In this document: positions 1 through 64,000 of the stretch, piece after piece
How the letters are laid out: the number at the start of each line of letters is the position of its first letter
Numbering within the stretch: position 1 is the first letter of the stretch
Source of the DNA: a virus
Lineage: Duplodnaviria; Heunggongvirae; Uroviricota; Caudoviricetes
Reading direction: 5' to 3' (one strand)
DNA length: 64,000 nucleotides
Virus record (IMG/VR): IMGVR_UViG_3300046533_001163
Notes under the pieces: model-generated
Told to the model about the DNA's origin: nothing
The model's database searches: none
Seen by the model: only the letters and a program-made list of their open reading frames with translations
Made by a program: the position numbers and the translations under genes

Positions 1-186
1 TGAAACTTAACATATTGAACCTTCGGACTACCGCGCCATGGTCTTGTTTTCTTAAAAGCCATTACGGCTTCAAGCACTTCCTTTTTATACTTGATATCGT
101 CATCAAGCACTTCCGCAACAGTTTTCGGATACGGATCTCGCCATCTGATTAATATATTTGCTATAAGGGCCAAAATCTTCTTCATG
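1..186 (-). CDS. hypothetical protein; the N-terminus is in the window and the gene runs off the left edge
   Basis: Open minus-strand frame beginning MKKILALIANIL at 186 and still open at position 1. Confidence 0.25.
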
Positions 187-622
187 ATCTAATTCCTTTA
201 ACAATTTCTGAAACATCTTTGCCGTTAAATACGCAATTCATCTTTCTAAGCTCTGCCATTGAGAGCTTAATGGCCAACCCATCATTGGATTGATTTTTAA
301 TCTGCTCATAGAAAGCATTTAAGAAGATGATAACATCATCTTTGCTCATGGTAGCTGGCAAAAATTCAGAAAGAATTTCATTCTCCTGAATTAACTTTAC
401 CTTAGTCAAGTTAGATTGACTTGCTTTCATGGTTTCTTCGTTATTGCTAATAATCTTTCTTAGGATATTCTGTCTACCTTCCTCAGTCAATGGGCTACGA
501 GATTCCACTAACTCAATTTCAGAAATAGCAACACGCAAAATATCCTTGCGGCCTTCCTGTTGTTTCTTAACGGCGGAAAGCAAGCTGGATTTAAGTCTAG
601 TATTAAGTTCGCTAGTTAGCAT
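182..622 (-). CDS. GatB/YqeY-domain protein
   Basis: 146 aa. Collinear with the YqeY pattern along its length, including the EILSEFLP motif that matches E-I-L-x-x-Y-L-P. Confidence 0.6.
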   Translation of the reverse strand: MLTSELNTRLKSSLLSAVKKQQEGRKDILRVAISEIELVESRSPLTEEGRQNILRKIISNNEETMKASQSNLTKVKLIQENEILSEFLPATMSKDDVIIFLNAFYEQIKNQSNDGLAIKLSMAELRKMNCVFNGKDVSEIVKGIRS

Positions 623-630
623 GATTTTTC

Positions 631-924
631 CTAGAATGGCATGTTCTTGATTGTTTCAATGATATCTGCTGCTTCTTTTAATTTGCCCAATTTATACTCA
701 TCAACTTTAGCCTTGAAATCCAAACGTAATGTACCAATTTTAAACTGAGCAACCTCTTCGGAAGAATGTACTAGCCATTTGCGCAATATCCAACCCTGTG
801 TTATTTTTTTCCCAGTATAGTCTATCGGAGATTGAAATACGTTAAACCCCTTTAGATTATAATAATAAAACATATGATGTTTTGTAAAACCCATCTCTTC
901 CAAGTATTTTACGTCATCTTCCAT
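631..924 (-). CDS. hypothetical protein
   Basis: 97 aa ORF with protein-like composition and no recognisable motif. Confidence 0.35.
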   Translation of the reverse strand: MEDDVKYLEEMGFTKHHMFYYYNLKGFNVFQSPIDYTGKKITQGWILRKWLVHSSEEVAQFKIGTLRLDFKAKVDEYKLGKLKEAADIIETIKNMPF

Positions 925-925
925 C

Positions 926-1492
926 TTAATTACCTGAATAGGTTCGCCATATCAACAAATCAAACTCGCTAATATTCATGCCGAATGGCACAAGTGTTAA
1001 AAACAACTGCTCAACCGCATGATATACTGCATCATTTGACGGAGTAGAACGAGGGACTTTATAACCTAAATCTGATAGATACCGCAGTAAATGTCTGTCA
1101 ATAACTGCATACCTTGCGTTTCTTCTAGTATGCAGAATAAATCCTCTACTAGATTTCTTACCTATCCCCTTTACCTGTTCTAAATCATAACAAGAACAGC
1201 TTCGTAGATCAATATCAAGATTCACTAAACCCCACAAGGTTTTAGATTTTAACCTGTAGCAACCTATCCCAAAACTTTTGAGTAAATCCGGCAGGTCATA
1301 AAACCCAAAACTTTTTATCAAACAAAAAGGCGAAAGATACCCATATTCATGACGTAAAAAAGCAAGCATCTTTTCTAAGTTAGCCGCTGCTACTCTACCA
1401 TTTTTACCAGCAGCCAAAACCCAAAAAAGCATTAACTCTTCTAATTCATAATAAGTTCGTTCATAATTTGTTATATTACTTACATCTACCAT
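926..1492 (-). CDS. HhH-GPD superfamily DNA glycosylase (Ogg2/EndoIII-like)
   Basis: Helix-hairpin-helix LEQVKGIGKKSS is followed by VIDRHLLRYL (EndoIII-like V-D-T-H with the Asp retained). About 190 aa. The ATG at 1492 follows the upstream stop. Confidence 0.45.
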   Translation of the reverse strand: MVDVSNITNYERTYYELEELMLFWVLAAGKNGRVAAANLEKMLAFLRHEYGYLSPFCLIKSFGFYDLPDLLKSFGIGCYRLKSKTLWGLVNLDIDLRSCSCYDLEQVKGIGKKSSRGFILHTRRNARYAVIDRHLLRYLSDLGYKVPRSTPSNDAVYHAVEQLFLTLVPFGMNISEFDLLIWRTYSGN

Positions 1493-1494
1493 AA

Positions 1495-1899
1495 TCACAT
1501 TGCAGGTAAAAACATCTTATACTTAATTAAAAATTGTTTGGCGTTTCTAAAATTGTGCTTCATTAATGCATATGCGCTAGTGCTAGTCCGGCAGGCCGAA
1601 TTGTTGCGCATTAAGTTGGTGTTCATATTGATCATTTTAAGAGCAGCACTTATAATAATCTGTCCAATGCGCCGTGCTTCCATCTTACTTAATGGCTCAA
1701 TGTGATGTGTGTCAAAAGACTTAAGAGAAATATTCTTATTTAACAAATTGTCATTTCTAATATCTCCATAAACCCATACGACTGTACCGCTCACCAACCT
1801 TACGCTGTCTGACAAATTATGCGCAACAAAAATTACTTTAGGCTCGGCATTATGACAAAATAGCCTGTGGTTGCTCACATGAACCTCTTTAGCAACCAT
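1495..1899 (-). CDS. hypothetical protein
   Basis: 134 aa ORF packed between neighbouring genes. Confidence 0.3.
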   Translation of the reverse strand: MVAKEVHVSNHRLFCHNAEPKVIFVAHNLSDSVRLVSGTVVWVYGDIRNDNLLNKNISLKSFDTHHIEPLSKMEARRIGQIIISAALKMINMNTNLMRNNSACRTSTSAYALMKHNFRNAKQFLIKYKMFLPAM

Positions 1900-2342
1900 A
1901 TTAGCTTTTTAAGTTGAGATAAGGCTATAGCAATATCGCCGCCATGCAAGCGATAAAAAGATGCATTCCTACTTGGCGCGGCAGGTGAAGCAATAAACAT
2001 GTGCTTCTTCTTATGTATCTTCGTTAACAAATAACGACAATGACGAACTATAAATCTTCTTAGTTGCCTGCGATCTAAATCACTCACTTTAATAACGCTT
2101 TCGCAATAAGTCTTACGACTAAAAAATAACTTTCCTTTGCGGCCTGAAATTAATTCGTCAACAGGAAATTCATCTAAAAATTTTTCAATCAGCCTTGGTA
2201 ATGGCGTTCCATCAGAATTCCATAAGGGAATAAGCGTGTATAACATACATCCATCATTTCCCTGATCAATTTTTTCTAATAAAAAAACTTCTGTGGATGC
2301 AGCCTTTAAGTTTTTTTTAACAGCCGTAAATTCAATCATCAT
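1875..2342 (-). CDS. hypothetical protein
   Basis: 155 aa ORF. Confidence 0.3.
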   Translation of the reverse strand: MMIEFTAVKKNLKAASTEVFLLEKIDQGNDGCMLYTLIPLWNSDGTPLPRLIEKFLDEFPVDELISGRKGKLFFSRKTYCESVIKVSDLDRRQLRRFIVRHCRYLLTKIHKKKHMFIASPAAPSRNASFYRLHGGDIAIALSQLKKLIWLLKRFM

Positions 2343-2745
2343 ATTGAGGGCACCTCCGCAACAACTGCATAAATCTCACAATATGCTCCGTATTTCGGAT
2401 AATACTACATATTCTTCTAATATATGGAGGCCACGACTTAGTGTCTTTCATTCTACCATCTGAAATACAACGAAAAAGACCAAGCGCCTTTATAGGCAGG
2501 CTTTCTACAAGAGGCTTAAGCAAGATGTCTATTTCCTTTATTCTATATTTAGGAATAGACTCAACCCACGCATCACTGCTAACTTCGGTAATCTCTGGCA
2601 AAGATAGCAAATTTACGTTGCTGGCAACAGTATTATAGAAATTCCAGAATATATAAGCCTTTTGCTGCTTGTTATCAACAAAGCTACAGATACAGTCGTT
2701 TAATCTGAATAAGTAGCCCACATTTTTATTCATAATGTCGGGCAT
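2332..2745 (-). CDS. hypothetical protein
   Basis: 137 aa ORF. Confidence 0.3.
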   Translation of the reverse strand: MPDIMNKNVGYLFRLNDCICSFVDNKQQKAYIFWNFYNTVASNVNLLSLPEITEVSSDAWVESIPKYRIKEIDILLKPLVESLPIKALGLFRCISDGRMKDTKSWPPYIRRICSIIRNTEHIVRFMQLLRRCPQYDD

Positions 2746-2746
2746 T

Positions 2747-3169
2747 TTATTCCTTATTATCAGCTACATTGTTTAATCTCGCTGCAAATTTTAATAATTT
2801 TACCATAACCTGAATAGCGGACTTAATTTCGCCTGGACAATACTGTATGGCATCAATAGTCGCATCATCATCCACAATTTGCTCTCTCAAAAACCTCAAG
2901 TCGCCCATATCATCCGCAAGTTTATCCAAAACTAAACCAAATACTTTTTTCCTTATATGCAAAACAACATCTTTAGGAGGGGGAACAATATTAATGATAC
3001 AAGTGACGACAGGGTGTGGCAAAGAAAGCAATGTATTCATGTTCTCTACATCGCTAACGTCCTTGTTCCATACAAATTTAGCGTTAAGCGTAGAAGTAGA
3101 CTTGGTATCTACTTGCCATAACGTATTATCCTTCCACGAAAACCTTATTCCTTCCATGATGACCCACAA
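2747..3169 (-). CDS. hypothetical protein
   Basis: 140 aa ORF. Confidence 0.3.
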   Translation of the reverse strand: MWVIMEGIRFSWKDNTLWQVDTKSTSTLNAKFVWNKDVSDVENMNTLLSLPHPVVTCIINIVPPPKDVVLHIRKKVFGLVLDKLADDMGDLRFLREQIVDDDATIDAIQYCPGEIKSAIQVMVKLLKFAARLNNVADNKE

Positions 3170-3519
3170 TCATCCATACCTTCCGTGTCCATCTGGAAAA
3201 CGTAGGCAATAATGGGTTTTGGAATAGGCGGAACTACGCCATCTGACATTATCTCTACTTCTTCTCTGGCATACATTCCAAAGTGAACGCCCTCAATGCG
3301 GTCAAGATAATTCATTAAATCGTCGTCAACTTCCCATAATTCGCCAATAATACTGGTTCCATTTCCATCATTTACAAGTGCAGGAAACGATCCAGTATTA
3401 TATAAACGATAAAATGGAGTCGTCATCGCGGATCGTAGAAACTTCGCATTCTTCAAAATATGATTACGGCAGCAGCCTTTTTTCAAAGTTCCATAGATAA
3501 ATAAGGTTGTCATTCTCAT
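3145..3519 (-). CDS. gamma-glutamyl cyclotransferase / AIG2-like fold protein
   Basis: LFIYGTLKKG...FPALV...IIGELWEVDDDLMNYLDRIEG...YAREEVEI matches the GGCT/AIG2 signature. The start MRMTT at 3519 overlaps the upstream stop as ATGA. Confidence 0.6.
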   Translation of the reverse strand: MRMTTLFIYGTLKKGCCRNHILKNAKFLRSAMTTPFYRLYNTGSFPALVNDGNGTSIIGELWEVDDDLMNYLDRIEGVHFGMYAREEVEIMSDGVVPPIPKPIIAYVFQMDTEGMDDCGSSWKE

Positions 3520-4088
3520 CTCCTGTTTGAAGTTCTTATCCACGATGAACAAACCGCACTTCTAGCATCTTCAGATACAAGAGACTTAATTAAGTTCATA
3601 TCAAGATATTTAAACTTATTGGGTTTTGAAAAGGTTGCACTTGCTAATTGTAGAAAACTTAACTCATTCATTCCAATTATAGCACAGGAATACAAATCAG
3701 ACAAGGCTAAGCGAAAATACTTATCCCTATCCATCATAGAAGAGCTAAGGCAATATGCTCTCCCGAGATAAAAATCTACATTCGTTTTGATTTTAACCCC
3801 ATTAATATGGAAATATAAGTTAGTAAATAAATTCAGCGGCCCGGAACGGCCGCACATTGACAAAAGATGTCCATAATTCCATATCTCATGGGACTTTGCC
3901 CAGTTGTTTTTCTTACAATTTATATATTGCTTAACTAAGGTATCCCAACAAGTATAGCGGTGAACTCTTTGTACTTTATCAGAAAGTAAATGCGTGCTAT
4001 TTTTACAGTACTGAAAGATAAAATCAAAAATTTTATCTTCGGTCTTAACAATAAACACATGATCGTCGAATTTAATTTTATATGCCAT
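3516..4088 (-). CDS. hypothetical protein
   Basis: 190 aa ORF. Confidence 0.35.
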   Translation of the reverse strand: MAYKIKFDDHVFIVKTEDKIFDFIFQYCKNSTHLLSDKVQRVHRYTCWDTLVKQYINCKKNNWAKSHEIWNYGHLLSMCGRSGPLNLFTNLYFHINGVKIKTNVDFYLGRAYCLSSSMMDRDKYFRLALSDLYSCAIIGMNELSFLQLASATFSKPNKFKYLDMNLIKSLVSEDARSAVCSSWIRTSNRR

Positions 4089-4119
4089 ATTAGCTCAAAA
4101 AATAAAGTAATGCGGTTAA

Positions 4120-4340
4120 TTTGCAACTACTACTAGCCGACACTTCCATCCGAAGATGTTGTCCTGCCTTGTAGCAGCCGGAGGCCACGCATCATTCTCC
4201 ACCAGTTTGTACCGACAACCGGTCGTCTCTTACGTTGCTCAAGAGATTTAACCCTCTCTTACAACGGTTGTTCTGGGACAGATGGTCTTCTGATCGCTCC
4301 CAGCGTTTTCTGGCTAACAACTAACCAGTCCGACTTAACG
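4120..4340. ncRNA. candidate structured non-coding RNA; GC-rich block in an AT-rich genome
   Basis: About 220 nt with no ORF. It is clearly more GC-rich than its flanks. It has several local inverted repeats (ctggga...tcccag; ctctt..aagag; a cttcgg-type loop on the minus strand). Confidence 0.2.
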
Positions 4341-4358
4341 GAACTAATTAAATAACGC

Positions 4359-4787
4359 TTACAAATTCGCTTTTTCTTCGTCAATTTTACGACTTAACAA
4401 ATCAATCAAGGATGAAATTTCATCCATCTTTTCAGCGCGTTTCGCTTTACGGTGTAAGGAGAGTTTACCGACAGATATTTTCTCAATCTTAACAGAAGGG
4501 GAACATCGCCTTGGGGTCAAAACATCTTTGTCCAAGAAGGCAAATACAGATACCTTACTAGCGACTTTTTTAATAACTGGCTTTAGTTTTTTCGGTTTAA
4601 TAGAAGCAATAGATGCAACAGCCTTCTTCTTTTTAACTGCTAAAACTGGAACCGCTTCTGGCCTACCTTCTCTTCGTACATTTACAACTTTATAAATTCC
4701 GCTATAAACCAACTGATGCGGATACTTACGTCGCAACCATCGGAGATAGGAGTTTCTGATTCTGACTAAATCGCCAACTTCAATCAT
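4359..4787 (-). CDS. lysine-rich hypothetical protein
   Basis: 142 aa with a KKKKAVASIASIKPKKLKPVIKK tract. Confidence 0.35.
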   Translation of the reverse strand: MIEVGDLVRIRNSYLRWLRRKYPHQLVYSGIYKVVNVRREGRPEAVPVLAVKKKKAVASIASIKPKKLKPVIKKVASKVSVFAFLDKDVLTPRRCSPSVKIEKISVGKLSLHRKAKRAEKMDEISSLIDLLSRKIDEEKANL

Positions 4788-5827
4788 ACCAGCCCTTTCT
4801 TTGATAAAACCTTTAGACCACTATCGGTAATGTGATACCTGTTTGATACCTGAACCAATGGTTTAGTATCTAAACTTGACAGTAGTAATAAGGGCATAAT
4901 ATGAACTTCCATTTCCTCTGTGCTCACGCCTACGGCACTACAAAGCGACTTCAAAGATTTTCCATGTTCCTTGTTCATAGCAAGTGCTATCATAACATCT
5001 ATCTGCTTTTTGTCAATACCGTCTTCATCAATACCTTTTCTTTTGGCGACAATTTCTACCGCATCAAGAATACCGACATTCATTCTTTTAGACGCAAATA
5101 ATGCCTGCTGACTAAAGGCAATAGCTTGTCTTGGAATTTTCGTAAGCTGTGCCACTTTCATACAAGCTGCCGCTACCCAACCAGTATTCATCGCAACAAT
5201 TTCCGCAACTTCAGACAACGTGTAGGATTCTAATCTAACAGATATAAATCTGGACTCAAACGGCAAAGGCAGTTGTCCTCGTTCCGTTGTAGCCACTACC
5301 CAATAAACGTTTTTACAGTCTAATTCCTCTCGGGCCGTCACCAGGCGAGAAGTTTTTTGCTCTAAAGCCGCCAATAATACTTCCCTCGCATGAGCCGGCA
5401 ATGAGTGAATTTCATCCATAAAAATCACCATCGGAGGAATTTCGTAATAATCCTTACCGTTCACTTTGCTAAGAGGCGTCAGTCCAAGATATTCTTCTTC
5501 TAACTTCTTGTCTATTCTATCAAATAAGTATTCAGCAGTCAATACTTCTCCTGCTTGAAGCTCTAGAAATGGCAGTTCCAGCACATCGGCAAAAAGCTTG
5601 GCGACGGTGGTCTTGCCAACGGATCTTGGGCCAGCGAGTAAAATATTCACGCCAGATGCGGCTCTATCTTCTTTGAGCAATCCGGCAAAGGCAAGATCAG
5701 ACAATGCGTCAATGGCATTATCATTGCCGATGAAGTTAGAGAAAGAACATGACGGATTATCTCTGTCAAGTAACAGTCGGATTTCGTCCGGCGACAAGGC
5801 ATCAAAGATGCGTTTGGCTTGTGTCAT
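4784..5827 (-). CDS. ruvB: RuvB-like Holliday junction AAA+ ATPase
   Basis: Collinear with RuvB. FIGND matches FIGQ. Walker A is LLAGPRSVGKTT. VIFMDEIHSL is present. Sensor region is VATTERGQLPLPFESRF. IDEDGIDKKQIDVM and the C-terminal winged-helix segment are present. Confidence 0.75.
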   Translation of the reverse strand: MTQAKRIFDALSPDEIRLLLDRDNPSCSFSNFIGNDNAIDALSDLAFAGLLKEDRAASGVNILLAGPRSVGKTTVAKLFADVLELPFLELQAGEVLTAEYLFDRIDKKLEEEYLGLTPLSKVNGKDYYEIPPMVIFMDEIHSLPAHAREVLLAALEQKTSRLVTAREELDCKNVYWVVATTERGQLPLPFESRFISVRLESYTLSEVAEIVAMNTGWVAAACMKVAQLTKIPRQAIAFSQQALFASKRMNVGILDAVEIVAKRKGIDEDGIDKKQIDVMIALAMNKEHGKSLKSLCSAVGVSTEEMEVHIMPLLLLSSLDTKPLVQVSNRYHITDSGLKVLSKKGLV

Positions 5828-5842
5828 TTATTTGCTAAATTT

Positions 5843-6646
5843 CTAGGCCACACGCTGGTGGAGCGACTGAAGCTTAGATTTCGCTTGTTTCAGAACCATG
5901 CGAACGTACCTTGGGGTACATCCACGTTGAACACTTATATCAATAACAGACTTCTTTTGCAATAGGGATTTTATGATATCCTGTTCAGCAGGCTTAAGCT
6001 GATTCAATACTTCATAATCAACATCTGCCTGAGGCTCTACCAGCTTAATAGACTTATGGCCAACTTCTCCCATCATCACCCGATTTAGCGGGAGCAGCAA
6101 AAACTTTTTGATTTTCCGATTATTCCACCCAAGCTTAGCGAATACTTCGTCTAACGTAGCTCTTCGCCCAAGTTCGTTGTCTAACACATTCTTAATTTTA
6201 TGAAAATTACGAATAGCCTGTGCAATTAATGAACTTTTAATTCTAATTGGGCTATCCTTCAATGCGGGTCCGCACACCCTTCTCTTAACACTTGTGTACA
6301 TAAAAGAAAATACAGGAACAGATAAATTTGTATAATACCACAGCACATCATACGCCTCCAGATAAGTCGCCCCAAAATCCATCCTTTTAGATCTGGTAAT
6401 AGTCTCTAAGCCGCCATAATGATTCTTAAGAAAAACATGAATATCATTTTGATTTTCTTTGATAATGGCAACATCTTGCTCAGGCAAGTCAACCTGTTGA
6501 TTGTTAAAAATAGTGTTTCGTAAGACTGATAAATCCATCCCTAATCGTCTGGCATGATTAGCCAACAATAAGTTGGCCTTGACGATTTTGGAAATGACTT
6601 CTGATTGAACTTCTGTTGATTCAGGCACCGACCATGGTGATTTCAT
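5843..6646 (-). CDS. sigma-70 family RNA polymerase sigma factor (divergent)
   Basis: Region-2-like KANLLLANHARRLG. Region 3/4-like TLDEVFAKLG and YVRMVLKQAKSKL. The start ATG at 6646 overlaps the NUDIX stop as ATGA. Confidence 0.5.
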   Translation of the reverse strand: MKSPWSVPESTEVQSEVISKIVKANLLLANHARRLGMDLSVLRNTIFNNQQVDLPEQDVAIIKENQNDIHVFLKNHYGGLETITRSKRMDFGATYLEAYDVLWYYTNLSVPVFSFMYTSVKRRVCGPALKDSPIRIKSSLIAQAIRNFHKIKNVLDNELGRRATLDEVFAKLGWNNRKIKKFLLLPLNRVMMGEVGHKSIKLVEPQADVDYEVLNQLKPAEQDIIKSLLQKKSVIDISVQRGCTPRYVRMVLKQAKSKLQSLHQRVA

Positions 6647-7020
6647 TGCTTTAACATTCCTGCTTTTTTGAGAACCAATGTGTTGTATTCTGGCCATGCG
6701 CCAGCTAACAGTTCATCTACGCTCACCCACAATGCTACGCCTTCGGAACTTGATGCTATTCTTCCAGACCATTTAGAAACTAAATACGTAGTTGTCCAGT
6801 AATCTCCGTTTTGAGAGGCATGAATCCAATCACACGCTTCAACTTTTATATTGGTTTCTTCGTAAGCTTCTCTAATAGCAGCAGTTTTAGTAGATTCAAA
6901 TCCGGTTAATTTTCCTCCGGGCAAACTGCATAACATTTGGTTCTTCGGCGAACATACAGCTAAAATCTTCCCTTCGTTAATTAAAAGAATACAGGCAGCG
7001 GAAGTATGTCCAATCATCAT
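6643..7020 (-). CDS. NUDIX hydrolase
   Basis: Nudix box LPGGKLTGFESTKTAAIREAYEETNI (GX5EX7REUXEEXGU). Confidence 0.8.
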   Translation of the reverse strand: MMIGHTSAACILLINEGKILAVCSPKNQMLCSLPGGKLTGFESTKTAAIREAYEETNIKVEACDWIHASQNGDYWTTTYLVSKWSGRIASSSEGVALWVSVDELLAGAWPEYNTLVLKKAGMLKQ

Positions 7021-7043
7021 GTATCTCTATGGATAACTAAAAA

Positions 7044-8165
7044 CTATGCAGGCATTCTAGTTGCGTGCAAGTACCCCTGGTAGCTACCGTCCATTAACTT
7101 CTCTCTTCCGCATAAACAAACAGTGATTGCCTCTCTCGGATCGTCAATATGATTTTCCTGACAATACTGAAGAGTCGGATCAATCCATTCTTCTTTCCCC
7201 TTAAATCTAATCACTTCTCTCAACAGAATTTTTCTCATAATCTCCGCAGATGGACGAGGACAATAAACTTGATTCGGGAATCTGCTGGCCAGAGCGCCGG
7301 ACATCAAACTTTTAAACAACGGCATGTCATTTACCGTAGCAAAGCATAAGAGTTTTATATTCCTATGCGAATTTTCTCTGTAATTAATTTTTCGTATTTC
7401 AGAACGATGATCCAAAAGACCCAGCAGGTATTGTAGGCTGGATTCCGGAGCCTTTTCTAGCTCTTCAATGACCAAGAGCTTTGGCTTATATTTAGAATTT
7501 AATAATGTTTTTTCAGCCCCAGCCTTAGTGGTTGACGATGCGTCCATTTTTAAAACCGCATCTTCGCCTACCATTTGTACAAGAGCATGTAGTATCTCAG
7601 TTTTTCCGCAGCCGGGAGGGCCTGCATACAAAACGTTAAACTTATTCAGTCCTCCGGATTCTTCAAACGCTACGAGCGCGGAGTGGAGTATCTGTATCTG
7701 AGCATCCCTATCATAGATATGATCGAAGTGATTCCCTAAATCAAGATTTAATTTCCCAATTTCTATCTTCCCTATACTTGCTCCGTCAGCCACCGTCAAA
7801 GGCTCTACGGTGGCACCAGAATCAACCGGCTCAACAACGGTCATCGGCGTGCCATCTTCGCTGAGAATCTCCCATCGGCCATTATTAGAACATGCGCCTA
7901 CAGCCATGCCTACCAATCGCTCAAACTGGATATCATCAACTTCCGCCCCGTTTGACTTTCTCTTTTTAAAATCTAAACGAGTCCTGTAGATGTAATTATC
8001 GCCATGGGCAAGCGGCTTAGGGGTCATCCAGCTAATGCAGGACCAGCCTTGCTTCCCTCTGTCGCCCGCAGTAGCGCGGCCAATGATACCGTTAATATTC
8101 TGTCTAATAATATCTTCATTCAAACGACGTTTGCTGACCTTATTAAGCAGAATGGTATGCGACAT
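7044..8165 (-). CDS. AAA+ ATPase with an N-terminal domain of unknown function
   Basis: Walker A YAGPPGCGKTE. Walker B LLVIEELEK. Sensor-1 FATVN. Arg-finger-like ASRF. Confidence 0.55.
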   Translation of the reverse strand: MSHTILLNKVSKRRLNEDIIRQNINGIIGRATAGDRGKQGWSCISWMTPKPLAHGDNYIYRTRLDFKKRKSNGAEVDDIQFERLVGMAVGACSNNGRWEILSEDGTPMTVVEPVDSGATVEPLTVADGASIGKIEIGKLNLDLGNHFDHIYDRDAQIQILHSALVAFEESGGLNKFNVLYAGPPGCGKTEILHALVQMVGEDAVLKMDASSTTKAGAEKTLLNSKYKPKLLVIEELEKAPESSLQYLLGLLDHRSEIRKINYRENSHRNIKLLCFATVNDMPLFKSLMSGALASRFPNQVYCPRPSAEIMRKILLREVIRFKGKEEWIDPTLQYCQENHIDDPREAITVCLCGREKLMDGSYQGYLHATRMPA

Positions 8166-8210
8166 TTGTTCCTTTTCGGTTTGGGAAGTGGTCCTTATGG
8201 ATAACTATTT

Positions 8211-8570
8211 TCAACCTTCACCGCCGATATCAGTCAAAAACACATTCAGCAGGCACTTGGTATGAGTGTATCGGTAAGAGTGGTATCCGAACACCCAATC
8301 CTGAAGCGGGCCAAAATCCTTCGGCGTTCGGGGCTTGAAATTAAAAACAAGATTCGCCAAATGGTAATAAATTGCTCCACATTCTCTCGCAAGACGAACG
8401 TGGCCAGTCCCATAATCCTTTGGATTTGCCAGTAAATCATCATTCTCTTCCTTGAGAGCAACCAAGAGTTCGTCAAGATAAGAATAAATTTTTTGCCATT
8501 CCGTAACATGAGACTGGAGGCAGTCTTCAAGTATCGTCTCAATTTTGGCTACGAGGTCGTTTGAGTTCAT
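8211..8570 (-). CDS. hypothetical protein
   Basis: 119 aa. I preferred it over the overlapping same-strand alternative frame 8246..8542. Confidence 0.3.
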   Translation of the reverse strand: MNSNDLVAKIETILEDCLQSHVTEWQKIYSYLDELLVALKEENDDLLANPKDYGTGHVRLARECGAIYYHLANLVFNFKPRTPKDFGPLQDWVFGYHSYRYTHTKCLLNVFLTDIGGEG

Positions 8571-8622
8571 TTTGTGCCTCCAAAGTTGGTGATTCCCCGA
8601 ATATATAAACTATAACCACGTA

Positions 8623-8847
8623 ATGGAGATAAGTCAAGTGAAAGCATTTGAAGAATTTTTGAACGATAAAGGTGAGAGTCTAGAAGAAGTCAAGAAGTGG
8701 CTGCAAAAAGCTATCGATCCCAAGCACGCCGGTTTTTGTACTCCTATGACAAAAGATACCTGCACGCCAAGACGCAAGGCTTTAGCAAAACGCTTTAAGA
8801 GCGGCGACATTCATGAAGACAACTTGAAGAAAGACGAAAAGAAGTAA
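8623..8847 (+). CDS. hypothetical protein
   Basis: 74 aa plus-strand ORF in a short plus-strand island. Confidence 0.3.
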   Translation: MEISQVKAFEEFLNDKGESLEEVKKWLQKAIDPKHAGFCTPMTKDTCTPRRKALAKRFKSGDIHEDNLKKDEKK

Positions 8848-8966
8848 TGGCGGAACCAGTGGTAATAAGTGTGTCTAGCTATATTTTCATGACTGGCGTT
8901 ACTGCACTATTCGTCTTTGCGCTTATCCACGACACTTTCTTTGGAGAGCCGTGGGGCTGGAAGTAA
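8847..8966 (+). CDS. small hydrophobic protein (39 aa)
   Basis: ATG at 8847 overlaps the preceding stop. MAEPVVISVSSYIFMTGVTALFVFALI is a transmembrane-like segment. Confidence 0.2.
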   Translation: MAEPVVISVSSYIFMTGVTALFVFALIHDTFFGEPWGWK

Positions 8967-8967
8967 C

Positions 8968-9135
8968 TTAGGATCGGCAAGAAAAGAAAAATAGGAAAAT
9001 AGCCGATGCCCAAAATGTCAGACTAATTAAAACAACCGCCCAACTGTTCCGATTCAAAAGTCCAAGAATGCCGGTTGTGGCAGGCAGCTTATCTTCAAAA
9101 GAGCCTTGCTTCATATCGTCCAATGAAAATGGCAT
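8968..9135 (-). CDS. small membrane protein (55 aa)
   Basis: Hand-translated: MPFSLDDMKQ...WAVVLISLTFWASAIFLFFFSCRS. The TAGTTATCCAT motif lies 13 nt upstream. Confidence 0.25.
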   Translation of the reverse strand: MPFSLDDMKQGSFEDKLPATTGILGLLNRNSWAVVLISLTFWASAIFLFFFSCRS

Positions 9136-9156
9136 GTTTATCTTTCTAATGGATAA

Positions 9157-9882
9157 CTAAGGTTTAACGAGTAATTCAGCAATCTGTGATGCAGTTTTGC
9201 TTTGAAAAGCGTAATACCAGTTTCTTCGGTTCATCCAGTCATGATGCGCAGTATACACAGTATATCCAGCCAAAAATCTATCAACAGCTAATATTGTATC
9301 TCTGGCATACGTGTAGGTTTCGAGTGCTTCGTGGTAATGATGGAAATCTTTATGAATCACTCCGCAGCGTAAAAACATCGTAAGAGCAGACATACGCATA
9401 CTGTACTGCGTCCAAAAATCTGATGGTTCAATCCAAATACAATTAGGCTTATCAACGCCGTCCAATGAAGTCTTCTTGAACGTACTTAAATTCGTAAGAT
9501 TTAAAACTTCTTCAATCATTCTAATATAGTGAGCTATCTTTTCCCCGAAACCACCCGTTTCACGGTAAACACTAAAATAAAATCCTTTTGTAAATAGTGC
9601 TCCACAATTCTGCATACTATTTTTGCCAGTTTGCATAGATGTTTCAAATAACTCCCTACATTTCTCCCAAGAAGTAGTCTCAGGCTCGGCAACTGAGCGG
9701 AGGCCGAAGCAACCATCACTTGTTGACATTAGGCCGTAGACTGACGGAGCAATCTGTTTAACTTCATCAGGAAAAATGGATAACTTATTTTCAGCCATCT
9801 GCCAAATTTCTTCGTTGCTTTTATGCTGATTTCCGTTTTCGTAAATTTTGTGTGCCGTAAATGCAATACACTGCTCTCTCAT
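9157..9882 (-). CDS. hypothetical protein
   Basis: 241 aa. AAGGAG sits 5 nt upstream of the ATG. Confidence 0.4.
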   Translation of the reverse strand: MREQCIAFTAHKIYENGNQHKSNEEIWQMAENKLSIFPDEVKQIAPSVYGLMSTSDGCFGLRSVAEPETTSWEKCRELFETSMQTGKNSMQNCGALFTKGFYFSVYRETGGFGEKIAHYIRMIEEVLNLTNLSTFKKTSLDGVDKPNCIWIEPSDFWTQYSMRMSALTMFLRCGVIHKDFHHYHEALETYTYARDTILAVDRFLAGYTVYTAHHDWMNRRNWYYAFQSKTASQIAELLVKP

Positions 9883-9891
9883 AATGGCTCC

Positions 9892-9919
9892 TTGACTTTA
9901 AAAAATTTTACTGTAAAAT
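9892..9919 (+). promoter_or_regulatory. near-consensus sigma-70-type promoter (TTGACT-16 nt-TAAAAT), 6 nt from the ATG of the histidine phosphatase gene. It contains the palindrome ATTTTACtgTAAAAT.
   Basis: TTGACT at 9892-9897. A 16-nt spacer. TAAAAT at 9914-9919. Then gtcgga and the ATG at 9926. A 15-nt inverted repeat spans 9904-9918 between divergent genes. Confidence 0.4.
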
Positions 9920-9925
9920 GTCGGA

Positions 9926-10522
9926 ATGCTCTACATCATCAGACACGGTAGTACAAATTTAAATGAAATGAATCCACCCGTCCTTCAGGGCCGCAGCGTG
10001 GATTCACCTTTAAGCACGCTTGGAATACAGCAGGCCGAAAAGACGGCGGCGTATTTTGTTGAAAAAGGGATAACTAAAATTTATTCGTCGCCTCTTAGGC
10101 GTGCCATTGAGACAGCGACCATCATAGCAAAACCGCTGAACCTGTCAATAGAAATCGCAGATGACCTCATAGAAGCGGATTTGTCGGTTTGGGAAAACAT
10201 GACAATCGAACAGGTAAAACAAAAATACGCTACAGATTTTGCTTGGTTTTCATACGATACCGGATGGCGAAAACCGGGCCGTACCGGAGAGTCATACAAT
10301 CAAGTGCTGGAGCGAATTACTCCATTCTTAGAAACAATCAATGCCAATGGCGAAACAAATCTGGTTGTATCTCATAGCGTAGTGGTCAAAGCATACATGG
10401 CAAAATTACTTCAAATTCCCCTTTGGCATGCCCGCGAATTGCCAATGTCTAACTGTAGCATAAATTTTTACTGGAAAGATAAGAATCTTATTACGCTGAA
10501 TTCCGTCCAGCACCTTATCTAA
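9926..10522 (+). CDS. histidine phosphatase family protein (phosphoglycerate mutase-like)
   Basis: N-terminal catalytic RHG motif (LYIIRHGST). Conserved SSPLRRAIETA and a later SHS motif. Confidence 0.75.
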   Translation: MLYIIRHGSTNLNEMNPPVLQGRSVDSPLSTLGIQQAEKTAAYFVEKGITKIYSSPLRRAIETATIIAKPLNLSIEIADDLIEADLSVWENMTIEQVKQKYATDFAWFSYDTGWRKPGRTGESYNQVLERITPFLETINANGETNLVVSHSVVVKAYMAKLLQIPLWHARELPMSNCSINFYWKDKNLITLNSVQHLI

Positions 10523-10715
10523 TTTTCGCCAGAAACTTAGCCCAACGATTATGACTGCATACACAATCGGCATCGTTAGAATGCCCACAATCTTGACAAG
10601 TGCAACAGGTGCCGTGATTGGGGCGCATGGTGGGAATTAGCTCAACAGTGTGATTTTTTAATTGATCACAATCTCTGAGCATTGCCACTAGTTCATCAAA
10701 AAGTTCTTGGTTCAT
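10515..10715 (-). CDS. small Cys/His-rich protein
   Basis: 66 aa: CCTCQDCGHSNDADCVCSH. Confidence 0.3.
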   Translation of the reverse strand: MNQELFDELVAMLRDCDQLKNHTVELIPTMRPNHGTCCTCQDCGHSNDADCVCSHNRWAKFLAKIR

Positions 10716-11172
10716 TGTTGTCCCCTAAGGGTAAATAATTTACTGGCTGGCCATTCTTATCTATATTGCAGCGGCGAAAGCCAGAGATGTCTAGCTTGCC
10801 GAAATGGTGCTCCCTATGGCAATTATGGCATAGCACGATGCATTTATTTATTTCGGCAATGACATCATCTAACGGATTTCTGTTACCACCGCCAATAGTA
10901 AACTGTTTCTCTGCTGGATTTATATGATGAAAAGCTAATTGATACGTATGCAACTCATCACTCCATGCACACGATGGATTGACGCAGCCATAATGCAATC
11001 TAATTGCGTTGATAGTTGCCCCTTGCTTGGCTCTAAAATTTACTTGATACTCTCTCGCCTTAACCAATAGCATAGGATCAGCTAATTTTCGTTCCCTCCG
11101 ATATTTCTTGAAATAATCAGGGTCTTCCTCCAGCTTCACCTTATTCCAATTCTTCCAATTTGTTTTTGCCAT
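10696..11172 (-). CDS. HNH endonuclease
   Basis: CIVLCHNCHREHH HNH motif. Upstream HYGCVNPSC...HHINP zinc-binding region. Confidence 0.65.
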   Translation of the reverse strand: MAKTNWKNWNKVKLEEDPDYFKKYRRERKLADPMLLVKAREYQVNFRAKQGATINAIRLHYGCVNPSCAWSDELHTYQLAFHHINPAEKQFTIGGGNRNPLDDVIAEINKCIVLCHNCHREHHFGKLDISGFRRCNIDKNGQPVNYLPLGDNNEPRTF

Positions 11173-11187
11173 ACATAATATATCGTC

Positions 11188-12171
11188 TTATTTCTTGACT
11201 TGCATTAATACATAGCCAACTAATAATAAACAAGAAGCACCATAAAACCAATGATCTAATGATACCACTTCATTGTAAGGCTTCGTTAGATCTAATTCTA
11301 AAAATTGATTTGCTATGTTAGTTATCTGACGAGACATGTCCCCCGACGATGAATATCGCACATAAGATCCATTTCCTATTGCGGCGATAAATTTGAGTAC
11401 GCTCTCATCTAGGCTAGAGCGAAGCATGTTTCCTTTGCCATCAACGTAGTAGCCCTCAAAAACATTATCTATACGCTTTGTAAGCTTGCAATTATCTGAC
11501 CCTAGTCCGATGCTGCTGAACACAAAACCAAACTTCTTCAATTCACTAATATGTCTTTTAATTTCATCTCGGTCAATAGTCAATCCTTCCTCAAGGCCAC
11601 CATCAGACAATACAACAACAATGTTCTTACCGCTAGTGATTTTACGATTATTAGCAATTTGATGTAATGCAGAGAACGCACTCTCAACCGAAGTTCCTGG
11701 GATATCTACTACCTTATAATCCACTTCACGAAGAAGAGTTAAAAAAGTACTTTTTTTAGTTGTTAAAGGGCAGTATCCAATGTTTGCCGCGCCCGAGAAT
11801 GGAATCAAACTTGTGGCAGCAACACCGGGTAATTCGATATAAGATTTTTCTATTTCCTGCTTTGCGGCAACCAATCGGTTAGGCCGAATATCCTCACACA
11901 TCTGCATACTTTTGCTAACGTCCAAGAGGAAGAAAAATCGGATATCCTTATAGGCATACTTGACGACTTCCCTATAAGGCCCAGCTAGGCCAATGATAGC
12001 GCTGCCGATTGCAGCTACCAAAAGTATAACGGCAGTCATTCTGTTTTTAAAACTAGGCGTATTGCCCAGCAGACTAATCTCGCCGAATCTACGGATTCGC
12101 TTTGCGGCGATGAAGATTACTGGGATTAGCACGAAGAGGAAGTACAGGTAATTAGGTGATAGAAGGTGCAT
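11188..12171 (-). CDS. BatA-like membrane vWA-domain protein
   Basis: N-terminal transmembrane helix. LLDVSKSM DxSxS MIDAS motif. VVVLSDGG. C-terminal transmembrane helix. This is the architecture of aerotolerance BatA proteins. Confidence 0.6.
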   Translation of the reverse strand: MHLLSPNYLYFLFVLIPVIFIAAKRIRRFGEISLLGNTPSFKNRMTAVILLVAAIGSAIIGLAGPYREVVKYAYKDIRFFFLLDVSKSMQMCEDIRPNRLVAAKQEIEKSYIELPGVAATSLIPFSGAANIGYCPLTTKKSTFLTLLREVDYKVVDIPGTSVESAFSALHQIANNRKITSGKNIVVVLSDGGLEEGLTIDRDEIKRHISELKKFGFVFSSIGLGSDNCKLTKRIDNVFEGYYVDGKGNMLRSSLDESVLKFIAAIGNGSYVRYSSSGDMSRQITNIANQFLELDLTKPYNEVVSLDHWFYGASCLLLVGYVLMQVKK

Positions 12172-12177
12172 AGATAA

Positions 12178-12516
12178 TTAAGAATCTTTATACTTAACAT
12201 TAATTTTTACATCAACACGATAATTACAAGGTATTTTATTTTTATTAGCATTATATCCAGTATATCCCTTACAATTAATGGGGGTACCATCATATTCGGT
12301 TAATTTTTTGGCTACCGCAGTCTTAATCGCACTAAGAACATCTATGCTGTATCCGCCTTGCTTACAACCGTGCTTATTGCTGCAACAAGCAGTATCTTCT
12401 CGATATCCACAGTGGATATCCCGTATTAAAAATGACGAATAAAAATCACTCTCTTTAACAGTATACGTTATATCCGATGCTTCGGGAAACATTTCTAACA
12501 ATTCAAATTTATTCAT
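12178..12516 (-). CDS. hypothetical Cys-rich protein
   Basis: 112 aa. Confidence 0.3.
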   Translation of the reverse strand: MNKFELLEMFPEASDITYTVKESDFYSSFLIRDIHCGYREDTACCSNKHGCKQGGYSIDVLSAIKTAVAKKLTEYDGTPINCKGYTGYNANKNKIPCNYRVDVKINVKYKDS

Positions 12517-12677
12517 AACCTATTATAGTTCCCCAACCTTCTTCTTAATCAGCTTCTACCCTAATTGCTGCCGGGACTGGATGCGCTTCAATGTAATAGA
12601 AGCCAGCAAATGCTATCGACAGCCAAATTATAGCGACAATTAGTGGTCCAGTATCTAAATCCGTCCAAAAAGTTTTT

Positions 12678-13139
12678 TTACCCATTTATCTCATCCACCT
12701 TCATTTCAACTAAGTCCACAATTTCTTTGTTAGCCGCATCCGTCATCTTCTGCACTTCTTTGTCGTCCAACTCTTTGCGGGCCTTATGCCTAATATTTCT
12801 AATTGATATTTTCGCTTGCTCTCCTAATGCCCTCACGAATTTAATAATCTTTTCTTTCTCCTCTCCACACCTTTTTGGCACGCTTACAACCACACTGTTC
12901 TTTGAAAAGACATAAGAACTAAATCCAGATTTCTGAAGTGCCGTATTTATAGTTCCTAGTAAAGCAGGGTCATAAGGCGTGATTTGTATTCTTTTCCCGT
13001 CACTGTACACCATCGCAATGTGCTTCAATTCGGAAGTGCTTCCGTAACACTCTATCTTGACCGAATCCAGCATACCCGGAGAAACAGAGTCTCTAACCCC
13101 CTGTAGTTGCTCTACCAAATGATCTACCGCTTTGCTCAT
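12678..13139 (-). CDS. frr: ribosome recycling factor
   Basis: Aligns along its length with bacterial RRF: VRDSVSPGMLDSVKIECYG, ITPYDPALLGTI and the C-terminal IRNIRHKARKEL...VQKMTDAANKEI helix. It is shorter at the N-terminus than E. coli RRF. Confidence 0.8.
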   Translation of the reverse strand: MSKAVDHLVEQLQGVRDSVSPGMLDSVKIECYGSTSELKHIAMVYSDGKRIQITPYDPALLGTINTALQKSGFSSYVFSKNSVVVSVPKRCGEEKEKIIKFVRALGEQAKISIRNIRHKARKELDDKEVQKMTDAANKEIVDLVEMKVDEING

Positions 13140-13152
13140 TTGAGCCTTAAAA

Positions 13153-13317
13153 TCAGCACAAGCGATTTTTGTTTTTCTTCATGATTATTTCCTTTGCTTT
13201 TTCTGGGTCCATCTTAAAAATCTCAACATAGATATCGTAATCACTCATAAGTTGCATGCTCTTAAAAACAGGCGTTTTATTAGACCCTATGACATCTACT
13301 TTTACTTCTGCTTTCAT
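13153..13317 (-). CDS. small MKAEVK-leader protein (family member 1, 54 aa)
   Basis: Hand-translated: MKAEVKVDVIGSNKTPVFKS.... It starts with the same atgaaagcagaagtaaaa as the downstream paralogs. Confidence 0.35.
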   Translation of the reverse strand: MKAEVKVDVIGSNKTPVFKSMQLMSDYDIYVEIFKMDPEKAKEIIMKKNKNRLC

Positions 13318-13320
13318 GAT

Positions 13321-14310
13321 TTACTTCTTTTCGCTAACAGTCATAGCCAGATATTTTTTACCACCAAGTATCTTTGTAGAGAATCCTTGGAAAACAACAT
13401 TTTTACTAAAATCAATCCTTGTTCCACGCGACGACCGCCAGGTCGGATATTTAATTACGCTAGCGTTAATATACTCAACCGCCTTCTTAGAAATATCTTC
13501 TAACCAGATCAATTCCTTGTCTAAACTATATTCACTATCATTAGCGCTAAACGGCTTCGGACTTACATATGGAATCAACAATACAGAAGTCATGCCATCA
13601 AAATTAGATAACGAATTTGGATTTCTGTTATCAAACTTATGCTCAACATATGGAATAATTCTTCTTACTAATGAAATAGATACTCTATAAAAGTCAGTCT
13701 CTTGATGAGAGTCAAATACACGAAAAGCAGAACTAAATGTTTCTTGTGCTTCTAGACAATTAGCGATACGATAAGCCGTTTCGCCTTCTAGACCTTTAAG
13801 CATTCCTCTATCATTCCACTTTTTGTAAATATTAGCAGACGCTCCGGCCTTCTCCCAGATATCCCTATTGTCGGTCGCCACATCTTCCAATTCTAGTCCG
13901 GCACCTACGCGATGCGCATGTATAGCGTCCAATATACTATTAATAGTCTGATGTTTTTTATACGATAAAACCAACTGATCGCCTGGATCGCCGTTGATGA
14001 ATAACTGAACAAAGTGTCCTTGGCGACAATACTCGTCAAATACATCATTATCAAACATTTTAATAGATGCAATGTATTCATCTTTAAAGAAAACGGCAAA
14101 GCTGTCCGCTTCAGGAAGAGCCTTCATCTTATACCCATACTTGCAACATCTCAAATCGCTGTCGGATAATTCCCAACGATCACCGTATCCGGTCTTAAAT
14201 TCAACTTTACTCAAATCAACCGCTTCTTGCTTCTGCACACTGGCGCTTAAATTCTGGATACCAACTAATGGTAGTAACGCACCCGCACTCAAAAATTCTC
14301 TTCTTAACAT
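13321..14310 (-). CDS. secreted protein with a twin-arginine (Tat) type signal peptide
   Basis: MLRREFLSAGALLPLVGIQNLSA (RRxFL). An internal segment is paralogous to the ORF at 14375..14647. Confidence 0.5.
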   Translation of the reverse strand: MLRREFLSAGALLPLVGIQNLSASVQKQEAVDLSKVEFKTGYGDRWELSDSDLRCCKYGYKMKALPEADSFAVFFKDEYIASIKMFDNDVFDEYCRQGHFVQLFINGDPGDQLVLSYKKHQTINSILDAIHAHRVGAGLELEDVATDNRDIWEKAGASANIYKKWNDRGMLKGLEGETAYRIANCLEAQETFSSAFRVFDSHQETDFYRVSISLVRRIIPYVEHKFDNRNPNSLSNFDGMTSVLLIPYVSPKPFSANDSEYSLDKELIWLEDISKKAVEYINASVIKYPTWRSSRGTRIDFSKNVVFQGFSTKILGGKKYLAMTVSEKK

Positions 14311-14374
14311 GATCTTGTCCTTTTTGAAAATTATTACTCTATTTTATCATTAAAAATTACTTTGTCAACGTCAA

Positions 14375-14647
14375 TTATTCTAGCCCCAAATTCACACGAG
14401 AATCATGGATAAATTTTAGTGTACTCTGGACTGACGGATACTCATCTGCCTTAAGATTAACATATGCAAAAGTATCAGAGTCTTTAAAAATAACAGAATG
14501 AGCATCAGGCTCCTCGTACATCTTAACTTCTGCTATCTGTTGGTCTTGCAAGTATATCGGAAAAACCTTGCGTTCTTCCGACCACATAATATCGTAACCA
14601 TAATCAGAGCTAGTAAGCTTACATAATTCATCTTTCATATCTTTCAT
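14375..14647 (-). CDS. hypothetical protein, paralogous to a domain of the 13321..14310 protein
   Basis: VIFKDSDTFAYV...STLKFIHDSRVNLGLE matches AVFFKDEYIASI...SILDAIHAHRVGAGLELE. Confidence 0.4.
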   Translation of the reverse strand: MKDMKDELCKLTSSDYGYDIMWSEERKVFPIYLQDQQIAEVKMYEEPDAHSVIFKDSDTFAYVNLKADEYPSVQSTLKFIHDSRVNLGLE

Positions 14648-14666
14648 AATTCTTCCTTTTTAAAAA

Positions 14667-14921
14667 TTAATTTTCTTCGTAATTTAAATTCCATAAATTC
14701 GCATCACACCCATTTTGGGTAGTTATAAACCAATAGCCAACATAATATGAACTTTCCCCAAAAGATAAAAATTTAATCCCATGATGTTTAGCATATGATT
14801 TAAACTTCATCACCAAATGCTTCGGCACAGCCCATCCCAGGCTATGTGAATTACCAGAATAAACACTGAATATTGTAGATGTACTTTCATACGCAGTAGT
14901 TATCTTAACTTCAGCTTTCAT
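14667..14921 (-). CDS. MKAEVK-leader small protein (family member 2)
   Basis: Starts MKAEVKI. ATGA overlap with the upstream gene. Shares the central HLVMKFKSYAKHHGIKF and C-terminal LWNL motifs with the other members. Confidence 0.5.
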   Translation of the reverse strand: MKAEVKITTAYESTSTIFSVYSGNSHSLGWAVPKHLVMKFKSYAKHHGIKFLSFGESSYYVGYWFITTQNGCDANLWNLNYEEN

Positions 14922-15139
14922 GTTTTAAACTCCTCGTAAAACCGGTACAGATAACTTCGATTAACTTCAAATCCACTATACTTGGCGACACAAGGTATTT
15001 TATACTTTTTAATAAACTGCGCAAGATGTACGCGATCAGCAAAACTTGCGCCTTTAATAAACCTAATAGCATTATTAATATAGGTAATTGTTATTACCGG
15101 CTTTTTATGGTCAACTACTATCTTTACTTCTGCTTTCAT
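14918..15139 (-). CDS. MKAEVK-leader small protein (family member 3)
   Basis: Starts MKAEVKIVV. Conserved VHLAQFIKKYKIPC block. Confidence 0.5.
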   Translation of the reverse strand: MKAEVKIVVDHKKPVITITYINNAIRFIKGASFADRVHLAQFIKKYKIPCVAKYSGFEVNRSYLYRFYEEFKT

Positions 15140-15140
15140 A

Positions 15141-15377
15141 TTAAACTGCCCAATTCTCTACATCATACATCTTATTCATTCTGAAAACATAATTGACGCC
15201 ATCAGATGCACAGGCTAAATAATAAATTTTTGATCCCATTAATCTTTTCGTAAAAACGTCAACAACATCTGGTGGAACATATACCATTTGAGCACCGGAA
15301 ATCTCAGAAGGACCAGATTTTACCCCTCTATGACCAAAAGTGGTTTTTAGCAATTCTATCTTTACTTCTGCTTTCAT
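15141..15377 (-). CDS. MKAEVK-leader small protein (family member 4)
   Basis: Starts MKAEVKIELL. YVPPDVVDVFT...VENWAV is clearly homologous to member 6. Confidence 0.5.
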   Translation of the reverse strand: MKAEVKIELLKTTFGHRGVKSGPSEISGAQMVYVPPDVVDVFTKRLMGSKIYYLACASDGVNYVFRMNKMYDVENWAV

Positions 15378-15589
15378 TCTTGAATATTCCACTTAGTAGG
15401 ATCTACAGAGCCTGGCACCTTATAGCTATAATAACTGTACATGTGACCAGTTTGATTTTTAAAACACGGCACACCTTTACTTTCCGCTATTTCCAGGAAC
15501 TTATCAAGAACAGTCTTCTTAACCAAAATATCTTTCCATAGAGATAATTGATTGAAATTAAAAATACTTACACTAACTTCTGCTTTCAT
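15374..15589 (-). CDS. MKAEVK-leader small protein (family member 5)
   Basis: Starts MKAEVSVS. VLDKFLEIAESKGVPCF...TKWNIQE. Confidence 0.5.
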   Translation of the reverse strand: MKAEVSVSIFNFNQLSLWKDILVKKTVLDKFLEIAESKGVPCFKNQTGHMYSYYSYKVPGSVDPTKWNIQE

Positions 15590-15765
15590 CCTGAACCGCC
15601 CAATTCTCTCCATCGCTCAAATAATTTATGCCTAGTTTCCTTACTGATAGCAATCATAAATGCCGGACTTAGCAATTTCCGTCGCAACTCTTCTTTTTCA
15701 TTCTTAATTCTTGCAATTCTCTTGCGCTGAAGTCTCAGTGATTCAGATATAATGTGATAAATCAT
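15586..15765 (-). CDS. small basic protein (59 aa), not a family member
   Basis: MIYHIISESLRLQRKRIARIKNEKEELRRK.... ATGA-coupled at both ends. I preferred this start to the longer MECARM start in the ORF track, which would overlap family member 6. Confidence 0.3.
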   Translation of the reverse strand: MIYHIISESLRLQRKRIARIKNEKEELRRKLLSPAFMIAISKETRHKLFERWRELGGSG

Positions 15766-16004
15766 TCTCGCACATTCCATAATCTAACATTATGAAAAGC
15801 GGGGATGCGAAATACAGTACAGGACATTAATGGCGTTCCTTTCTGTATGAAGTATTTTACTCCACGATCTTTAGCACATGATGTAAAAAGATCAACTAAA
15901 TCTGGCGGAACATAAACATACTGTATTGTATCCCACTTACCGACATCAATATTTTTAAACGGTTGCCTGAAATCTAACAAACTTATCCTTACTTCAGCTT
16001 TCAT
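15762..16004 (-). CDS. MKAEVK-leader small protein (family member 6)
   Basis: Starts MKAEVRISLL. YVPPDLVDLFT...RLWNVRE. Confidence 0.5.
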   Translation of the reverse strand: MKAEVRISLLDFRQPFKNIDVGKWDTIQYVYVPPDLVDLFTSCAKDRGVKYFIQKGTPLMSCTVFRIPAFHNVRLWNVRE

Positions 16005-16129
16005 TTTTTATTCTTATAAGTTTTTAAATTCTGCCGAACACGTTCCGCTTTTTCACGATTACCATTACGATCTAAAACCTTCTTCAGTTGTTTCCTAACT
16101 GCATCCGATGCAATGTGGGGGCCAGTCAT
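16001..16129 (-). CDS. small basic protein (42 aa)
   Basis: Hand-translated: MTGPHIASDAVRKQLKKVLDRNGNREKAERVRQNLKTYKNKK. TAATG overlap upstream and ATGA overlap downstream. Confidence 0.25.
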   Translation of the reverse strand: MTGPHIASDAVRKQLKKVLDRNGNREKAERVRQNLKTYKNKK

Positions 16130-16884
16130 TAAAACTGTCCTTTATTCGGACTGGCTCCTACTAGCGGGCTAGTAAGCTGTTGGACTCTTTCTTCACGAGG
16201 CTTCTTTGCCTGCGCCATCATTTTTTCTTTTTGCTGAAGAAGAAGTTCAATATTAATCTGACTGTTCAAATCCTTATCCTTATACTTCAAAGAATTCTTA
16301 AATGCGTTCAGTGAATTAAGAAAAGTTTCTTCCGCATTATCGGGAGTAGACAATAGCTGCAAATGACGGAAGTAAATGCATCCTTTTGTGTACCACAACA
16401 TATAGTTGTATTCACTAGAGCCATTATAAGAAATAGTTTCAACGTAAACCTTTGCCTCATTATAATCCGATATAATACTACGGGAAAGAGTTGATATGAG
16501 CGAATGCTGCTCAGGAGTCAAATAAAAATTAGCTTCTGGTTTAGACGTATCTCTGTTATCATAAAAAACCTTATGCAGGTTTTTAGCCTTAACGAAATCT
16601 CGCTCTGCTCTACGAAGCAATGACAGCGCCATCTTAAGCTTCAGAACAGACTCAATTTCGTTTTTGTTATCAACTTCTAGTAAGGATATTTTATACTCAA
16701 TATTTTTAATGTCATCTGGCTGCGCGGGAGCTGAATTAGCATCATCCATCGCTCGCTGTACAGAAGATATGTTATTGTGCTCTGTATCAGAGCGATTCTT
16801 ATATGCAGAATATACCACATATATTACCACAATAATAAACGCATTAATACTAAGCCAAACCAACCCATTCCACAACTTACTCAT
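16129..16884 (-). CDS. membrane-anchored protein, possibly a BatC-like helical-repeat protein
   Basis: N-terminal transmembrane helix LVWLSINAFIIVVIYVVY followed by a helical/coiled region. It sits immediately downstream of the BatA-like gene. Confidence 0.35.
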   Translation of the reverse strand: MSKLWNGLVWLSINAFIIVVIYVVYSAYKNRSDTEHNNISSVQRAMDDANSAPAQPDDIKNIEYKISLLEVDNKNEIESVLKLKMALSLLRRAERDFVKAKNLHKVFYDNRDTSKPEANFYLTPEQHSLISTLSRSIISDYNEAKVYVETISYNGSSEYNYMLWYTKGCIYFRHLQLLSTPDNAEETFLNSLNAFKNSLKYKDKDLNSQINIELLLQQKEKMMAQAKKPREERVQQLTSPLVGASPNKGQF

Positions 16885-16893
16885 AAGATACTC

Positions 16894-17925
16894 CTAAACA
16901 GATGTTATGTTTTTATTAACTAAAAAAGCGGCGCAAATCATTACTAAGGCCAGCAATGCAAAATGCTGAGAAAACGACTTCTTATGCCAGACCTTAGTGT
17001 TTTTATAAGCGGACTCAATCTCAAAAATCTTCTTGTATGCCTCTGCTAAATTTTTAGGCTTAACAACTAGAAAATCTCCCCCAGTGTCCTTAACCGCTTT
17101 TAAGAAACCAGAAGAACCCATTATACCACTAATCGGCATTAAGTCAATGATATAAACAGTAATTCCGAAATTTTTACATAAATCAACGACCTTAACAGCA
17201 GAAAGATCAGACCTATTCATTGCCGTTGGATTGAAATAACCATCGGTAAAAAGAACCAGACAATTTCCCCGAGCCATTTCAGATATAGAAGATACTTTGT
17301 TTTTAAGTTTACTTATATCAGCCGTAACACCGGCTCCCAAACATCCTTTATGCATGATTTCTAAATCTGCATCAAGTAGTCCAGTATTCTTAAAGGCAAC
17401 CTTAACGCCGGTCCATAAAGCCTTTTCTACTTGAGTTCCGCCAGCAAGCGGAGGCTTTTCCCAATTAATGTCGTTCATTTTTTCTACAATGAAATCAGTA
17501 TCATCAATTAAATAAGATACAACAAAAGCATTATCTGAAAAAACAACAAAGCCCACCAAGTCCTCTCGCTTCTTTTCTTTCAGTAAATCTAGAAACTTTT
17601 CATTTGCATCCATCAATGGCTCAACTAAACTCCCGAAAACCATTGACATTGATCCGTCATTTATAAGAGTATAGCTTCTTTTTGGTGATGCATATTCAGT
17701 ATAATAACCAGAAAAGCATATTCCTACCGCTGCACAGAAAAGTGATGCACAAGCAATATAATTGAAGGCTTTTCCATAGTTAAACTTTGACTTAACGCCA
17801 GAATAAACTATAGATGAAATCTTTACATAGTATTTTGGCTTCCTTAGAATAAAAAACAAAGGAACCAATACAACTAAAAACAACCAATAAGAATGCTCTA
17901 ACGTCAAGATTAGGCTCCTGAGCAA
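16894..17925 (-). CDS. BatA-like membrane vWA-domain protein
   Basis: N-terminal transmembrane helices. MIDAS LINDGSMSM (DxSxS) ... GGTQVEKAL ... LFTDGY. C-terminal transmembrane helix. Confidence 0.65.
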   Translation of the reverse strand: MLRSLILTLEHSYWLFLVVLVPLFFILRKPKYYVKISSIVYSGVKSKFNYGKAFNYIACASLFCAAVGICFSGYYTEYASPKRSYTLINDGSMSMVFGSLVEPLMDANEKFLDLLKEKKREDLVGFVVFSDNAFVVSYLIDDTDFIVEKMNDINWEKPPLAGGTQVEKALWTGVKVAFKNTGLLDADLEIMHKGCLGAGVTADISKLKNKVSSISEMARGNCLVLFTDGYFNPTAMNRSDLSAVKVVDLCKNFGITVYIIDLMPISGIMGSSGFLKAVKDTGGDFLVVKPKNLAEAYKKIFEIESAYKNTKVWHKKSFSQHFALLALVMICAAFLVNKNITSV

Positions 17926-19382
17926 CAGTCAAGATTAACTAACTGCTTTAGTCTAACGATATCTGGAGCGGTATCCCTAGCATACGTCTTTTCCAACTCA
18001 TCAAAAATTTCATGTGCGGGGAAATATCTCGTATCATAATTTGGATTCAATTTTAAATATTCGGACATAATCTTAGCATAAACATCGCGCCAGTTATTCT
18101 GGTCGCAACCGTTTAATAGACCATTTAAAATATCCTTAAAACTAGGAATATATTCCACTATAGCAGGCTCTTTAGATGAAAAGAAAAAGTAATTAAAGCC
18201 TACCCCAATAAGAACTATAAGAACACCACATATTAGCGCAACGTACGCAAAACTCTTCCCAGAAATACTTGCAAGAACACATGGGTAATTATAGTTATCT
18301 GGTATGCTCTGAATATCTGTAATCATTGGAGTCAGTAAGCTAGATACATGAAAGACAGGATTTATTTTTATTAGGGTTGAACCAACCGTATTATTGTGTG
18401 TTGTAGAAACATAGTGATAGGCGCTAAATTGAAAAAGACCTGGAGTATAAACATGAAAAGGGTAAACAATACTATATGTCCAATAATCTTTATGATATGC
18501 CTTTTTTACCTGTGGATCTTTAAAAGCAATTAAGTTTTCGTCTATCTGCTGCATTGATAAATTAGATGAAAATGTTGCGGCAGTGACGGTAGGGTTAATA
18601 TCAAACACCGATTCAAATGTTAGATGTGCAATTTCCTCTTCTTCGGAAACCTTGTAGCTATTCGGAAGAGTGATTTCGCAGTGCAAGAACCGTTCTTCTC
18701 CAAGCGTTCCAGCACCATTATTTTCCAGCCATACCTTAACGCTAACCTGTTCTACCGGCGACATAAGAGGATGCACGCTGCTAAAGAAGGCATATCCAGA
18801 TAAAGTGGTTGATAGATATATAGAGTTTCTGTATACTCCGTAATCATCCATATGAAGAATATATTCTCCTGGGGAAATAAGCGGAGTTAGCTTAAATTCA
18901 GGCGTGTGTAAAATAGATTCTAAATACTTATTAACAGCTTCTATGGCAGATGGTTGTTTGACACTAATCCGAACGCCATCAGACAAAAAATAAAGATTAC
19001 CGTTTTCGTCCTTAATAACTGGTATCATTTGCTCATACTTACCCAATACCTTAATGGTATCCCTAATGTTATCAAACTCTATCATGTAGGCATTTGCGTT
19101 ATTACTCGCCCAAATCCCAAGCCTATCCTGCGGCCTAGATGCAGCGGCGTAGTCAGAAATTTCTTTTATGGAACCACTGTATTCTTTTACAATATCCTGC
19201 ACAATTTCAGTGCTCAACACTCCGTAGCCTGTATTACCTTTGTATAAAAGCATTTTCGGCTGTAGTTCCCAAACAACCAAATTTCCATTTTTGTTCTTAT
19301 AAGAAAAGTCGGTATCAGTATATGTTCTAGCAAAACTCACATTAGCGAGCAATAGAGTTAACACAAAACAAATAATTCTCAT
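17910..19382 (-). CDS. BatD-like protein: signal peptide, large exported domain, C-terminal transmembrane helix and a cytoplasmic tail
   Basis: Signal peptide MRIICFVLTLLLANVSFA. A single transmembrane helix FAYVALICGVLIVLIGVGF about 95 aa from the C-terminus. The call rests on topology only. Confidence 0.35.
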   Translation of the reverse strand: MRIICFVLTLLLANVSFARTYTDTDFSYKNKNGNLVVWELQPKMLLYKGNTGYGVLSTEIVQDIVKEYSGSIKEISDYAAASRPQDRLGIWASNNANAYMIEFDNIRDTIKVLGKYEQMIPVIKDENGNLYFLSDGVRISVKQPSAIEAVNKYLESILHTPEFKLTPLISPGEYILHMDDYGVYRNSIYLSTTLSGYAFFSSVHPLMSPVEQVSVKVWLENNGAGTLGEERFLHCEITLPNSYKVSEEEEIAHLTFESVFDINPTVTAATFSSNLSMQQIDENLIAFKDPQVKKAYHKDYWTYSIVYPFHVYTPGLFQFSAYHYVSTTHNNTVGSTLIKINPVFHVSSLLTPMITDIQSIPDNYNYPCVLASISGKSFAYVALICGVLIVLIGVGFNYFFFSSKEPAIVEYIPSFKDILNGLLNGCDQNNWRDVYAKIMSEYLKLNPNYDTRYFPAHEIFDELEKTYARDTAPDIVRLKQLVNLDCCSGA

Positions 19383-20164
19383 AATAGTTTCCTTACCAGC
19401 GGCAAAAGCGGATTCTGCGAAATAACATCTATACTAATCGGCGTACAATTCAATCTTAATAAATCTGTATGAATTTTATCTTGCCATGCGGCATACTTGG
19501 TCTTTGACAAATTGGCGTTCACATAGCATCCGGTTTCACCGTCAAAACAAACGCATGTTCCATAATTATTTTGATTTTCATTCATTATTAATGAATAAAT
19601 TTTATTATTAGCAGATATAAACCGAATAGCTCTTTTCGCCTTCTCCGTTAATTCAAAATAAAAATCTGAAATAATAAACACTAATGAATTTTCAGTTAAG
19701 CAGTTAGACAGCGCAGCCAAAGCGCTTTCTACATTAGACTTCCCACTAAAAACTACCCCGGCAATCGCATCCTGCACTCTGCCGTAGTCATTAGTGATAG
19801 ACATCTCTTGTGCCTTATCGCTAAACGTTAGTAACGATATTCTATCTCCAGAAAACTCAGTTAAAAACAATAGGTACAACGCTGCCAGCAAACTTACATC
19901 AGATTTATCGCCGCATTCTCCAGAACCAGACGTATCTAAAACAATATAGACATCTAGTTGTTTTTCTGGATCATATGTCTTTGCCATTATTTCATGGCAT
20001 TTAATGCTATTTTTTGTATCTATTCTCTTATCAGACGGCTGAAACTTCTTGGCTGAATTAATGTCCTCATAGTTATCCAGTAAAGATGATAGGTGATTGC
20101 CGCTTGGATAGGCGGATAGTAGGTTTTTAGCCTTTAATTCAAGGTGTCTGAAATTGCACTTCAC
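19379..20164 (-). CDS. DUF58-family protein (vWA-like, partner of MoxR ATPases)
   Basis: DKRIDTKNS matches the GDDxRxIDWK-like motif. DVYIVLDTSGSG is a DxSxS motif. LLTF, GKSNVESAL and LVFIISDF follow the DUF58 pattern. GTG start. Confidence 0.6.
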   Translation of the reverse strand: MKCNFRHLELKAKNLLSAYPSGNHLSSLLDNYEDINSAKKFQPSDKRIDTKNSIKCHEIMAKTYDPEKQLDVYIVLDTSGSGECGDKSDVSLLAALYLLFLTEFSGDRISLLTFSDKAQEMSITNDYGRVQDAIAGVVFSGKSNVESALAALSNCLTENSLVFIISDFYFELTEKAKRAIRFISANNKIYSLIMNENQNNYGTCVCFDGETGCYVNANLSKTKYAAWQDKIHTDLLRLNCTPISIDVISQNPLLPLVRKLL

Positions 20165-20193
20165 TAAATAAAGTAGTGAATACTAAATAATAT

Positions 20194-20373
20194 ATGATGG
20201 AAAAATTCACTAATTTCTTCGCTTCCTGCTCTAGCTGGATTAAAGCCAAAAAACTTCAAATTTTAAGCTACGGTATTTTGGGCGTAATCCTTTGGTGGAC
20301 GATTGTCGCGGTCTGGTGGGTAATCAAGATAATCCTATGCACCTGCTTCGGCATCTGTATCCTTTTTCCTTAA
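20194..20373 (+). CDS. small two-transmembrane protein (59 aa)
   Basis: Hand-translated: MMEKFTNFFASCSSWIKAKKLQILSYGILGVILWWTIVAVWWVIKIILCTCFGICILFP. A plus-strand ORF in an otherwise empty gap. Confidence 0.25.
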   Translation: MMEKFTNFFASCSSWIKAKKLQILSYGILGVILWWTIVAVWWVIKIILCTCFGICILFP

Positions 20374-20856
20374 TTATCTCTTCACCAAATCTTCGGCTCG
20401 TGGAAGCCAATACAGATTACTTAAAAATCCTATATGATTGTTATACGCATACTTCGGCTTAGTATATCCATTCTTGAATAGATTAAGCAATTCTTTAGAT
20501 TTAGCCGACCTAAAATAATGACCTGGACTTTTGAGTACTGCCGAAAAAATTGACTTCCTGAAGGAGTTAGCCGACCACCACCTGCCTAAATCAACATAAA
20601 TAACAAATTCTGTATCGGTAACATAAAATTTCGCTTTATTTTTAACCTTAGCATCTTTTTCAAATTCTATAATTCTGGAAACTGCATTCTCCCAGTTCCG
20701 ACTACGAAAGTAAAAATCTCTATGACCTACTAGGTATTGTTGGAGATTATCTCTACAACCGACCCAGTTGCCGTTACTTCGCGCGAATCGCATTCTTCCT
20801 CTACCATATCCGTAAATAGCGTTAGGCACATGAAGCGTACTCTTAGGTAGTTTCAT
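20374..20856 (-). CDS. hypothetical protein; tandem paralog A
   Basis: Shares MKLP and WWSANSFRKSIFSAVLKS...LLNLFKNGY with 20858..21379. Confidence 0.45.
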   Translation of the reverse strand: MKLPKSTLHVPNAIYGYGRGRMRFARSNGNWVGCRDNLQQYLVGHRDFYFRSRNWENAVSRIIEFEKDAKVKNKAKFYVTDTEFVIYVDLGRWWSANSFRKSIFSAVLKSPGHYFRSAKSKELLNLFKNGYTKPKYAYNNHIGFLSNLYWLPRAEDLVKR

Positions 20857-20857
20857 A

Positions 20858-21379
20858 CTAACCTTTCTTAACTAATTCTTTAGGCTCTTTTGTTTTTAAG
20901 TTCTCTAAAAATCCATCTGACTCTGTGTATTTTATAGACGGCACATGATACCCATCAATAAATAACTTAAGCAATTTTTGCGGCTTATCACCAGCAAAAT
21001 ACTTCTTTCTACTTTTAAGAATGGCCGAAAAAACAGACTGTCTCAAAGAATTCGCAGACCAGAAACTTCCCATTTTAACGTAAATACAATTCAATGTCTT
21101 AGTTTGATAAAATTCAGCAGGCTCTTTTAATCCCATCATTTTTTCAACATCGCGGACTCTTTTAACGCCAGATTCCCAAGTCTTATGGTAAAAATAAAAT
21201 TCATTCGTGCTATGACTCACAATATAACTATGAAAAATATCCCTGCACTCAGTCCAATAACTTGTGCGAAATTTCGCCCTATTGTTCATACTCAAGTACA
21301 TTGTACTTGGTGCGGGATTACCTGTTGGCGGTAACTTCATCTTAGCCTCAAGAAATGTAAGCTGTTCCGTTTTTAACAA
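20858..21379 (-). CDS. hypothetical protein; tandem paralog B
   Basis: FWSANSLRQSVFSAILKS...LLKLFIDGY. Confidence 0.45.
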   Translation of the reverse strand: MLKTEQLTFLEAKMKLPPTGNPAPSTMYLSMNNRAKFRTSYWTECRDIFHSYIVSHSTNEFYFYHKTWESGVKRVRDVEKMMGLKEPAEFYQTKTLNCIYVKMGSFWSANSLRQSVFSAILKSRKKYFAGDKPQKLLKLFIDGYHVPSIKYTESDGFLENLKTKEPKELVKKG

Positions 21380-21566
21380 CTAGACTGTCCGCAACTCCGG
21401 CAATAACTACATGCGGCTGTGTTTTACGCTTCCTGCTGAATGTCCGCACGCTACAATCTAAATCATCTACTAATAGGCATTGCCCACGATAATGCACAGT
21501 TAATTTCGGTGAACCAAATTTACGTGAGGCAGGTTTGTTATAATGATACCAGAAACTATAGCTCAT
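21348..21566 (-). CDS. hypothetical protein
   Basis: 72 aa ORF between paralog B and thioredoxin. Confidence 0.25.
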   Translation of the reverse strand: MSYSFWYHYNKPASRKFGSPKLTVHYRGQCLLVDDLDCSVRTFSRKRKTQPHVVIAGVADSLVVKNGTAYIS

Positions 21567-21850
21567 TTCAACTCAGCCAGTCTGCCTAAAATAATATCTT
21601 CTTTCTGAAGTCCTTCTAGCCTTGATTCTTCCTTACCATCTTTAAAAAAGATGATCGTTGGTACAGCACGAATTTTATAATGGTTCGCGGTATCAGCAGA
21701 ATGCTCCGCATCAACCTTAATAATCTTGACCACCTCTTTTAATTTGTCAAGAACTGGCTCCATCATTTTGCACGGACGGCACCAACTAGTATGAAAATCT
21801 ACTAAGACAATTCCGCTCTTAATTTCATCATTAAATTCTTTTAAATGCAT
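21563..21850 (-). CDS. trxA: thioredoxin
   Basis: WCRPCK active site (canonical WCGPCK). About 95 aa. AVPTIIFFKDGK. Confidence 0.8.
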   Translation of the reverse strand: MHLKEFNDEIKSGIVLVDFHTSWCRPCKMMEPVLDKLKEVVKIIKVDAEHSADTANHYKIRAVPTIIFFKDGKEESRLEGLQKEDIILGRLAELK

Positions 21851-22194
21851 GTTTTTTTACTCCTTACGAATGAGTTGGTCCCTGATTGGACCAACGATTG
21901 AACGGCATTAAATGAAATAAACTTAACATCTACCGCTAATAAAGCAACCTCACTCAATAAAGTTATCTGAGCGTTTTTAAGCGGCTTCAAATCCCCAATA
22001 TACGTTGACTGACCCGGACAATGATAGACAATGTATTCCTTCCCATCTAGAAGAAGTGGACCTTGAATAACCTTGATTTTATCATTAACCCTCAAACGAC
22101 GCATAGTCTTATAGGTGCCATCAGCGGAATAAATTCCGCTTGCCGTATTCCCAAGCACCCGAACTATATCGCCTACTTTAATCTTGCGCATCAA
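21841..22194 (-). CDS. hypothetical protein
   Basis: 117 aa. Confidence 0.35.
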   Translation of the reverse strand: MMRKIKVGDIVRVLGNTASGIYSADGTYKTMRRLRVNDKIKVIQGPLLLDGKEYIVYHCPGQSTYIGDLKPLKNAQITLLSEVALLAVDVKFISFNAVQSLVQSGTNSFVRSKKTCI

Positions 22195-23294
22195 TCACCG
22201 TGTACTTTAACATTTCCAAGTGTTTTAGCAATTAAATCATCAATTACATGTGATTCAGTTTGCAAATGTGGTGAAACATCAAGCAAAGAAGGAATTGCAG
22301 CGGGGTTAAGAAGCAATCGCCCTCTAAGAATTCTCGTGGCAACCGATGCAATATCAAACGGGACAACATAATCTCTACCATTTAGCATAGCGTGCGCCAT
22401 CCCGCCTGATTCAAGGTGAATCATAACACGATCATTCGCTGCGGGATGCTGCTTAAATATCTGAATATTCTCTAAAACTTTTCTTTCAGCAACAAACAAA
22501 CCGCTTTCAGCGGGATTATTAATAGCATTTAAAATTCTGGCACAGTAATAACGAATCTTGTCATCAACATAAACATGATCAAAGAAATACTCTCTTGCCT
22601 CATTTACGTCATCAAGCGTCATAACCTGCTTTAGCTCGTCAAAATTAAAATGATGAGTTCTCTTTGCTACTTCAACTTTTTCATCTGCTGTAGTCGGCTT
22701 CATCAATACTTTATAAACAAACCTATCGCTTAAAGCTTCTGAGAGCTTGGACGTTCCCTTGTGCTGCTCTGATGGGTTAAGCGTAGCAATACAAATAAAT
22801 GGATTTTTTAATTTATATGTATTATCCCCAATCGTCACCTGTTGCTCGGCCAACATTTCCAAGAATGCAGATTGCGCCTTTGGGCTAAACCGATTTACTT
22901 CATCTGCTAATAGAATATTAGCTTGATATGCGGCACCATGAACAACGTGCTTGGTTGAATCCAGTAAATACATTTCGGAACCGACTAGATCGCCTGGTTG
23001 GGCGTCTGGAATACCAGAAATTCTCTTATTAGTTCCTGCCAGAATAGACGAAACAGCTTTAACCAATACTGTCTTACCAGTCCCAGTACTTCCCTCAAGC
23101 AAAACGTGGCCGCAACCTAAAACTCGTTCTTTTGTTTCAACATTGAAATCTCTCTGGCCAACAGAGAATAGTCCCATGACCACCGTGTCAATCGCTTCAG
23201 TTTGGGCAACAATAATTCTCTTAAGAGCGTCCCGCAAAGGAAATACTCTGGTCGTAAGATATTCTTCAAATTTAGCCGGACATTTAAACTTCAT
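22191..23294 (-). CDS. MoxR-family AAA+ ATPase
   Basis: HVLLEGSTGTGKT Walker A. ILLADEVNRFSPKAQSAFLEMLAEQQVTIG. ATLNPSEQ. LSEALSDRF. Collinear with MoxR/AAA_3. Confidence 0.8.
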   Translation of the reverse strand: MKFKCPAKFEEYLTTRVFPLRDALKRIIVAQTEAIDTVVMGLFSVGQRDFNVETKERVLGCGHVLLEGSTGTGKTVLVKAVSSILAGTNKRISGIPDAQPGDLVGSEMYLLDSTKHVVHGAAYQANILLADEVNRFSPKAQSAFLEMLAEQQVTIGDNTYKLKNPFICIATLNPSEQHKGTSKLSEALSDRFVYKVLMKPTTADEKVEVAKRTHHFNFDELKQVMTLDDVNEAREYFFDHVYVDDKIRYYCARILNAINNPAESGLFVAERKVLENIQIFKQHPAANDRVMIHLESGGMAHAMLNGRDYVVPFDIASVATRILRGRLLLNPAAIPSLLDVSPHLQTESHVIDDLIAKTLGNVKVHGD

Positions 23295-23296
23295 AA

Positions 23297-23884
23297 TTAT
23301 TTCCTATTATAATGACAGTCAATTACATTACTACGGTAAAACTCTTTATATTCCATTATTCTTTTCTTGGATCTTAATCTGCTATATTCACCGGTATATT
23401 TTAGAACAGAAAGATACTCGTTCATCTTTTTCTTTCCCCATGCCTCAACCCACTTTTCGGCCTTCCATGCAGTTGCGATTGCTGCTTGAACATTATCTCT
23501 GTCCCTACTGTGATAAGACTTCCAAATTTTATTCCTATAGCAGTGTACGTGTCCCAACTCATGAAATACAAATGTAAACAATTCATTAATATTATAAAAA
23601 ACAGAAAAATTTAAATAAATGCTTCCGCATGAAGCTGTGGACGCCTCTATTTCGCAATTCTTTCTAATAACAAATTGAACATCATGCTGTAAAGAAAGCT
23701 TAGTTAAAAGTTTTTTAATCGTATTTATATGCCTGTCCGACATAAGCAACTGACTTTTCATTAAGTCAGTTGCGCCATTATTAAATACAACCCGATTATT
23801 TTTCCACATCTTTTTGCACATTCGGCAATTAGACGTAGGCTTCCTCAAAACTCGATACTTTGGATGCTTTTTACATTTAATCAT
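23297..23884 (-). CDS. putative zinc metallopeptidase (HExxH) with an N-terminal Cys-rich segment
   Basis: FHELGHVHCY. N-terminal CKKHPKY...CRMCKK. Confidence 0.4.
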   Translation of the reverse strand: MIKCKKHPKYRVLRKPTSNCRMCKKMWKNNRVVFNNGATDLMKSQLLMSDRHINTIKKLLTKLSLQHDVQFVIRKNCEIEASTASCGSIYLNFSVFYNINELFTFVFHELGHVHCYRNKIWKSYHSRDRDNVQAAIATAWKAEKWVEAWGKKKMNEYLSVLKYTGEYSRLRSKKRIMEYKEFYRSNVIDCHYNRK

Positions 23885-24270
23885 TTTACACCAATAAAGT
23901 TTTTAATTTTTAAAATAGTTTCCTGTAAATCCTGAACTTCCCATACCTCTGGTTTATTTGAACCATTAGATGTAACGGATAAAACTTCTCCACTATTATA
24001 ACATTCAATATCGGCATATAAATCACCTTTAGTAAATGCAATAGCAATCCCTTCGTCAGTAGACGGATCAATATGACTTGGCATCAAATCATATCCTGAT
24101 AATAAAGCCAAAACCTTAACCGCACTATCAAACGCAACTTGATTAGGCGGGGCGCAACCTTCAGAGTGCCAATCAGGACCGAGATTCATAATTCTCTTTA
24201 ACTGATCGTTCGGATCAATCGTAATAGGCTTTCTACCAAAACCAAATAACTGCTTTAACCAATTAATCAT
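23881..24270 (-). CDS. hypothetical protein
   Basis: 129 aa. GGAGGG RBS. Confidence 0.35.
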   Translation of the reverse strand: MINWLKQLFGFGRKPITIDPNDQLKRIMNLGPDWHSEGCAPPNQVAFDSAVKVLALLSGYDLMPSHIDPSTDEGIAIAFTKGDLYADIECYNSGEVLSVTSNGSNKPEVWEVQDLQETILKIKNFIGVK

Positions 24271-24296
24271 TTAAGACCCTCCTGGTATTCCAACTT

Positions 24297-25751
24297 TCAT
24301 TGTAATTGTAGCCCTTCCGCTACCTTCAAAGTTTTAACTTCACTCCCTACGACCAGTTCTTGTAGGAAGATTTCACCCGAGAGTTTCGCGCTCTTATTTC
24401 GGATACTGCCAACAAATTCTTTTAGATCTGCCAGACTAACCCGTAGTCCTGTAAGGACGGCTTCCTCAACGTTGTCATTCAATTTCCGCCATAAAACCCA
24501 TGAATGAATTCGTTTATCTTGGTACTTTCCTGCAAGGGTTCCCAAAACAAAATCCTTCACTCGTTTTTTAGCTTGTTTATAGAATGACAATTTTTCATTA
24601 AATCCAAGTCCTCTACGTCCTATCACGTAGGCCGCAGATTCATGGATAGTAACCTTGTGCATCCAGCGATACTTGTACTTTCCGATAATACTAGTAAACG
24701 CCGGATTAACTTTTATATACTCAACTCCATGCTCAATACATTTTCGTTCTAATAATTCTATGAATTTACGCCATACAAATGGTGCTCTTCCGCGATTTAT
24801 TTTTCTTCCGCTAAGACAAATCTCTTTTTTAAAGAACAAGTTCTCAAACACGATACCCTTATTCTTTTCTTTGGCATAATTAATTACTTGTTTTACTAAA
24901 CATCCGATATCGTAATCTCTTTTATGGGTAGAACCATATAATAAACGATTATTAATTAATGACTTGGATTCTACGAGGTTTCCATCTTTGCTTACTTCAG
25001 CCAAGGCGATTCTGTCAGGGTTTGTGTCTACCCCTATACAGCCGTTGCCTAATTTAGTTGTTGGTTCTGGAGCAGTAATTTGATAATCAATCTTAACATA
25101 AAAATGAGTGGCATCTTTTCTAATTAACCGAACATTATATGCTCTACCGCTTTGAAGTAATTCTTGCAATCTTTCCTGAAACTTTTGTGGTATGAAAAGA
25201 TGGTAATAAACCCATTTTTTAAAACCTATCGTAATTCTGAGCCTATCGCCGACAATTCTGGCATTAAGATTTCCCTGCCGAGAAGCCCTTCCGCGGCAAT
25301 AAATTTGCTTATTTCTATTATCTGTCCACTCCGCTTTTGTGATTTTGCCTAACTTGTAATCTTTCCATGCCTTTCTACCACCAAAGACAAGCTTATAATT
25401 ACTAATTAATTTATCAATTCGCCCAAGTCTTTTTTTTAATTTGTTTTTTTGTTTTAAAGAAATCTTCGTTTTTATTTTTTGCTCTATAATTTGTCTTTTT
25501 TCGCAAAATCCTTCTATTTCTGATAAAACTTTCAAATAATAAGTTTGCCCTTCATTTACGGCGTCTGCCAATTGTCTAGAATTTAAATTATTATAAATAC
25601 CCTTGGCCAATTTCTGAACCGAATAGGGCATCATCTTAGTTTTTAAAAACTTACAATATGAAAAACGAACACATGATTGAAAATCTATAATCAAACCATC
25701 TAGTTCATCAAAATTTATAGCCCATAATTCTCCATGTATAATTTTAAACAT
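24297..25751 (-). CDS. divergent TnpB/Cas12-family RuvC-fold protein lacking the zinc finger and the RuvC-III aspartate
   Basis: RuvC-I GVDTNPDRIALAEVSKDG. RuvC-II GIVFENL. VNPAFTS. After TS the CxxC...CxxC finger is absent, and DxDxNAA is replaced by TIHESAAYVIGRRG. The start MFKIIHGEL is taken just after the ALDH stop. Confidence 0.5.
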   Translation of the reverse strand: MFKIIHGELWAINFDELDGLIIDFQSCVRFSYCKFLKTKMMPYSVQKLAKGIYNNLNSRQLADAVNEGQTYYLKVLSEIEGFCEKRQIIEQKIKTKISLKQKNKLKKRLGRIDKLISNYKLVFGGRKAWKDYKLGKITKAEWTDNRNKQIYCRGRASRQGNLNARIVGDRLRITIGFKKWVYYHLFIPQKFQERLQELLQSGRAYNVRLIRKDATHFYVKIDYQITAPEPTTKLGNGCIGVDTNPDRIALAEVSKDGNLVESKSLINNRLLYGSTHKRDYDIGCLVKQVINYAKEKNKGIVFENLFFKKEICLSGRKINRGRAPFVWRKFIELLERKCIEHGVEYIKVNPAFTSIIGKYKYRWMHKVTIHESAAYVIGRRGLGFNEKLSFYKQAKKRVKDFVLGTLAGKYQDKRIHSWVLWRKLNDNVEEAVLTGLRVSLADLKEFVGSIRNKSAKLSGEIFLQELVVGSEVKTLKVAEGLQLQ

Positions 25752-27213
25752 TAGACGATAACCCTTGCGCCCATGTAATCTTATCGTCATAATTCGTAGT
25801 GACAGCAATTTTATGGCAGGTAGCATCAAAATTTCCTGATGCTGAAGGATGCCCAATTCCACTTTTCTTAATACCGCCGAACGGCACAGAACTTTCTGCA
25901 CCAATACTTCCTGCATTAAAATAAATCATTCCAGAATCAATCTCATCCTGGAACTTTTTCATCGTCCTAAAATTATCGGTTATAACGGCACAGCTTAACC
26001 CAAAATCTGTATCATTATAAATTCTAATCGCATCATCCGCATCATCAAAAGGAATAATCGCTACGTGAGGGCCAAATACTTCCTCTTTAAGAAATCGCTT
26101 GTTTGCCCATTCGCAAAGATAAACAAATGGGGATAAGAAATAACCATTACCCACCAATTTGTCGCCTTGTATCAAAACTCTACAAGAACGATCTTTTAGA
26201 ACCATTTCATTATAAGAAACAACTCTTTCCAATGATTCTTTACTAATTACAGGTCCGAAAAAACTTTTTTCATTACTTGGTGCGCCAATAACCAATTCCT
26301 TCACTCTGGCAATAAAATGAAGAACAAAACTATTCAATAGTTGCCTATGTACCAAAATTCGGCCAGCAGAAACACATCGCTGGCCAGCCAATTTAAATGA
26401 TGAATTAACACAAGCATCAAGAGCAAGGTCTAGGTTTCCATCATCCATTACAATAACGGCTGACTTACTTCCCATCTCACAAGAACAATCTTTATTCCAT
26501 TGGGTTGCACAATGCTGTTTAATTTTCATTCCAACTTCGGCGCTTCCAGTAAATAAAACATAATTTACATCACTATTCTCAACCAATAGTTTTCCGGCTT
26601 CATCTTGTCCTTGTATCATGTTGTAAACGCCCGCCGGGAAACCAGCTTCATGATACAGTTCTGCTGTTAAATTAGCTGACAAAGGCGATAGCTGACTTGG
26701 CTTATGAACTACGCAATTTCCTTCTAATATCGCTGGAGCAGAGGTCCAATGTGTGATGGCATACGGAAAATTCCATGGTGTAACACAAGCTACAACCCCA
26801 CGAGGCTTGCGAATTATAGAAATTGATTTTTCAGCAACTTCTGAAGGAATCAATTCGCCTGCCGGCAGTCTTCCTCTACCGGCAGTAATCTCGCACATGT
26901 GCTTGGCTTCATTTACTTCAGCCAATGCTTCATTCTTATTCTTGCCTGTCTCCGCACATATCACTTTTATGATATCATCTTTTCTTCGCTCAATTCGGGC
27001 AGCAAGTTTAAGAAAATACTCGCCTCTGGCTGGACGACTAATTTTACTCCATTTATGGAATGCATTTCTAGCGGCGGCTACCGATAAATCAACTCCATCT
27101 ATTACTGTATTATTGACAACTTCAAGGACTTCTTCGGTAGATGGATCTATCTTATGAAAATAACCACTTGTACCCGATGAAGTAAATTCGCCATTAATGT
27201 AATTTTTATACAT
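25744..27213 (-). CDS. aldehyde dehydrogenase family protein
   Basis: VTPWNFP. FTGSAEVG. CEMGSKS. FKLAGQRCVSAGRILV (catalytic Cys). EEVFGP. 489 aa. Confidence 0.8.
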   Translation of the reverse strand: MYKNYINGEFTSSGTSGYFHKIDPSTEEVLEVVNNTVIDGVDLSVAAARNAFHKWSKISRPARGEYFLKLAARIERRKDDIIKVICAETGKNKNEALAEVNEAKHMCEITAGRGRLPAGELIPSEVAEKSISIIRKPRGVVACVTPWNFPYAITHWTSAPAILEGNCVVHKPSQLSPLSANLTAELYHEAGFPAGVYNMIQGQDEAGKLLVENSDVNYVLFTGSAEVGMKIKQHCATQWNKDCSCEMGSKSAVIVMDDGNLDLALDACVNSSFKLAGQRCVSAGRILVHRQLLNSFVLHFIARVKELVIGAPSNEKSFFGPVISKESLERVVSYNEMVLKDRSCRVLIQGDKLVGNGYFLSPFVYLCEWANKRFLKEEVFGPHVAIIPFDDADDAIRIYNDTDFGLSCAVITDNFRTMKKFQDEIDSGMIYFNAGSIGAESSVPFGGIKKSGIGHPSASGNFDATCHKIAVTTNYDDKITWAQGLSSNV

Positions 27214-27465
27214 TTAGTCTTCCTCGTAAGAAACGATAGTGCCAACTTCATCCGTCTCAGGATGATAGAATTCTTGGTGATGCAATTCCTTGCCACAAAT
27301 TTGACTTTCAAAAGGCAATTCAGTAATCGGATCAATACCGAAAATAGTAAACTCTTTTGGCTCGTGAACGTAGCAGACTAGCCCATCTTCAGAAAAATAT
27401 TTTTCTGCATCTTCAATCACTACATGATTGAAGTCGTCGCACAGTAAAATTGTCGTGTTGCTCAT
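27214..27465 (-). CDS. hypothetical protein
   Basis: 83 aa. Confidence 0.3.
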   Translation of the reverse strand: MSNTTILLCDDFNHVVIEDAEKYFSEDGLVCYVHEPKEFTIFGIDPITELPFESQICGKELHHQEFYHPETDEVGTIVSYEED

Positions 27466-27707
27466 TTGACCCCCATGCTTTTACAAACGCCATCAAATAG
27501 TCTACCGTAAAAATACTGATCCGTAAGAGCAAGAACATCCTGCTTTGTTTCACACTTATCTAATTGATCTTTAAAATCAACATTCATAGATCCGAATGGA
27601 GAAGTCGCAACGCAATTTCCGTCTTCGTCTACTATAAGTGAACGCATGGACATTACGTTTCCATACATTATCTTCGTGTACTCAAGGTCTTGGACTTTAA
27701 ATTTCAT
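27462..27707 (-). CDS. hypothetical protein
   Basis: 81 aa. Confidence 0.3.
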   Translation of the reverse strand: MKFKVQDLEYTKIMYGNVMSMRSLIVDEDGNCVATSPFGSMNVDFKDQLDKCETKQDVLALTDQYFYGRLFDGVCKSMGVK

Positions 27708-27993
27708 CTGGAATATTCTCCAATCTGTTCTGACAGTCTAAACATACTGCATACTCTACTTCGGCATTAGCTGCCCAAATCTTAGCCTTATTTTTATCGC
27801 AAATACTACAACGAATTTTTACTAAATTAACGGTATTGTCCGAATGAGCTAATCCCTCTGTACGGGAACATGACGGACATTCTGGATATGATGCACCATT
27901 AATTATTGCACAATTAGAACCAATCGCGGAATCGTAGACGGCTCCACATACACATTTTACCAAATAACAGTCTTCGGTTTGATTGATAATCAT
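27697..27993 (-). CDS. Cys-rich zinc-binding protein
   Basis: Several CxxC pairs (CVCG, CPSC, CSIC, CLDC). Confidence 0.35.
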   Translation of the reverse strand: MIINQTEDCYLVKCVCGAVYDSAIGSNCAIINGASYPECPSCSRTEGLAHSDNTVNLVKIRCSICDKNKAKIWAANAEVEYAVCLDCQNRLENIPDEI

Positions 27994-28004
27994 AATAAAT
28001 ACCT

Positions 28005-28466
28005 TTAATGATGAAAATAAGCATGGACCCCATTTTTGTCTTTAAGTATCATATAGCTTAAATCTTCTGTGATACTAACTGTTTCAAAATAATAACTGCA
28101 ATTTGACGAATACTGACCAATAACTCTTAATGAAATGCGTAGTTTATCTGGATTATCGCATCTAGCTTTTACTAAATCTGCTAACGGCCCCAATCTACAA
28201 TCTAGTGTGTAGCCTCTTGCGCTAATAATTATCTTGCTGTTGGCAATACTAAAAACCTTAGCGGCATATTCTTCATGGAAATCAGAAACAAGAACAACCG
28301 ACAGTCCCAAATTACTTCTAGTCAAAAGTAATGCAAACTTTTTCCAATCCGAAGTTACCGAATTTTCTGTATACTGTTTAGTTTTTATATACCCGCCTTG
28401 GGAATAACTGAGAGAACGAACCAAGTCTAGATTAAGAAATTTCATGGATTTCATATTATAGCACAA
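28005..28466 (-). CDS. hypothetical protein
   Basis: 153 aa. Confidence 0.3.
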   Translation of the reverse strand: MCYNMKSMKFLNLDLVRSLSYSQGGYIKTKQYTENSVTSDWKKFALLLTRSNLGLSVVLVSDFHEEYAAKVFSIANSKIIISARGYTLDCRLGPLADLVKARCDNPDKLRISLRVIGQYSSNCSYYFETVSITEDLSYMILKDKNGVHAYFHH

Positions 28467-28488
28467 AACCCAAATATGTCAAGTATTT

Positions 28489-28974
28489 TTAGATAAAATT
28501 TACTGGATCAAAAATCTGATTAGCGGGCAACATTTCGCTGCCGCCAAGGTAATTAACCCAAATAGGCATGGCTTTGTAGCCAAGTTGAGACGCGGCCAAA
28601 ATTCTATGGTTGCCTTCTCTAACTGTTGCCTTGCCGCGAGCATCAACGACAATAAGAGGCTGCGCGAGATCTAATGCAGCATGTCCCTTATGTTTTAGCC
28701 ACGCATAAATGTTATCCAATTTTTCCTTAGATTCAGGTGTATTGAACCTTTTATGCTCTCCGTTTTCGCCTGGAATTTTTAAAAGTTCTGCTACTGGAAC
28801 ATAAGCGTTTCTATATCCAGCGGTAATTCTCGTTGGATTGGACTTTAACCAATCAAGGCCAGACTCTTTAGTTGCATATGGATTATCTTGTGCAAAATAT
28901 AATGTCGCCCTCTTCTTATCACGAGCAGGGTCCGTAATGTAGTTGGAAAATAAACTGGTGAATGGAGGAATCAT
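28489..28974 (-). CDS. ParB/sulfiredoxin-like nuclease-domain protein
   Basis: VVDARGKATVREGNHRILAASQLGY (GxxRxxA ParB N-terminal domain motif). Confidence 0.45.
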   Translation of the reverse strand: MIPPFTSLFSNYITDPARDKKRATLYFAQDNPYATKESGLDWLKSNPTRITAGYRNAYVPVAELLKIPGENGEHKRFNTPESKEKLDNIYAWLKHKGHAALDLAQPLIVVDARGKATVREGNHRILAASQLGYKAMPIWVNYLGGSEMLPANQIFDPVNFI

Positions 28975-29225
28975 AAGAGCGTCTTTATAAGAGGCAAAAT
29001 AACCTTCAGTGAATCTTCAGACAAACTTGACTTTGTAGGAATATTAAAATTAAATAATTTACCATTGACGCTTAACTCTACATGAATAGTGTCATTAGAG
29101 CTATCATGATAAGAATCTTTCAATAAAACATTGCATCCTAACCTAGAATTAATTATGGCAATAAACTCATGGGCACGCTCAAGATTTTGGTGCAAAAACA
29201 CTGACTCTTTTACTGGCTTATACAT
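28971..29225 (-). CDS. hypothetical protein
   Basis: The ATG at 29225 (MYKPVKES) is preferred. The track start at 29258 uses TTG inside the terminator hairpin. Confidence 0.3.
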   Translation of the reverse strand: MYKPVKESVFLHQNLERAHEFIAIINSRLGCNVLLKDSYHDSSNDTIHVELSVNGKLFNFNIPTKSSLSEDSLKVILPLIKTLL

Positions 29226-29243
29226 ACAATATTTAGTAGATCG

Positions 29244-29280
29244 AACAAAAAACCCCAAGGGGTTGATTCCTTGGGGTTTT
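29244..29280 (-). terminator. rho-independent terminator
   Basis: aaccccaagg-ggttgatt-ccttggggtt hairpin. It is followed on the minus strand by a U-tract and sits downstream of the 29368..29625 gene. Confidence 0.55.
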
Positions 29281-29367
29281 AAGATTCAAAATTCAGGCAG
29301 ACTCACATCACTTACCAGTACTTTGCCGGTTACCCGGGATTGCTGGGACGGCGACTGCTGCCATGAA

Positions 29368-29625
29368 TTAGAAGCTGACGGTGATTGGGTGTCGGCTCAT
29401 GTTAACAATTTCGTCGCGGCTGAATGTCTTATATCCAGCGTTGGCGAGAACACGAGTCGTACGACCTTCTCGGACTTCATAGCCGCCGATTGTGTTGCGG
29501 CCTAGTTCAGTGATAACCACAGTTCGGCGAACTGGCTTAGAATGGCTACCCTTGTACATAAACTTGGCAACTGGCTGGTTACGAATTGCATCTACACACC
29601 ACGAACTCTTCTTTGACTTACTCAT
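29368..29625 (-). CDS. hypothetical protein
   Basis: 85 aa. Confidence 0.35.
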   Translation of the reverse strand: MSKSKKSSWCVDAIRNQPVAKFMYKGSHSKPVRRTVVITELGRNTIGGYEVREGRTTRVLANAGYKTFSRDEIVNMSRHPITVSF

Positions 29626-29793
29626 TTTTAGTTTTCCTATATAGAAAAAAACTTTTGCGAAATACCAAATAGCTTTATTGCGTACTTAGTAGATAAACTA
29701 CATTCCGTAATAGGCTGTTTCGCCAGCCATTAATACCACCTTTACATCAGCGGTACTAATATATCGGCATACCACCGATATACTTTAACAAAA

Positions 29794-29967
29794 TTACTTA
29801 CAAATCGGAAAAGACGGCCCACAGGCACAATTTCCCGCCTTATCACACTCGCACCGAATTTCCCAGCTTTCCGAAAAGGAAACTGACTTAGTGCAACGAC
29901 AACCCGAACAACAAGCGACACAAGACGACATCAAAGCAATCAAGGTCACAAGAATCCAATTTTTCAT
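29794..29967 (-). CDS. small Cys-rich lipoprotein candidate (57 aa)
   Basis: Hand-translated: MKNWILVTLIALMSSCVACCSGCRCTK...GPSFPICK. Lipobox LMSSC. 13 Cys. AAGGA RBS. Confidence 0.35.
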   Translation of the reverse strand: MKNWILVTLIALMSSCVACCSGCRCTKSVSFSESWEIRCECDKAGNCACGPSFPICK

Positions 29968-30123
29968 TTTTCAATCCTTAGTTCTAGAGTTTTCTATCCT
30001 TAGTTTGTTTTAAAACTGGCCGTACCTTTGTGCTTGAGCACTGGTTATTCCCTACGGCTAGGCTTGGTTCCCCTATGCCTCTTGCGAGACTGTTCCACTT
30101 TTGCCAGCAGCTTGTTTCTTAGT

Positions 30124-30480
30124 TCAACACTTACACTTGCCTTTGGAGCAGCAGCTTCCTTCACTCTTCGCGTAGTGGTTACCCGCCTCTCCCATCAAAT
30201 CAACTTCAGACACTATTCCAACTCTGTTAAGAGTTATCGCAACGTCCTTGGGCAAGTCCACAACCGCAAAGGTCACGCGATTCTTACCGATCTTCGTATC
30301 AGCCACAAAATTGGCGATATGAAAATGTTCAGTATATTCCTTCAGGAGAAGCGGCAGTCTTTCCGCCGTAATCGCTCCGAAAGGAAATACTAACTTGCAA
30401 CAAGTCAATGGAGAATAATTCTTCACTTCGCTATAAGGTGTATTTTCTACAACATTCAGCGGATTCTTGTTGTCGTTCAT
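30124..30480 (-). CDS. hypothetical protein, apparently leaderless
   Basis: 118 aa. A consensus promoter ends 6 nt upstream of the ATG. C-terminal CCSKGKCKC. Confidence 0.45.
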   Translation of the reverse strand: MNDNKNPLNVVENTPYSEVKNYSPLTCCKLVFPFGAITAERLPLLLKEYTEHFHIANFVADTKIGKNRVTFAVVDLPKDVAITLNRVGIVSEVDLMGEAGNHYAKSEGSCCSKGKCKC

Positions 30481-30486
30481 GAGTGT

Positions 30487-30514
30487 ATTATACCAATTCT
30501 TGGTTCTTTGTCAA
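30487..30514 (-). promoter_or_regulatory. consensus sigma-70 promoter TTGACA-16 nt-TATAAT
   Basis: On the minus strand: TTGACA, aagaaccaagaattgg, TATAAT, acactc, ATG. A perfect -35 and -10 with a 16-nt spacer. It implies a leaderless transcript for 30124..30480. Confidence 0.55.
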
Positions 30515-30676
30515 TGGGAAGTTTTTGCTTATCGTGCTAAACAACTGCATATATGGGTACAACACCAGCCGCACAAGAAAAAGAATCCAAGAAATACCAT
30601 CGCATCTGGCCAACTTGATGGTTGCTTACTGTCTGAATTAGCCATAATTTTTTCTCCAAGTATTTTAGTGTAAAAT

Positions 30677-31018
30677 TTAGTCTCTTACAAGCCACACCAC
30701 ATACGCTGTACTGATAATAGTCGCCAATGACATTGCCATAACAGCAAGATCATCATAAACACGACCGTAAAACATACCAATCCCGCCGATTACAATAAAA
30801 ATACTAGCAGCTATATGAAACCAAAACAAATCATTAGGATTTATTGCTTCTTTTTCTTTCGTCAGCAAATTATCTACGTAGTTTTCGCACTGCGGGTTCA
30901 AGCATTTGTTAGTTCTCATCCATGCGACTAAATGAAGAGAGCTTTTGCACTTCGGACAATCTCCAGAATGGCCTTCTCTTGTTACGAGAAGCAAAGGAGG
31001 CTTAGGCTTTTCAATCAT
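30677..31018 (-). CDS. zinc-ribbon membrane protein
   Basis: CPKC...CLNPQC followed by a transmembrane helix IAASIFIVIGGIGMF. Confidence 0.35.
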   Translation of the reverse strand: MIEKPKPPLLLVTREGHSGDCPKCKSSLHLVAWMRTNKCLNPQCENYVDNLLTKEKEAINPNDLFWFHIAASIFIVIGGIGMFYGRVYDDLAVMAMSLATIISTAYVVWLVRD

Positions 31019-31295
31019 TATACATCCTGTCTTTCTTTAATCGTCGCTTACTTTTCTTCCACCATTTTTTAACTTTGTGCGGCGGGATACAATCAAATCG
31101 CTCAGTGCCGTCGCTATCTGTTCGCACGCAAGACATCATCCTACGGCCACATTCCGGACACGTAACTCTTACCGCTTTACCGCCATTAGGATTACGGGGA
31201 CTTTTCTCAGAAATCCACTCTTGATCCCACACCCACGGATCACCCGCATTCATCCCCATCATACTAGAGTAAGAGCACATTTTGTTTTTACTCAT
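31011..31295 (-). CDS. zinc-ribbon protein
   Basis: CPECGRRMMSC...C. Basic C-terminus. AGGAG RBS. TAGTTATCTAT motif 30 nt upstream. Confidence 0.35.
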   Translation of the reverse strand: MSKNKMCSYSSMMGMNAGDPWVWDQEWISEKSPRNPNGGKAVRVTCPECGRRMMSCVRTDSDGTERFDCIPPHKVKKWWKKSKRRLKKDRMYND

Positions 31296-31330
31296 AGTAT
31301 GCTCCTAATTTAGATTTCTGTATAGATAAC

Positions 31331-31378
31331 TAAAAAATACGTTCGGCTACATGATTTACAACATCATGTAGCCGAACG
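31331..31378 (-). terminator. strong rho-independent terminator (16-bp stem)
   Basis: cgttcggctacatgat-ttacaac-atcatgtagccgaacg. It is followed on the minus strand by UAUUUUUU and lies just downstream of the SPFH gene. Confidence 0.65.
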
Positions 31379-31393
31379 GCTACCAGGAGTTCC

Positions 31394-32596
31394 TTACTTA
31401 ACTTCCTTCGCCTTGGCAACCGGAGCCACCACATTTTCAACAGCCTTGAGGAAGCTGTCTCCAAGAGTAATCACCTGCATATTCTCAGGCAGATATCCCT
31501 TGATGTTTCCGAATGCCTGAGCCATTGACTTCGCAACTTCAATTCTGGCGTAGGTTTCAGCACCAGACGCACTGAACGCTGAAAACTTCAGCTTTTCAGA
31601 TTCGGCCTGAGCCTTACCAACGGCGAGAATAGCCTGCCCCTTCAACTCGCCCGAATCCTTTTCGGCCTGAGCAGCAAGAACCGTTCTCTTCGCTTCAGCT
31701 TCAGCAGCAAGAATTGTCTTCTGCGCTTCAGCCTTAGCAGCAAGAATAGACTGTTCGTTGCTTGCTTCGGCAGCAAGAACCTTAACCGCCTTATCTCGCT
31801 CTGCTTCCACAACGGCCTTCTCATAGTCGGCACCAGCAACCGCCTTTGCCTTCTTCGCGTCGGCGAGCGCAGCCTTCTCTTCCTGAACAGCTCGCTTCTC
31901 ACGCTGAATAGCAACCTGCCGTGCAGTAATTTCTGAGACATACGCATTATCAAGCTTAATATGCTCGATAACAAAGTTGTCAACAAAAATACCACGCTGA
32001 CGCAGCTCGCCGTCCGCACGATTCAAGTCCTTCTCAATATCCTGTTGAAGTTTAACAAGACCTTCGCCAGAATACGCCGTAATTGCGTCCATGACCGTCG
32101 CATGATTCTTCGTTACCAACAGAAGAATCGGACGAAGAACTCGCTCTTCAATGCGATGATCGTCTTCATCACGAGGCGGGCCGACCGTCTTGTGAATGTC
32201 AACTACGTGCAACGGGTCAATTCGCCACTGAACCTGCAACGAAAGATGCATGTCCTGGCTGTCCTGACTCTGCACAAGATAGCTATCCTGCTTACGGCCC
32301 TTGTTGACTTCGCCGTCTTCCTTGTTGTTCATAACAAACACATTGACCGACGTAGAGTAAACCTGAATTCGTTCCCACGGCAAAACGAAGTAGGTCTTCG
32401 GCGGCAGAGGATCTTTTTCCACGCCACCAAACCACGTTTCCTTCACGCCGATTTCGTTACCCTTGATAGGTACGATATCGAACATAGCGACCATCGCCAC
32501 CATGGCGAGGAAACCGCAAACTGCGGCCACGATTAACTTGATCTGAGTCTTTGACAACATCTTTGCTTCCTTTTTCTTAGAGAAATTTTTCGGCAT
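31394..32596 (-). CDS. SPFH/band-7 domain protein, flotillin-like
   Basis: N-terminal transmembrane helix. A prohibitin-homology core. Ala/Glu-rich AAKAEAQKTILAAEAEAKRTVLAAQAE repeats as in flotillins. The gene is more GC-rich than its flanks. Confidence 0.7.
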   Translation of the reverse strand: MPKNFSKKKEAKMLSKTQIKLIVAAVCGFLAMVAMVAMFDIVPIKGNEIGVKETWFGGVEKDPLPPKTYFVLPWERIQVYSTSVNVFVMNNKEDGEVNKGRKQDSYLVQSQDSQDMHLSLQVQWRIDPLHVVDIHKTVGPPRDEDDHRIEERVLRPILLLVTKNHATVMDAITAYSGEGLVKLQQDIEKDLNRADGELRQRGIFVDNFVIEHIKLDNAYVSEITARQVAIQREKRAVQEEKAALADAKKAKAVAGADYEKAVVEAERDKAVKVLAAEASNEQSILAAKAEAQKTILAAEAEAKRTVLAAQAEKDSGELKGQAILAVGKAQAESEKLKFSAFSASGAETYARIEVAKSMAQAFGNIKGYLPENMQVITLGDSFLKAVENVVAPVAKAKEVK

Positions 32597-32600
32597 TATT

Positions 32601-33074
32601 TTACTTTATTTCCGCAAGCAGTTCGTCTAAACTTACTGCTGTCTTAAGCCCTAGCTCTGATGCTTTGTTAAAAAATAATTCTGCCGTCTCATAATCGCCC
32701 ATATTTGACCAAGCTAGTCCTTTAGCAAACATTAGCTTGGCGAACGGAACGTGTACCGCAACCTCTCTTAACTTCTCTAATACTTTAATCCAATCAAGTC
32801 CCAACCATGCGGCTTGTAATTCTTCCTTAACAGTAAGAATATGACCAGTAAGCGGATAGGGAGTAGCCTTGACATCCTGTAGATTATACAAGTCCTCAGA
32901 AAACCACTGTAAAAAACTAGCTTCTCTTGTATTTACATGCTCATAATAATCATCTGACCTATCCTGTTCGGCCTGAAATTCAGGTGTATTATCTTTGCCT
33001 TCATTCGCCAAGCGATGAATGCTCTTAGTAGAACCAATCATCGCAACAAAATACTTATTTTTTAAAAACTCCAT
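32601..33074 (-). CDS. hypothetical protein
   Basis: 157 aa. Confidence 0.35.
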   Translation of the reverse strand: MEFLKNKYFVAMIGSTKSIHRLANEGKDNTPEFQAEQDRSDDYYEHVNTREASFLQWFSEDLYNLQDVKATPYPLTGHILTVKEELQAAWLGLDWIKVLEKLREVAVHVPFAKLMFAKGLAWSNMGDYETAELFFNKASELGLKTAVSLDELLAEIK

Positions 33075-33265
33075 TACTTGTCATCCTCAACCTTTTCTGG
33101 TTCCTTCTTCTGAAAGCATAAAAGAAGGGCATACAGAAGATACCCAACAACGCCAATGGCAAACATGGGAATCAAAACTTCAATAACAGCCTTCTTGAGA
33201 ATGACCGTAAGCATAGCAACCAACAAAGTCGCCCATGCCACATGTATCAACATTCGCCAGTTCAT
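33074..33265 (-). CDS. small two-transmembrane protein
   Basis: 63 aa, hydrophobic. Adjacent to the SPFH gene. Confidence 0.3.
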   Translation of the reverse strand: MNWRMLIHVAWATLLVAMLTVILKKAVIEVLIPMFAIGVVGYLLYALLLCFQKKEPEKVEDDK

Positions 33266-33410
33266 TGTTCTTCCTCTGAAAGAGTTTCAGTTGCCAAATT
33301 CTTGACCACAGCCACAAGTCGCCGGTGCTCTTCTCTGTCTATATGACAGTTAAAGTAGCTGTAATCCAACGCATGTACGATAGCAGGAATGTCTTCGGGT
33401 GTCAAGACCA

Positions 33411-33650
33411 TCACTTATCGTCGTCCTTAGATTTTTTGTCAAAAAGTTTGGTCAACCTAGACGTAGGGTATCGGTTAGGATCAGCTTCGCCGCGATCCAG
33501 CTTATATTTTTCAGTCAAATAATCGCCATATTCATCAGTCAAAACCACCTTGGTGTCGTCGGTCAATTCAGCAGTTTTTGCTTCATTCACCATAGACTTA
33601 TGACTCCCAAATACACTTGGAAACGGATATGACTTAATTTCTTTGGCCAT
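33411..33650 (-). CDS. hypothetical protein
   Basis: 79 aa, acidic. Confidence 0.3.
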   Translation of the reverse strand: MAKEIKSYPFPSVFGSHKSMVNEAKTAELTDDTKVVLTDEYGDYLTEKYKLDRGEADPNRYPTSRLTKLFDKKSKDDDK

Positions 33651-33660
33651 GATTTTTTCC

Positions 33661-33948
33661 TTAAATTCTAGTGAGCGTGACTCTTTTCATCAACTTTTTT
33701 TTGCGTCTGTTGTGAGATATCGCACTACACGCCTTCAAAAATTGCGCGTGAATGAAAACGCCTAGTATGAAAACAATTCCTCCAGGGATATAAATAACAG
33801 GAAACAAAAGAAAAAGAAGTACTGTGCCAGAAGTCTTAAAAAATCCAAGATGTTTGTCTTTACACTCTTGATACATATCATGAGTAATAAAAATTGAAAT
33901 TACATGTAATACAGCCACAACAACTAAGCAAAAATTAAGCATAGTCAT
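33661..33948 (-). CDS. membrane protein
   Basis: 95 aa with several hydrophobic helices. Confidence 0.3.
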   Translation of the reverse strand: MTMLNFCLVVVAVLHVISIFITHDMYQECKDKHLGFFKTSGTVLLFLLFPVIYIPGGIVFILGVFIHAQFLKACSAISHNRRKKKLMKRVTLTRI

Positions 33949-35329
33949 GCCAATGTTTATTTATATACAGGCTAACATCAGTGTCGTTCTGAACTACAGC
34001 AAAACAATTGCCGGATGGAGCATATGCAATTTTAGAAACTAAACCTAAGTCGTCATCAATCGATTCGTAGCCACCATTTGACCAACTGGCACTACCCAAT
34101 GTTCCATCTTGATTTGCAACAATTATCTCTTTGTCTACTGGATTAAGATCAAAGCATTTAACCGGTATATTAAAATTATACACATAAATCGTATCCAAAT
34201 TTCTAGGATTTAAAATTTCAATACGATATTTGCCTTTATCATCAATTAAAACTCCTAAAACATCTTTACCAAAGGCAACTCCTAACATTCTTCGTACAGA
34301 TTTATTTTTCGTCAGTGTTGATGCAATCTCCTCCCCCTTGTCAATATCTAAAATTGATATATCGTTATCTGGAGAAATCAAAGCCACCAATCTATTCTTC
34401 CATGACGGAATTAGGGTCTTAACGGCTGGCCCAATAGATCGGAAAATATTACTATCTTTGATGGTACTTGCCCATCCATGTCCTTTAAAATCTTCTACAT
34501 TAAACGACTTCATTTCTATAATACTCTCGCCTGTGTTCGGTTTAGGCTTATGCAATAAAATATAAGACTGAGATACATCGCCCAATAAATAAGCAGATGT
34601 ATAATCATCTATTCTATGACAACCATACTGCATGCGATTAGCAAGACTAAAGCAGCTAACATTATATCCTAAGTCATATACCCCCATTAACGAATAATCT
34701 AAAAAGGAAAAATACGATGGTAAGTTTGCCACATCAATGGAGTGCTCTTCCATTTTCTGAACTCGGTCTGGATAAATTTTTACAAAATTAATCTTATTCT
34801 CATTACTATAAGCAAAAATTTCGCCATTATTCAAAGTAAACGGAGCAAAAGCACAAATGGGAAAATCAACCCCTGTCGCCACTTCCTTACGATAATAACC
34901 ATAGCCTACTCCTCCGCCTGTATCTTTTTTTTCAACTGATTCTGAAGAAGTATCTCCGTCATGCATAAGCCGCTTCTTAACAGAAAAATTATAAGGATGC
35001 GACATTCTAACAATAAACTTAGCGGCATCCGTACGATGCACTGATGGGCAAAGAACAACACGTTTATTGCCATACTCATTATTTAATGCAATAACAGGAA
35101 GACAAGTTTTCTGACAAATAATGTCAGGCAAATCATTATCTACAGCGCAAGACGCAAGAATACAAGGAGAAAAAATACTTTCTGCCCTTGCTAAAACAGT
35201 GTCTAACGCCGGACCAATGTTGGGTATGCGAAAAATTTGATGAGGAATATTCCAAAACGACAAATCATTGGATAAGTACCCAACATCATCGCTCTCTTTA
35301 TTAGTGGTTATTATAAATACGGGTTTCAC
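33935..35329 (-). CDS. hypothetical protein
   Basis: 464 aa. Confidence 0.4.
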   Translation of the reverse strand: MKPVFIITTNKESDDVGYLSNDLSFWNIPHQIFRIPNIGPALDTVLARAESIFSPCILASCAVDNDLPDIICQKTCLPVIALNNEYGNKRVVLCPSVHRTDAAKFIVRMSHPYNFSVKKRLMHDGDTSSESVEKKDTGGGVGYGYYRKEVATGVDFPICAFAPFTLNNGEIFAYSNENKINFVKIYPDRVQKMEEHSIDVANLPSYFSFLDYSLMGVYDLGYNVSCFSLANRMQYGCHRIDDYTSAYLLGDVSQSYILLHKPKPNTGESIIEMKSFNVEDFKGHGWASTIKDSNIFRSIGPAVKTLIPSWKNRLVALISPDNDISILDIDKGEEIASTLTKNKSVRRMLGVAFGKDVLGVLIDDKGKYRIEILNPRNLDTIYVYNFNIPVKCFDLNPVDKEIIVANQDGTLGSASWSNGGYESIDDDLGLVSKIAYAPSGNCFAVVQNDTDVSLYINKHWHDYA

Positions 35330-36240
35330 GGCTTCACCAACACCTTCTCGGCACTTTTGTCACAGTATACGAATGTGTTCACCCAACCGGTTTCTTCCTT
35401 GCCAACAAACTTTGTATATCCATCTAAAAATCTGGTAATATACTTGTTTGTCTGAGCGGAATAAGTATATGACCTCAATGCGTCTTTATAATTATCTTTC
35501 TTCTGATCATACAAAAGACCAGCTCTTACCAATATGGTAAACAAAGATCTCTTCAGGGTATCGGCCCTCCAAAAACCAGATGGATCAATTTCAATAATAT
35601 TGTACTGATTGGTTTCGTAAAACTTGGTGAACTCTTTTAATCCAAGCTTTACTTCAAGTCTATGGATGAACCTAGCAACCCGACGAGATCTAAGACGGTA
35701 ATCATTATAATTCTTAGCAGTTCCTTTGCTAATACTTACCGTACAAAAGAACATCTTTTCCGTTTTTGCATGGAATGACTTAGCAAACTCTTCTCTACAA
35801 TGAAACCACTTAACCGTACTGTTTTTCTCGTTATCAAACACCCCTAAGTGCTGACCTTGCGGCTCGTAGATAGAAAAGCAACATGCCCGCATTGGGCGAA
35901 CCATTGGAATAATATACTTCGCCGACAAACTATCATATGTCTTTTTAATTTCTTCATTTTCCAACGTAGTTTTTGCAAACTCGCAACATTCATCTATAAT
36001 ATTTTGGTAGTTGCTTCTTTTAGCATCAATTCTATCAAACTTCGTATAGATAGGCTCCCACTTGTCGCCCTTTTGATTCAAAACTAAGTAAACTGCGGTG
36101 TCTGTAGACAAAGGTTTCTTGGCAGCAACTACAGTTAACTTTCGCGTTGTTAAAAACACCCGTCCAGGCTTTACGAAATGCATCGTAACTTTGCCGGAAC
36201 AATTATCAGATTTTAATTCGCAACTTCCAAGTAATCTCAT
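35326..36240 (-). CDS. hypothetical protein
   Basis: 304 aa. Confidence 0.4.
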   Translation of the reverse strand: MRLLGSCELKSDNCSGKVTMHFVKPGRVFLTTRKLTVVAAKKPLSTDTAVYLVLNQKGDKWEPIYTKFDRIDAKRSNYQNIIDECCEFAKTTLENEEIKKTYDSLSAKYIIPMVRPMRACCFSIYEPQGQHLGVFDNEKNSTVKWFHCREEFAKSFHAKTEKMFFCTVSISKGTAKNYNDYRLRSRRVARFIHRLEVKLGLKEFTKFYETNQYNIIEIDPSGFWRADTLKRSLFTILVRAGLLYDQKKDNYKDALRSYTYSAQTNKYITRFLDGYTKFVGKEETGWVNTFVYCDKSAEKVLVKP

Positions 36241-36249
36241 GATTATCCC

Positions 36250-36993
36250 TTAGACATCAAGGATACGAACAGTACGACCAACGTTAGTTTTAACCTGAAT
36301 AACTTTATTAATATAAGCATCTTCACGACCGGCGCATAAACTGAGCACTTCGGTTCTACCTTTAGATACTTCTCTTAAAACGTCATCTAGTTCTTTTGAG
36401 AAGAGAGCCTTGTTTTCATCTAACGCTATCTTGCTACATGGAGGGTAAGATGACAAAGATACAACCTTGCAATCAGATGTGTAATAATTATCAAAATACT
36501 CCTTAACACTGACAACTGTATTGTAATATGCATTCTTTGCGTAAACCGGGGGATTATCACGAAGCATGGCTAAGGATAAATCATCAATATTATTGTGAGT
36601 ATAATTACCAGCAGGAATATTATGGGGGAAAATTTCACATCCCAGTATCATCAGTTTTTCGCCATTATTAAATATGGCCCCAGAATTAGAAACATAATGC
36701 AACTTCGGGTATTTAGCACAAACCTTGATTATACTTTGACGCATATGGTTAAGCGTGTAAAAAGCAAAATCATTAGCCCCGAGTATAAAATAAATATGGC
36801 AAGCTGAAACGCCGTGTATGACACGCAGATAATACTCAACAGAATCATGTGCCGCAATATTACCGGCAATACATAAAACATCTAGTTTCTTTGTCTCAGT
36901 AGACAAATGGTCCAAAAATGCCTCTAAATTTTCAGAAGAAGCAACGTGCAAATTGATGTTCGCTAAAAGTCCAATTTTCATGAACGATCCCAT
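36250..36993 (-). CDS. metallophosphoesterase (calcineurin-like)
   Basis: VLCIAGNIAAHD and ILGANDF match the GD...GNH(D/E) phosphoesterase motifs. Confidence 0.45.
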   Translation of the reverse strand: MGSFMKIGLLANINLHVASSENLEAFLDHLSTETKKLDVLCIAGNIAAHDSVEYYLRVIHGVSACHIYFILGANDFAFYTLNHMRQSIIKVCAKYPKLHYVSNSGAIFNNGEKLMILGCEIFPHNIPAGNYTHNNIDDLSLAMLRDNPPVYAKNAYYNTVVSVKEYFDNYYTSDCKVVSLSSYPPCSKIALDENKALFSKELDDVLREVSKGRTEVLSLCAGREDAYINKVIQVKTNVGRTVRILDV

Positions 36994-37478
36994 AAAATAG
37001 TTTTTTGAATTTGTTTTAAGCCGACATTTGTTTCATAGTTGGAATATATCCAAGCTGGAATAATAGGATACTCCAAAAACGTATCTGGGTCAATATCTAA
37101 ATTTCTTTCACCATCTAACCGATTTTGCTCATAAAAAATTGATTGGAAATTTTTGGGCAAAAGATTGACCGCTACGAGCGTTCGTACATAACCATATTCC
37201 CAAGGATATTCTATACAAAAACCCTCAAGGCGATCTACGCGGTCAATCATCAAATCCCAATTCGCCTGGTTATAGAAAAAAACTTCTAGCGCGCCAGATG
37301 AATTTTTGTCAAAAGTCAATCCAAGTCCACGAGGAACAACGTGTGGGATAAATGCCTTGCTGTGACCATAATAACAATGATGCTCATGTCCTCTAGACGG
37401 GCAATCTTTGTGAACTCCCATTAGATAAGAATTAACATGCCGTCTCGGGAGATTCCTTAAAGTCCCAAACACTGCCAT
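36978..37478 (-). CDS. second GGCT/AIG2-like fold protein
   Basis: MAVFGTLRN (YGTL-type start) ... ALEVFFYNQANWDLMIDRVDRLEG...YVRTLVAV. The internal start is preferred. The longer track ORF would overlap the GroES-like gene. Confidence 0.4.
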   Translation of the reverse strand: MAVFGTLRNLPRRHVNSYLMGVHKDCPSRGHEHHCYYGHSKAFIPHVVPRGLGLTFDKNSSGALEVFFYNQANWDLMIDRVDRLEGFCIEYPWEYGYVRTLVAVNLLPKNFQSIFYEQNRLDGERNLDIDPDTFLEYPIIPAWIYSNYETNVGLKQIQKTILWDRS

Positions 37479-37554
37479 AGGAAATGGGAAGGCGTATCTC
37501 TGGCTTACAGGCGCAGCCAGAAAGCGATCATACAACTTCCAAAGACCTTTGAGT

Positions 37555-37896
37555 TTAGGCGACAACCAACGCTCCCTTTTCTTCATTGTCGTCGTCGGAT
37601 GATTCGTAAACAGCAATCACGTCTTCAACTGGAATAAGGAACCGATTCTCGCCGTCTTCATACGATGCAGGCATAGATCTAGCTAAACTACAAATAGCCT
37701 TTGAATACTTTCTAATGTTTACGTAATCAAAATCATGTTCTACCTGAGGCGAAACAGCAAGAATTCTACAATTTCTAGTAGGAATTTTAGCGGTATCGGG
37801 TAATGCAATTCCACCTTTTGTCATACCTGAATCGGCCTCTTTAAGCACCAATACTCTCGGGCCGGACGGAACAATAGAAGTTAATTCTTTTTTCAT
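37555..37896 (-). CDS. groES: GroES-like co-chaperonin (Cpn10 family)
   Basis: IVPSGPRVLVLKEADSGMTKGGIALPDTAK...ILAVSP aligns with GroES IRPLHDRVIVKR..GGIVL. Confidence 0.55.
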   Translation of the reverse strand: MKKELTSIVPSGPRVLVLKEADSGMTKGGIALPDTAKIPTRNCRILAVSPQVEHDFDYVNIRKYSKAICSLARSMPASYEDGENRFLIPVEDVIAVYESSDDDNEEKGALVVA

Positions 37897-37901
37897 AGTT
37901 T

Positions 37902-38135
37902 TTATCCAAAGGTAAGAGTGGTAATTATATTGTCTTCGTCAAGACCAACATTTAATCTACTTGACACAAAGTCACATGTATAAACTGATCCTGGCTTAAG
38001 CACCCGCACTTTAGTAGCTTCTTTAATTACGGTTTTAATTCCTTCTCGCGTAATATCGTTTTCCTCTAAAGGAATCTCTACAAGTCTTCTGCCTAGTAAA
38101 ACACTAGCCCCTTTTATTGATTGGCTGCTGCTCAT
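37902..38135 (-). CDS. hypothetical protein
   Basis: 77 aa. Confidence 0.3.
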   Translation of the reverse strand: MSSSQSIKGASVLLGRRLVEIPLEENDITREGIKTVIKEATKVRVLKPGSVYTCDFVSSRLNVGLDEDNIITTLTFG

Positions 38136-38148
38136 TTTATTCTCCTTA

Positions 38149-38577
38149 TTAGTCTCTTCGGTTTTTTTCGTACCATTCTCTCAAATTTTCATCTGTAAAA
38201 ACAAGCCATATATCTTTTTGCCACTTATTAGATGGTCCGATAATACATCCGTATGCGTATAGCTCTCGTCCATAAGGCGCTTTTGGATTCTTAAAATACC
38301 ACACTCCAGATCCTTCCTCAATGCCAGTAAATGCAAATATTTGTCCTGTTTTCTTATTAAGGCCAGACTTTAATGGATGATATGAGCCAAGGCTGCATGT
38401 CCCGGATACCATCACCGTCAAATCAACGCCTAAAGGAATTTTTTTAATGTCTTCTAAAAATAATTGATTTAAATTCTCTGGCTTTTCCGATTTATGTCTT
38501 TCAGTAGGATATTTTAAACCATGTAATTTTCTATCTCTAATGAGTTTTTCAATGTCGCGCTGGCTCATAGAAATCAC
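38149..38577 (-). CDS. hypothetical protein
   Basis: 142 aa. Confidence 0.3.
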   Translation of the reverse strand: MISMSQRDIEKLIRDRKLHGLKYPTERHKSEKPENLNQLFLEDIKKIPLGVDLTVMVSGTCSLGSYHPLKSGLNKKTGQIFAFTGIEEGSGVWYFKNPKAPYGRELYAYGCIIGPSNKWQKDIWLVFTDENLREWYEKNRRD

Positions 38578-38589
38578 AGCCTCAAATTC

Positions 38590-39804
38590 TCAAGCAACTT
38601 TTTTAGGCATACAGTGCAATTTTGCACTACCGCAAACAGATTCCTTGGTAACTACATAATCCATCGGCAAAATGTCAACCATTGTATCCAACAATAAGTT
38701 TTCAATAATAGTTTTTAGCGCTCTTGCTCCAGTTTTTTCTGCATGCGCTTTTTCGGCGATAGCTATAAGCGATTCTTCTGTAAAGTCTAAGCTGGCACCA
38801 GATAGCTTAAATATCGCGTCATACTGCTTGCAAAGAGAATTCTTGGTATCTCGCAAAATACTCACAAGAGCAGAAACGTCTAAGCTGGATAAAACCGTTT
38901 TCACTGGAAGTCTACCGACAAACTCTGGAATAAGACCATATTCAATTAAGTCTTCATTAATAACGTCGGCTAATATATGTTCATTAAATCCATCGCTACC
39001 AAAACCGATTCGTTTTCTATTAGTTCTTTTAGCAACAATCTTATCAAGGTGAGTAAAAGCGCCGCCACAGATAAAAAGAATATTTGTAGTATCAACTGGA
39101 ATATATGCTTGCTCAGGATGCTTTCTGCCACCTGCCGGAGGCACATTAGCAATAGTGCCTTCCAGCATCTTTAGTAAAGACTGTTGAACTCCTTCTCCAG
39201 AAACATCCCTCGTAATTGAAACATTACTACTAGTTTTACTAATTTTATCTATTTCATCAATAAAGATAATTCCTCTTTGTGCCACTTCTACATTAAAGCT
39301 GCAATTATGCAACAATTTAAGAATTAAATTTTCAACGTCCTCTCCGACATACCCTGCTTGCGTCAGCGTAGTAGCATCGCCAATCGCCAACGGCACCGAC
39401 AATATTTTTGCTAAGTTCTTAACTAAGGCTGTCTTACCGACGCCGCTGGGTCCGATCATTAAAACATTTGATTTTTCAATCTCTACATCTGTAGATGTAG
39501 AGAAAATTCTTTTATAGTGATTACTAACAGCAACCGATAAAACTTTTTTAGCATGACTCTGGCCGATGATATAATCGTCTAGTCTTTTAATAATCTCTAA
39601 TGGTGATGGAATACTTTCCATCGTTTCCTGATTTAGATTTACTATTGAGTTTTCTTTAAATATCCTTGTGCAATCTGATACGCAATCCAAACAAATATGG
39701 GTGCTTTCATCTTGCCCATGTACTAACTGCTTTGTCGCATTACCAACTCCACAGAATGAACATTTTTTGCTGGGCATTTTTCGTCTTCGTGTGCTTTTCG
39801 CCAT
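38590..39804 (-). CDS. clpX: ATP-dependent Clp protease ATP-binding subunit ClpX
   Basis: N-terminal C4 zinc finger (CSFCG...CLDC). [62 protein letters not shown]. Collinear with ClpX. Confidence 0.85.
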
Positions 39805-39815
39805 TTGATAATCTT

Positions 39816-40142
39816 CTAAAAATAAAAAGAATAAAGAAATAATTCATACAAACAAACTGCCGACAACAAAACGTTGGCTGTTGGAATAAGCCAAGCGCGG
39901 CCAAAAGAAATAATCCAACTTGGCCTGTGCTTTGAATAAAGCACATAAACGCTAATGCCGACTACAAACATTGTAAGCAAAAACTTGAAGAAACACAACC
40001 CCAAAAACCCAAATTTTACCAGAAAAAACTCAGCAAATACGTTCAATTCGTAAAAATTGTTAGGGCAATCAACCACTAGTAGTTTAGTTAGATATAAATC
40101 AATACAACTGAGAAAGATAAACAAAACATAATTTCGTATCAT
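39816..40142 (-). CDS. membrane protein
   Basis: 108 aa, multi-transmembrane. Confidence 0.3.
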
Positions 40143-41260
40143 TGCATCAATTTAGTGTTCATTCCTCCAATTTTATCTAAATTATCAAAAAATAGCTTCA
40201 TGGGAATATCACCACATCCCAAAACAGCTTTCTTACTTGAGAGACTCTTATTGGCTATCAGGCTTGTGACTGATGCTGCCGTAAAGCCAGTTGTTTTCTG
40301 CATAGCAGTAAAAATGTCATCGTGCTCAACGCAAACACGACGAACCCAATGTCCATTTTTATTCACGATACTTGCGCTAATTAAAACTTTATCTTTTCTC
40401 GTCTTCGGGCATGCGTTTTTAACCGCTCTACGAAACGTATCTTCATCCATTTTACAATCGCCCAACAAAAATTTAATCAGCTTACAATGGCCACCATATC
40501 TTATTGTTTTATAATCACACTCTTTAACCCCGCGAGTCATTAGAGATGGCAACAAGCCACCGACTCCACCTTTAGTATTAAATGCCTCAAGATATTCTAC
40601 GGTACAAAAATTTTTAGTGCTTACGTCACATAAAAATTCTATTTGTTCTATATCCTCTAACGCTGTAACCTTGGTAATTTTTGAATCTTTAATCGCATCG
40701 CATTGACCGACATATTCATTATAAAGACCATCCAAACTAAAGACTTGATTATACTGCAATAAATTGTTCGGATTAATCGGCAATCCGCCTACTCTTAACT
40801 TTATTACCGCATTACTTAAGTCTGATACAGTTTGTATACCATTTTCTAATATTAAACCAACTAATCCAGGTGCCAATCCCAATGAAACAAAGCAAGATTG
40901 CTCGCTGTTATAAAATCCACCTTCATTAAAATAACCCTCAATCTCCTGGTCTACCACTGGATTGCCGCCTAAATCTGTATAGCTACGTTTTAATTCAATA
41001 CAATTTTTAGCAATATCCTGATTAGCCCAATATGGCGCAGCCGATATTACCGTAGCATCTTTGACCTCAGATAAATCTTCTAAATCTTCAGCAACCCCAT
41101 CAATACCAATTTGGTTGCAATCAAAGAATGCAATGGCGTCTAGCAAAGAGCTACTATTAGGTTCTACCATATAAATAGGGTGATTCAATTTAGACAAGCC
41201 ATAAACAATGGCCCGACCCATTTCACCACCAGCACCGACCACAATAACGGGTTTATTCAT
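40139..41260 (-). CDS. saccharopine dehydrogenase family NAD(P)-binding enzyme (carboxynorspermidine / homospermidine-synthase-like)
   Basis: N-terminal Rossmann VIVVGAGGEMGRAIV. About 370 aa, the length and layout of the Sacchrp_dh N and C domains. Confidence 0.45.
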   Translation of the reverse strand: MNKPVIVVGAGGEMGRAIVYGLSKLNHPIYMVEPNSSSLLDAIAFFDCNQIGIDGVAEDLEDLSEVKDATVISAAPYWANQDIAKNCIELKRSYTDLGGNPVVDQEIEGYFNEGGFYNSEQSCFVSLGLAPGLVGLILENGIQTVSDLSNAVIKLRVGGLPINPNNLLQYNQVFSLDGLYNEYVGQCDAIKDSKITKVTALEDIEQIEFLCDVSTKNFCTVEYLEAFNTKGGVGGLLPSLMTRGVKECDYKTIRYGGHCKLIKFLLGDCKMDEDTFRRAVKNACPKTRKDKVLISASIVNKNGHWVRRVCVEHDDIFTAMQKTTGFTAASVTSLIANKSLSSKKAVLGCGDIPMKLFFDNLDKIGGMNTKLMQ

Positions 41261-41293
41261 TTTATTTCCCTGTCAAATTGATTTTCAAATGAC

Positions 41294-41321
41294 ATTATAC
41301 CACAAAACAGATAATAATCAA
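41294..41321 (-). promoter_or_regulatory. sigma-70-type promoter with an extended -10 (TTGATT-16 nt-TGgTATAAT)
   Basis: Lies between the terminator at 41325-41355 and the start of the 40139..41260 gene. An AGGGAAA RBS follows. Confidence 0.45.
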
Positions 41322-41324
41322 TAG

Positions 41325-41355
41325 AAAAAGCGGCAGGATTTCCTGCCGCTTTTTC
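41325..41355 (-). terminator. bidirectional rho-independent terminator
   Basis: aaaaa-gcggcagga-tt-tcctgccgc-ttttt. A perfect 9-bp GC stem flanked by an A-tract and a T-tract. Confidence 0.65.
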
Positions 41356-41373
41356 TGGAAAACTTCGGGTTGA

Positions 41374-41859
41374 CTAGGCCGCTTTGTAGAGCTTCTTGCG
41401 ACCTTCACCGCTCGGAACCGAGACGATTTCCTTGTTCGTGCGCAGCTTGTGAATGAGCTGGCCGAGAACGGGGGCAAAACTGTCAGACTTCGACTTGTAG
41501 CCAGCAGCCGCGACCTTATCACAAGCATCCTCAAGGGTCAGGCCCTTCGGATTCTTGGCGAGCACCTTCTTGAAGACAACTTCAAGGGTCGGCTTGCCGT
41601 TGCGTTCAGGACGGCTTCCGGCGCGACCAGTCGCGGTCTTCTTACTTGTGCGAGCCACCTTGGTGGTCGCGCCGTTCAGTGCTTCAACAGCCGCAATGGC
41701 AGTCTCAAGCAACTGCTGTCGCTTCGTGAGCGAAGCCGATTCAGCGACAAGCTGACTCAACGACAAGAGGCCCTTGGGACTCTTGGCAGGCTTGCTGACC
41801 TTCTTGGCGGGGGTTTTGACAACCTTCTTGACGGACTTCTTCGCGGTCTTCTTAGCCAT
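41374..41859 (-). CDS. linker-histone (H1/H5)-like winged-helix DNA-binding protein with an N-terminal Lys/Ala-rich tail
   Basis: MAKKTAKKSVKKVVKTPAKKVSKPAKSPKG tail. The C-terminal LTLEDACDKVAAAGYKSKSDSFAPVLGQLIHKLRTNKEIVSVPSGEGRKKLYK resembles the H1 globular domain. The gene is strikingly GC-rich compared with its neighbours. Confidence 0.5.
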   Translation of the reverse strand: MAKKTAKKSVKKVVKTPAKKVSKPAKSPKGLLSLSQLVAESASLTKRQQLLETAIAAVEALNGATTKVARTSKKTATGRAGSRPERNGKPTLEVVFKKVLAKNPKGLTLEDACDKVAAAGYKSKSDSFAPVLGQLIHKLRTNKEIVSVPSGEGRKKLYKAA

Positions 41860-41999
41860 GGTTCTGTGTTTCCTGTTAAGTCCCTGTCCACTCTTAGGAA
41901 AGGCATAGAGTAAGTAAAAAAGCTGGGACATGCTTTTTCTTTTTCTCTATCCTACTTGCTGCGTCTCTGTCTTAACTATACGACAAAAATTATAAAAGG

Positions 42000-43288
42000 G
42001 AAGTAAAATCTTCTAAAATAATGAAAAAATAGCAAAATATCGCACGCTATATTATCTTGTGTACAAATCATACAAGATAGAGCTAGCCCCAAACAACAAG
42101 CAAAAGACACGATTCTATCAATGTGCCGGTACAGCTAGATTCATATTTAACTGGGGATTATTTAAGATTTCATCCGCTTACAGCAAAGATAAAACAAAAA
42201 TAACGACATTTGAATTAAGTAATCAACTAACTCAACTCAAAAAAACAAAAGAATATATTTGGTTAAAAGAAATTTCTTCTTGGGTACCGATTTATGCCTT
42301 GCAAAATCTTAATTCGGCATTCAAAAATTTTTTCCGAAATTGCAAGCAAAATAAAAAGGGCAAAAAAGGCTTCCCTAAGTTTAAACAAAAAGGCAAAGCC
42401 TTAAATAACTTTACCGTGAGCGATGTGTTCTACGGCCCAAAACACGTTAAGCTACCAAGGATAGGTAAAATACGACTCAAGGAACATGGTTACATTCCAG
42501 CTAACTCTAAAGTCGTCAATGCAACAATAACTGAACATGCGGGACGATGGTTCATATCAATGCTAATAAATGAACCAGAGCCAAATTTTCAAGGTGCCAA
42601 AGACAAATACTCGCAAGTAGGCGTTGATCTAGGAATTAAAACACTTGCTGTAATTAGTGACGGACAAGAATTTCAGAGTCCTAAGCCACTTAAAAAGCAC
42701 ACTAAAAAACTCAAAAAACTACAACGAAAACACGCTAGATGTAAAGGAGTCAAAAACAGAGAAAAAGCAAGAAAAAAACTGGCAAAATGCCATTATCGCG
42801 TAACATGTATTCGCAAGGATACATTGCATAAAATTACTACACACTTAACGAAAACCAAGTCAAGAATAGTAATTGAAGATTTAAACGTTTCGGGAATGAT
42901 GAAAAATCATAAGTTGTCAAGAGCAATCTCAGATTTAGGCTTCTATGAATTTCGCAGACAGCTTGAGTATAAAGGAAGATGGTATAATTGTGAAATTATA
43001 CTGGCCGATAGATTTTTTCCATCTAGTAAAACTTGTCCGTGTTGCAACGATATTTATAAGGACTTAACACTTGATCAAAGAGAATGGAATTGTGCCAACT
43101 GTAATACCCTGAACCTAAGAGATTCAGCCGCAGCAAAAAACCTAGAAGTCTATCCTGAAAAACACGCACACAAATATAATAAACAAAGTACCGTGAGTTC
43201 CACGGAAGCTGACAAAGTGTCTACGACTTAGGAAAAGAAAGCTCTGGCTTACAATGGGTAAGCGAAACTGGCTTTTATGATTAAGTAA
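42000..43288 (+). mobile_element. putative IS1341-type (tnpB-only) insertion
   Basis: A plus-strand island in a minus-strand genome. The ends are not mapped. A hairpin gcttacaatgggtaagc lies just 3' of tnpB, where the guide-RNA (omega-RNA) scaffold and element right end are expected. Confidence 0.3.
42059..43231 (+). CDS. tnpB: TnpB (IS200/IS605-family OrfB RNA-guided endonuclease), stand-alone
   Basis: YKIELAPNNKQ. RuvC-I GVDLGIKTLAVISDG. RuvC-II IVIEDLNV. TCPCCN...WNCANCN zinc finger. RDSAAAKNL RuvC-III. GTG start. No tnpA nearby. Confidence 0.85.
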   Translation: MYKSYKIELAPNNKQKTRFYQCAGTARFIFNWGLFKISSAYSKDKTKITTFELSNQLTQLKKTKEYIWLKEISSWVPIYALQNLNSAFKNFFRNCKQNKKGKKGFPKFKQKGKALNNFTVSDVFYGPKHVKLPRIGKIRLKEHGYIPANSKVVNATITEHAGRWFISMLINEPEPNFQGAKDKYSQVGVDLGIKTLAVISDGQEFQSPKPLKKHTKKLKKLQRKHARCKGVKNREKARKKLAKCHYRVTCIRKDTLHKITTHLTKTKSRIVIEDLNVSGMMKNHKLSRAISDLGFYEFRRQLEYKGRWYNCEIILADRFFPSSKTCPCCNDIYKDLTLDQREWNCANCNTLNLRDSAAAKNLEVYPEKHAHKYNKQSTVSSTEADKVSTT

Positions 43289-43666
43289 TTAAGCAGGTAA
43301 AGTACCGTCACTCTTAAGGAGCGATAATTTTTGCAAAACTTCTTTTCGCATGATTTTGACGCTTGTCGGAGCATCAATCCCAATTCGCGTTGAATCCCGA
43401 GAAACTCTGACACATGTAATGCCAACATCTATATCAGCACCACCATCATCAAGCTTTAGCTGTACGCTATCTTTAGGATTCAGCGTAAATTCATGCCATC
43501 CACCTTCTGATATTTCGAAATCAGGGAAGATAACTTGAGGGTGAGCGCTAATACCCAAATGAGCTTGGCCATTCCTAGCGGAAAAACAAATCAACGTAAC
43601 GTCCGCAATATTAGCGCCTGTAGACAACTTGATCTCTTCTCCGGCTTTCCTCGTCAAAACCAACAT
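43289..43666 (-). CDS. csrA: tandem-duplicated (single-chain) CsrA-like RNA-binding protein
   Basis: Copy 1: MLVLTRKAGEEIKL...HLGISAHPQV. Copy 2: FTLNPKDSVQLKL...TRIGIDAPTSVKIMRKEV. Both align to CsrA (MLILTRRVGE...IGVNAPKEVSVHREEI). Confidence 0.5.
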   Translation of the reverse strand: MLVLTRKAGEEIKLSTGANIADVTLICFSARNGQAHLGISAHPQVIFPDFEISEGGWHEFTLNPKDSVQLKLDDGGADIDVGITCVRVSRDSTRIGIDAPTSVKIMRKEVLQKLSLLKSDGTLPA

Positions 43667-43689
43667 GGCTTTTCCCTTTCCTTGGATTA

Positions 43690-44832
43690 TTATCGGAATT
43701 TTTTGTCGGCAACTGACGGAATCGCTTCATGGTCTTCTAAGTCAGATTCTCTCAGAACAAGCTGAAGAAGGCTAAGCATAACAAAATAGTCGCGCTTCAA
43801 AGTCTTTTGTTTCACACCCTTAATTTTCGTTTCAAGGTCAGAACGAATATCTCTGATCTGCTTGGTGGAAAGAGGACGACCCTTTCCAGTTCTTGCGCCA
43901 AGTGTTTCATTTACTTCACCGATTACATCTGCCGTAATCGTCTTGTTGCCACTGGCCTTATTTAACGCCGCCATTCTCTCTTTGGCAGTGCTTAAGTCTG
44001 ACGATGTGCTTTTCAGAACCTCCGTAGACTTCTTGAGGATACCGCTTGCCTCTGCTTTTCGGGAAAGCGGAGCACGTTTAACCATCACCTCTGCTACTTC
44101 AACATCAGTTTGAGCCTGCTCAACCTTTTCCTTCAGAGTCTCCACTTGATCTATGGCGCTTTGAAGCCTGTTGGCATAATCCTTCTCCACCAAATTTCGA
44201 GCAAAGTCTATTACTGATTTAATCTTAGAAGAATTTGTCTTCAACAACTGCAAGGCAGAACTACGGTTAATTATTCCAGAATTAAGAGCCTCCAATGCAT
44301 ACCTCGGTAAATTACCGATGCTGATTGTTTGAGAAACCCAACTGGGCGATGTGTCAAATATTCCAGCGATCTGGTCCCGAGTAAATGCCTTTTCGCCTTT
44401 TTCATTTGTCTCATTATCCAATCGCATACAAGCTTCAATACGTTCTATCTCTGTTAAGTCTACTCTCTCCAAATTATCGGAGTAAGCAATTCCAAGTGCG
44501 GTCATATCATCGCACTCAAAACACTTAACGTCTACGTTCGCAAAAACCTCTTTCGCGGGCAACTTCTTCTGATGCTGCTGAGAATAACACGACTCTCCAT
44601 CTTCTAGAAGCTTATAAATAGATCGTAAGCGACGTTCCCCACCAAGAAGCAGGTATTCGTTGTTTAATTTTCTAACGATGAGAGGATAAAGCAACCCTTG
44701 TGCGCAAATACTAGTTCTTAACGACTTCATCCTTTCGCTATTAAAAACAGTTCTCGCATTCTGCAAACTACCTCTATTAATAATCTTGATTTCGCCAACC
44801 GACAACTTCAGATGTTTAACGCTGCTTTCCAT
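43690..44832 (-). CDS. ParB/Spo0J N-terminal-domain protein
   Basis: GLLYPLIVRKLNNEYLLLGGERRLRSIYKL (GERRxR ParB box). 380 aa. No adjacent parA. Confidence 0.6.
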   Translation of the reverse strand: MESSVKHLKLSVGEIKIINRGSLQNARTVFNSERMKSLRTSICAQGLLYPLIVRKLNNEYLLLGGERRLRSIYKLLEDGESCYSQQHQKKLPAKEVFANVDVKCFECDDMTALGIAYSDNLERVDLTEIERIEACMRLDNETNEKGEKAFTRDQIAGIFDTSPSWVSQTISIGNLPRYALEALNSGIINRSSALQLLKTNSSKIKSVIDFARNLVEKDYANRLQSAIDQVETLKEKVEQAQTDVEVAEVMVKRAPLSRKAEASGILKKSTEVLKSTSSDLSTAKERMAALNKASGNKTITADVIGEVNETLGARTGKGRPLSTKQIRDIRSDLETKIKGVKQKTLKRDYFVMLSLLQLVLRESDLEDHEAIPSVADKKFR

Positions 44833-44877
44833 CTTTGTTCCTTTCCATGGGCCAGAAATTTCAATCTGAACGATTCA

Positions 44878-45204
44878 TTAATGGTCTAAATCATAAGCAG
44901 AATAACCAAATCCACCCGTAGCCTGTCCAGAATTCATGTGGCTAGAATGACTGCCTGAATGACTGCCTGGATGAATACCAGTAATCCCAACTCCTCCAAC
45001 TGCGCCATGCGTCCCCTGCAACGGATACTTAGGAGTAGGCACTGTAGCAACTTCTTTTTTCGGAAGAGTCGGCTGATGCTTCGGATCAGTCGGAAAAATA
45101 ACTTTGCCACAACCAGAACAAACAACCCCAACATCAAGATTAATTTTATATCCGGTAACATCTTTACGGTGCGTTTGACAGTTAGGACAAAAAATTGCTT
45201 GCAT
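44878..45204 (-). CDS. zinc-ribbon protein with a Gly/Ser/His-rich tail
   Basis: MQAIFCPNC...CSGCG. Low-complexity GSHSGSHSSH. Confidence 0.35.
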   Translation of the reverse strand: MQAIFCPNCQTHRKDVTGYKINLDVGVVCSGCGKVIFPTDPKHQPTLPKKEVATVPTPKYPLQGTHGAVGGVGITGIHPGSHSGSHSSHMNSGQATGGFGYSAYDLDH

Positions 45205-45299
45205 ATTTCGTTCGTTTCCTGTGAAGAACAATAGGCCAAAATGCGACAAAAGGAAGTAAAAAATGGAAATTTTGTGAAAATCACCATAATTTACACTGT

Positions 45300-45653
45300 A
45301 TGAGCGATTTTACAACATGTCCATATAGAAGTCAAGGCCAAAATGGCGATATTGTCTGTAATCTGGCGGCTTCAATTATCAAAAGCTCTGATAACTCCCT
45401 TTGCGTCATAAACGACACTGTATGCCAAGCATGCTATGAGACAAATGAAATTCCTAACGAAAAAAAAATAAATACAATAGTAGCAAGAGTACTCCAAGTG
45501 GCGGCTGGTCAAATCATCAAAAGAAATGAACCACCAGATGAAGTGCAAAGAGCAAATGACTTACTGCAATACATAAAAGATCAACTGCCAGAAAAATGCA
45601 ACTGCGGGAACAAGCGAAAAACCATTATTAGAAAAATAGGAAAAATACGATGA
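45300..45653 (+). CDS. hypothetical Cys-containing protein
   Basis: 117 aa. Plus-strand island. Confidence 0.3.
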   Translation: MSDFTTCPYRSQGQNGDIVCNLAASIIKSSDNSLCVINDTVCQACYETNEIPNEKKINTIVARVLQVAAGQIIKRNEPPDEVQRANDLLQYIKDQLPEKCNCGNKRKTIIRKIGKIR

Positions 45654-45889
45654 GCGAATTTGATTTTGTTATTGCGCAGGCTAAAGGAAATTGCGGCGGG
45701 TCTGTTCTTTATAAATGTACCTTAAGCCAAGTGGACGGTAGCACTAATTGGCAACAAATTTCAGGTAGTTGCTCGGGCACATGTATACAAGTAGGTAAAA
45801 GTTGCGGGCAACAAAATATCAGCGTATTAGACAACTGCACTAATAATAACGTGGGCCAAGAGGGTAGCGTCGGATGTATCTGTTCCTAA
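45650..45889 (+). CDS. small Cys-rich protein
   Basis: 79 aa with about 10 Cys. Confidence 0.3.
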   Translation: MSEFDFVIAQAKGNCGGSVLYKCTLSQVDGSTNWQQISGSCSGTCIQVGKSCGQQNISVLDNCTNNNVGQEGSVGCICS

Positions 45890-45890
45890 G

Positions 45891-47015
45891 ATGTTAAAAC
45901 AAAATAAAAATATATCAGAGTTAATTAATGACTACACAAAAATATGCGATACTCTACTTTATACTTCACCAGAGCAAATACAAAAAACGACCAGCCATCT
46001 CCAACAAAGTATAAGTAGGCATTTTGGCTACACCGGTAAAATCCACACAAAAGACGACTTATCTATAAAGAACGATTGGCTTAATAAGAGCAGGCCGCAC
46101 TTTCCGGCCAAGACATCTGGAACAACATCCGGCCAATCATTCAACTACTTGATTGACTCACAATTTTATCAATTCGTAGAGTTTAATTGCCGCTATCAAA
46201 AAATAATAGACGAATTCAAGGTTAATTGCCAAAACATCCTGTTCTTACTAAAAACACAAACAGGCAAAAAACAAAACATAAAAAATAAAAACAACGCTCC
46301 ATCCCTAAACTCTCATGGAACAACAGGAACATATACTCATTACCTAGAATGGTCAAATAACCTAGTAGATGATATGGATATCATCACAAAATATCTTGAT
46401 GACAATAAAATTGATGTCGTGCTAACGGACGGATCTGTAGTAAATGTTCTAGCCAGGTATATTAAGAAACACAATCTAAAAAATAAAATATGCACACTTT
46501 TATCCAGCACAAACGAAAAGTTAAATTCAGAAGATGCCAACTTTCTTTTATCTAACGGAAATATCAATTACTGGTGCGACCACATGAGATGCTGGGATGG
46601 CGGCGCGGCATTTATGACTTGTCCTTTTTACACGCGCCATTTGTTAGAGAATTTATCTTACGTTTCCTCAAAAGATGAAAAACTAATATCTACTGATTAC
46701 TTCAACCTAGCATCACCGTTTATAGACTACTGGAATGGAGATTACTGTAGTCTGGACGATAATTATCAATTATGCGCTTGCGGAAGATGGTATAGAAACT
46801 TTGAACTATCAAGATGCAGGGATTGGTCAGTTCACGGAATAACAAGTACAGAAATCAAAAATAGAATACAAGCACTAAAAATACATGGCATTAGACAAGT
46901 GAGATGTGACGACCGAAATATTACAATTATATCACATCAACCAATAAGCGCTAATAATCAACAAAAAATATTAGAACAACTAACGAACTTCACGATTAAC
47001 TTTGTTAATGAGTGA
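45891..47015 (+). CDS. hypothetical protein; possible CapK/PaaK-like adenylate-forming enzyme
   Basis: AKTSGTTSGQS resembles the (S/T)SGTTG P-loop of PaaK/CapK-type ligases. The assignment is weak. Confidence 0.3.
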   Translation: MLKQNKNISELINDYTKICDTLLYTSPEQIQKTTSHLQQSISRHFGYTGKIHTKDDLSIKNDWLNKSRPHFPAKTSGTTSGQSFNYLIDSQFYQFVEFNCRYQKIIDEFKVNCQNILFLLKTQTGKKQNIKNKNNAPSLNSHGTTGTYTHYLEWSNNLVDDMDIITKYLDDNKIDVVLTDGSVVNVLARYIKKHNLKNKICTLLSSTNEKLNSEDANFLLSNGNINYWCDHMRCWDGGAAFMTCPFYTRHLLENLSYVSSKDEKLISTDYFNLASPFIDYWNGDYCSLDDNYQLCACGRWYRNFELSRCRDWSVHGITSTEIKNRIQALKIHGIRQVRCDDRNITIISHQPISANNQQKILEQLTNFTINFVNE

Positions 47016-47669
47016 GTAGTATACCTTTTTCAAATCTTCAAGCTTTGTCACGAAATGAATATTATCATTACCGTTATAACGGTTCCAAGTAACCGGTGGC
47101 CCAATAACTATAGTTGGTGTATCAGTCATAGCCGCTAGATGAGCGGTTCCGGTATCAGTGCTTATATTCAATTTGGCGGATGCCAACCATTTAAACTTTT
47201 CACAAATACTATCGCTACATTTATTGTGTAAATTATCAACCTGACTTATTTCATAAGACGAAAGATTAATCAGTTTTTCACCAGACAACATTTGAAAAAT
47301 ATCACGCAAAACACTTTTATGCAATCTTCTAGAAAGATTATGCTCAAATATAGTCTCACCTGTGCTAATTAACGATACTGTGATATAATCCTTTTTCTTA
47401 AAGTTATCAAGTAAATTTGACTTGACATATGGCAAATAATCTGTGTGCCACCAATGAGAGCGAACGGAGATAGGCTTATCACAACTCTCCACTAAGGTAA
47501 TGTCATTCTCAAACAACGACAATATCATAGAAATGGTGCACCTATATTCTGGAAGCCAATGAGTCATAAAGCGTTTGTCTGTGGACTGACAATACTGAAT
47601 TGTACTAATAAAATCTCCCAGCCCAGGATCTTTAGGAGTATAGCACGGCTCTATCATAACATCAAACAA
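46980..47669 (-). CDS. glycosyltransferase family 9 (heptosyltransferase-like)
   Basis: ISTDTGTAHLAAMTDTPTIVIGPP matches the GT9 C-terminal motif (DSGxxHLAAAxGxPxVxLFGP). Confidence 0.55.
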   Translation of the reverse strand: MFDVMIEPCYTPKDPGLGDFISTIQYCQSTDKRFMTHWLPEYRCTISMILSLFENDITLVESCDKPISVRSHWWHTDYLPYVKSNLLDNFKKKDYITVSLISTGETIFEHNLSRRLHKSVLRDIFQMLSGEKLINLSSYEISQVDNLHNKCSDSICEKFKWLASAKLNISTDTGTAHLAAMTDTPTIVIGPPVTWNRYNGNDNIHFVTKLEDLKKVYYSLINKVNREVR

Positions 47670-48367
47670 CCATAATTCGTATACTGATTATAAGCTTTAT
47701 CATGACCCTTATTAATCCCACAAAAATGAGTGGCAAACTGAGATGGGTTGTATTCGGGGTACGAAATAGAAACCGAAGCTTGTGATATTTGTATATAATT
47801 ATTAGTATTTAAAATAATGGTAGCCAAAACTCCTTGATCGTCATTCCAATGCCGCCAAAAATTACCTGACTCTCTACTCAAAACATCACTAATAGCCTGT
47901 TGCAAATCAAATCCAGGCGGGTATCCTACAATGCCTGAGTTTAATCTCATCCCTTTCGGGACATACTGATCAAATTTGCCAAGATTTCTTTTTCTACCAT
48001 CACAAACTAAAAACTTACTGTCGGCAAGAAACTCATCAATTTCGGGTAATTTCTTAAACCATAAAATATCATTATCTAAAATTATCTCATGTGTATCCAT
48101 TCGCATTCGTGGTGGATATAACTTCCACTTACTGTCAGAAGGAGGGTATTTAATCTCATTATTATAAGAAACATTATGAAGTGGCACCCCCAAAGATGCT
48201 ATCTCATTTACCTGAGATTCATCTAAGCTATTATGAGCAATTACATAGTCAAAGGTATCAGTATAAATATTAGTAAATGAATTAACCGCTTCTTTAAGTG
48301 TCCTAAAACCAAGCGCGTGAACCTGTCCTATAGTCCAACGAACCAAAGGCTTCATTGTTTCCGTCAT
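47654..48367 (-). CDS. hypothetical protein (within the glycan cluster)
   Basis: 237 aa. Confidence 0.35.
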   Translation of the reverse strand: MTETMKPLVRWTIGQVHALGFRTLKEAVNSFTNIYTDTFDYVIAHNSLDESQVNEIASLGVPLHNVSYNNEIKYPPSDSKWKLYPPRMRMDTHEIILDNDILWFKKLPEIDEFLADSKFLVCDGRKRNLGKFDQYVPKGMRLNSGIVGYPPGFDLQQAISDVLSRESGNFWRHWNDDQGVLATIILNTNNYIQISQASVSISYPEYNPSQFATHFCGINKGHDKAYNQYTNYGCLML

Positions 48368-49188
48368 AGAAATTTCCTTGTGTCTAGTTCTCTAAAAATA
48401 TCTACCAGGTCTTGCGGGAATAAATGCAAGCTATTTCTTACTTCATGCAGCAAAATACTACTTTCTCTGTCAATCGGCAGCTTACATTTCTTAAAATATT
48501 TGACAGCATTAATAGCGGTCATAATTTTAAAATTGTCAACTTTCTGCCCTTTCCAATAAACATTCTTATGATGATATAAATGAAGTTCGTCGTCGTCCAA
48601 ATATACTTGCTCATATCCCTTGCTTATTATATTATGAGTTTGATAATTATCTGTAAATCCATACCCAGAAAAGGTTTCATCCATTCCATCGGTCGCCAGG
48701 TAATCGTTCTTATAAAAAACTGTATTCCCAGAAAACAAATTTTTACTTCTACCTACGTTTGCAATAGAGCGATAATCCTGCACTTTGTCAATATGATTAG
48801 ATTCAATTTCATAATCAGAATAAGGCTTGGCCAAATCATACAAATACTTAGTTGTTATAAACTGCTTAGGACGAAGCCCGTTCACGCATTTATGGAAATA
48901 ACCATGAGGAAGAATGCGATCAGAGTCTAGTAATACAATGACGCTACCGGAGGCATTTTGTACTCCATAATTACAGAACTTGGCCTTATTATACGTTAAA
49001 TCGCCAAAATTGTAAACACTATTTACGGCAAATTTAGTGTCAATTTTCTCGCAATTATCGTGGCACAGCAAAAAAAGCTCACTACCTAAAAGATCAGGTT
49101 CCCGATTTTCCAGGAACCTGATAGATTGGCACAAATTATCTAACCGAGAAGAATGAAAGTAAATAACAAATGAAACTGTGTTTTGCAT
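48364..49188 (-). CDS. GT-A fold glycosyltransferase (family-2-like)
   Basis: VSFVIYFHSS...SVIVLLDSDR (DxD). Confidence 0.4.
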   Translation of the reverse strand: MQNTVSFVIYFHSSRLDNLCQSIRFLENREPDLLGSELFLLCHDNCEKIDTKFAVNSVYNFGDLTYNKAKFCNYGVQNASGSVIVLLDSDRILPHGYFHKCVNGLRPKQFITTKYLYDLAKPYSDYEIESNHIDKVQDYRSIANVGRSKNLFSGNTVFYKNDYLATDGMDETFSGYGFTDNYQTHNIISKGYEQVYLDDDELHLYHHKNVYWKGQKVDNFKIMTAINAVKYFKKCKLPIDRESSILLHEVRNSLHLFPQDLVDIFRELDTRKFL

Positions 49189-49455
49189 CTGCTCATTCCA
49201 CTCAATAACCTATTTTTTTATAGACTCTGCTGGCATACATTGATAGCAGGGAGATAAGCGAACGAAAAAGTGCTGCAAAACAAGTTGTTTTTAGGGCAAT
49301 TTGCGTAGAAAATCTTCCAATTTACCTGTGTTTGTGAAGCATCACCGTGTTTACAATTAATCATTTTAAGTCTCCTGAGCTGACATCAATATATATTCAC
49401 TTTATCTAGGTAAATTTTAAAACGTCAAAACAGCCGCCTTATATCACATATATCG

Positions 49456-50958
49456 TCAAATAATGTCACTCTTTTTATAATATTTCTTATACATGCTAAC
49501 CAAGTCATTTTTAATCTGGCCTTCGGGAATATCCGACCAAGATAAGCTGCACATATCTACAACAGAATTACACTTGGTATTCTTATAATAATTTAAACTA
49601 TTCTTCCCTATCAGCTTAATAAAGCTTACTACGTTGTTTTCTACACAAAACCTAATATACGGCTTTTCTTCTTTTACGGACTCTATCATCTGATTCCAAT
49701 GCACATAATAATATGCTGCACGAAGCAATGGGTCAGAAATATCCCGTAATTCAGGCAGATATTTTAAAATGTATTTTTCGTAATCACTCTCAAAATCCTT
49801 AAAGTACCCGATACCATTCACAAAAGAATTAATCACATTTATCGGATGCCTCACTAAATGCACTACTCTTGCTTCACCGAGAAATTCATCACGCAAATAT
49901 GGCGCTGCCATATAACTAGCTTCGGCATCTAATGGAATAGTAGGATCTTTAATCTGCTTTATACCAGCCCATTCTGATGATCCGCTGTTATATCCATAAT
50001 TTTTATAAGTGCATCCTTTATTAATGAATATTCTTTCATGACCACAAGAAACGCCAACACTATTAAGCAAGCCGGTAAAATATGCAGTTCCGCTCCTGCC
50101 AGTTCCGCATACAATGTACTGTAGCTTCTTATCTGGAGGATTAATTTCAACGCCTTCAATCACCTTATCCGACCAAGACAAATACTTCTCTCTCATCTTC
50201 TTGTATTTAATTCTCACTGAACAATCAGAAATAACCTTAAGCGGATGAACAACAGATGCATTGGTCGCAAGGTCTGTTATTTCAATGTTCGGACGAAACC
50301 TCATTAGGTATCTTGTGTTAGACCAAACATCCTTCCGCCATGCACCAATCTCAAATACGTTTCCGCCAAAATGCTTAACAAGAGTGGGGTAAAGAGTTTC
50401 CTCAAAAGCATATCCTCTATAATCTGGAAATTTACCTTTCTCAAATGTAGATGTAGCTTCCAAAAATCTATTAAAAAAATTAGTGTCAATTAACTTTTTA
50501 ATAAACTTTCCAGAATAAAAAACACAACACCCAAGCATCGTAGAGTATTTCTCTATTTTTTCACCTATAATTTTATCTAATACCGGCAAGTCTCCACTAT
50601 GATGCCTAATATCACAAGCCAGACAAGATATGCCGGTCTTATTTTTTAAATCATCTAAAAAACTACTAGAAGTAAAAAGACAATCATATTCAACATAAAT
50701 GTACCAATCATAATCTGGAAATAATTCGTATATCTTCTGAAGTCCAAAAGAAACACTACGATAAGGAGATTTATGAAAATTATGAAAAAGACCCCTAATA
50801 ACCTTTGTATTACCCCAGTGTATGAAGGAAAACTTATTCCATCCAGCATCATCTATCATTATAGCAACATCGTCCGAAACCCATGTCCGAATAGACTCTA
50901 GTGTATCCAAAACAAGGTTGGGATAATCATGACAATTTAATAATACGGCAATTTTCAT
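49456..50958 (-). CDS. two-domain protein: N-terminal glycosyltransferase-like domain and C-terminal sulfotransferase domain
   Basis: C-terminal 5'-PSB-like YIVCGTGRSGTAYF and 3'-PB-like VHLVRHPINVINS sulfotransferase motifs. N-terminal MKIAVLLNCHDYP...IMIDDAG. Confidence 0.5.
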   Translation of the reverse strand: MKIAVLLNCHDYPNLVLDTLESIRTWVSDDVAIMIDDAGWNKFSFIHWGNTKVIRGLFHNFHKSPYRSVSFGLQKIYELFPDYDWYIYVEYDCLFTSSSFLDDLKNKTGISCLACDIRHHSGDLPVLDKIIGEKIEKYSTMLGCCVFYSGKFIKKLIDTNFFNRFLEATSTFEKGKFPDYRGYAFEETLYPTLVKHFGGNVFEIGAWRKDVWSNTRYLMRFRPNIEITDLATNASVVHPLKVISDCSVRIKYKKMREKYLSWSDKVIEGVEINPPDKKLQYIVCGTGRSGTAYFTGLLNSVGVSCGHERIFINKGCTYKNYGYNSGSSEWAGIKQIKDPTIPLDAEASYMAAPYLRDEFLGEARVVHLVRHPINVINSFVNGIGYFKDFESDYEKYILKYLPELRDISDPLLRAAYYYVHWNQMIESVKEEKPYIRFCVENNVVSFIKLIGKNSLNYYKNTKCNSVVDMCSLSWSDIPEGQIKNDLVSMYKKYYKKSDII

Positions 50959-51855
50959 TTAATGCCTTAAAACAAACTCGCAAAACCTTTGCTCTATCTG
51001 AAATATCGGCAATCTGCGGCCAGAGCTTAAGTCGTCATCTGGGGATAATAACCACCTTTGCTTAATTCTATTGGCAATAATAGGGGTTTGAAAAAATGGC
51101 TCTACGTGGTCTTTCACTATCTTTTCATTCACTCTCCGCAACCCAGCCATATCAAACATTTTATAATATTCACCAAGAGGATGTATGATTTTTCTGGTAT
51201 AAGTAAGCTTATATCCCATTTTTTCTATTTCATCGTCAGTAAAAACAAGATGAATATACGCCTTATTAATTTGTTGATACAAATGAGAGCCATGCTTAGA
51301 GCACCACGGATGACATACTACGTAAATCTTACCAGAATCGGCTAAGATAGATTTAATGCTTTGCATCATACTATACGGCGAAAGAGAGTGATCTATAACA
51401 TCATATAAAAAAATAACATCATACTTGCGACTTGATATACTTTGGAAATCACCGGTCAAAAACAAATTATCATTTTTAGCCCGCTTATCCCATCCAGAAG
51501 AAGAAATATCATATCCATAAGACGCCTTAACTCCCCAGTCTAGCGCTCTTTCACAAATATGCGCCTCTCCGCACCCGAAGTCAAGGAATACCTTATCTTT
51601 TAATTCGATAGATGCCTCGGCCAAAATAGCATCGGCTCTACTAAATTTATCATCTTCGGAATTAGAGTCACATATAAAAGACGGATCAACCGCTGCTGGC
51701 CAAGCATCACTATGGAGCATTTTTACAAGACTTTGATATTCAATTTCTCGTAAAAACGAAGATATGTCGCTTATTTTTATATTGTCATCCAGTATTATGT
51801 CTGGATCTAAGGACGACAGCAACGGCCAAGTGTTATTAAGTTCTGATATTCTCAC
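50959..51855 (-). CDS. class I SAM-dependent methyltransferase
   Basis: VFLDFGCGEAHI glycine-rich SAM motif. DVIFLYDVIDH. Confidence 0.55.
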   Translation of the reverse strand: MRISELNNTWPLLSSLDPDIILDDNIKISDISSFLREIEYQSLVKMLHSDAWPAAVDPSFICDSNSEDDKFSRADAILAEASIELKDKVFLDFGCGEAHICERALDWGVKASYGYDISSSGWDKRAKNDNLFLTGDFQSISSRKYDVIFLYDVIDHSLSPYSMMQSIKSILADSGKIYVVCHPWCSKHGSHLYQQINKAYIHLVFTDDEIEKMGYKLTYTRKIIHPLGEYYKMFDMAGLRRVNEKIVKDHVEPFFQTPIIANRIKQRWLLSPDDDLSSGRRLPIFQIEQRFCEFVLRH

Positions 51856-51865
51856 ACACTATTTA

Positions 51866-52777
51866 TCATTCATTCCGAAAACTATACCATACACCGTAGT
51901 TATAGAATAAACTAAACTCACCTCTACAGGGAATTCGCGCCCATTCAACGTCTGCTGTTTTAATCTGCTGAATAGTGTTAACTTGATCAAAGCCATATAT
52001 TCTATAGTATTTAAGCGATTTGGTAGCAACATCAAGTCTAGTAAATCCGCCTAATGGCAAAATATCACCAAACATTTTCTTTCCAGCAAACATCAAGCAT
52101 TGATAAAAATCTGGAATAAACGGAAAATTCCTTCTTCCGTTCAGCTTATCCACACGGATCAAATGATATGACGATTTTATCTTGTGGACTTCTTTATCTT
52201 TATCAAGCGCACCCATTTTAGCTGGCACCCAATCGGGCGCAGGGATATGTTTTTTGTTCTTATCTATGAGAACAACCGACGCACAGGAAGCAAGGCTGCT
52301 ATGTGCAATTTTTTCTATCTCAATTACGCTTACGGTATGAGGGATATCTGATATAGGAATCTTACTGCAATAACGACCATCCATGTATTCTTCAAGATAA
52401 TCAACTGGACTATCATGGTCCTCACAACAATTATATTTAAAATGACGCAGTGTCTCTGGGCCACCGTTATCATCACCGTAATAATGGCTTCCTACAATCT
52501 TACTTCTGTAATTATCAGACTTTCCATTTAGCCACTTCCCGCCGCGCCACAAAATACAATCTTCTTCACCATAATCAAGGACAAAATCTTTTATGCATGA
52601 CCGCCAATTCACATCGTCTAGCGTGCTGTATTCATAGTACTTCTTAATATCCCCCCTATAGCAAACTAAATAACTCAAATCATAAAGATCTATATTAGCC
52701 GGCATATTATAGCCGCAATCTATGAATTCAAATACCGTATCTTCACTCAGTTTTTGGGCTTTGCGTCTTCTAGACAT
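51866..52777 (-). CDS. hypothetical protein
   Basis: 303 aa. Confidence 0.35.
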   Translation of the reverse strand: MSRRRKAQKLSEDTVFEFIDCGYNMPANIDLYDLSYLVCYRGDIKKYYEYSTLDDVNWRSCIKDFVLDYGEEDCILWRGGKWLNGKSDNYRSKIVGSHYYGDDNGGPETLRHFKYNCCEDHDSPVDYLEEYMDGRYCSKIPISDIPHTVSVIEIEKIAHSSLASCASVVLIDKNKKHIPAPDWVPAKMGALDKDKEVHKIKSSYHLIRVDKLNGRRNFPFIPDFYQCLMFAGKKMFGDILPLGGFTRLDVATKSLKYYRIYGFDQVNTIQQIKTADVEWARIPCRGEFSLFYNYGVWYSFRNE

Positions 52778-52779
52778 TG

Positions 52780-55656
52780 TTAATTTTCTAAGAACGCTTT
52801 TATTCGGACGATCTTACCAGTGCTAGACATAAAAATTAACCAATCGTCTGCTGTAGCAGGCGCTAAGGATGTGTTAACTCTAAACACAAAAGTCCTCTTG
52901 GTTTCTGTAAAATATACACCCAGTAAATTAAGCCAATACGGCATTACTATAGGGTGTAAATTCATCTGATCATCAAAAGACATACGATATTCCTGATTAC
53001 TACACAGAGTAACATTAGAAATATCCGTATAATTATTCAACTCCACCACTTCTAAGTCACTAGACTCAGGCATATTTACTTCTAACTGATCGGCAAAATA
53101 TTCCGCATATAAATATAACTTTTTAACATATCTCTGTCTTGTTTTAACTAATGTTCCTCCCACCACTCTTTCTTGTGGCACTATATCGCTTCTAAAAATT
53201 ATTTCACCGATAGGAAGATTCAAAACACCATAATAATCATGGTATAGCTCTGTCATTTCATTAAACAGCGGCTGGTACTTTTTAGGCGATGCTAATGTAA
53301 AGCTACGAACGGCTGACGAAGGAAGTAAGTCTTCTGGCCACCATGGATTTAATCTGTCAACACCAGATGCATCCTTTAATTTATCCCAAACTTCATCGGG
53401 AATAGGATACTGCTTAAGACTAATGTTCCATTTACCATTTGCAAAACTTAAATCCAAACTATCTTCTTTTATGGTAGGCAAATTAATAGTCAAAGATGAA
53501 TCCCAATCAAGAGATATGCCAGCCTCATGTTTTAAATTAGATGCTATAACGTCCTTGTTTTCTATGGTTTTACAAATGCCTATCTGAGGGAATTTAGCCG
53601 CATTTGCACCATCGGCTACATCTAGATAATTAGACACTAACCCATTTTTATTAAATGACACCGTTTCGTCAATCGCACTGTTGTTAATCAAATGAACGGC
53701 AACGTACTTAGTCTTCAATCCCTTATTAAATTTAATTCCACCAAGGAATATAGGCCATTCATTACTAATAGGTAGATAGCTTGGATTTAAACTAAACTCA
53801 AATTCTTGCACAAACCTAGAATCGCTCTTATATGCGATCAAGCTAGTCTGAAGAATAAATGTTTTATCCTGTACAACATTGCAGACCCACATACTAGGGC
53901 CTTCACTTACAGCATCATCCATCACCAAACGGATTTTCTCATCCCGCGTCATCCTAACCGGAGTAACGACAGCAACAGGATTCACATGAATGACATTACC
54001 TGTTCTGGCAGATGAAGTTGAGGATGTTGCGGAGCAGGTAGTGCTCTTCGTGTTTTTTTTTACGTCTATGGGAACCGGATGATTATAAATAGCCGGAGTA
54101 GACACAGCGGTCTTCGCAGACGTAGTGGTATATTCTGCCCTAATATCGGACAACTTCTTAATTAAGAACTTATCATCTTTGCTTATTTTATTAATCTTAA
54201 CATCAGCAAGATAATCGGTATGAACATGATTACCATATGAGCTGCTACCAGTTTGATCTGAATTATAATACCCGCTTGTACGAGGCGCCCTATTTTTATA
54301 AGAGCTTCTTTTAAAAGCATTTATAGAAACTTCAATCTCACGTTGAAAAGTAGTCCCATTAAATTCACAACTTAAAATTACTTTACCGAAAATTGACCGA
54401 TATGTCACTTTGCCGTGAGTATTAACATATACTCGGAATCTACTAATTTTATATTTATTTGTGTTGTCAACTGAAAGGTCGCAAAAATTATCTGGCAAAG
54501 AAGATATGGTAAAACTACTAGGAAATCCAACGGAATGAATAGACGTTAACTGAGAGCTAGCAGTCCATTTTAACCCAATTTCCTTAACCTCAGGAAACCA
54601 AAGGCTCGGATCAGAAATTTCAATAGTAAAATCTAAATATGGCTCATAAATCTCAATAGAATCACGACTATTCGGATTTACCAGAACTCTAGTTTCACTA
54701 TCCCAATATTTGGTAGTCAAAGCATTCTTAGTAAAGTCCTTGATGCATATCTTATTCTGCTCAACGCTGCTTTTTGAGAATTTCAGCGGAACCATCAGTT
54801 GGAGAAACCCGGAATCTTTAATCATGATGTCTTGCCCATCAAGACAACGTTTTTCATTACCGGTGAACTCAATTGTTCCGCCATGGTAAACATCATCGCA
54901 AATTTTGTCAATTTTAAATCCATGTTTCGGCTTTACCTGAAAGAAATACTGACACTCATTTTTAGGTACAGACTTATCTGAACCATCTAGAGAAAGCATT
55001 CTTCCTTTTAATAAAGGTAAATTGTTTGTCAAATAATTGATCAACACAGTAGGGCCAGCTTCCGTGCTGCCATTTGAATGTGAAATCACAATTCTTCCGG
55101 CATCCTGCAAGTCAAAGTTCTCAGACTCTTTATTAATATTATAGCAATATTCGGCACTGTCAATAGCAGAATCAAACAATACTACGTGTAAAATACTATT
55201 AATTGGCACTTTGACAATAGAGTTTTTTGGGTTGATCACCGTGGTTATATGACGACTCTTCTCGTTAGACGACAACAAATATATCTGACTGCGAACATAA
55301 GTGCCTGCGGTATTAACCCATATTTCTCCCAAAAATAAAGACGAATGCAGCGCCCAAGAAGACAAATCATACTTTTGATTTACATGATACTGTACGCTAA
55401 CCTCCTCTTTGCCATTAACAACTTTGGCCTTGGAATGCTCTATTCTATCTAAATATAAAAAATCACTATCAATAATTACCCTATCTTCTTCAGCAATACC
55501 TTTAATCTCTGACAAACTAAAATAAAAATCTTGTCTCGGATGAAGAACAATAGAGTAGCCGTCACCTACCGATGGATCTTTGACTCTAACTGGGTTCATG
55601 TGCCGGTTCACTCTCGGCCATTTTTTACCTGGTAAGGCTACGGTTTTCATCGGCAA
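52780..55656 (-). CDS. large hypothetical protein, probably virion structural
   Basis: 958 aa. Ser/Thr-rich segment. Adjacent to the fibre gene cluster. Confidence 0.4.
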   Translation of the reverse strand: MPMKTVALPGKKWPRVNRHMNPVRVKDPSVGDGYSIVLHPRQDFYFSLSEIKGIAEEDRVIIDSDFLYLDRIEHSKAKVVNGKEEVSVQYHVNQKYDLSSWALHSSLFLGEIWVNTAGTYVRSQIYLLSSNEKSRHITTVINPKNSIVKVPINSILHVVLFDSAIDSAEYCYNINKESENFDLQDAGRIVISHSNGSTEAGPTVLINYLTNNLPLLKGRMLSLDGSDKSVPKNECQYFFQVKPKHGFKIDKICDDVYHGGTIEFTGNEKRCLDGQDIMIKDSGFLQLMVPLKFSKSSVEQNKICIKDFTKNALTTKYWDSETRVLVNPNSRDSIEIYEPYLDFTIEISDPSLWFPEVKEIGLKWTASSQLTSIHSVGFPSSFTISSLPDNFCDLSVDNTNKYKISRFRVYVNTHGKVTYRSIFGKVILSCEFNGTTFQREIEVSINAFKRSSYKNRAPRTSGYYNSDQTGSSSYGNHVHTDYLADVKINKISKDDKFLIKKLSDIRAEYTTTSAKTAVSTPAIYNHPVPIDVKKNTKSTTCSATSSTSSARTGNVIHVNPVAVVTPVRMTRDEKIRLVMDDAVSEGPSMWVCNVVQDKTFILQTSLIAYKSDSRFVQEFEFSLNPSYLPISNEWPIFLGGIKFNKGLKTKYVAVHLINNSAIDETVSFNKNGLVSNYLDVADGANAAKFPQIGICKTIENKDVIASNLKHEAGISLDWDSSLTINLPTIKEDSLDLSFANGKWNISLKQYPIPDEVWDKLKDASGVDRLNPWWPEDLLPSSAVRSFTLASPKKYQPLFNEMTELYHDYYGVLNLPIGEIIFRSDIVPQERVVGGTLVKTRQRYVKKLYLYAEYFADQLEVNMPESSDLEVVELNNYTDISNVTLCSNQEYRMSFDDQMNLHPIVMPYWLNLLGVYFTETKRTFVFRVNTSLAPATADDWLIFMSSTGKIVRIKAFLEN

Positions 55657-56720
55657 TGTTTTCTACCGCTTACCATTATATGGTCATCTTCAAAAGAAAT
55701 ATAAACCCACATTTTTCTTTTATGCAAGTTTAAGTTTAAAGCACCGTCTGATAAAGTAGTGATAATACCATCTGCGGATGTAATTTTAAAATGAGATAAG
55801 GACTTGCCGCGTAATTCTAGAACCAAACGATCTAAGCTGGCTGTATATACGTAAGTATGTGAAGCGCCTTTATGATAAGAGCATTTTAAATAACCTGTTC
55901 CATCATCAACCGGAAAGGTAAGTATAGTTGACCCTGGACGATCATCCAAATTTCCGTCCACAAATACTGCCGACCCAGGAGCGCTGGATTCGTTCAGGCA
56001 CTTGTAAAGTGAATGTCTAAGCTGTACGTCGGCCTTTGTTAAATGAGAATGAGATTCTGATTTAAAAAATGAAAAAGACTTGTCATTCACAGAATGCTCC
56101 AACGTAGTAATCAGATGAAGCTTCTGCATATGACTACTCGGAATAAAAATTCTTTTGGGGTTATCGTTAATAAACACTACGGCATTATTTAACAAACCTT
56201 TAGCGCCATGCTCGTCTCGGGCTATATTAAATGTAATAATGTCATTCTTTTTATAAGTACGACCTTCATAATGAATCGGGGCATCAAATGGTGATATAAT
56301 ATGCAAGTGGCCACTCAAAAAACTATCCTGAAAAAATATCAAAAATCTTTGTTCTGAATAAGATTGATTGCCTCTTTTAAAGTAGGCTCTCGTCGCCTGA
56401 TTCTTAATAAAAATACCTTCCGACCAGGTCAAAGAATCCCACCAATCAGAGCGATCTATCGGAACATGAGAAGTGGATTTCAAAAATATTTCAAGGCACT
56501 TTCGGCCATTTATAATAATAAAAGACTGATCATTCGGACAATCAATACCCATATATCCTGATGAATCTTCATCGTAAACAAAGTATGATGAAGATTCACT
56601 GGACTTTTTAATTTCCGATAAAGTCGTACATTCTACGCCATTAGGTAGCGGTTCTCTAATTTTTGTAAGAGAAACGACGCACGAAAGCTTCGGACCATAA
56701 TCACATGTTCCTGACCACAT
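55647..56720 (-). CDS. hypothetical protein
   Basis: 357 aa. Confidence 0.35.
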   Translation of the reverse strand: MWSGTCDYGPKLSCVVSLTKIREPLPNGVECTTLSEIKKSSESSSYFVYDEDSSGYMGIDCPNDQSFIIINGRKCLEIFLKSTSHVPIDRSDWWDSLTWSEGIFIKNQATRAYFKRGNQSYSEQRFLIFFQDSFLSGHLHIISPFDAPIHYEGRTYKKNDIITFNIARDEHGAKGLLNNAVVFINDNPKRIFIPSSHMQKLHLITTLEHSVNDKSFSFFKSESHSHLTKADVQLRHSLYKCLNESSAPGSAVFVDGNLDDRPGSTILTFPVDDGTGYLKCSYHKGASHTYVYTASLDRLVLELRGKSLSHFKITSADGIITTLSDGALNLNLHKRKMWVYISFEDDHIMVSGRKHCR

Positions 56721-56750
56721 GAATCAACACTTTCAGTTAGTCCGTGGTTA

Positions 56751-57344
56751 CTAAAACCAAGTCTTAATCCAACTACAATAGTTGTCTGGCGAAACATATT
56801 TTTTAACCTGCTTCCATGATTCGTTTAGTGCTGTCCTATCGCCCATCTGCAAAAATGTTTTCTCAAATTTATCAGCAGCGTGAACCCGATCCTCAATATC
56901 TGTTGCCGGATTAACCACATCATAATACGTAGGCAAAACAGTATCTTTATGGGACTCAATAAAATGAGAGCACCACATATAAACAAACATTTCTACAGCA
57001 GCGACCCGAGCCTCTGCTAACCCAAATACCGGCAAGTATTGATTTTTCCGATAGGCATCAATTTTTGCCTTGATGGTCGGCTGATAATTATCAAAATTCA
57101 TAGGGGTGTGCTGCGTATTATACGCCCCCTTATGATTATTATAGCCATTGTAATTAGGCGTATATTCCAATAACAAGCTATCGCTTGGATGGTTGTTCTG
57201 CGGCTGTTCTTGTATGCCAAGAATAGCCCACTTCGGCTTAACATCACGTTTTTCCGAACGAAGAATCAAATATCCTTCTTTGACATACTTAACAACCGGA
57301 CATTTCAACAAATGCCTTTTGAAATATTCTTCTTGCAGATTCAT
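56751..57344 (-). CDS. hypothetical protein
   Basis: 197 aa. Confidence 0.35.
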   Translation of the reverse strand: MNLQEEYFKRHLLKCPVVKYVKEGYLILRSEKRDVKPKWAILGIQEQPQNNHPSDSLLLEYTPNYNGYNNHKGAYNTQHTPMNFDNYQPTIKAKIDAYRKNQYLPVFGLAEARVAAVEMFVYMWCSHFIESHKDTVLPTYYDVVNPATDIEDRVHAADKFEKTFLQMGDRTALNESWKQVKKYVSPDNYCSWIKTWF

Positions 57345-57392
57345 GGTTTTAGCACCTTGAGACTGATGTTATTGATTACGCAGATTACAATT

Positions 57393-58214
57393 TTAATACA
57401 AAGGGGAGTAAATGTCAAGATAGTATTTCTTTGGAGTTTTGCCAGACTTCATATCGTGCGATAAATCAAATACATACTTCTCAAACTGATGATTGAACTC
57501 TTCGTATGAAGAAAAACCGTAATATTCCTTCACTACTTGTAGTGGCCCCATCGCACAAAAAGACTCCATGTCTTTCGCTGGAAATTCTTTTTTCAGAAAA
57601 AGACACAACATTGTGCTTTGCACTCTATTCCATTTGTCAATATTTTTAGAATTAACATCTTGCTGAAGAATTTCATCCGCCGTGCAATGCTCATCTTTCA
57701 ACATGTCCTCTGCCTGCATAAGAGTTTCATATATGTCTGATTCGCTTCCATTCAAAACAGAAATGCCAGTAATCATCCACTTAGGAAACTTTATCTTATT
57801 CGCTATTTCATATTCACGCAAACATGCTTCCGTCAATTTTTCTGATAAATCTGAGTCTCTCCAATCGCCATCTACGCAAGTCCAAATAACAGAAATATCT
57901 TTTCCATCATGTATTAACGAAGCGCGATAAACTGACTTGTCAAGGTTAAAAAACTTCTTATATAGATCCTTATTGTCAATACAAATAACCATACACTTTC
58001 TTGAGAATTTAATATCATCAAATCCCCATCGCTTAAATATAGACTCTTTCATAAACTCTACGTGCTGAGACAAATACTCAGATTTGCCTTCGTGGTTTGA
58101 TAAGATTTCAAAATTATTCGTCTCATTAGAATAAAGCTTAACCTTCTGATCGCCAATTTCTACATGAGTATCTGCCGCAACAAACAAAAGTGCGAAAGCA
58201 AGCAAGTTATACAT
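57393..58214 (-). CDS. secreted hypothetical protein
   Basis: Signal peptide MYNLLAFALLFVAADTHVEI. Confidence 0.4.
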   Translation of the reverse strand: MYNLLAFALLFVAADTHVEIGDQKVKLYSNETNNFEILSNHEGKSEYLSQHVEFMKESIFKRWGFDDIKFSRKCMVICIDNKDLYKKFFNLDKSVYRASLIHDGKDISVIWTCVDGDWRDSDLSEKLTEACLREYEIANKIKFPKWMITGISVLNGSESDIYETLMQAEDMLKDEHCTADEILQQDVNSKNIDKWNRVQSTMLCLFLKKEFPAKDMESFCAMGPLQVVKEYYGFSSYEEFNHQFEKYVFDLSHDMKSGKTPKKYYLDIYSPLY

Positions 58215-58854
58215 TTACGCTACTCTCCTTAAAAAAAGATTGATTTGTTCTAAAAAAGTGAATTGACCTTGGACTAGATACATCAAAAATATCATGCTGA
58301 GAATCAGCATAAACATTTTTAATAATATCTCTAGCCTCAGATGCAATCTGTGAAATACGTGAATCACAAACACCAATTTTACTCCCGATTTCCTTCATAG
58401 ATAATCCCAAAACATAATATGAGTATATGATCTTCTGTTGAATTGGTGTTAGATGCTTCATAATTTTCTTATATGAATCATCATTGTCCACTCTAGAAAT
58501 TCCATCATCTTTTGCTATTAAATTCTCGCTTATGGGTGAAGACTGATGAAAATTAATGCTGTAGGTTGGGACATCAAGCGACCAAGATGTTATTCTATGT
58601 CTTTTTCTACTTCCGCTATACTTCCGTAAAAAATCATTGATTTCGCCATGTATTCTATACCGAGCATACATGGCGAAAACGCCTTTGGTTTCATCAAACT
58701 TAGTTGCTGCATCAATTAATCCCATATATGCAGCAGATTTTAATTCCGATAATTGTATCCCTCTAACACACCCAGACTTTCTTTTTTTAGCAATTTTATC
58801 CGCAAGGTGCTTGTACTCCACAACTAATTTGTTTCTTTCTTCAATACTTCTCAT
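58207..58854 (-). CDS. sigma-70 family sigma factor (sigma-28/FliA-like size)
   Basis: Region 2 LVVEYKHLADKIAKK...YMGLIDAATKFDETKGVFAMYARYRIHGEI. Region 4 LTPIQQKIIYSYYVLGLSMKEIGSKIGVCDSRISQIASEAR. Confidence 0.7.
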   Translation of the reverse strand: MRSIEERNKLVVEYKHLADKIAKKRKSGCVRGIQLSELKSAAYMGLIDAATKFDETKGVFAMYARYRIHGEINDFLRKYSGSRKRHRITSWSLDVPTYSINFHQSSPISENLIAKDDGISRVDNDDSYKKIMKHLTPIQQKIIYSYYVLGLSMKEIGSKIGVCDSRISQIASEARDIIKNVYADSQHDIFDVSSPRSIHFFRTNQSFFKESSVNV

Positions 58855-58874
58855 AATAATAAATTTTCAAATCA

Positions 58875-59918
58875 TTAAATTAAATCTCCAAGAGTCTTTT
58901 TTGCCTCGTCAATTAATGACAAATTAGTTGAGTACTTCAAAATTCTTCTTAGAAACCATATCTTCGTAGCCCGAAGATGTTTACTTAGTATATAAAACTG
59001 ATCACTTCCTTGCAACCCCAATATTTCAAGGGTTTTAGTCAAATTTGCCGGAGACACATCTAATTTGTCTGCCACCTCCTTGTATTCAGGCGCATACTTT
59101 TTAAATCGCTCCATAGATGCCGCTAATAATTCTGTATCATCATAATCATAGCCATATTTCGTAATGTCCGGTCTCTTTTTCTCATTATTCTTAACCTCTG
59201 CCCGCTTAGAAATTGCAACAAAGTTAATAAACAAACGAATCCAGTGCTTTACCGTATAATGGTTAAGCGTACTCTCTGGCAAACGCAATTCTACAGTCCT
59301 AATATCACCACCCTGAACGTAATTGCAGAAATTCAACGAAACCCTTCTATCATGTTCGGCGGCTGTGTGTGTCCCCAATCTACTTTGTAATTCTGTGCTT
59401 GATAAGTAATCTAGTTTGCCAAGTTTAATTTTTTTACGCATTGACACACAATATATGTTTTCTCTGCGATGTTCAGGAACTGCCTCATAAACTATCGGCT
59501 CAATCCTCAGCCAATTAGCCAAAAGTTGCGTTGCCATTTTAAATGAATAATCACGAATATCTGCATGAATATGAAGTCCACAATTTTTATTAACCTGAGC
59601 GCCAGCTACTCTCAAGGCATTTACAGCGCGACCCACTGCACATAAGTCTTTATACCCGCTGGCGACAAATGACGCGACTTCAAAACCACCAGTATCTTTT
59701 TTATATCCTAAATCTCCACAAGTAGAGTCTGTCTTAACATGCCAATAACTGTTATTTCTTGTGTGGCCCCATCCACTAACCACAACCTCACGAACAGGAT
59801 CAGTCTTTTTGATCGCGTTCTTAATGATTGCTTGGCTAATAGCAGAGTTCATTTCAATTTCAACGCCAAAATGTTTTTTTGACGTAAAACCGACATAACG
59901 AATTTTGGGAGTGGTCAT
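58875..59918 (-). CDS. glutamine-synthetase-like amidoligase (Amidoligase_2-type)
   Basis: FGVEIEMNS (ExE). SYWHVKTDSTCG...GFEVASFV. GLHIHADI (HxH). VELRLPES. Motif order as in GS/GCS-like amidoligases. Confidence 0.45.
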   Translation of the reverse strand: MTTPKIRYVGFTSKKHFGVEIEMNSAISQAIIKNAIKKTDPVREVVVSGWGHTRNNSYWHVKTDSTCGDLGYKKDTGGFEVASFVASGYKDLCAVGRAVNALRVAGAQVNKNCGLHIHADIRDYSFKMATQLLANWLRIEPIVYEAVPEHRRENIYCVSMRKKIKLGKLDYLSSTELQSRLGTHTAAEHDRRVSLNFCNYVQGGDIRTVELRLPESTLNHYTVKHWIRLFINFVAISKRAEVKNNEKKRPDITKYGYDYDDTELLAASMERFKKYAPEYKEVADKLDVSPANLTKTLEILGLQGSDQFYILSKHLRATKIWFLRRILKYSTNLSLIDEAKKTLGDLI

Positions 59919-59992
59919 TCAGCACCTAAGGTCCATACGCCAATTCTACCACAATTTCAAAGTACCGCAAGCGGATTTTTTACTGCAAAAAA

Positions 59993-62900
59993 TCAAGAAC
60001 AGTCAGAAACCGCAAAAAATTGGGCCGTAACATCAGTCAAGGTATTGCAATTTACGCTTTGCGTTTTGGTAAAATCACTAAGAAAAACAGGGTTGCTGTA
60101 CATTTTTACGCTTGCGATGTTCGTTATTATACCAGCTTTTTTCAACTTTGAACAGACCTCTTCCAAAGAACGCGCCGGAATTGTCATGACTTGACGAGAC
60201 AAGCAGGATGCAGTGCTGTCACTAAGCGGAGGGCATGTTTGAGTAGAACAATTTGTTTCCACAGTATAAAACATCATTGACCCTTGCCCAATGCTCCATG
60301 ACAAAACAAGCGTCGTAGAAAGATTGGCGTTCACATTCCAGCTTATTGGAAGACTGATAACATACGTAACTTGTCCGCCGGTAGATCCGCCACCGAATAT
60401 TAGGCCGCCGGTTCCAGTATATGAATGTGATAAAACAATACAATCGGCTTGTCCACCGAAGATAAGACCGCCAGTACCAAAATATATCCTTGTCTCAACA
60501 TCAGCATCAGCGCTACCACTAAATATCAATCCGCCTGTTCCGATGTAAGAAAGTTGGAAGCTGGCATCACTACTACCACTAAATATCAATCCGCCAGATG
60601 TGTTGATCCACGTAAGAATATGGTTCACTATTCCTGTACCGCCCAGCATAAGACCGCCAGAGCCGTCTACAACAAAGTTAGGAATATAATACCCTGATGG
60701 GAAAGACGCATGATAATCAAATGCAATTTCATCGGGATCTGAATAATCACTATAAACTATGACTTCATCAATTAAATTATTAAACCGATTTCCGCTGCCT
60801 GTTGACGGACCATCAATATACCTTGTGCCATTATTCTTAGCACCAATACTAATCGCATCGTGCGACCCAACATTATCTGCAAGACCGCCATGAATGCCAA
60901 ATAAAACGCCGTTCAAATACCCGGCGATAACATGTCCGGCAGCGTGGAACGATAATGCAGCATGATATCTTTGATGTGATTGTAAAATTGGGGAACTAAA
61001 GACATAGTGGAATCCCCAAGCCGGACTGCCGGAATCAGCCGTCATGTTCCAAACAATCATGACAATTACATAAGAATCTAAATATATCCCAAACCCGCGA
61101 GTAATATCACCTTCTTCATAAAGAGTTCGGCGAGTAACAACATCGGCGCCGGTCCTAAACCAAAGTTCGATAGTTCTCTGAGTATATGGAGTACTGCTAT
61201 TTATCGCGACATTATCCGGCGATAAAAGATAACTACTAGTTCCACCAAACAGAACAGAAGCATTACTAGGATCAGACAAAATTAAACTTGTCTGATTTAA
61301 AGTAAAGTCACCATGGTAAGTCCCATTCATCGCAGAACCAAGCGAGCCTGAGTTTACCGCAGTTGTCCCAGATGGATCGTCCAACCTATACCACACTAAC
61401 GGATTTCTTGACGTAATAGCATTAGCAAATGACGGAAACGTGTTAAAGAATATCCCGCCAGATGGATAAAAATTCATTACGGGATAAGAATGAGCGCTGC
61501 CCCCAAAATTTAAACCACCACTGCCAAAAAATGGCGTAATAACAAATCCGTTTGCGCCTATAAATGAATTGGCTCTTATGGCACACGTAGCAATGTGATT
61601 TACCATCGGCATCGCACCAATACTGGCTACACAAAGTAATGGAGCTGCGGCAGGACCATAAACAAAACTAAAATTTATCGGTTTGCTAGTTCTATTTATT
61701 AAATTAGGATATGACGCCAAGCTATTTGTATAGCTGGCAAGTACCGTGTTCGCTGGTAAAGCACGATTATAAATCCTAACATCATCTAAGTACCCTGTAA
61801 CAAATGATGTGATCTGGTTATAAGATCCGATAACCAAAGGTTGCCCGGAGTCAGATCCATGTGTACCAGTCCCGTCTGTCGCCCCGGAATAAGATACTTC
61901 CACACCATTATAATAAACATGAATATTAGATGCTGCGCTTCCCCCGCGCCATGTAACCACAACATGAGTCCAAGATCCAAACGGTGGAGGTGCACAACTT
62001 CTGGTGCAGTCTGTTCCATTAAATACAACAGCAACAAGTAGAGACGGAATGTTTACTTGGATGTATAGACCAGCGCTAGCGTTATTGTCGGTCTTATAAA
62101 TAACCGTACCACTAGAAACTCCCATTATCCAAAAACTAACAGTAAATGGCCCAGTACCGATTAATTCATTGGGTGGACCAACTGCCCCCTGTGATGCTCC
62201 TCCGAAAAATAAAATGCTACCAAAGCCACCCTTGCGGGATGTGGGGCGATACCCCCCAAGAAAACGTTGTTGCAGATTTGCAAATAATGCATGATGCTTG
62301 CCGACTATATCATACCAATATAAGCCTTGGCTGGTTACCGGCGATGCCAAATACCACGCAGTCAGCCCCTGCGCTAACGGATGTTTAAAGTTAACTTGTC
62401 TGGCAAAGTTAGTGTTGTTAATCGTAATAGGAAAAGTGCGACTGGCGTTTTGCGCAAACCCGGCTCTTTGTAGAGTATTGCCGCCTTCTACATGATCTAC
62501 TCTTGCATTTAAAATAGCAGATGAACTATTGGCTACTCTGCATATCTGGCCCTCAATTATTACACAATCGCCTCTGCATACAATATGAGTAGTTGCTATA
62601 TGGGCCACTCTGGCGTTGGGCGTAGCGATATTAGAGACAACCGTTAAGTGAGCAGTGCCAACACGTTGACCGGGACTGAATGCTATAATTGTGGAATTAC
62701 ATATTACGGCACAGGCGCTCTTAATAGTATTCTTGGCCCGGGGATTTAGGCTAACGCTATTTAATACTACACATGTTGCTACGTGAGCCACTTTAGATCC
62801 AGCAGTGCCAATACTTGACGAACAAATAATAGATGTATTGTTGTTAGATGCTACGTGTCCGCTAGCCCCAATGAATGAATTACAAACTATCGTCCAATTA

Positions 62901-64000
62901 CCGGGGGCAACTATAGTATTAAAATTTATATATTTATTAGCCCTATTGATAAGTCCAGGGTATGATGTAATGCTATTCTGGTAAAGTAAGTTGGTTTCGC
63001 CACGAGATAGTTCTCGGTTATAGATCCTAATGTCGTCCATATAACCAGTTAAATTCTGAGTTGACTGGTTATACGAACCTATAACTAACGGAGATCCAGC
63101 ATCAGTTAATCGCGTTCCGTTTCCATCAGATGTAGTTTGATATGCTTGTTCTACACCATTATAATAAATGTGAATGCCAGAAGCTAAACTAGACCCATTC
63201 CATGTTAAAGTTATATGTACCCAAGCATTAACTGGAGGTACTGGAGAAGACCTGATACAATCATTGTTTTGAAAAGTAATATTCAGCGCAAGTCCGCCGC
63301 TATTATAATCTATAAACCATCCCGATTGAACATCATTATCTGTTTTATACAAAAGAGTTGTGGCGGTTGATATTGAAATATACGTCCAAAAACTAACCGT
63401 GAACGCACCGGTACCAGTTAAAGCAGTTCTAGGGCCAAGTATATAAGATGTTCTGCTGCCCGTAAAATGAAAACTACCAAAACCACCTCTGTGACTAAGG
63501 ACATTAAATCCATCGCCTTGGGCAGCAAACATATTTGTCAACACACCATTATTACTGCGCGTAGTCAAATCATATACTATGGTAGATCGACTCTTCTGCG
63601 GTAGAGCCATATACCACAAAACTAATCCCTTAGACAAACAATTACCGCTATTAACCGGATAGCTAAAATTAATATTATTAGAATCAGTCGGAAAACTCTT
63701 TCTATACTTTTGAACAAACCCAGCATTTTGCGTAACTATTCTAAGTCCAGAAAAATGAGACACCCTACAATTAGGTGTAGATATACTGGAATTACAAATA
63801 ACAGCGACGGAATCAATGTGGGCTACTTTAGCGCTAGCCCCAATGTTACTATTACATTTTACTGCACAAGTCGCAACATGTGTAACTCTACAATTAGGCG
63901 TCGTAATGCTAGAGCTACACTTAACATCACAAATACCAAAAACAAAGTTTTGTAATGCAAAGTAAGGTATAAGAGAAGGCTGAGAATAAAGTTCGTCAGG
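59993..64000 (-). CDS. giant fibre-like protein (tail fibre or adhesin) with two concanavalin-A/LamG-like domains; the N-terminus lies beyond the window
   Basis: The frame stays open upstream of the listed Met at 63763 to the window end. Degenerate 13-aa repeats (NARVAHIAT / GSKVAHVAT / SAKVAHIDS). Two LamG signatures (GYMDDIRIYNRELSRGE, GYLDDVRIYNRALPANT). C-terminal GTGGLIFGG repeats. Confidence 0.6.
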   Translation of the reverse strand, partial: PDELYSQPSLIPYFALQNFVFGICDVKCSSSITTPNCRVTHVATCAVKCNSNIGASAKVAHIDSVAVICNSSISTPNCRVSHFSGLRIVTQNAGFVQKYRKSFPTDSNNINFSYPVNSGNCLSKGLVLWYMALPQKSRSTIVYDLTTRSNNGVLTNMFAAQGDGFNVLSHRGGFGSFHFTGSRTSYILGPRTALTGTGAFTVSFWTYISISTATTLLYKTDNDVQSGWFIDYNSGGLALNITFQNNDCIRSSPVPPVNAWVHITLTWNGSSLASGIHIYYNGVEQAYQTTSDGNGTRLTDAGSPLVIGSYNQSTQNLTGYMDDIRIYNRELSRGETNLLYQNSITSYPGLINRANKYINFNTIVAPGNWTIVCNSFIGASGHVASNNNTSIICSSSIGTAGSKVAHVATCVVLNSVSLNPRAKNTIKSACAVICNSTIIAFSPGQRVGTAHLTVVSNIATPNARVAHIATTHIVCRGDCVIIEGQICRVANSSSAILNARVDHVEGGNTLQRAGFAQNASRTFPITINNTNFARQVNFKHPLAQGLTAWYLASPVTSQGLYWYDIVGKHHALFANLQQRFLGGYRPTSRKGGFGSILFFGGASQGAVGPPNELIGTGPFTVSFWIMGVSSGTVIYKTDNNASAGLYIQVNIPSLLVAVVFNGTDCTRSCAPPPFGSWTHVVVTWRGGSAASNIHVYYNGVEVSYSGATDGTGTHGSDSGQPLVIGSYNQITSFVTGYLDDVRIYNRALPANTVLASYTNSLASYPNLINRTSKPINFSFVYGPAAAPLLCVASIGAMPMVNHIATCAIRANSFIGANGFVITPFFGSGGLNFGGSAHSYPVMNFYPSGGIFFNTFPSFANAITSRNPLVWYRLDDPSGTTAVNSGSLGSAMNGTYHGDFTLNQTSLILSDPSNASVLFGGTSSYLLSPDNVAINSSTPYTQRTIELWFRTGADVVTRRTLYEEGDITRGFGIYLDSYVIVMIVWNMTADSGSPAWGFHYVFSSPILQSHQRYHAALSFHAAGHVIAGYLNGVLFGIHGGLADNVGSHDAISIGAKNNGTRYIDGPSTGSGNRFNNLIDEVIVYSDYSDPDEIAFDYHASFPSGYYIPNFVVDGSGGLMLGGTGIVNHILTWINTSGGLIFSGSSDASFQLSYIGTGGLIFSGSADADVETRIYFGTGGLIFGGQADCIVLSHSYTGTGGLIFGGGSTGGQVTYVISLPISWNVNANLSTTLVLSWSIGQGSMMFYTVETNCSTQTCPPLSDSTASCLSRQVMTIPARSLEEVCSKLKKAGIITNIASVKMYSNPVFLSDFTKTQSVNCNTLTDVTAQFFAVSDCS

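Follow-up and report, generated by a model that had tools for sequence, protein, structure and literature searches.

A shared start in an array of small genes

The locus described here raises the question of what keeps the first codons of six small viral genes almost identical while the sequences behind them have diverged. Across the whole window, the 64-kb stretch of DNA that was analysed, ATGAAAGCWGAAGTWARR is matched six times with at most two mismatches, always on the minus strand and only at the array (match starts at 13317, 14921, 15139, 15377, 15589 and 16004). Dinucleotide shuffles yield 0.09 such matches on average. The encoded proteins begin with MKAEV(K/S/R)(I/V), MKAEV being invariant, and the JGI gene calls on other contigs chose identical MKAEV starts. 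An earlier note on this DNA had pointed to six minus-strand genes with a near-identical 5' end, and the excess of matches together with the shared protein start bears this out. The products are 54-84 aa long, mildly basic (pI 7.9-9.8) and without signal peptides, and contain one or two cysteines each. We tentatively suggest, with a probability of about 0.45, that a gene family amplified in place encodes small cytoplasmic accessory proteins of the phage, all bearing the same N-terminal handle.

Five of the MKAEV genes form one run that begins at the stop codon of a BatC-like gene. All junctions of this run, including those of two interleaved basic ORFs, are stop/start overlaps or 1-nt spacers. 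ATGA overlaps occur at 16004, 15765, 15589, 15377 and 14921, and a TAATG overlap at 16129. Four of the six leader ATGs thereby overlap the upstream stop codon; the remaining two follow the upstream gene after 1 nt (15139) and 3 nt (13317). The sixth leader gene, at 13317, lies 1.35 kb away from the other five. The description as a tandem array of six translationally coupled genes therefore needs trimming: five members stand in one run with the sixth apart, and overlaps consistent with coupling are found at most starts, the spacers at 15139 and 13317 being the exceptions.

Genomic setting of the array

The longest contig of the genome measures 511 kb. Homologues of 21 of the 104 ORFs in the window are found in LR756511.1, a 595-kb record named 'uncultured phage', in which the MoxR/DUF58/vWA operon is syntenic. 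Judged by these shared genes, the genome is a distant relative of LR756511.1. The DNA very probably comes from a huge phage, on the strength of this one distant relative, labelled phage by its depositor; no relatives besides LR756511.1 were found, and no virion gene was seen among the window ORFs scanned. A ClpX homologue is present in the window as well.

The homologues of the BatC-like gene (16129..16884, minus strand, 251 aa) and of the BatB-like vWA gene (11188..12171, minus strand, 327 aa) are adjacent in LR756511.1 with a 1-nt spacer (387663-388376 and 386642 to ~387661). In the window, these two genes of the conserved operon flank a block of about 4 kb (12172..16128, minus strand), and the stop codon of the BatC-like gene overlaps the first gene of the block. 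The genes of the block have no match in LR756511.1. Because the operon is uninterrupted there, the block is a lineage-specific accessory insertion, and the MKAEV genes fall outside the conserved operon, which the relative has without them. The placement of the array in an accessory block is thus well founded. None of the ORFs of LR756511.1 starts with MKAEV, and among its ~1,099 ORFs no N-terminal pentapeptide is common to more than four genes. Seven other contigs carrying the array match the window at 100% except for one SNP outside the array, and the MKAEV family is carried by only one clonal genome. Searches of 1.84 billion representative proteins recovered no homologue of the family, and neither Pfam (E up to 0.1) nor PHROGs, NCBIfam or PADLOC provided a match.

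In addition to the six MKAEV genes, the block contains two small basic genes, a 90-aa ORF, a 329-aa RRxFL protein, an RRF gene, a 46-aa ORF and a 112-aa ORF. The first basic ORF (16001..16129, minus strand, 42 aa, pI 10.8) is joined to the BatC-like gene by the TAATG overlap and to the member at 16004 by ATGA, and family searches with it gave no match. The second (15586..15765, minus strand, 59 aa, pI 10.9) matches the gene at 15377 by its 3' end alone; its final ~40 nt come from the 3' end of an MKAEV-family gene in another reading frame, and the remainder has no match. Both are, as previously described, small, basic and unrelated to the MKAEV family. The 329-aa protein (13321..14310, minus strand) has no detected homologues. 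Its twin-arginine-like N-terminus matches RRxFL by eye (MLRREFLSAGALLPLVG...LSA|S), though the Tat signal assigned to it earlier finds no support from Pfam or NCBIfam models. Residues 53-140 of this protein are paralogous to the acidic 90-aa ORF (14375..14647, minus strand), and the shared module that had been proposed is recovered by BLASTP (E = 2e-8, 28% identity over 88 aa). The block's only 64-nt spacer lies upstream of the gene for the 329-aa protein and holds a promoter-like site (14341..14368, minus strand; TTGACA, 16-nt spacer, TG-TAAAAT, 11/12 matches). This site is a consensus match only, and the region as a whole is not richer in promoter-like sites than its shuffles.

Divergence of the bodies and rearrangement at gene junctions

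Four members form a homologous core when the leader is removed. The hub is the 80-aa member at 16004 (15762..16004, minus strand, MKAEVRISLL...), which matches 15377 at E = 1e-7, 15589 at E = 2e-5 and 14921 at E = 2e-3 in leader-free BLASTP. The other three, all on the minus strand, have 78 aa (15141..15377, MKAEVKIELL..., C-terminus ENWAV), 71 aa (15374..15589, MKAEVSVSIF...) and 84 aa (14667..14921, MKAEVKITTA...). Global alignment z-scores for pairs within the core range from 5 to 9, with 5.0-5.2 for 14921 against 16004 and 15589. A 35-nt block with 83% identity is also common to 15377 and 16004. The gene at 15374..15589 has another ATG upstream at 15613; its JGI call is the MKAEV start.

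The leader-free bodies of the remaining two genes (14918..15139, 73 aa, and 13153..13317, 54 aa, both minus strand) showed nothing significant against the members (no BLASTP match, global z <= 1.0, hhalign E = 0.47-0.73). By eye, the body of 15139 appears to repeat the order of strand- and helix-like segments and carries a K-x-(V/I)-P-C motif as in 15589. These two bodies may be unrecognisably diverged and not unrelated, and the gene at 13153..13317 may be a truncated family member. The proposed homology of the bodies thus holds for 14921, 15377, 15589 and 16004, and not detectably for 15139 and 13317. The motifs once ascribed to the whole family do not extend across it: YVPPD occurs in two members only, WN in three and NW in one more. 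Mean column identity over the family alignment is 36%, with invariant leader columns. One small gene has been locally amplified to at least four copies, probably to six in total, and the copies have diverged almost to saturation. With homology demonstrable for four bodies but not for the other two, constraint on the N-terminus far exceeds constraint on the fold.

The gene junctions carry traces of rearrangement. A 54-nt repeat comprising the 3' end of the upstream gene and the leader recurs with 78% identity at 15576-15629 and 15126-15179 on the minus strand. The block gagaattgggc(a/g)gtt is part of this repeat, and its two copies are read in different frames, as ...ENWAV followed by a stop and as ...WRELGGSG followed by a stop. 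Both the recurrence of the block in different frames and the DNA-level rearrangement that had been deduced from it are confirmed by the larger repeat.

Constraint on the leader

All nucleotide differences in codons 2-5 of the six leaders are synonymous. Variation is confined to two four-fold wobble sites at which all four haplotypes are present; this implies at least three events, all of them synonymous. The probability of an all-synonymous outcome under neutrality is ~0.011. At all 24 leader wobble positions the base is A or T, compared with a fraction of 0.67 in codons 2-5 of other genes, and the joint codon-usage probability of the leaders is 1.5e-5. From the nucleotide sequence, the synonymous-only changes and the A/T-only wobble point to a peptide constraint combined with an A/U-rich start. 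The A/T-only wobble shows that part of the leader conservation lies at the nucleotide level and might reflect a further constraint, at the mRNA level, for an A/U-rich start region.

If the MKAEV peptide acts as a protein-level handle, it would be flexible and amphipathic, with the strand-like alternation K-A-E-V-K-I, and a single partner shared by all members would use it to recognise or dock them. The role of partner could fall to an assembly or a packaging scaffold, to a protease or unfoldase, or to the members themselves. Different specificities would then come from the diverged bodies, as one expects of accessory proteins by which large phages interact with their hosts.

Predicted structures bear on an alternative in which the leader is conserved as the first beta-strand, possibly a dimer edge, of an ACT-like domain, the genes being plain tandem paralogues without targeting. 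The AF2 model of the 16004 member (pLDDT 75.5) places strands at 20-24, 27-32, 52-55 and 63-68 and a helix at 34-46. Residues 1-10 have a mean pLDDT of 44 (residues 4-9 below 50), and residues 1-19 have no assigned secondary structure. In the model of the 15589 member (pLDDT 74), the core is beta-alpha-beta-beta and residues 1-14 all score below 50. Residues 1-10 average pLDDT 42-44 across the two models. The predictions give a compact, small, confidently modelled ACT-like alpha/beta core with 14-19 unplaced N-terminal residues. Modelling used a 5-sequence alignment, hence the unplaced N-terminus may be a modelling failure, and the leader might be no more than the fold's first strand. The polar/apolar alternation of K-A-E-V-K-I is as in a strand, and by eye all six members appear to share one order of strands and helices. 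We nevertheless consider this reading unlikely. No other strand is nearly as conserved, residues 1-14 or 1-19 are unpacked in both models, and the Pfam ACT models do not match the family at E up to 0.1. Under this reading, the ACT-like fold would suggest small-ligand-binding or oligomerising regulators.

Conservation of the start as an mRNA element appears rather improbable. AUGAAAGCWGAAGUW might be kept for (re-)initiation in overlapping genes or for the binding of a translational regulator; T4 RegA binds start regions. The four leader ATGs in ATGA overlaps and the exclusive use of A or T at wobble positions are in line with this, as are the unstructured start regions (fold z-scores -1.0 to +1.5) and the weak or absent Shine-Dalgarno pairing in four of the six genes. 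Shine-Dalgarno pairing is, however, weak genome-wide (median -3.1 kcal/mol, with 35% of other genes at <= -4), yet the leader start is unique to the array genes. An MK start occurs in only five of 69 other ATG-started ORFs by a simple longest-ORF call, and a generic need for A/U would not fix Ala-Glu-Val. Any specific RNA pairing would suffer from the A/T swaps at two positions, which leave the peptide as it is, and no conserved RNA structure was found at the start regions.

Capsid targeting, recombination and rejected candidates

The layout had been likened to loci of T4 internal proteins. MKAEV(K)(I) would in that case direct the products into the prohead, from which they would be ejected with the DNA for anti-defence or host takeover, and cassettes would shuffle more readily thanks to their common 5' end. 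The huge-phage-related context, a conserved N-terminus on diverse, mildly basic bodies (pI 7.9-9.8) and the recombination visible at junctions favour such a role, and the T4 internal proteins and SPN3US gp53/gp54 set a precedent (PMC3012670, PMC9026906, PMC5694885). The T4 capsid-targeting sequence takes up the 10 N-terminal residues of IPIII; positions 8 and 10 carry determinants of processing, and cleavage follows Glu10 (PMC9026906). T4 propeptides span 10-20 residues, and AxE and SxE motifs have been reported for the SPN3US and phiKZ proteases (PMC5694885). The conserved block of the MKAEV genes measures only 5-7 residues against these 10-20. Its only glutamate, residue 4, is preceded by A at P2 and K at P3. 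The T4 cleavage motif is (L/I)xE, and the leader fits neither this nor AxE nor SxE. The genes are also coupled to a MoxR/vWA operon and not to a head-gene or early-gene cluster, and a scan of the 20 largest ORFs of the window showed neither a capsid nor a prohead-protease gene. The analogy with T4 capsid targeting thus fails on the length of the block and on the cleavage site, and we regard capsid targeting as decidedly improbable here.

A more speculative variant treats MKAEV(K)(I) as a new, very short targeting signal of one huge-phage lineage, which would bring a diversifying set of small ACT-like effectors to a single destination, either to the prohead for ejection or to a phage unfoldase such as the ClpX homologue of the window. 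Recombination would add new bodies to such a portable tag. The two members with apparently unrelated bodies hint at this possibility, which we consider a long shot.

DNA-level homogenisation is very improbable as the source of the shared start, be it by gene conversion or through microhomology for illegitimate recombination, with the leader having no function of its own. The 54-nt junction repeat does span the leader, the four haplotypes at two wobble sites are compatible with recombination, and the 12-nt leader core GCAGAAGTTAAG also occurs in frame (IAEVKM) at 14522-14533 inside ORF 14375-14647, which has no body similarity to the MKAEV family. The identical tract is just 15-18 nt long, though, and flanking identity drops to background within ~20-40 nt. 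The tract starts exactly at the ATG, which better suits selection on the product or start region, and conversion alone would not limit changes to synonymous sites.

Several known systems were rejected. PADLOC defence-system protein models matched none of the ten locus proteins, which removes a known PADLOC anti-phage defence system from consideration. Arrays of RiPP or bacteriocin precursors have leaders of at least ~15 residues, a defined cleavage motif and a core rich in Cys, Ser or Thr; the conserved block here has 5-7 residues, the products have one or two Cys each and are predicted folded domains, and vWA, RRF and ORFan genes stand where modification enzymes or a peptidase-transporter would be expected. 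In polymorphic toxin systems, arrays of immunity proteins lie downstream of a toxin gene whose C-terminal domain varies, and belong to Imm, SUKH or similar families; the locus has no toxin-like neighbour and no Pfam, NCBIfam or PADLOC match. Giant-phage head paralogue family A (PF12699), marked by a long propeptide with AxE or (S/A/G)xE cleavage sites, is discounted by the absence of a Pfam match (E up to 0.1), by the product lengths of 54-84 aa and by a leader that reads K-A-E.

Significance and comparison with known systems

Huge-phage genomes contain hundreds of small ORFan genes of obscure logic, and a five-residue N-terminus, the one strongly conserved element of the family, is a concrete, testable hook. 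Should the handle be a packaging or degradation signal, the capsid-targeting principle of T4 would extend to an unrelated clade of huge phages and offer a minimal engineering tag. Should it not be such a signal, the locus still shows local amplification, near-saturation divergence and junction rearrangement inside a conserved operon.

The flanks resemble the Bat/MoxR-DUF58-vWA 'aerotolerance-type' operon, with a MoxR AAA_3 ATPase, DUF58, membrane vWA proteins and BatD-like and BatC-like genes in the usual compact order, whereas the MKAEV genes are outside the conserved set. Stand-alone ACT and ACT-like domains share ~10% identity with the products and no ACT HMM matches, so that the likeness is at the fold level only. 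The predicted order of elements is beta-beta-alpha-beta-beta or beta-alpha-beta-beta, compared with the canonical beta-alpha-beta-beta-alpha-beta of ACT.

In SPN3US, gp53 and gp54 agree in all of their first 15 residues, while over their whole length they are 34% identical (PMC5694885). Like these and phiKZ gp93-95, 162 and 163, the MKAEV proteins are strongly diverged paralogues with an identical N-terminus in a very large phage. The SPN3US and phiKZ head paralogues differ by their size (~31 kDa mature), propeptides of more than 100 residues with AxE or SxE sites and a PF12699 match (PMC5694885). Within the T4 internal proteins, the capsid-targeting sequence is the sole shared part (PMC3012670, PMC9026906). 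Such leader-only sharing may hold for the two of six MKAEV bodies without detectable similarity, the other four being clear paralogues. The MoxR/vWA setting and the lack of sequence or fold similarity to IPI set the present genes apart from T4. As with IPI, IPII and IPIII, though, these are small, mostly basic phage proteins that share an N-terminal peptide on otherwise diverse bodies, and their genes are clustered in an accessory region with DNA-level shuffling around the shared 5' end.

Results

The minus strand of 13153-16129 is densely packed with small genes, six of which begin with MKAEV and are named here by their start positions: g16004 (15762-16004, 80 aa), g15589 (15374-15589, 71 aa), g15377 (15141-15377, 78 aa), g15139 (14918-15139, 73 aa), g14921 (14667-14921, 84 aa) and g13317 (13153-13317, 54 aa). 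The near-identical 5' end described in the earlier note was recovered by searching with ATGAAAGCWGAAGTWARR at up to two mismatches, which gave six matches in the 64-kb window, all at this locus and each an ORF start, against a mean of 0.09 matches in shuffled sequence. The N-terminus MKAEV(K/S/R)(I/V) is found in 6/6 proteins, and JGI's own gene calling, made independently on other contigs, places identical MKAEV starts. The two small basic ORFs said to be interleaved are likewise present on this strand (16001-16129, pI 10.8; 15586-15765, pI 10.9). Stop/start coupling had been proposed throughout and is seen as five ATGA overlaps and one TAATG, but g15139 and g13317 are preceded by spacers of 1 and 3 nt, respectively. 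Conserved RNA structure at the six leader starts was rejected, none being present, and so was a Shine-Dalgarno shortage peculiar to the array, as weak pairing is genome-wide.

The bodies, compared after removal of the seven leader residues, are related in part. Leader-less g16004 matched g15377 at E = 1e-7, g15589 at 2e-5 and g14921 at 2e-3, with z = 5-9 when these pairs were aligned globally with shuffles as control. For g15139 and g13317, neither body matched another member (global z <=1.0), and aligning them by hhalign to a profile of the four returned E = 0.73 and 0.47, respectively. Judged by eye, both may retain the family order of strand-like and helix-like segments, a K-x-I-P-C motif in g15139 may resemble g15589, and g13317 would be truncated beyond the helix. 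The claim of six homologous bodies therefore reflects a real observation but is partly overstated: the leader is common to six genes, and the family demonstrable by sequence comparison comprises four of them.

DNA-level shuffling, previously suggested from a block recurring in different frames, is supported. A 54-nt repeat (78% identity) straddles two gene junctions, that of g15377 with g15139 (15126-15179) and that of the basic ORF 15586-15765 with g15589 (15576-15629). Its upstream portion translates as ...ENWAV* at the first junction and as ...WRELGGSG* at the second, and the remainder of 15586-15765 has no similarity to any MKAEV family member. The basic ORF therefore ends in a family-gene remnant, direct evidence of recombination at gene junctions. 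The 12-nt leader core GCAGAAGTTAAG also occurs in frame (IAEVKM) at 14522-14533 (minus strand), within an unrelated 90-aa ORF (14375-14647), and could be there by chance or as a trace of microhomology; a degenerate 12-mer found no other match elsewhere in the window. The common AEVK core had raised a kinship of the MKAEV family with the module of this ORF and the neighboring 329-aa RRxFL protein (13321-14310), which was rejected as the bodies are dissimilar. Inside the 329-aa gene, 13724-13740 is complementary over 14-17 nt (82-93%) to four of the six leaders (13317, 15139, 15377 and 15589), probably by chance.

The MKAEV family was found on 7-9 contigs, the longest of 511 kb, and the readable array contigs match the window at 100% except for one SNP at 21826, outside the array; the family is carried by a single clonal genome. 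The window has a GC content of 38%, with 85 of 104 ORFs on one strand, and encodes ClpX, a short RRF, thioredoxin, NUDIX, ParB-like, amidoligase, TnpB-like and IS transposase proteins along with many ORFans; virion genes were not seen within it. Among searches for related genomes via neighbor genes, only tblastn on phage records was productive, retrieving LR756511.1 (595,163 bp, deposited as 'uncultured phage'), which has homologues of 21 of the 104 ORFs. RRF and further translation genes are known from huge phages (PMC7162821), and together with the LR756511.1 homology this makes a huge phage the probable source. No related genome emerged when IMG/VR was scanned with the 329-aa, 490-aa and RRF proteins, and the 329-aa and 490-aa proteins had no homologues in the protein collection. 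The aldehyde dehydrogenase matched the genome collection only at ~36% identity in unrelated bacteria and thus gives no pointer to a host. This gene is well conserved (Pfam 435 bits) and its 3' end is overlapped by a TnpB/Cas12f-like ORF, the two together occupying 24297-25916 and 25744-27213 on the minus strand. The TnpB/Cas12f-like ORF measures 539 aa as listed mechanically and 497 aa as called by JGI; an IS-type transposase is encoded at 42059-43231 on the other strand. The minus strand also encodes a 1,256-aa protein with three Laminin_G_3/concanavalin-like lectin domains (59993-63763) and a ClpX homologue (38590-39804) with ~50% identity to LR756511.1 ClpX and to ClpX-like sequences in other phage-collection records. 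The latter is a conceivable candidate reader of N-terminal tags.

The operon around the array is contiguous in LR756511.1, running through NUDIX, MoxR, DUF58, BatD-like (474 aa), vWA (349 aa), BatC-like (237 aa) and BatB-like vWA genes, with 1 nt between the last two. Their counterparts in the window (16129-16884 and 11188-12171) are 3,957 bp apart. The intervening 12172-16128 comprises the six MKAEV genes together with both basic ORFs, the 329-aa RRxFL protein, RRF, the 90-aa ORF and two others of 46 and 112 aa; LR756511.1 has no match to any of them. On this gene-order comparison the array belongs to a lineage-specific accessory insertion that uses the expression of the operon, and the conserved MoxR/vWA machinery does not include it. 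Compared with LR756511.1, the window carries a further insertion, of ~2 kb, between the MoxR and DUF58 genes (20165-22190), which contains a 116-aa ORF, thioredoxin (21563-21850), a 72-aa ORF and a tandem pair of paralogues. These paralogues, 20374-20856 and 20858-21379, are 41% identical, with further relatives at 9157-9882 and 35326-36240. The RRF homologue of the first block (12678-13139, minus strand; Pfam 93 bits) is only 153 aa long and has no LR756511.1 counterpart. A near-consensus sigma-70-like site (14341-14368, minus strand; TTGACA, 16-nt spacer, TG-TAAAAT) falls within the one 64-nt spacer that the block has, and this putative promoter would place the 329-aa gene, g13317 and the RRF gene in a transcription unit of their own.

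The family is confined to this genome in every collection searched. A profile word-index search of 5.8 billion clusters retrieved nothing beyond the six proteins and a single fragment, and a full HMMER search of 1.84 billion representatives retrieved the same set plus one spurious repeat protein. There was no match in Pfam, PHROGs, NCBIfam, PADLOC or PDB sequences. Analogous arrays were sought at the DNA level as a pair of degenerate MKAEV starts at a spacing of 190-220 nt, a pattern without a match in viral contigs. The 14 metagenome loci matching it were all satellite-type or intragenic tandem repeats, none a gene array. The metagenome contigs WLWD01006247.1 (10142-12286) and WLWD01006096.1 (1091-2392) carry long tandem repeats of 46-nt period with units that read MKAEV(G/E)TGSGACRSCDEGRGRNREWSM by coincidence, in unrelated satellite-like DNA. 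LR756511.1 has neither an MKAEV start nor an N-terminal pentapeptide common to more than four genes.

Discussion

The MKAEV family consists of small cytoplasmic proteins that were amplified locally and have diverged strongly, within an accessory insertion of a genome like that of a huge phage, with recombination visible at the junctions of the array. The leader is maintained by peptide selection and a bias toward A/U-rich starts. Within codons 2-5 only the wobble bases of Ala3 and Val5 vary (A/T each), and all four combinations occur, which implies at least three changes. Every change is synonymous, with a neutral probability of ~0.011 (2.67 synonymous versus 9.33 non-synonymous sites), favoring constraint at the peptide level. 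A or T occupies 24/24 wobble bases of these codons, compared with a fraction of 0.67 in codons 2-5 of other window genes, and the probability from codon usage alone is 1.5e-5; a nucleotide-level bias therefore acts as well. We tentatively suggest, with a rough probability of 0.45, that the leader would be a common handle read by a single partner while the bodies differ. The leader is a sharply testable peptide.

Alternatively, the leader could be no more than the first strand of a fold resembling ACT. AlphaFold2 models of g16004 and g15589, each from a shallow 5-sequence family alignment, reached mean pLDDT of 75.5 and 74 with a compact core (beta-beta-alpha-beta-beta in one, beta-alpha-beta-beta in the other), followed in each by a short helix at the C-terminus. 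Placement of the N-terminus is poor in both, with mean pLDDT 44 over residues 1-10 and no assigned secondary structure over 1-19 in g16004, and pLDDT below 50 at every residue 1-14 in g15589. A fold search of predicted viral structures (BFVD) gave no match at E <=0.001. The resemblance, drawn from shallow-alignment models, is a generic one at the level of the fold and assigns no function. We regard the strand explanation as unlikely. A start module acting at the mRNA level, to which the A/T-only wobbles would correspond and the synonymous-only changes less so, is rather improbable.

The capsid-targeting leader of T4 internal-protein type proposed in the earlier note fits in form. The cleavage motif of T4 is (L/I)xE. 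However, K-A-E matches no (L/I)xE, AxE or SxE motif, and the conserved block spans 5-7 residues against 10-20 (PMC9026906, PMC5694885). The proposal of a phage accessory cassette with shuffling is supported, but membership of the capsid-targeting class is not, and we regard that reading as improbable. Least of all would neutral DNA homogenisation account for the leader identity, a very improbable reading beside the excess of synonymous change.

The array is best filed among the tandem paralogues of phages that keep a common N-terminus, here made from an ORFan family. In T4 internal proteins, the capsid-targeting sequence is the only common element (PMC3012670). SPN3US gp53 and gp54 share an identical 15-residue N-terminus at 34% identity overall (PMC5694885), and the MKAEV family resembles them in keeping its N-terminus amid divergence.

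Follow-up and report, generated by a model that had tools for sequence, protein, structure and literature searches.

Why should a phage carry what looks like an operon of the bacterial cell envelope? The question is raised by a 64-kb stretch of DNA from an IMG/VR virus record (the window, meaning that whole stretch throughout), in which a first-pass annotation had seen most of a Bacteroides-type aerotolerance (Bat) operon on a phage-like genome. We found here a module of six genes, encoding a MoxR ATPase, a DUF58 protein, a 490-aa protein (X), a BatA-like vWA protein (vWA1), a BatC-like protein (Y) and a BatB-like vWA protein (vWA2), which is interrupted twice in the window, by a thioredoxin-bearing insertion 1 and by a 4-kb insertion 2 (Table 1). 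All the ORFs listed earlier were found on the minus strand where they had been placed, and Pfam searches confirmed MoxR/AAA_3, DUF58, thioredoxin and two membrane vWA proteins; these profile matches bear out the gene content of a MoxR-DUF58-Bat type operon. The phrase "most of a Bat operon" goes too far, since BatD proper and BatE are missing and the third gene has its counterpart in the unnamed gene that precedes batA. It is well supported that the window holds a version of the bacterial operon which is specific to a phage lineage, streamlined and permuted.

Table 1. Features of the Bat-like module and its insertions (positions in the window).
Feature	Position	Strand	Description	Evidence
Gene 1, MoxR	22191..23294	-	MoxR-proper (AAA_3) AAA+ ATPase, 367 aa, predicted cytoplasmic	Pfam AAA_3 + AAA_lid_2
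Insertion 1	20374..22194	-	between MoxR and DUF58, outside the conserved six-gene core	absent from most relatives
Insertion 1 ORF	21841-22194		117 aa	
Insertion 1 thioredoxin	21563-21850	-		Pfam 4.5e-23
Insertion 1 ORF	21348-21566		72 aa	
Insertion 1 paralog pair	20858-21379 and 20374-20856			41% identity, E 2e-36
Gene 2, DUF58	19379..20164	-	DUF58/vWA-like adaptor, 261 aa, predicted cytoplasmic	Pfam DUF58 8.9e-11, VWA_2 1e-10
Gene 3, X	17910..19382	-	predicted single-pass membrane protein, 490 aa	hhalign, predicted topology
Gene 4, vWA1	16894..17925	-	BatA-like membrane vWA, predicted two N-terminal and one C-terminal TM, full MIDAS	VWA_2, BatA HMM
Gene 5, Y	16129..16884	-	251 aa, predicted N-terminal TM and all-helical TPR-like (BatC-like) domain	hhalign, predicted topology
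Insertion 2	12178..16004	-	window-specific, 4 kb, between Y and vWA2, not part of the module	
Ribosome recycling factor	12678-13139	-	in insertion 2	RRF 1.9e-26
Gene 6, vWA2	11188..12171	-	BatB-like membrane vWA, 327 aa, three predicted TM, full MIDAS	VWA_2 5.1e-11, BatB HMM
ORF called HNH endonuclease	10696-11172			

For the two predicted cytoplasmic components, the earlier identification as a clear MoxR ATPase and a DUF58 protein holds. The MoxR matches AAA_3 (E 7.8e-36, 123 bits, cutoff 27) far more strongly than phrog_249 (4.1e-15, 57 bits), and no TM segment was predicted in it. Walker A, Walker B, sensor-1, the Arg finger and sensor-2 are kept across all phage-clade MoxRs examined, the profile of which matches the solved MoxR-like structure 2R44 (1.8e-63). 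The DUF58 protein conserves the DxSxS motif and the distal D in the phage clade, and its stop codon overlaps the start of X (ATGA).

The two membrane vWA proteins are distinguishable by their bacterial affinities. vWA1, for which the gene caller gives an alternative start at 17907, scores exactly at the VWA_2 cutoff (27.0 vs 27); its earlier description as BatA-like with an intact MIDAS proved right, with the bacterial BatA HMM outscoring the BatB HMM in all 10 clade members (hhalign 99.7%) and the MIDAS conserved in 10/10. For vWA2, which had likewise been called BatA-like, a membrane vWA protein is indeed present but the preference is reversed: BatB exceeds BatA in each of the 10 members (hhalign 100%, E 1.4e-49), and its best NCBIfam match is BatB_Lepto (3.9e-16, below the cutoff of that family). 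Both have a complete set of MIDAS residues (DxSxS, T, D), which is kept across the clade. A K/R-rich loop between TM1 and TM2 of vWA1 predicts a periplasmic vWA domain, and the topology predicted from hydropathy and the positive-inside rule agrees with that mapped experimentally for the BatA homolog BB0173, an inner-membrane protein with three TM helices and a periplasm-exposed vWA domain (PMC5700661). The gene beside vWA2, formerly called an HNH endonuclease, has no Pfam match at E<=0.01; an HH...CHNCH motif was noted by eye only.

Neither X nor Y has a family match in Pfam, NCBIfam or PHROG, and their Bat kinship emerged only through profile-profile comparison. X is predicted to comprise an N-terminal hydrophobic signal or anchor, a phage-specific alpha/beta region of ~180 aa, a BatD-like beta domain (~205-360), a TM helix (~378-396) and a conserved helical tail of ~95 aa. 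Its profile matches that of the bacterial gene upstream of batA (hhalign probability 97.3%, E 1.7e-11, 225 columns), a family which in turn matches the C-terminal half of BatD (99.5%, E 5e-23) and which, by this profile similarity, is its paralog; directly against BatD, X reaches only 46%. That the X beta domain, TM helix and predicted cytoplasmic tail are homologous to this upstream gene, and via it to the BatD C-terminal half, is well supported by the profiles; the label "BatD-like" stands as to Bat kinship, with the upstream gene as the nearest relative. Y, earlier described as a membrane helical-repeat protein, does show an N-terminal TM, and matches bacterial BatC (hhalign 93%, E 3.3e-7, 72 columns; controls E 0.05-0.2). 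This match may stem from generic TPR similarity; Pfam TPR matches for Y are sub-threshold and occur in a minority of clade members. The predicted structures are of low confidence (pLDDT 49 for X, 51 for Y), that of Y being all-helical.

Both insertions lie outside the module proper. The embedded thioredoxin and tandem paralog pair of insertion 1, as noted earlier, are real; the thioredoxin, with its WCRPC active site and cis-Pro, matches PHROG 22 (class: DNA, RNA and nucleotide metabolism). In the closest relative, L105, counterparts of the thioredoxin, of the 72-aa ORF and of one paralog stand at the same position (38-52% identity), while the insertion-1 genes are absent from LR756511.1, L007, L008 and L009, where MoxR abuts DUF58; L012-L015 have other small inserts at this junction. 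Insertion 2 holds tandem paralogous small ORFs whose products begin MKAEVK/R, together with ORFs of 329 and 112 aa and a gene for a ribosome recycling factor. In every relative, including L105, vWA2 directly follows Y, and it is owing to this insertion that vWA2 stands 5 kb away in the window.

The identical six-gene order is found in at least 11 distinct, divergent huge-phage contigs (LR756511.1, L007, L008, L009/L010, L011-L017 from IMG/VR, and L105), which places the arrangement far beyond chance. The IMG/VR contigs reach 436 kb, and in LR756511.1, a curated 595-kb phage, the module is contiguous; adjoining module genes overlap or abut at their start and stop codons. Purifying selection acts on each of the six genes, dN being far below dS throughout (dN/dS at most about 0.11), and rates rise in the order MoxR, DUF58, vWA1 and vWA2, Y, and X, the fastest-evolving. 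The window's phage nature rests on its relatives and its style of gene content. Its closest annotated relative, LR756511.1 (SR-VP_PHAGE_COMPLETE_CIR-CU-CL_42_23), is a complete, manually curated phage that Al-Shayeb et al. 2020 include in their terminase and major-capsid trees, in keeping with the phage-like genome first proposed. Inheritance of the module within a clade of huge phages, rather than recent arrival, is well supported. An acquisition from the host that could be dated, as had been envisaged, does not follow, since the phage MoxRs form their own clade in the tree and the gene order is unlike that of bacterial operons. Nor is the "Bacteroides-type" label with its Bacteroidota host supported: the closest bacterial MoxRs are spread across many phyla, and the host signal of LR756511.1 is 82% unknown genes and 4% Proteobacteria.

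MoxR-vWA pairs remodel or assemble other client complexes. We posit, with moderate confidence in the reading as a whole, that the phage Bat-like module acts as an ATP-driven, periplasm-facing complex at the host inner membrane. The six proteins would be made in the infected cell, where X, vWA1, Y and vWA2 would insert into the cytoplasmic membrane and expose to the periplasm the two vWA domains with their MIDAS sites, the helical domain of Y and the large N-terminal part of X. MoxR, as a hexamer, would remain in the cytoplasm with DUF58, where only the conserved X tail and the short, basic vWA-protein loops would be within reach, and ATP hydrolysis by MoxR, coupled via DUF58, could assemble or remodel the membrane complex. 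The likely outcome would be a host envelope changed or stabilized over the long time that a very large phage needs for its infection cycle, with the fast-evolving periplasmic X and Y as host-facing surfaces; in the window's subclade the co-located thioredoxin may supply reducing power. We also link to the envelope the Rhizobium operon RL3499-RL3502, going by a study in the reference list of PMC5700661. A lineage of very large phages carries its own slimmed-down, rearranged "Bat" envelope operon, an ATP-driven chaperone with membrane-anchored metal-binding proteins, and its retention intact by selection suggests that phages of this lineage install their own machine in the host envelope.

The several-fold faster evolution of the periplasm-exposed X and Y relative to the cytoplasmic parts, as in an arms race, might instead point to superinfection exclusion or counter-defense at the envelope, or to a phage-borne vWA-MoxR conflict system, but it equally fits adaptation to differing host envelopes. 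We consider such a role unlikely: PADLOC gives the MoxR only a generic AAA match (DolB, 41 bits vs 123 bits for AAA_3) and has none for the other five proteins, the bpMoxR profile falls below its cutoff (22.6 vs 27), and the module is without an effector, beta-propeller or nuclease partner. Quite unlikely is a virion-assembly chaperone, in which MoxR and its vWA partners would act in the folding or assembly of capsid or tail structures. MoxR ATPases are generally chaperone-like, huge virions plausibly need assembly help and viral MoxR-vWA pairs with such a proposed role are on record (PMC4124505; PMC2147016), but here four of the six proteins are predicted to be integral to the membrane and to expose domains to the periplasm, the components are homologs of the bacterial envelope Bat set and not of soluble viral pairs, and in relatives L006 and L007 the module adjoins genes of replication and nucleotide metabolism (PolA, NUDIX, DnaB, dCMP deaminase), not structural genes.

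We see only a slim chance that the phage adds to a host Bat system so that the periplasm stays reduced and the cell survives oxidative stress. The name of the operon family goes back to a Bacteroides fragilis mutant whose aerotolerance was impaired (Tang et al. 1999, by its title as cited in PMC5700661), and the thioredoxin within the module keeps its CxxC in the window and L105 (49% identity), but most clade members have none there, thioredoxins are common in phages for other reasons and nothing ties these phages to anaerobic hosts. The aerotolerance function itself is not established even in bacteria, Leptospira bat deletion mutants having no detectable phenotype, under oxidative stress included (PMC3557215). 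That the window comes from a bacterial chromosome, or is a mis-binned piece of bacterial DNA, with an ordinary bat operon is barely conceivable: no capsid, portal or terminase gene was recognized within the 64 kb and housekeeping-like ClpX, RRF and aldehyde dehydrogenase are encoded, but no MoxR more than 38% identical exists in 185,579 bacterial and archaeal species (one genome per species), against 45-64% in phage contigs, the phage MoxR clade is monophyletic, the closest annotated relative has a terminase and MCP, searches of the window gave no tRNA, rRNA or Rfam match, and its genes lie nearly all on one strand, most without a family.

The bacterial set comprises MoxR(MRP)-DUF58-BatA-BatB-BatC-BatD-BatE, e.g., Bacteroides fragilis BatI, Leptospira and Borrelia bb0170-bb0176. 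Like the bacterial operons compared (loci L029, L032, L036, L060, L063), the phage module has an AAA_3-type MoxR followed directly by DUF58, a single-pass BatD-like membrane protein before a BatA-type vWA, a BatB-type vWA and an N-anchored TPR-like protein, with matching predicted topologies. Unlike them, it is without BatD proper (three DUF11-like domains, about 600 aa), BatE (TPR+SH3) and the extra TPR-like gene after DUF58; its BatC-like gene lies between the two vWA genes instead of after both, X carries an N-terminal stretch of about 180 aa that is specific to the phages, the MoxR is only 30-38% identical to any bacterial homolog and falls in a separate clade, and the element is a phage. 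The MoxR-vWA functional pair is shared with the vWA-MoxR ternary conflict systems (Kaur, Burroughs, Iyer, Aravind 2020, PMC7159879), from which the module differs in its sub-cutoff bpMoxR score and in having neither beta-propeller/effector nor PADLOC support. Phage CobS/CobT-like AAA+/vWA genes (PHROG 249, "porphyrin biosynthesis") also include a MoxR-related ATPase, but in the present module DUF58 and Bat-type membrane proteins take the place of a CobT-like partner. Virus-encoded MoxR-type ATPases linked to a vWA partner are further seen in Acidianus two-tailed virus (p618/p892, virion-associated or interacting with virion proteins; PMC4124505) and Bacillus phage 0305phi8-36 (orf66/orf63; PMC2147016); these consist of two genes each, and no membrane proteins have been described for them, whereas the present module has six genes, four of which encode predicted membrane Bat homologs.

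We found that the MoxR, DUF58 and vWA genes of the window belong to a single six-gene module on the minus strand, in which a MoxR-proper ATPase is followed by a DUF58 protein, a 490-aa protein (X), a membrane vWA protein (vWA1), a 251-aa protein (Y) and a second membrane vWA protein (vWA2). All the ORFs named by the first-pass annotation exist on this strand, with the coordinates listed in the table. In LR756511.1, the closest record in the phage collection (MoxR 51% identical to that of the window), the module is compact: MoxR, DUF58, a 474-aa protein, a 349-aa vWA protein, a 237-aa protein and a ~340-aa vWA protein follow one another with start and stop codons that overlap or abut. The same order is displayed by two JGI contigs (54 and 53 kb), groundwater contigs, a closer relative of the window (L105; MoxR 58% identical) and seven viral contigs of IMG/VR that range from 38 to 436 kb and were recovered by an alignment-based scan, a single-protein scan having found none. 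As vWA2 directly follows Y in the relatives, the vWA gene lying 5 kb away in the window is the sixth gene of the module, displaced from Y by a 4-kb insertion found only there.

Features of the module and its surroundings in the window, with the profile matches of each
Feature	Coordinates	Strand	Match
TnpB/Cas12f-like ORF (497 aa)	24297-25790	minus	SSO2105_N and weak Cas12f1-like TNB, just under Pfam cutoff
MoxR-proper AAA+ ATPase	22191-23294	minus	AAA_3, 7.8e-36, 123.3 bits (gathering cutoff 27)
117-aa ORF	21841-22194	minus	KOW4_SPT5, E 5e-4, sub-cutoff
Thioredoxin	21563-21850	minus	Pfam 4.5e-23; WCRPC active site and cis-proline intact
Tandem paralogs	20858-21379, 20374-20856	minus	
DUF58 protein	19379-20164	minus	DUF58, 8.9e-11, 41.8 bits (cutoff 23.4); VWA_2 match embedded
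X	17910-19382	minus	
vWA1	16894-17925	minus	VWA_2, 27.0 bits (gathering score 27), borderline
Y	16129-16884	minus	
Small MKAEV[KR] ORFs (at least six)	13153-16004	minus	
Ribosome recycling factor	12678-13139	minus	PF01765, 1.9e-26
vWA2	11188-12171	minus	VWA_2, 5.1e-11, 43.6 bits (27)
Dispersed members of the paralog family	9157-9882, 35326-36240	minus	
Laminin_G_3 protein (>1250 aa)	59993-63763	minus	Three Laminin_G_3 (concanavalin-like lectin) domains, 1.1e-48

DUF58 directly adjoins MoxR in LR756511.1 and in three other module-bearing relatives (L007, L009 and L017), whereas a 2-kb insert separates them in the window. It comprises the thioredoxin, a 72-aa ORF and the tandem paralogs (41% identity, E 2e-36), the thioredoxin and the paralogous nature of the pair having been correctly recognized in the first pass. 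L105 has this insertion in common with the window (38-52% identity), most other members lack it, and four relatives (L012-L015) have different small inserts at the same junction. The paralog pair belongs to a family of four dispersed window members (E 1e-5 to 9e-17), none of which has a known domain; one member also comes after vWA2 in L105. An SH3/KOW-like sequence forms the N-terminus of the 117-aa ORF, the start of which overlaps the stop of MoxR; bacterial BatE has an SH3 domain, to which this ORF is linked by no shown homology, and it is not kept in the relatives. The window-specific insertion combines the tandem MKAEVK small ORFs, a 329-aa ORF, the ribosome recycling factor and a 112-aa ORF. 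The small ORFs (54-84 aa) have the MKAEV[KR] motif at or near their start and match no family; paralogy is detectable among some of them (E 1e-6 to 4e-9). This phage contig has several translation-related genes: the recycling factor and, outside the window to its left (L101, 10001-10441 and 11940-12686), those for a YqeY-domain protein and an M24 methionine-aminopeptidase-like protein. An HNH endonuclease had been placed beside vWA2, and no Pfam match at E<=0.01 backs it. The TnpB/Cas12f-like ORF has an aldehyde dehydrogenase on one side and the genes that lie upstream of MoxR on the other; L105 has an HNH/NUMOD4 homing endonuclease between aldehyde dehydrogenase and MoxR. Promoter- and terminator-like sites between 10.5 and 24.5 kb are no more frequent than in shuffled sequence.

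The AAA_3, DUF58 and VWA_2 domains expected from the first-pass annotation are all at or above cutoff, so that its MoxR ATPase, which also has the C-terminal lid (AAA_lid_2, 29.1 bits against a Pfam cutoff of 22.7), and its DUF58 gene both stand. The MoxR motifs are complete (Walker A GSTGTGKT, Walker B ILLADEVNR, sensor-1 ATLNP, arginine finger SDRF and sensor-2 RGRL) and are kept in 10 clade members, and a profile of the phage MoxR clade matched the solved MoxR-like protein 2R44 at 1.8e-63. No transmembrane (TM) segments are predicted in MoxR or DUF58. We regard MoxR as a putative hexameric ATPase with chaperone-like action on a vWA partner. In two related huge phages of IMG/VR, an intein of 336-347 aa (L016, 9110-10117; L017, 9020-10060) with a LAGLIDADG-like motif (LAGMMDTDG) splits MoxR exactly after the Walker A lysine (GxGK/C...THN/T, the slashes marking the junctions); the window MoxR is intein-free.

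Both vWA proteins of the window possess a complete MIDAS (DxSxS...T...D), as do 10/10 members of each family. When scored with BatA and BatB HMMs derived from 17 bacterial operons, all 10 phage vWA1 proteins favor BatA and all 10 vWA2 proteins favor BatB, and hhalign pairs them with the same bacterial counterparts (vWA1 with BatA, 99.7%; vWA2 with BatB, 100%). This upholds the BatA-like assignment of vWA1 with its intact MIDAS; the more distant gene, which had likewise been called BatA-like, is a genuine vWA gene but of the BatB type. NCBIfam models of Leptospira BatA and BatB match these proteins far under their cutoffs, and the Pfam BatA N-terminal domain (PF07584), present in a bacterial control locus (L029), was not found in either window protein at E<=0.1. 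For the vWA1 and vWA2 proteins of the clade, hydropathy predicts a pair of TM segments at the N-terminus and a single one at the C-terminus, the last falling under threshold in the window vWA2. As the loops between the first two segments are rich in Lys/Arg, the positive-inside rule predicts periplasmic vWA domains. This predicted topology resembles that mapped experimentally for the Borrelia BatA homolog BB0173, an inner-membrane protein with three TM helices and a periplasmic vWA domain (PMC5700661).

X and Y have no family match in Pfam, NCBIfam or PHROGs, and PDB sequence-profile searches with either gave nothing below E 0.02. For X, word-index searches with the single protein and with a six-sequence alignment returned solely a fragment of X itself, and exhaustive HMMER over 1.84 billion representatives recovered a single true homolog (P0123, at 27% identity) along with two fragments. 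X had been described as BatD-like, and its predicted layout agrees with this: a signal or N-terminal segment, a large periplasmic part, a C-proximal TM helix and a cytoplasmic tail. However, none of six X-family members matches Pfam BatD (PF13584) at E<=5, against 50-157 bits and two to three copies in bacterial BatD controls. The likely counterpart of X is instead an unnamed gene of ~340 aa directly upstream of batA in many bacterial operons of the MoxR-Bat kind (e.g., L029:12752-13777, L032:12792-13808 and L036:5959-6987 among the bacterial loci), which codes for a protein with a signal peptide, one TM segment and no Pfam family. Phage X aligns with this pre-batA family by hhalign at 97.3% (E 1.7e-11, 225 columns), which in turn aligns with the C-terminal half of BatD at 99.5% (E 5e-23, 271 columns), whereas X and BatD align directly at 46% (E 2e-4, 46 columns); controls pairing X or Y with unrelated operon families gave 0.3-2% (E 0.02-0.2, 16-45 columns). 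Accordingly, X is best filed with the pre-batA paralog and not with BatD itself. The aligned region takes in a beta domain, the TM helix and the helical cytoplasmic tail, together with a motif, S-x-[IL]...[DI]-[IR]-[QP]-P, that is conserved immediately N-terminal to the TM helix. The helix lies at ~75% of the length in all family sequences, followed by a conserved tail of ~100 aa; the N-terminal hydrophobic segment was called by hydropathy in 3/11 sequences, including that of the window, and read by eye in the others. A low-confidence model of X (two sequences, pLDDT 49) shows the same order of secondary-structure elements. Judged by these profile alignments, the pre-batA gene, which is retained in the minimal set, is clearly paralogous to BatD over the C-terminal half of the latter.

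Y aligns with bacterial BatC at 93% (E 3.3e-7, 72 columns), and Pfam TPR_1/TPR_2 match one or two of five family members at E 0.07-0.13 only. An N-terminal TM segment is predicted in eight of the 10 members, or nine if the over-extended L016 ORF, with a TM segment at residues 45-63, is counted; the single-sequence model has a pLDDT of 51.

All six genes have dN far below dS (dN/dS at most ~0.11, with dS saturated). The ATPase motifs and MIDAS residues are all kept across the clade, and the evolutionary rate is lowest in the cytoplasmic components and highest in the periplasmic ones (MoxR < DUF58 < vWA1 and vWA2 < Y < X). The module is well defined and clearly selected.

The content of the window resembles that of a phage: its genes lie nearly all on one strand and mostly lack a family, and its 64 kb have no tRNA or Rfam match. 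A contig of the 0.2-1 Mb size class has the same MoxR. PHROG and Pfam scans, including 20 further window proteins, gave no capsid, portal, terminase or tail hallmark, so the phage assignment rests on the relatives. LR756511.1 (595,163 bp) corresponds to SR-VP_PHAGE_COMPLETE_CIR-CU-CL_42_23, which Al-Shayeb et al. 2020 list in their Supplementary Table 1 as a complete circular genome, curated by hand, that comes from vernal-pool mud; 82% of its genes have no taxonomic affiliation and 4% are affiliated with Proteobacteria. Its scaffold is present in the terminase and major-capsid trees of that study, beside an IMG jumbophage from metagenome 3300003310, from which one module-bearing relative (L014) also comes. 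Among 5.8 billion protein clusters, ~25 MoxR proteins are 41-64% identical to that of the window, beyond which identity falls abruptly to <=38% with ordinary bacterial MoxRs; none above 38% occurs in 185,579 bacterial and archaeal species, one genome each. The 30 phage-clade MoxRs of a neighbor-joining tree form a monophyletic group that includes no bacterial sequence. A DNA-level search of the cluster against phages and tblastn with a 958-aa protein found nothing, records contain no product identical to a 1256-aa ORF, and ClpX-like matches are generic and not diagnostic. Near one end of the window, the Laminin_G_3 protein, whose counterpart on a related JGI contig has 1645 aa, may be a fiber or host-binding protein; an amidoligase and a sigma-70-like factor come after it.

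We posit that the four membrane proteins would assemble into one complex within the inner membrane of the host, and that the two MIDAS sites, the greater part of X and the helical domain of Y would be turned to the periplasm. The MoxR hexamer and DUF58 would act on it from the cytoplasm, through the X tail and the short basic loops, to drive its assembly or remodeling. Our preferred reading is that the module modifies or stabilizes the host envelope during infection, because four of the six products are predicted membrane proteins, because the module of the relatives lies among replication and nucleotide-metabolism genes and not virion genes, and because a relative, the Rhizobium operon RL3499-RL3502, is tied by the title of a study cited in PMC5700661 to cell morphology and envelope integrity. 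The same topology and neighborhood argue against a virion-assembly chaperone, as proposed for ATV p618/p892 (PMC4124505) and the MoxR pair of phage 0305phi8-36 (PMC2147016), which we consider less likely. That X and Y evolve fast is suggestive of superinfection exclusion or counter-defense, which is backed neither by PADLOC (a generic AAA match on MoxR, nothing on the other nine proteins tested) nor by the bpMoxR profile (22.6 bits, under the cutoff of 27); the same results do not place the module among the known vWA-MoxR conflict or anti-phage defense systems. A redox or aerotolerance module finds little support: the thioredoxin insertion, confined to one subclade, and the historical Bacteroides phenotype are all that speak for it, and the aerotolerance role is disputed for the bacterial homologs themselves, as a Leptospira bat deletion had no oxidative-stress phenotype (PMC3557215). 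A bacterial chromosomal fragment, the alternative named in the first pass, is effectively excluded by the MoxR identity gap and the curated phage relatives. As an unlikely extension of the envelope reading, the module could be a new kind of phage-built, ATP-driven host-takeover complex, in which the fast-diverging X, Y and MIDAS domains bind host-specific targets; such periplasmic or outer-membrane binding might, for example, exclude competing phages or re-engineer the envelope for the production and release of huge virions.

The phages of this clade are uncultivated, and the module offers a concrete, testable case of huge-phage proteins predicted at the host membrane or cell surface, suggesting that huge phages have use for this envelope machine in infection. 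MoxR, DUF58, one BatD-like anchor, BatA, BatB and one TPR protein are a plausible minimal functional core, of which the pre-batA gene would be a conserved and probably essential component. To our knowledge, the molecular function of Bat operons is still not understood after 25 years; if the module is a minimal six-gene version, it could be the first tractable system for studying Bat/MoxR-vWA function. Viral MoxR and vWA pairs and bacterial Bat operons are already known; our literature search turned up no account of a Bat-type membrane module carried by a phage, and the main text of the huge-phage paper (Al-Shayeb et al. 2020) mentions neither MoxR nor vWA. What appears new, from gene content and order, is a phage-specific, permuted and reduced six-gene Bat/MoxR-vWA module.

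MoxR-DUF58-Bat operons are widespread in bacteria. Our scan of 185,579 species gave 80 bacterial MoxR loci, many with the canonical operon, as annotated in representatives: MoxR, DUF58, a TPR-like gene, the unnamed ~340-aa protein, BatA (PF07584 and VWA), BatB, BatC (TPR), BatD (two to three PF13584) and BatE (TPR and SH3). BatD proper and BatE are absent from the window and every relative, and the complete BatI operon of Bacteroides fragilis, with its batA-batB-batC-batD-batE complement and order, is not what the phages carry. The earlier reading stands as regards a gene content of the MoxR-DUF58-Bat kind, but its suggestion that the window has most of a Bat operon is not supported; the gene order is permuted, and the phage MoxRs make up a separate clade. 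Accordingly, we view the phage module as a reduced, permuted Bat operon, in which the pre-batA gene is retained along with BatA, BatB and a BatC-like gene, the last lying between the two vWA genes in the order X-A-C-B.
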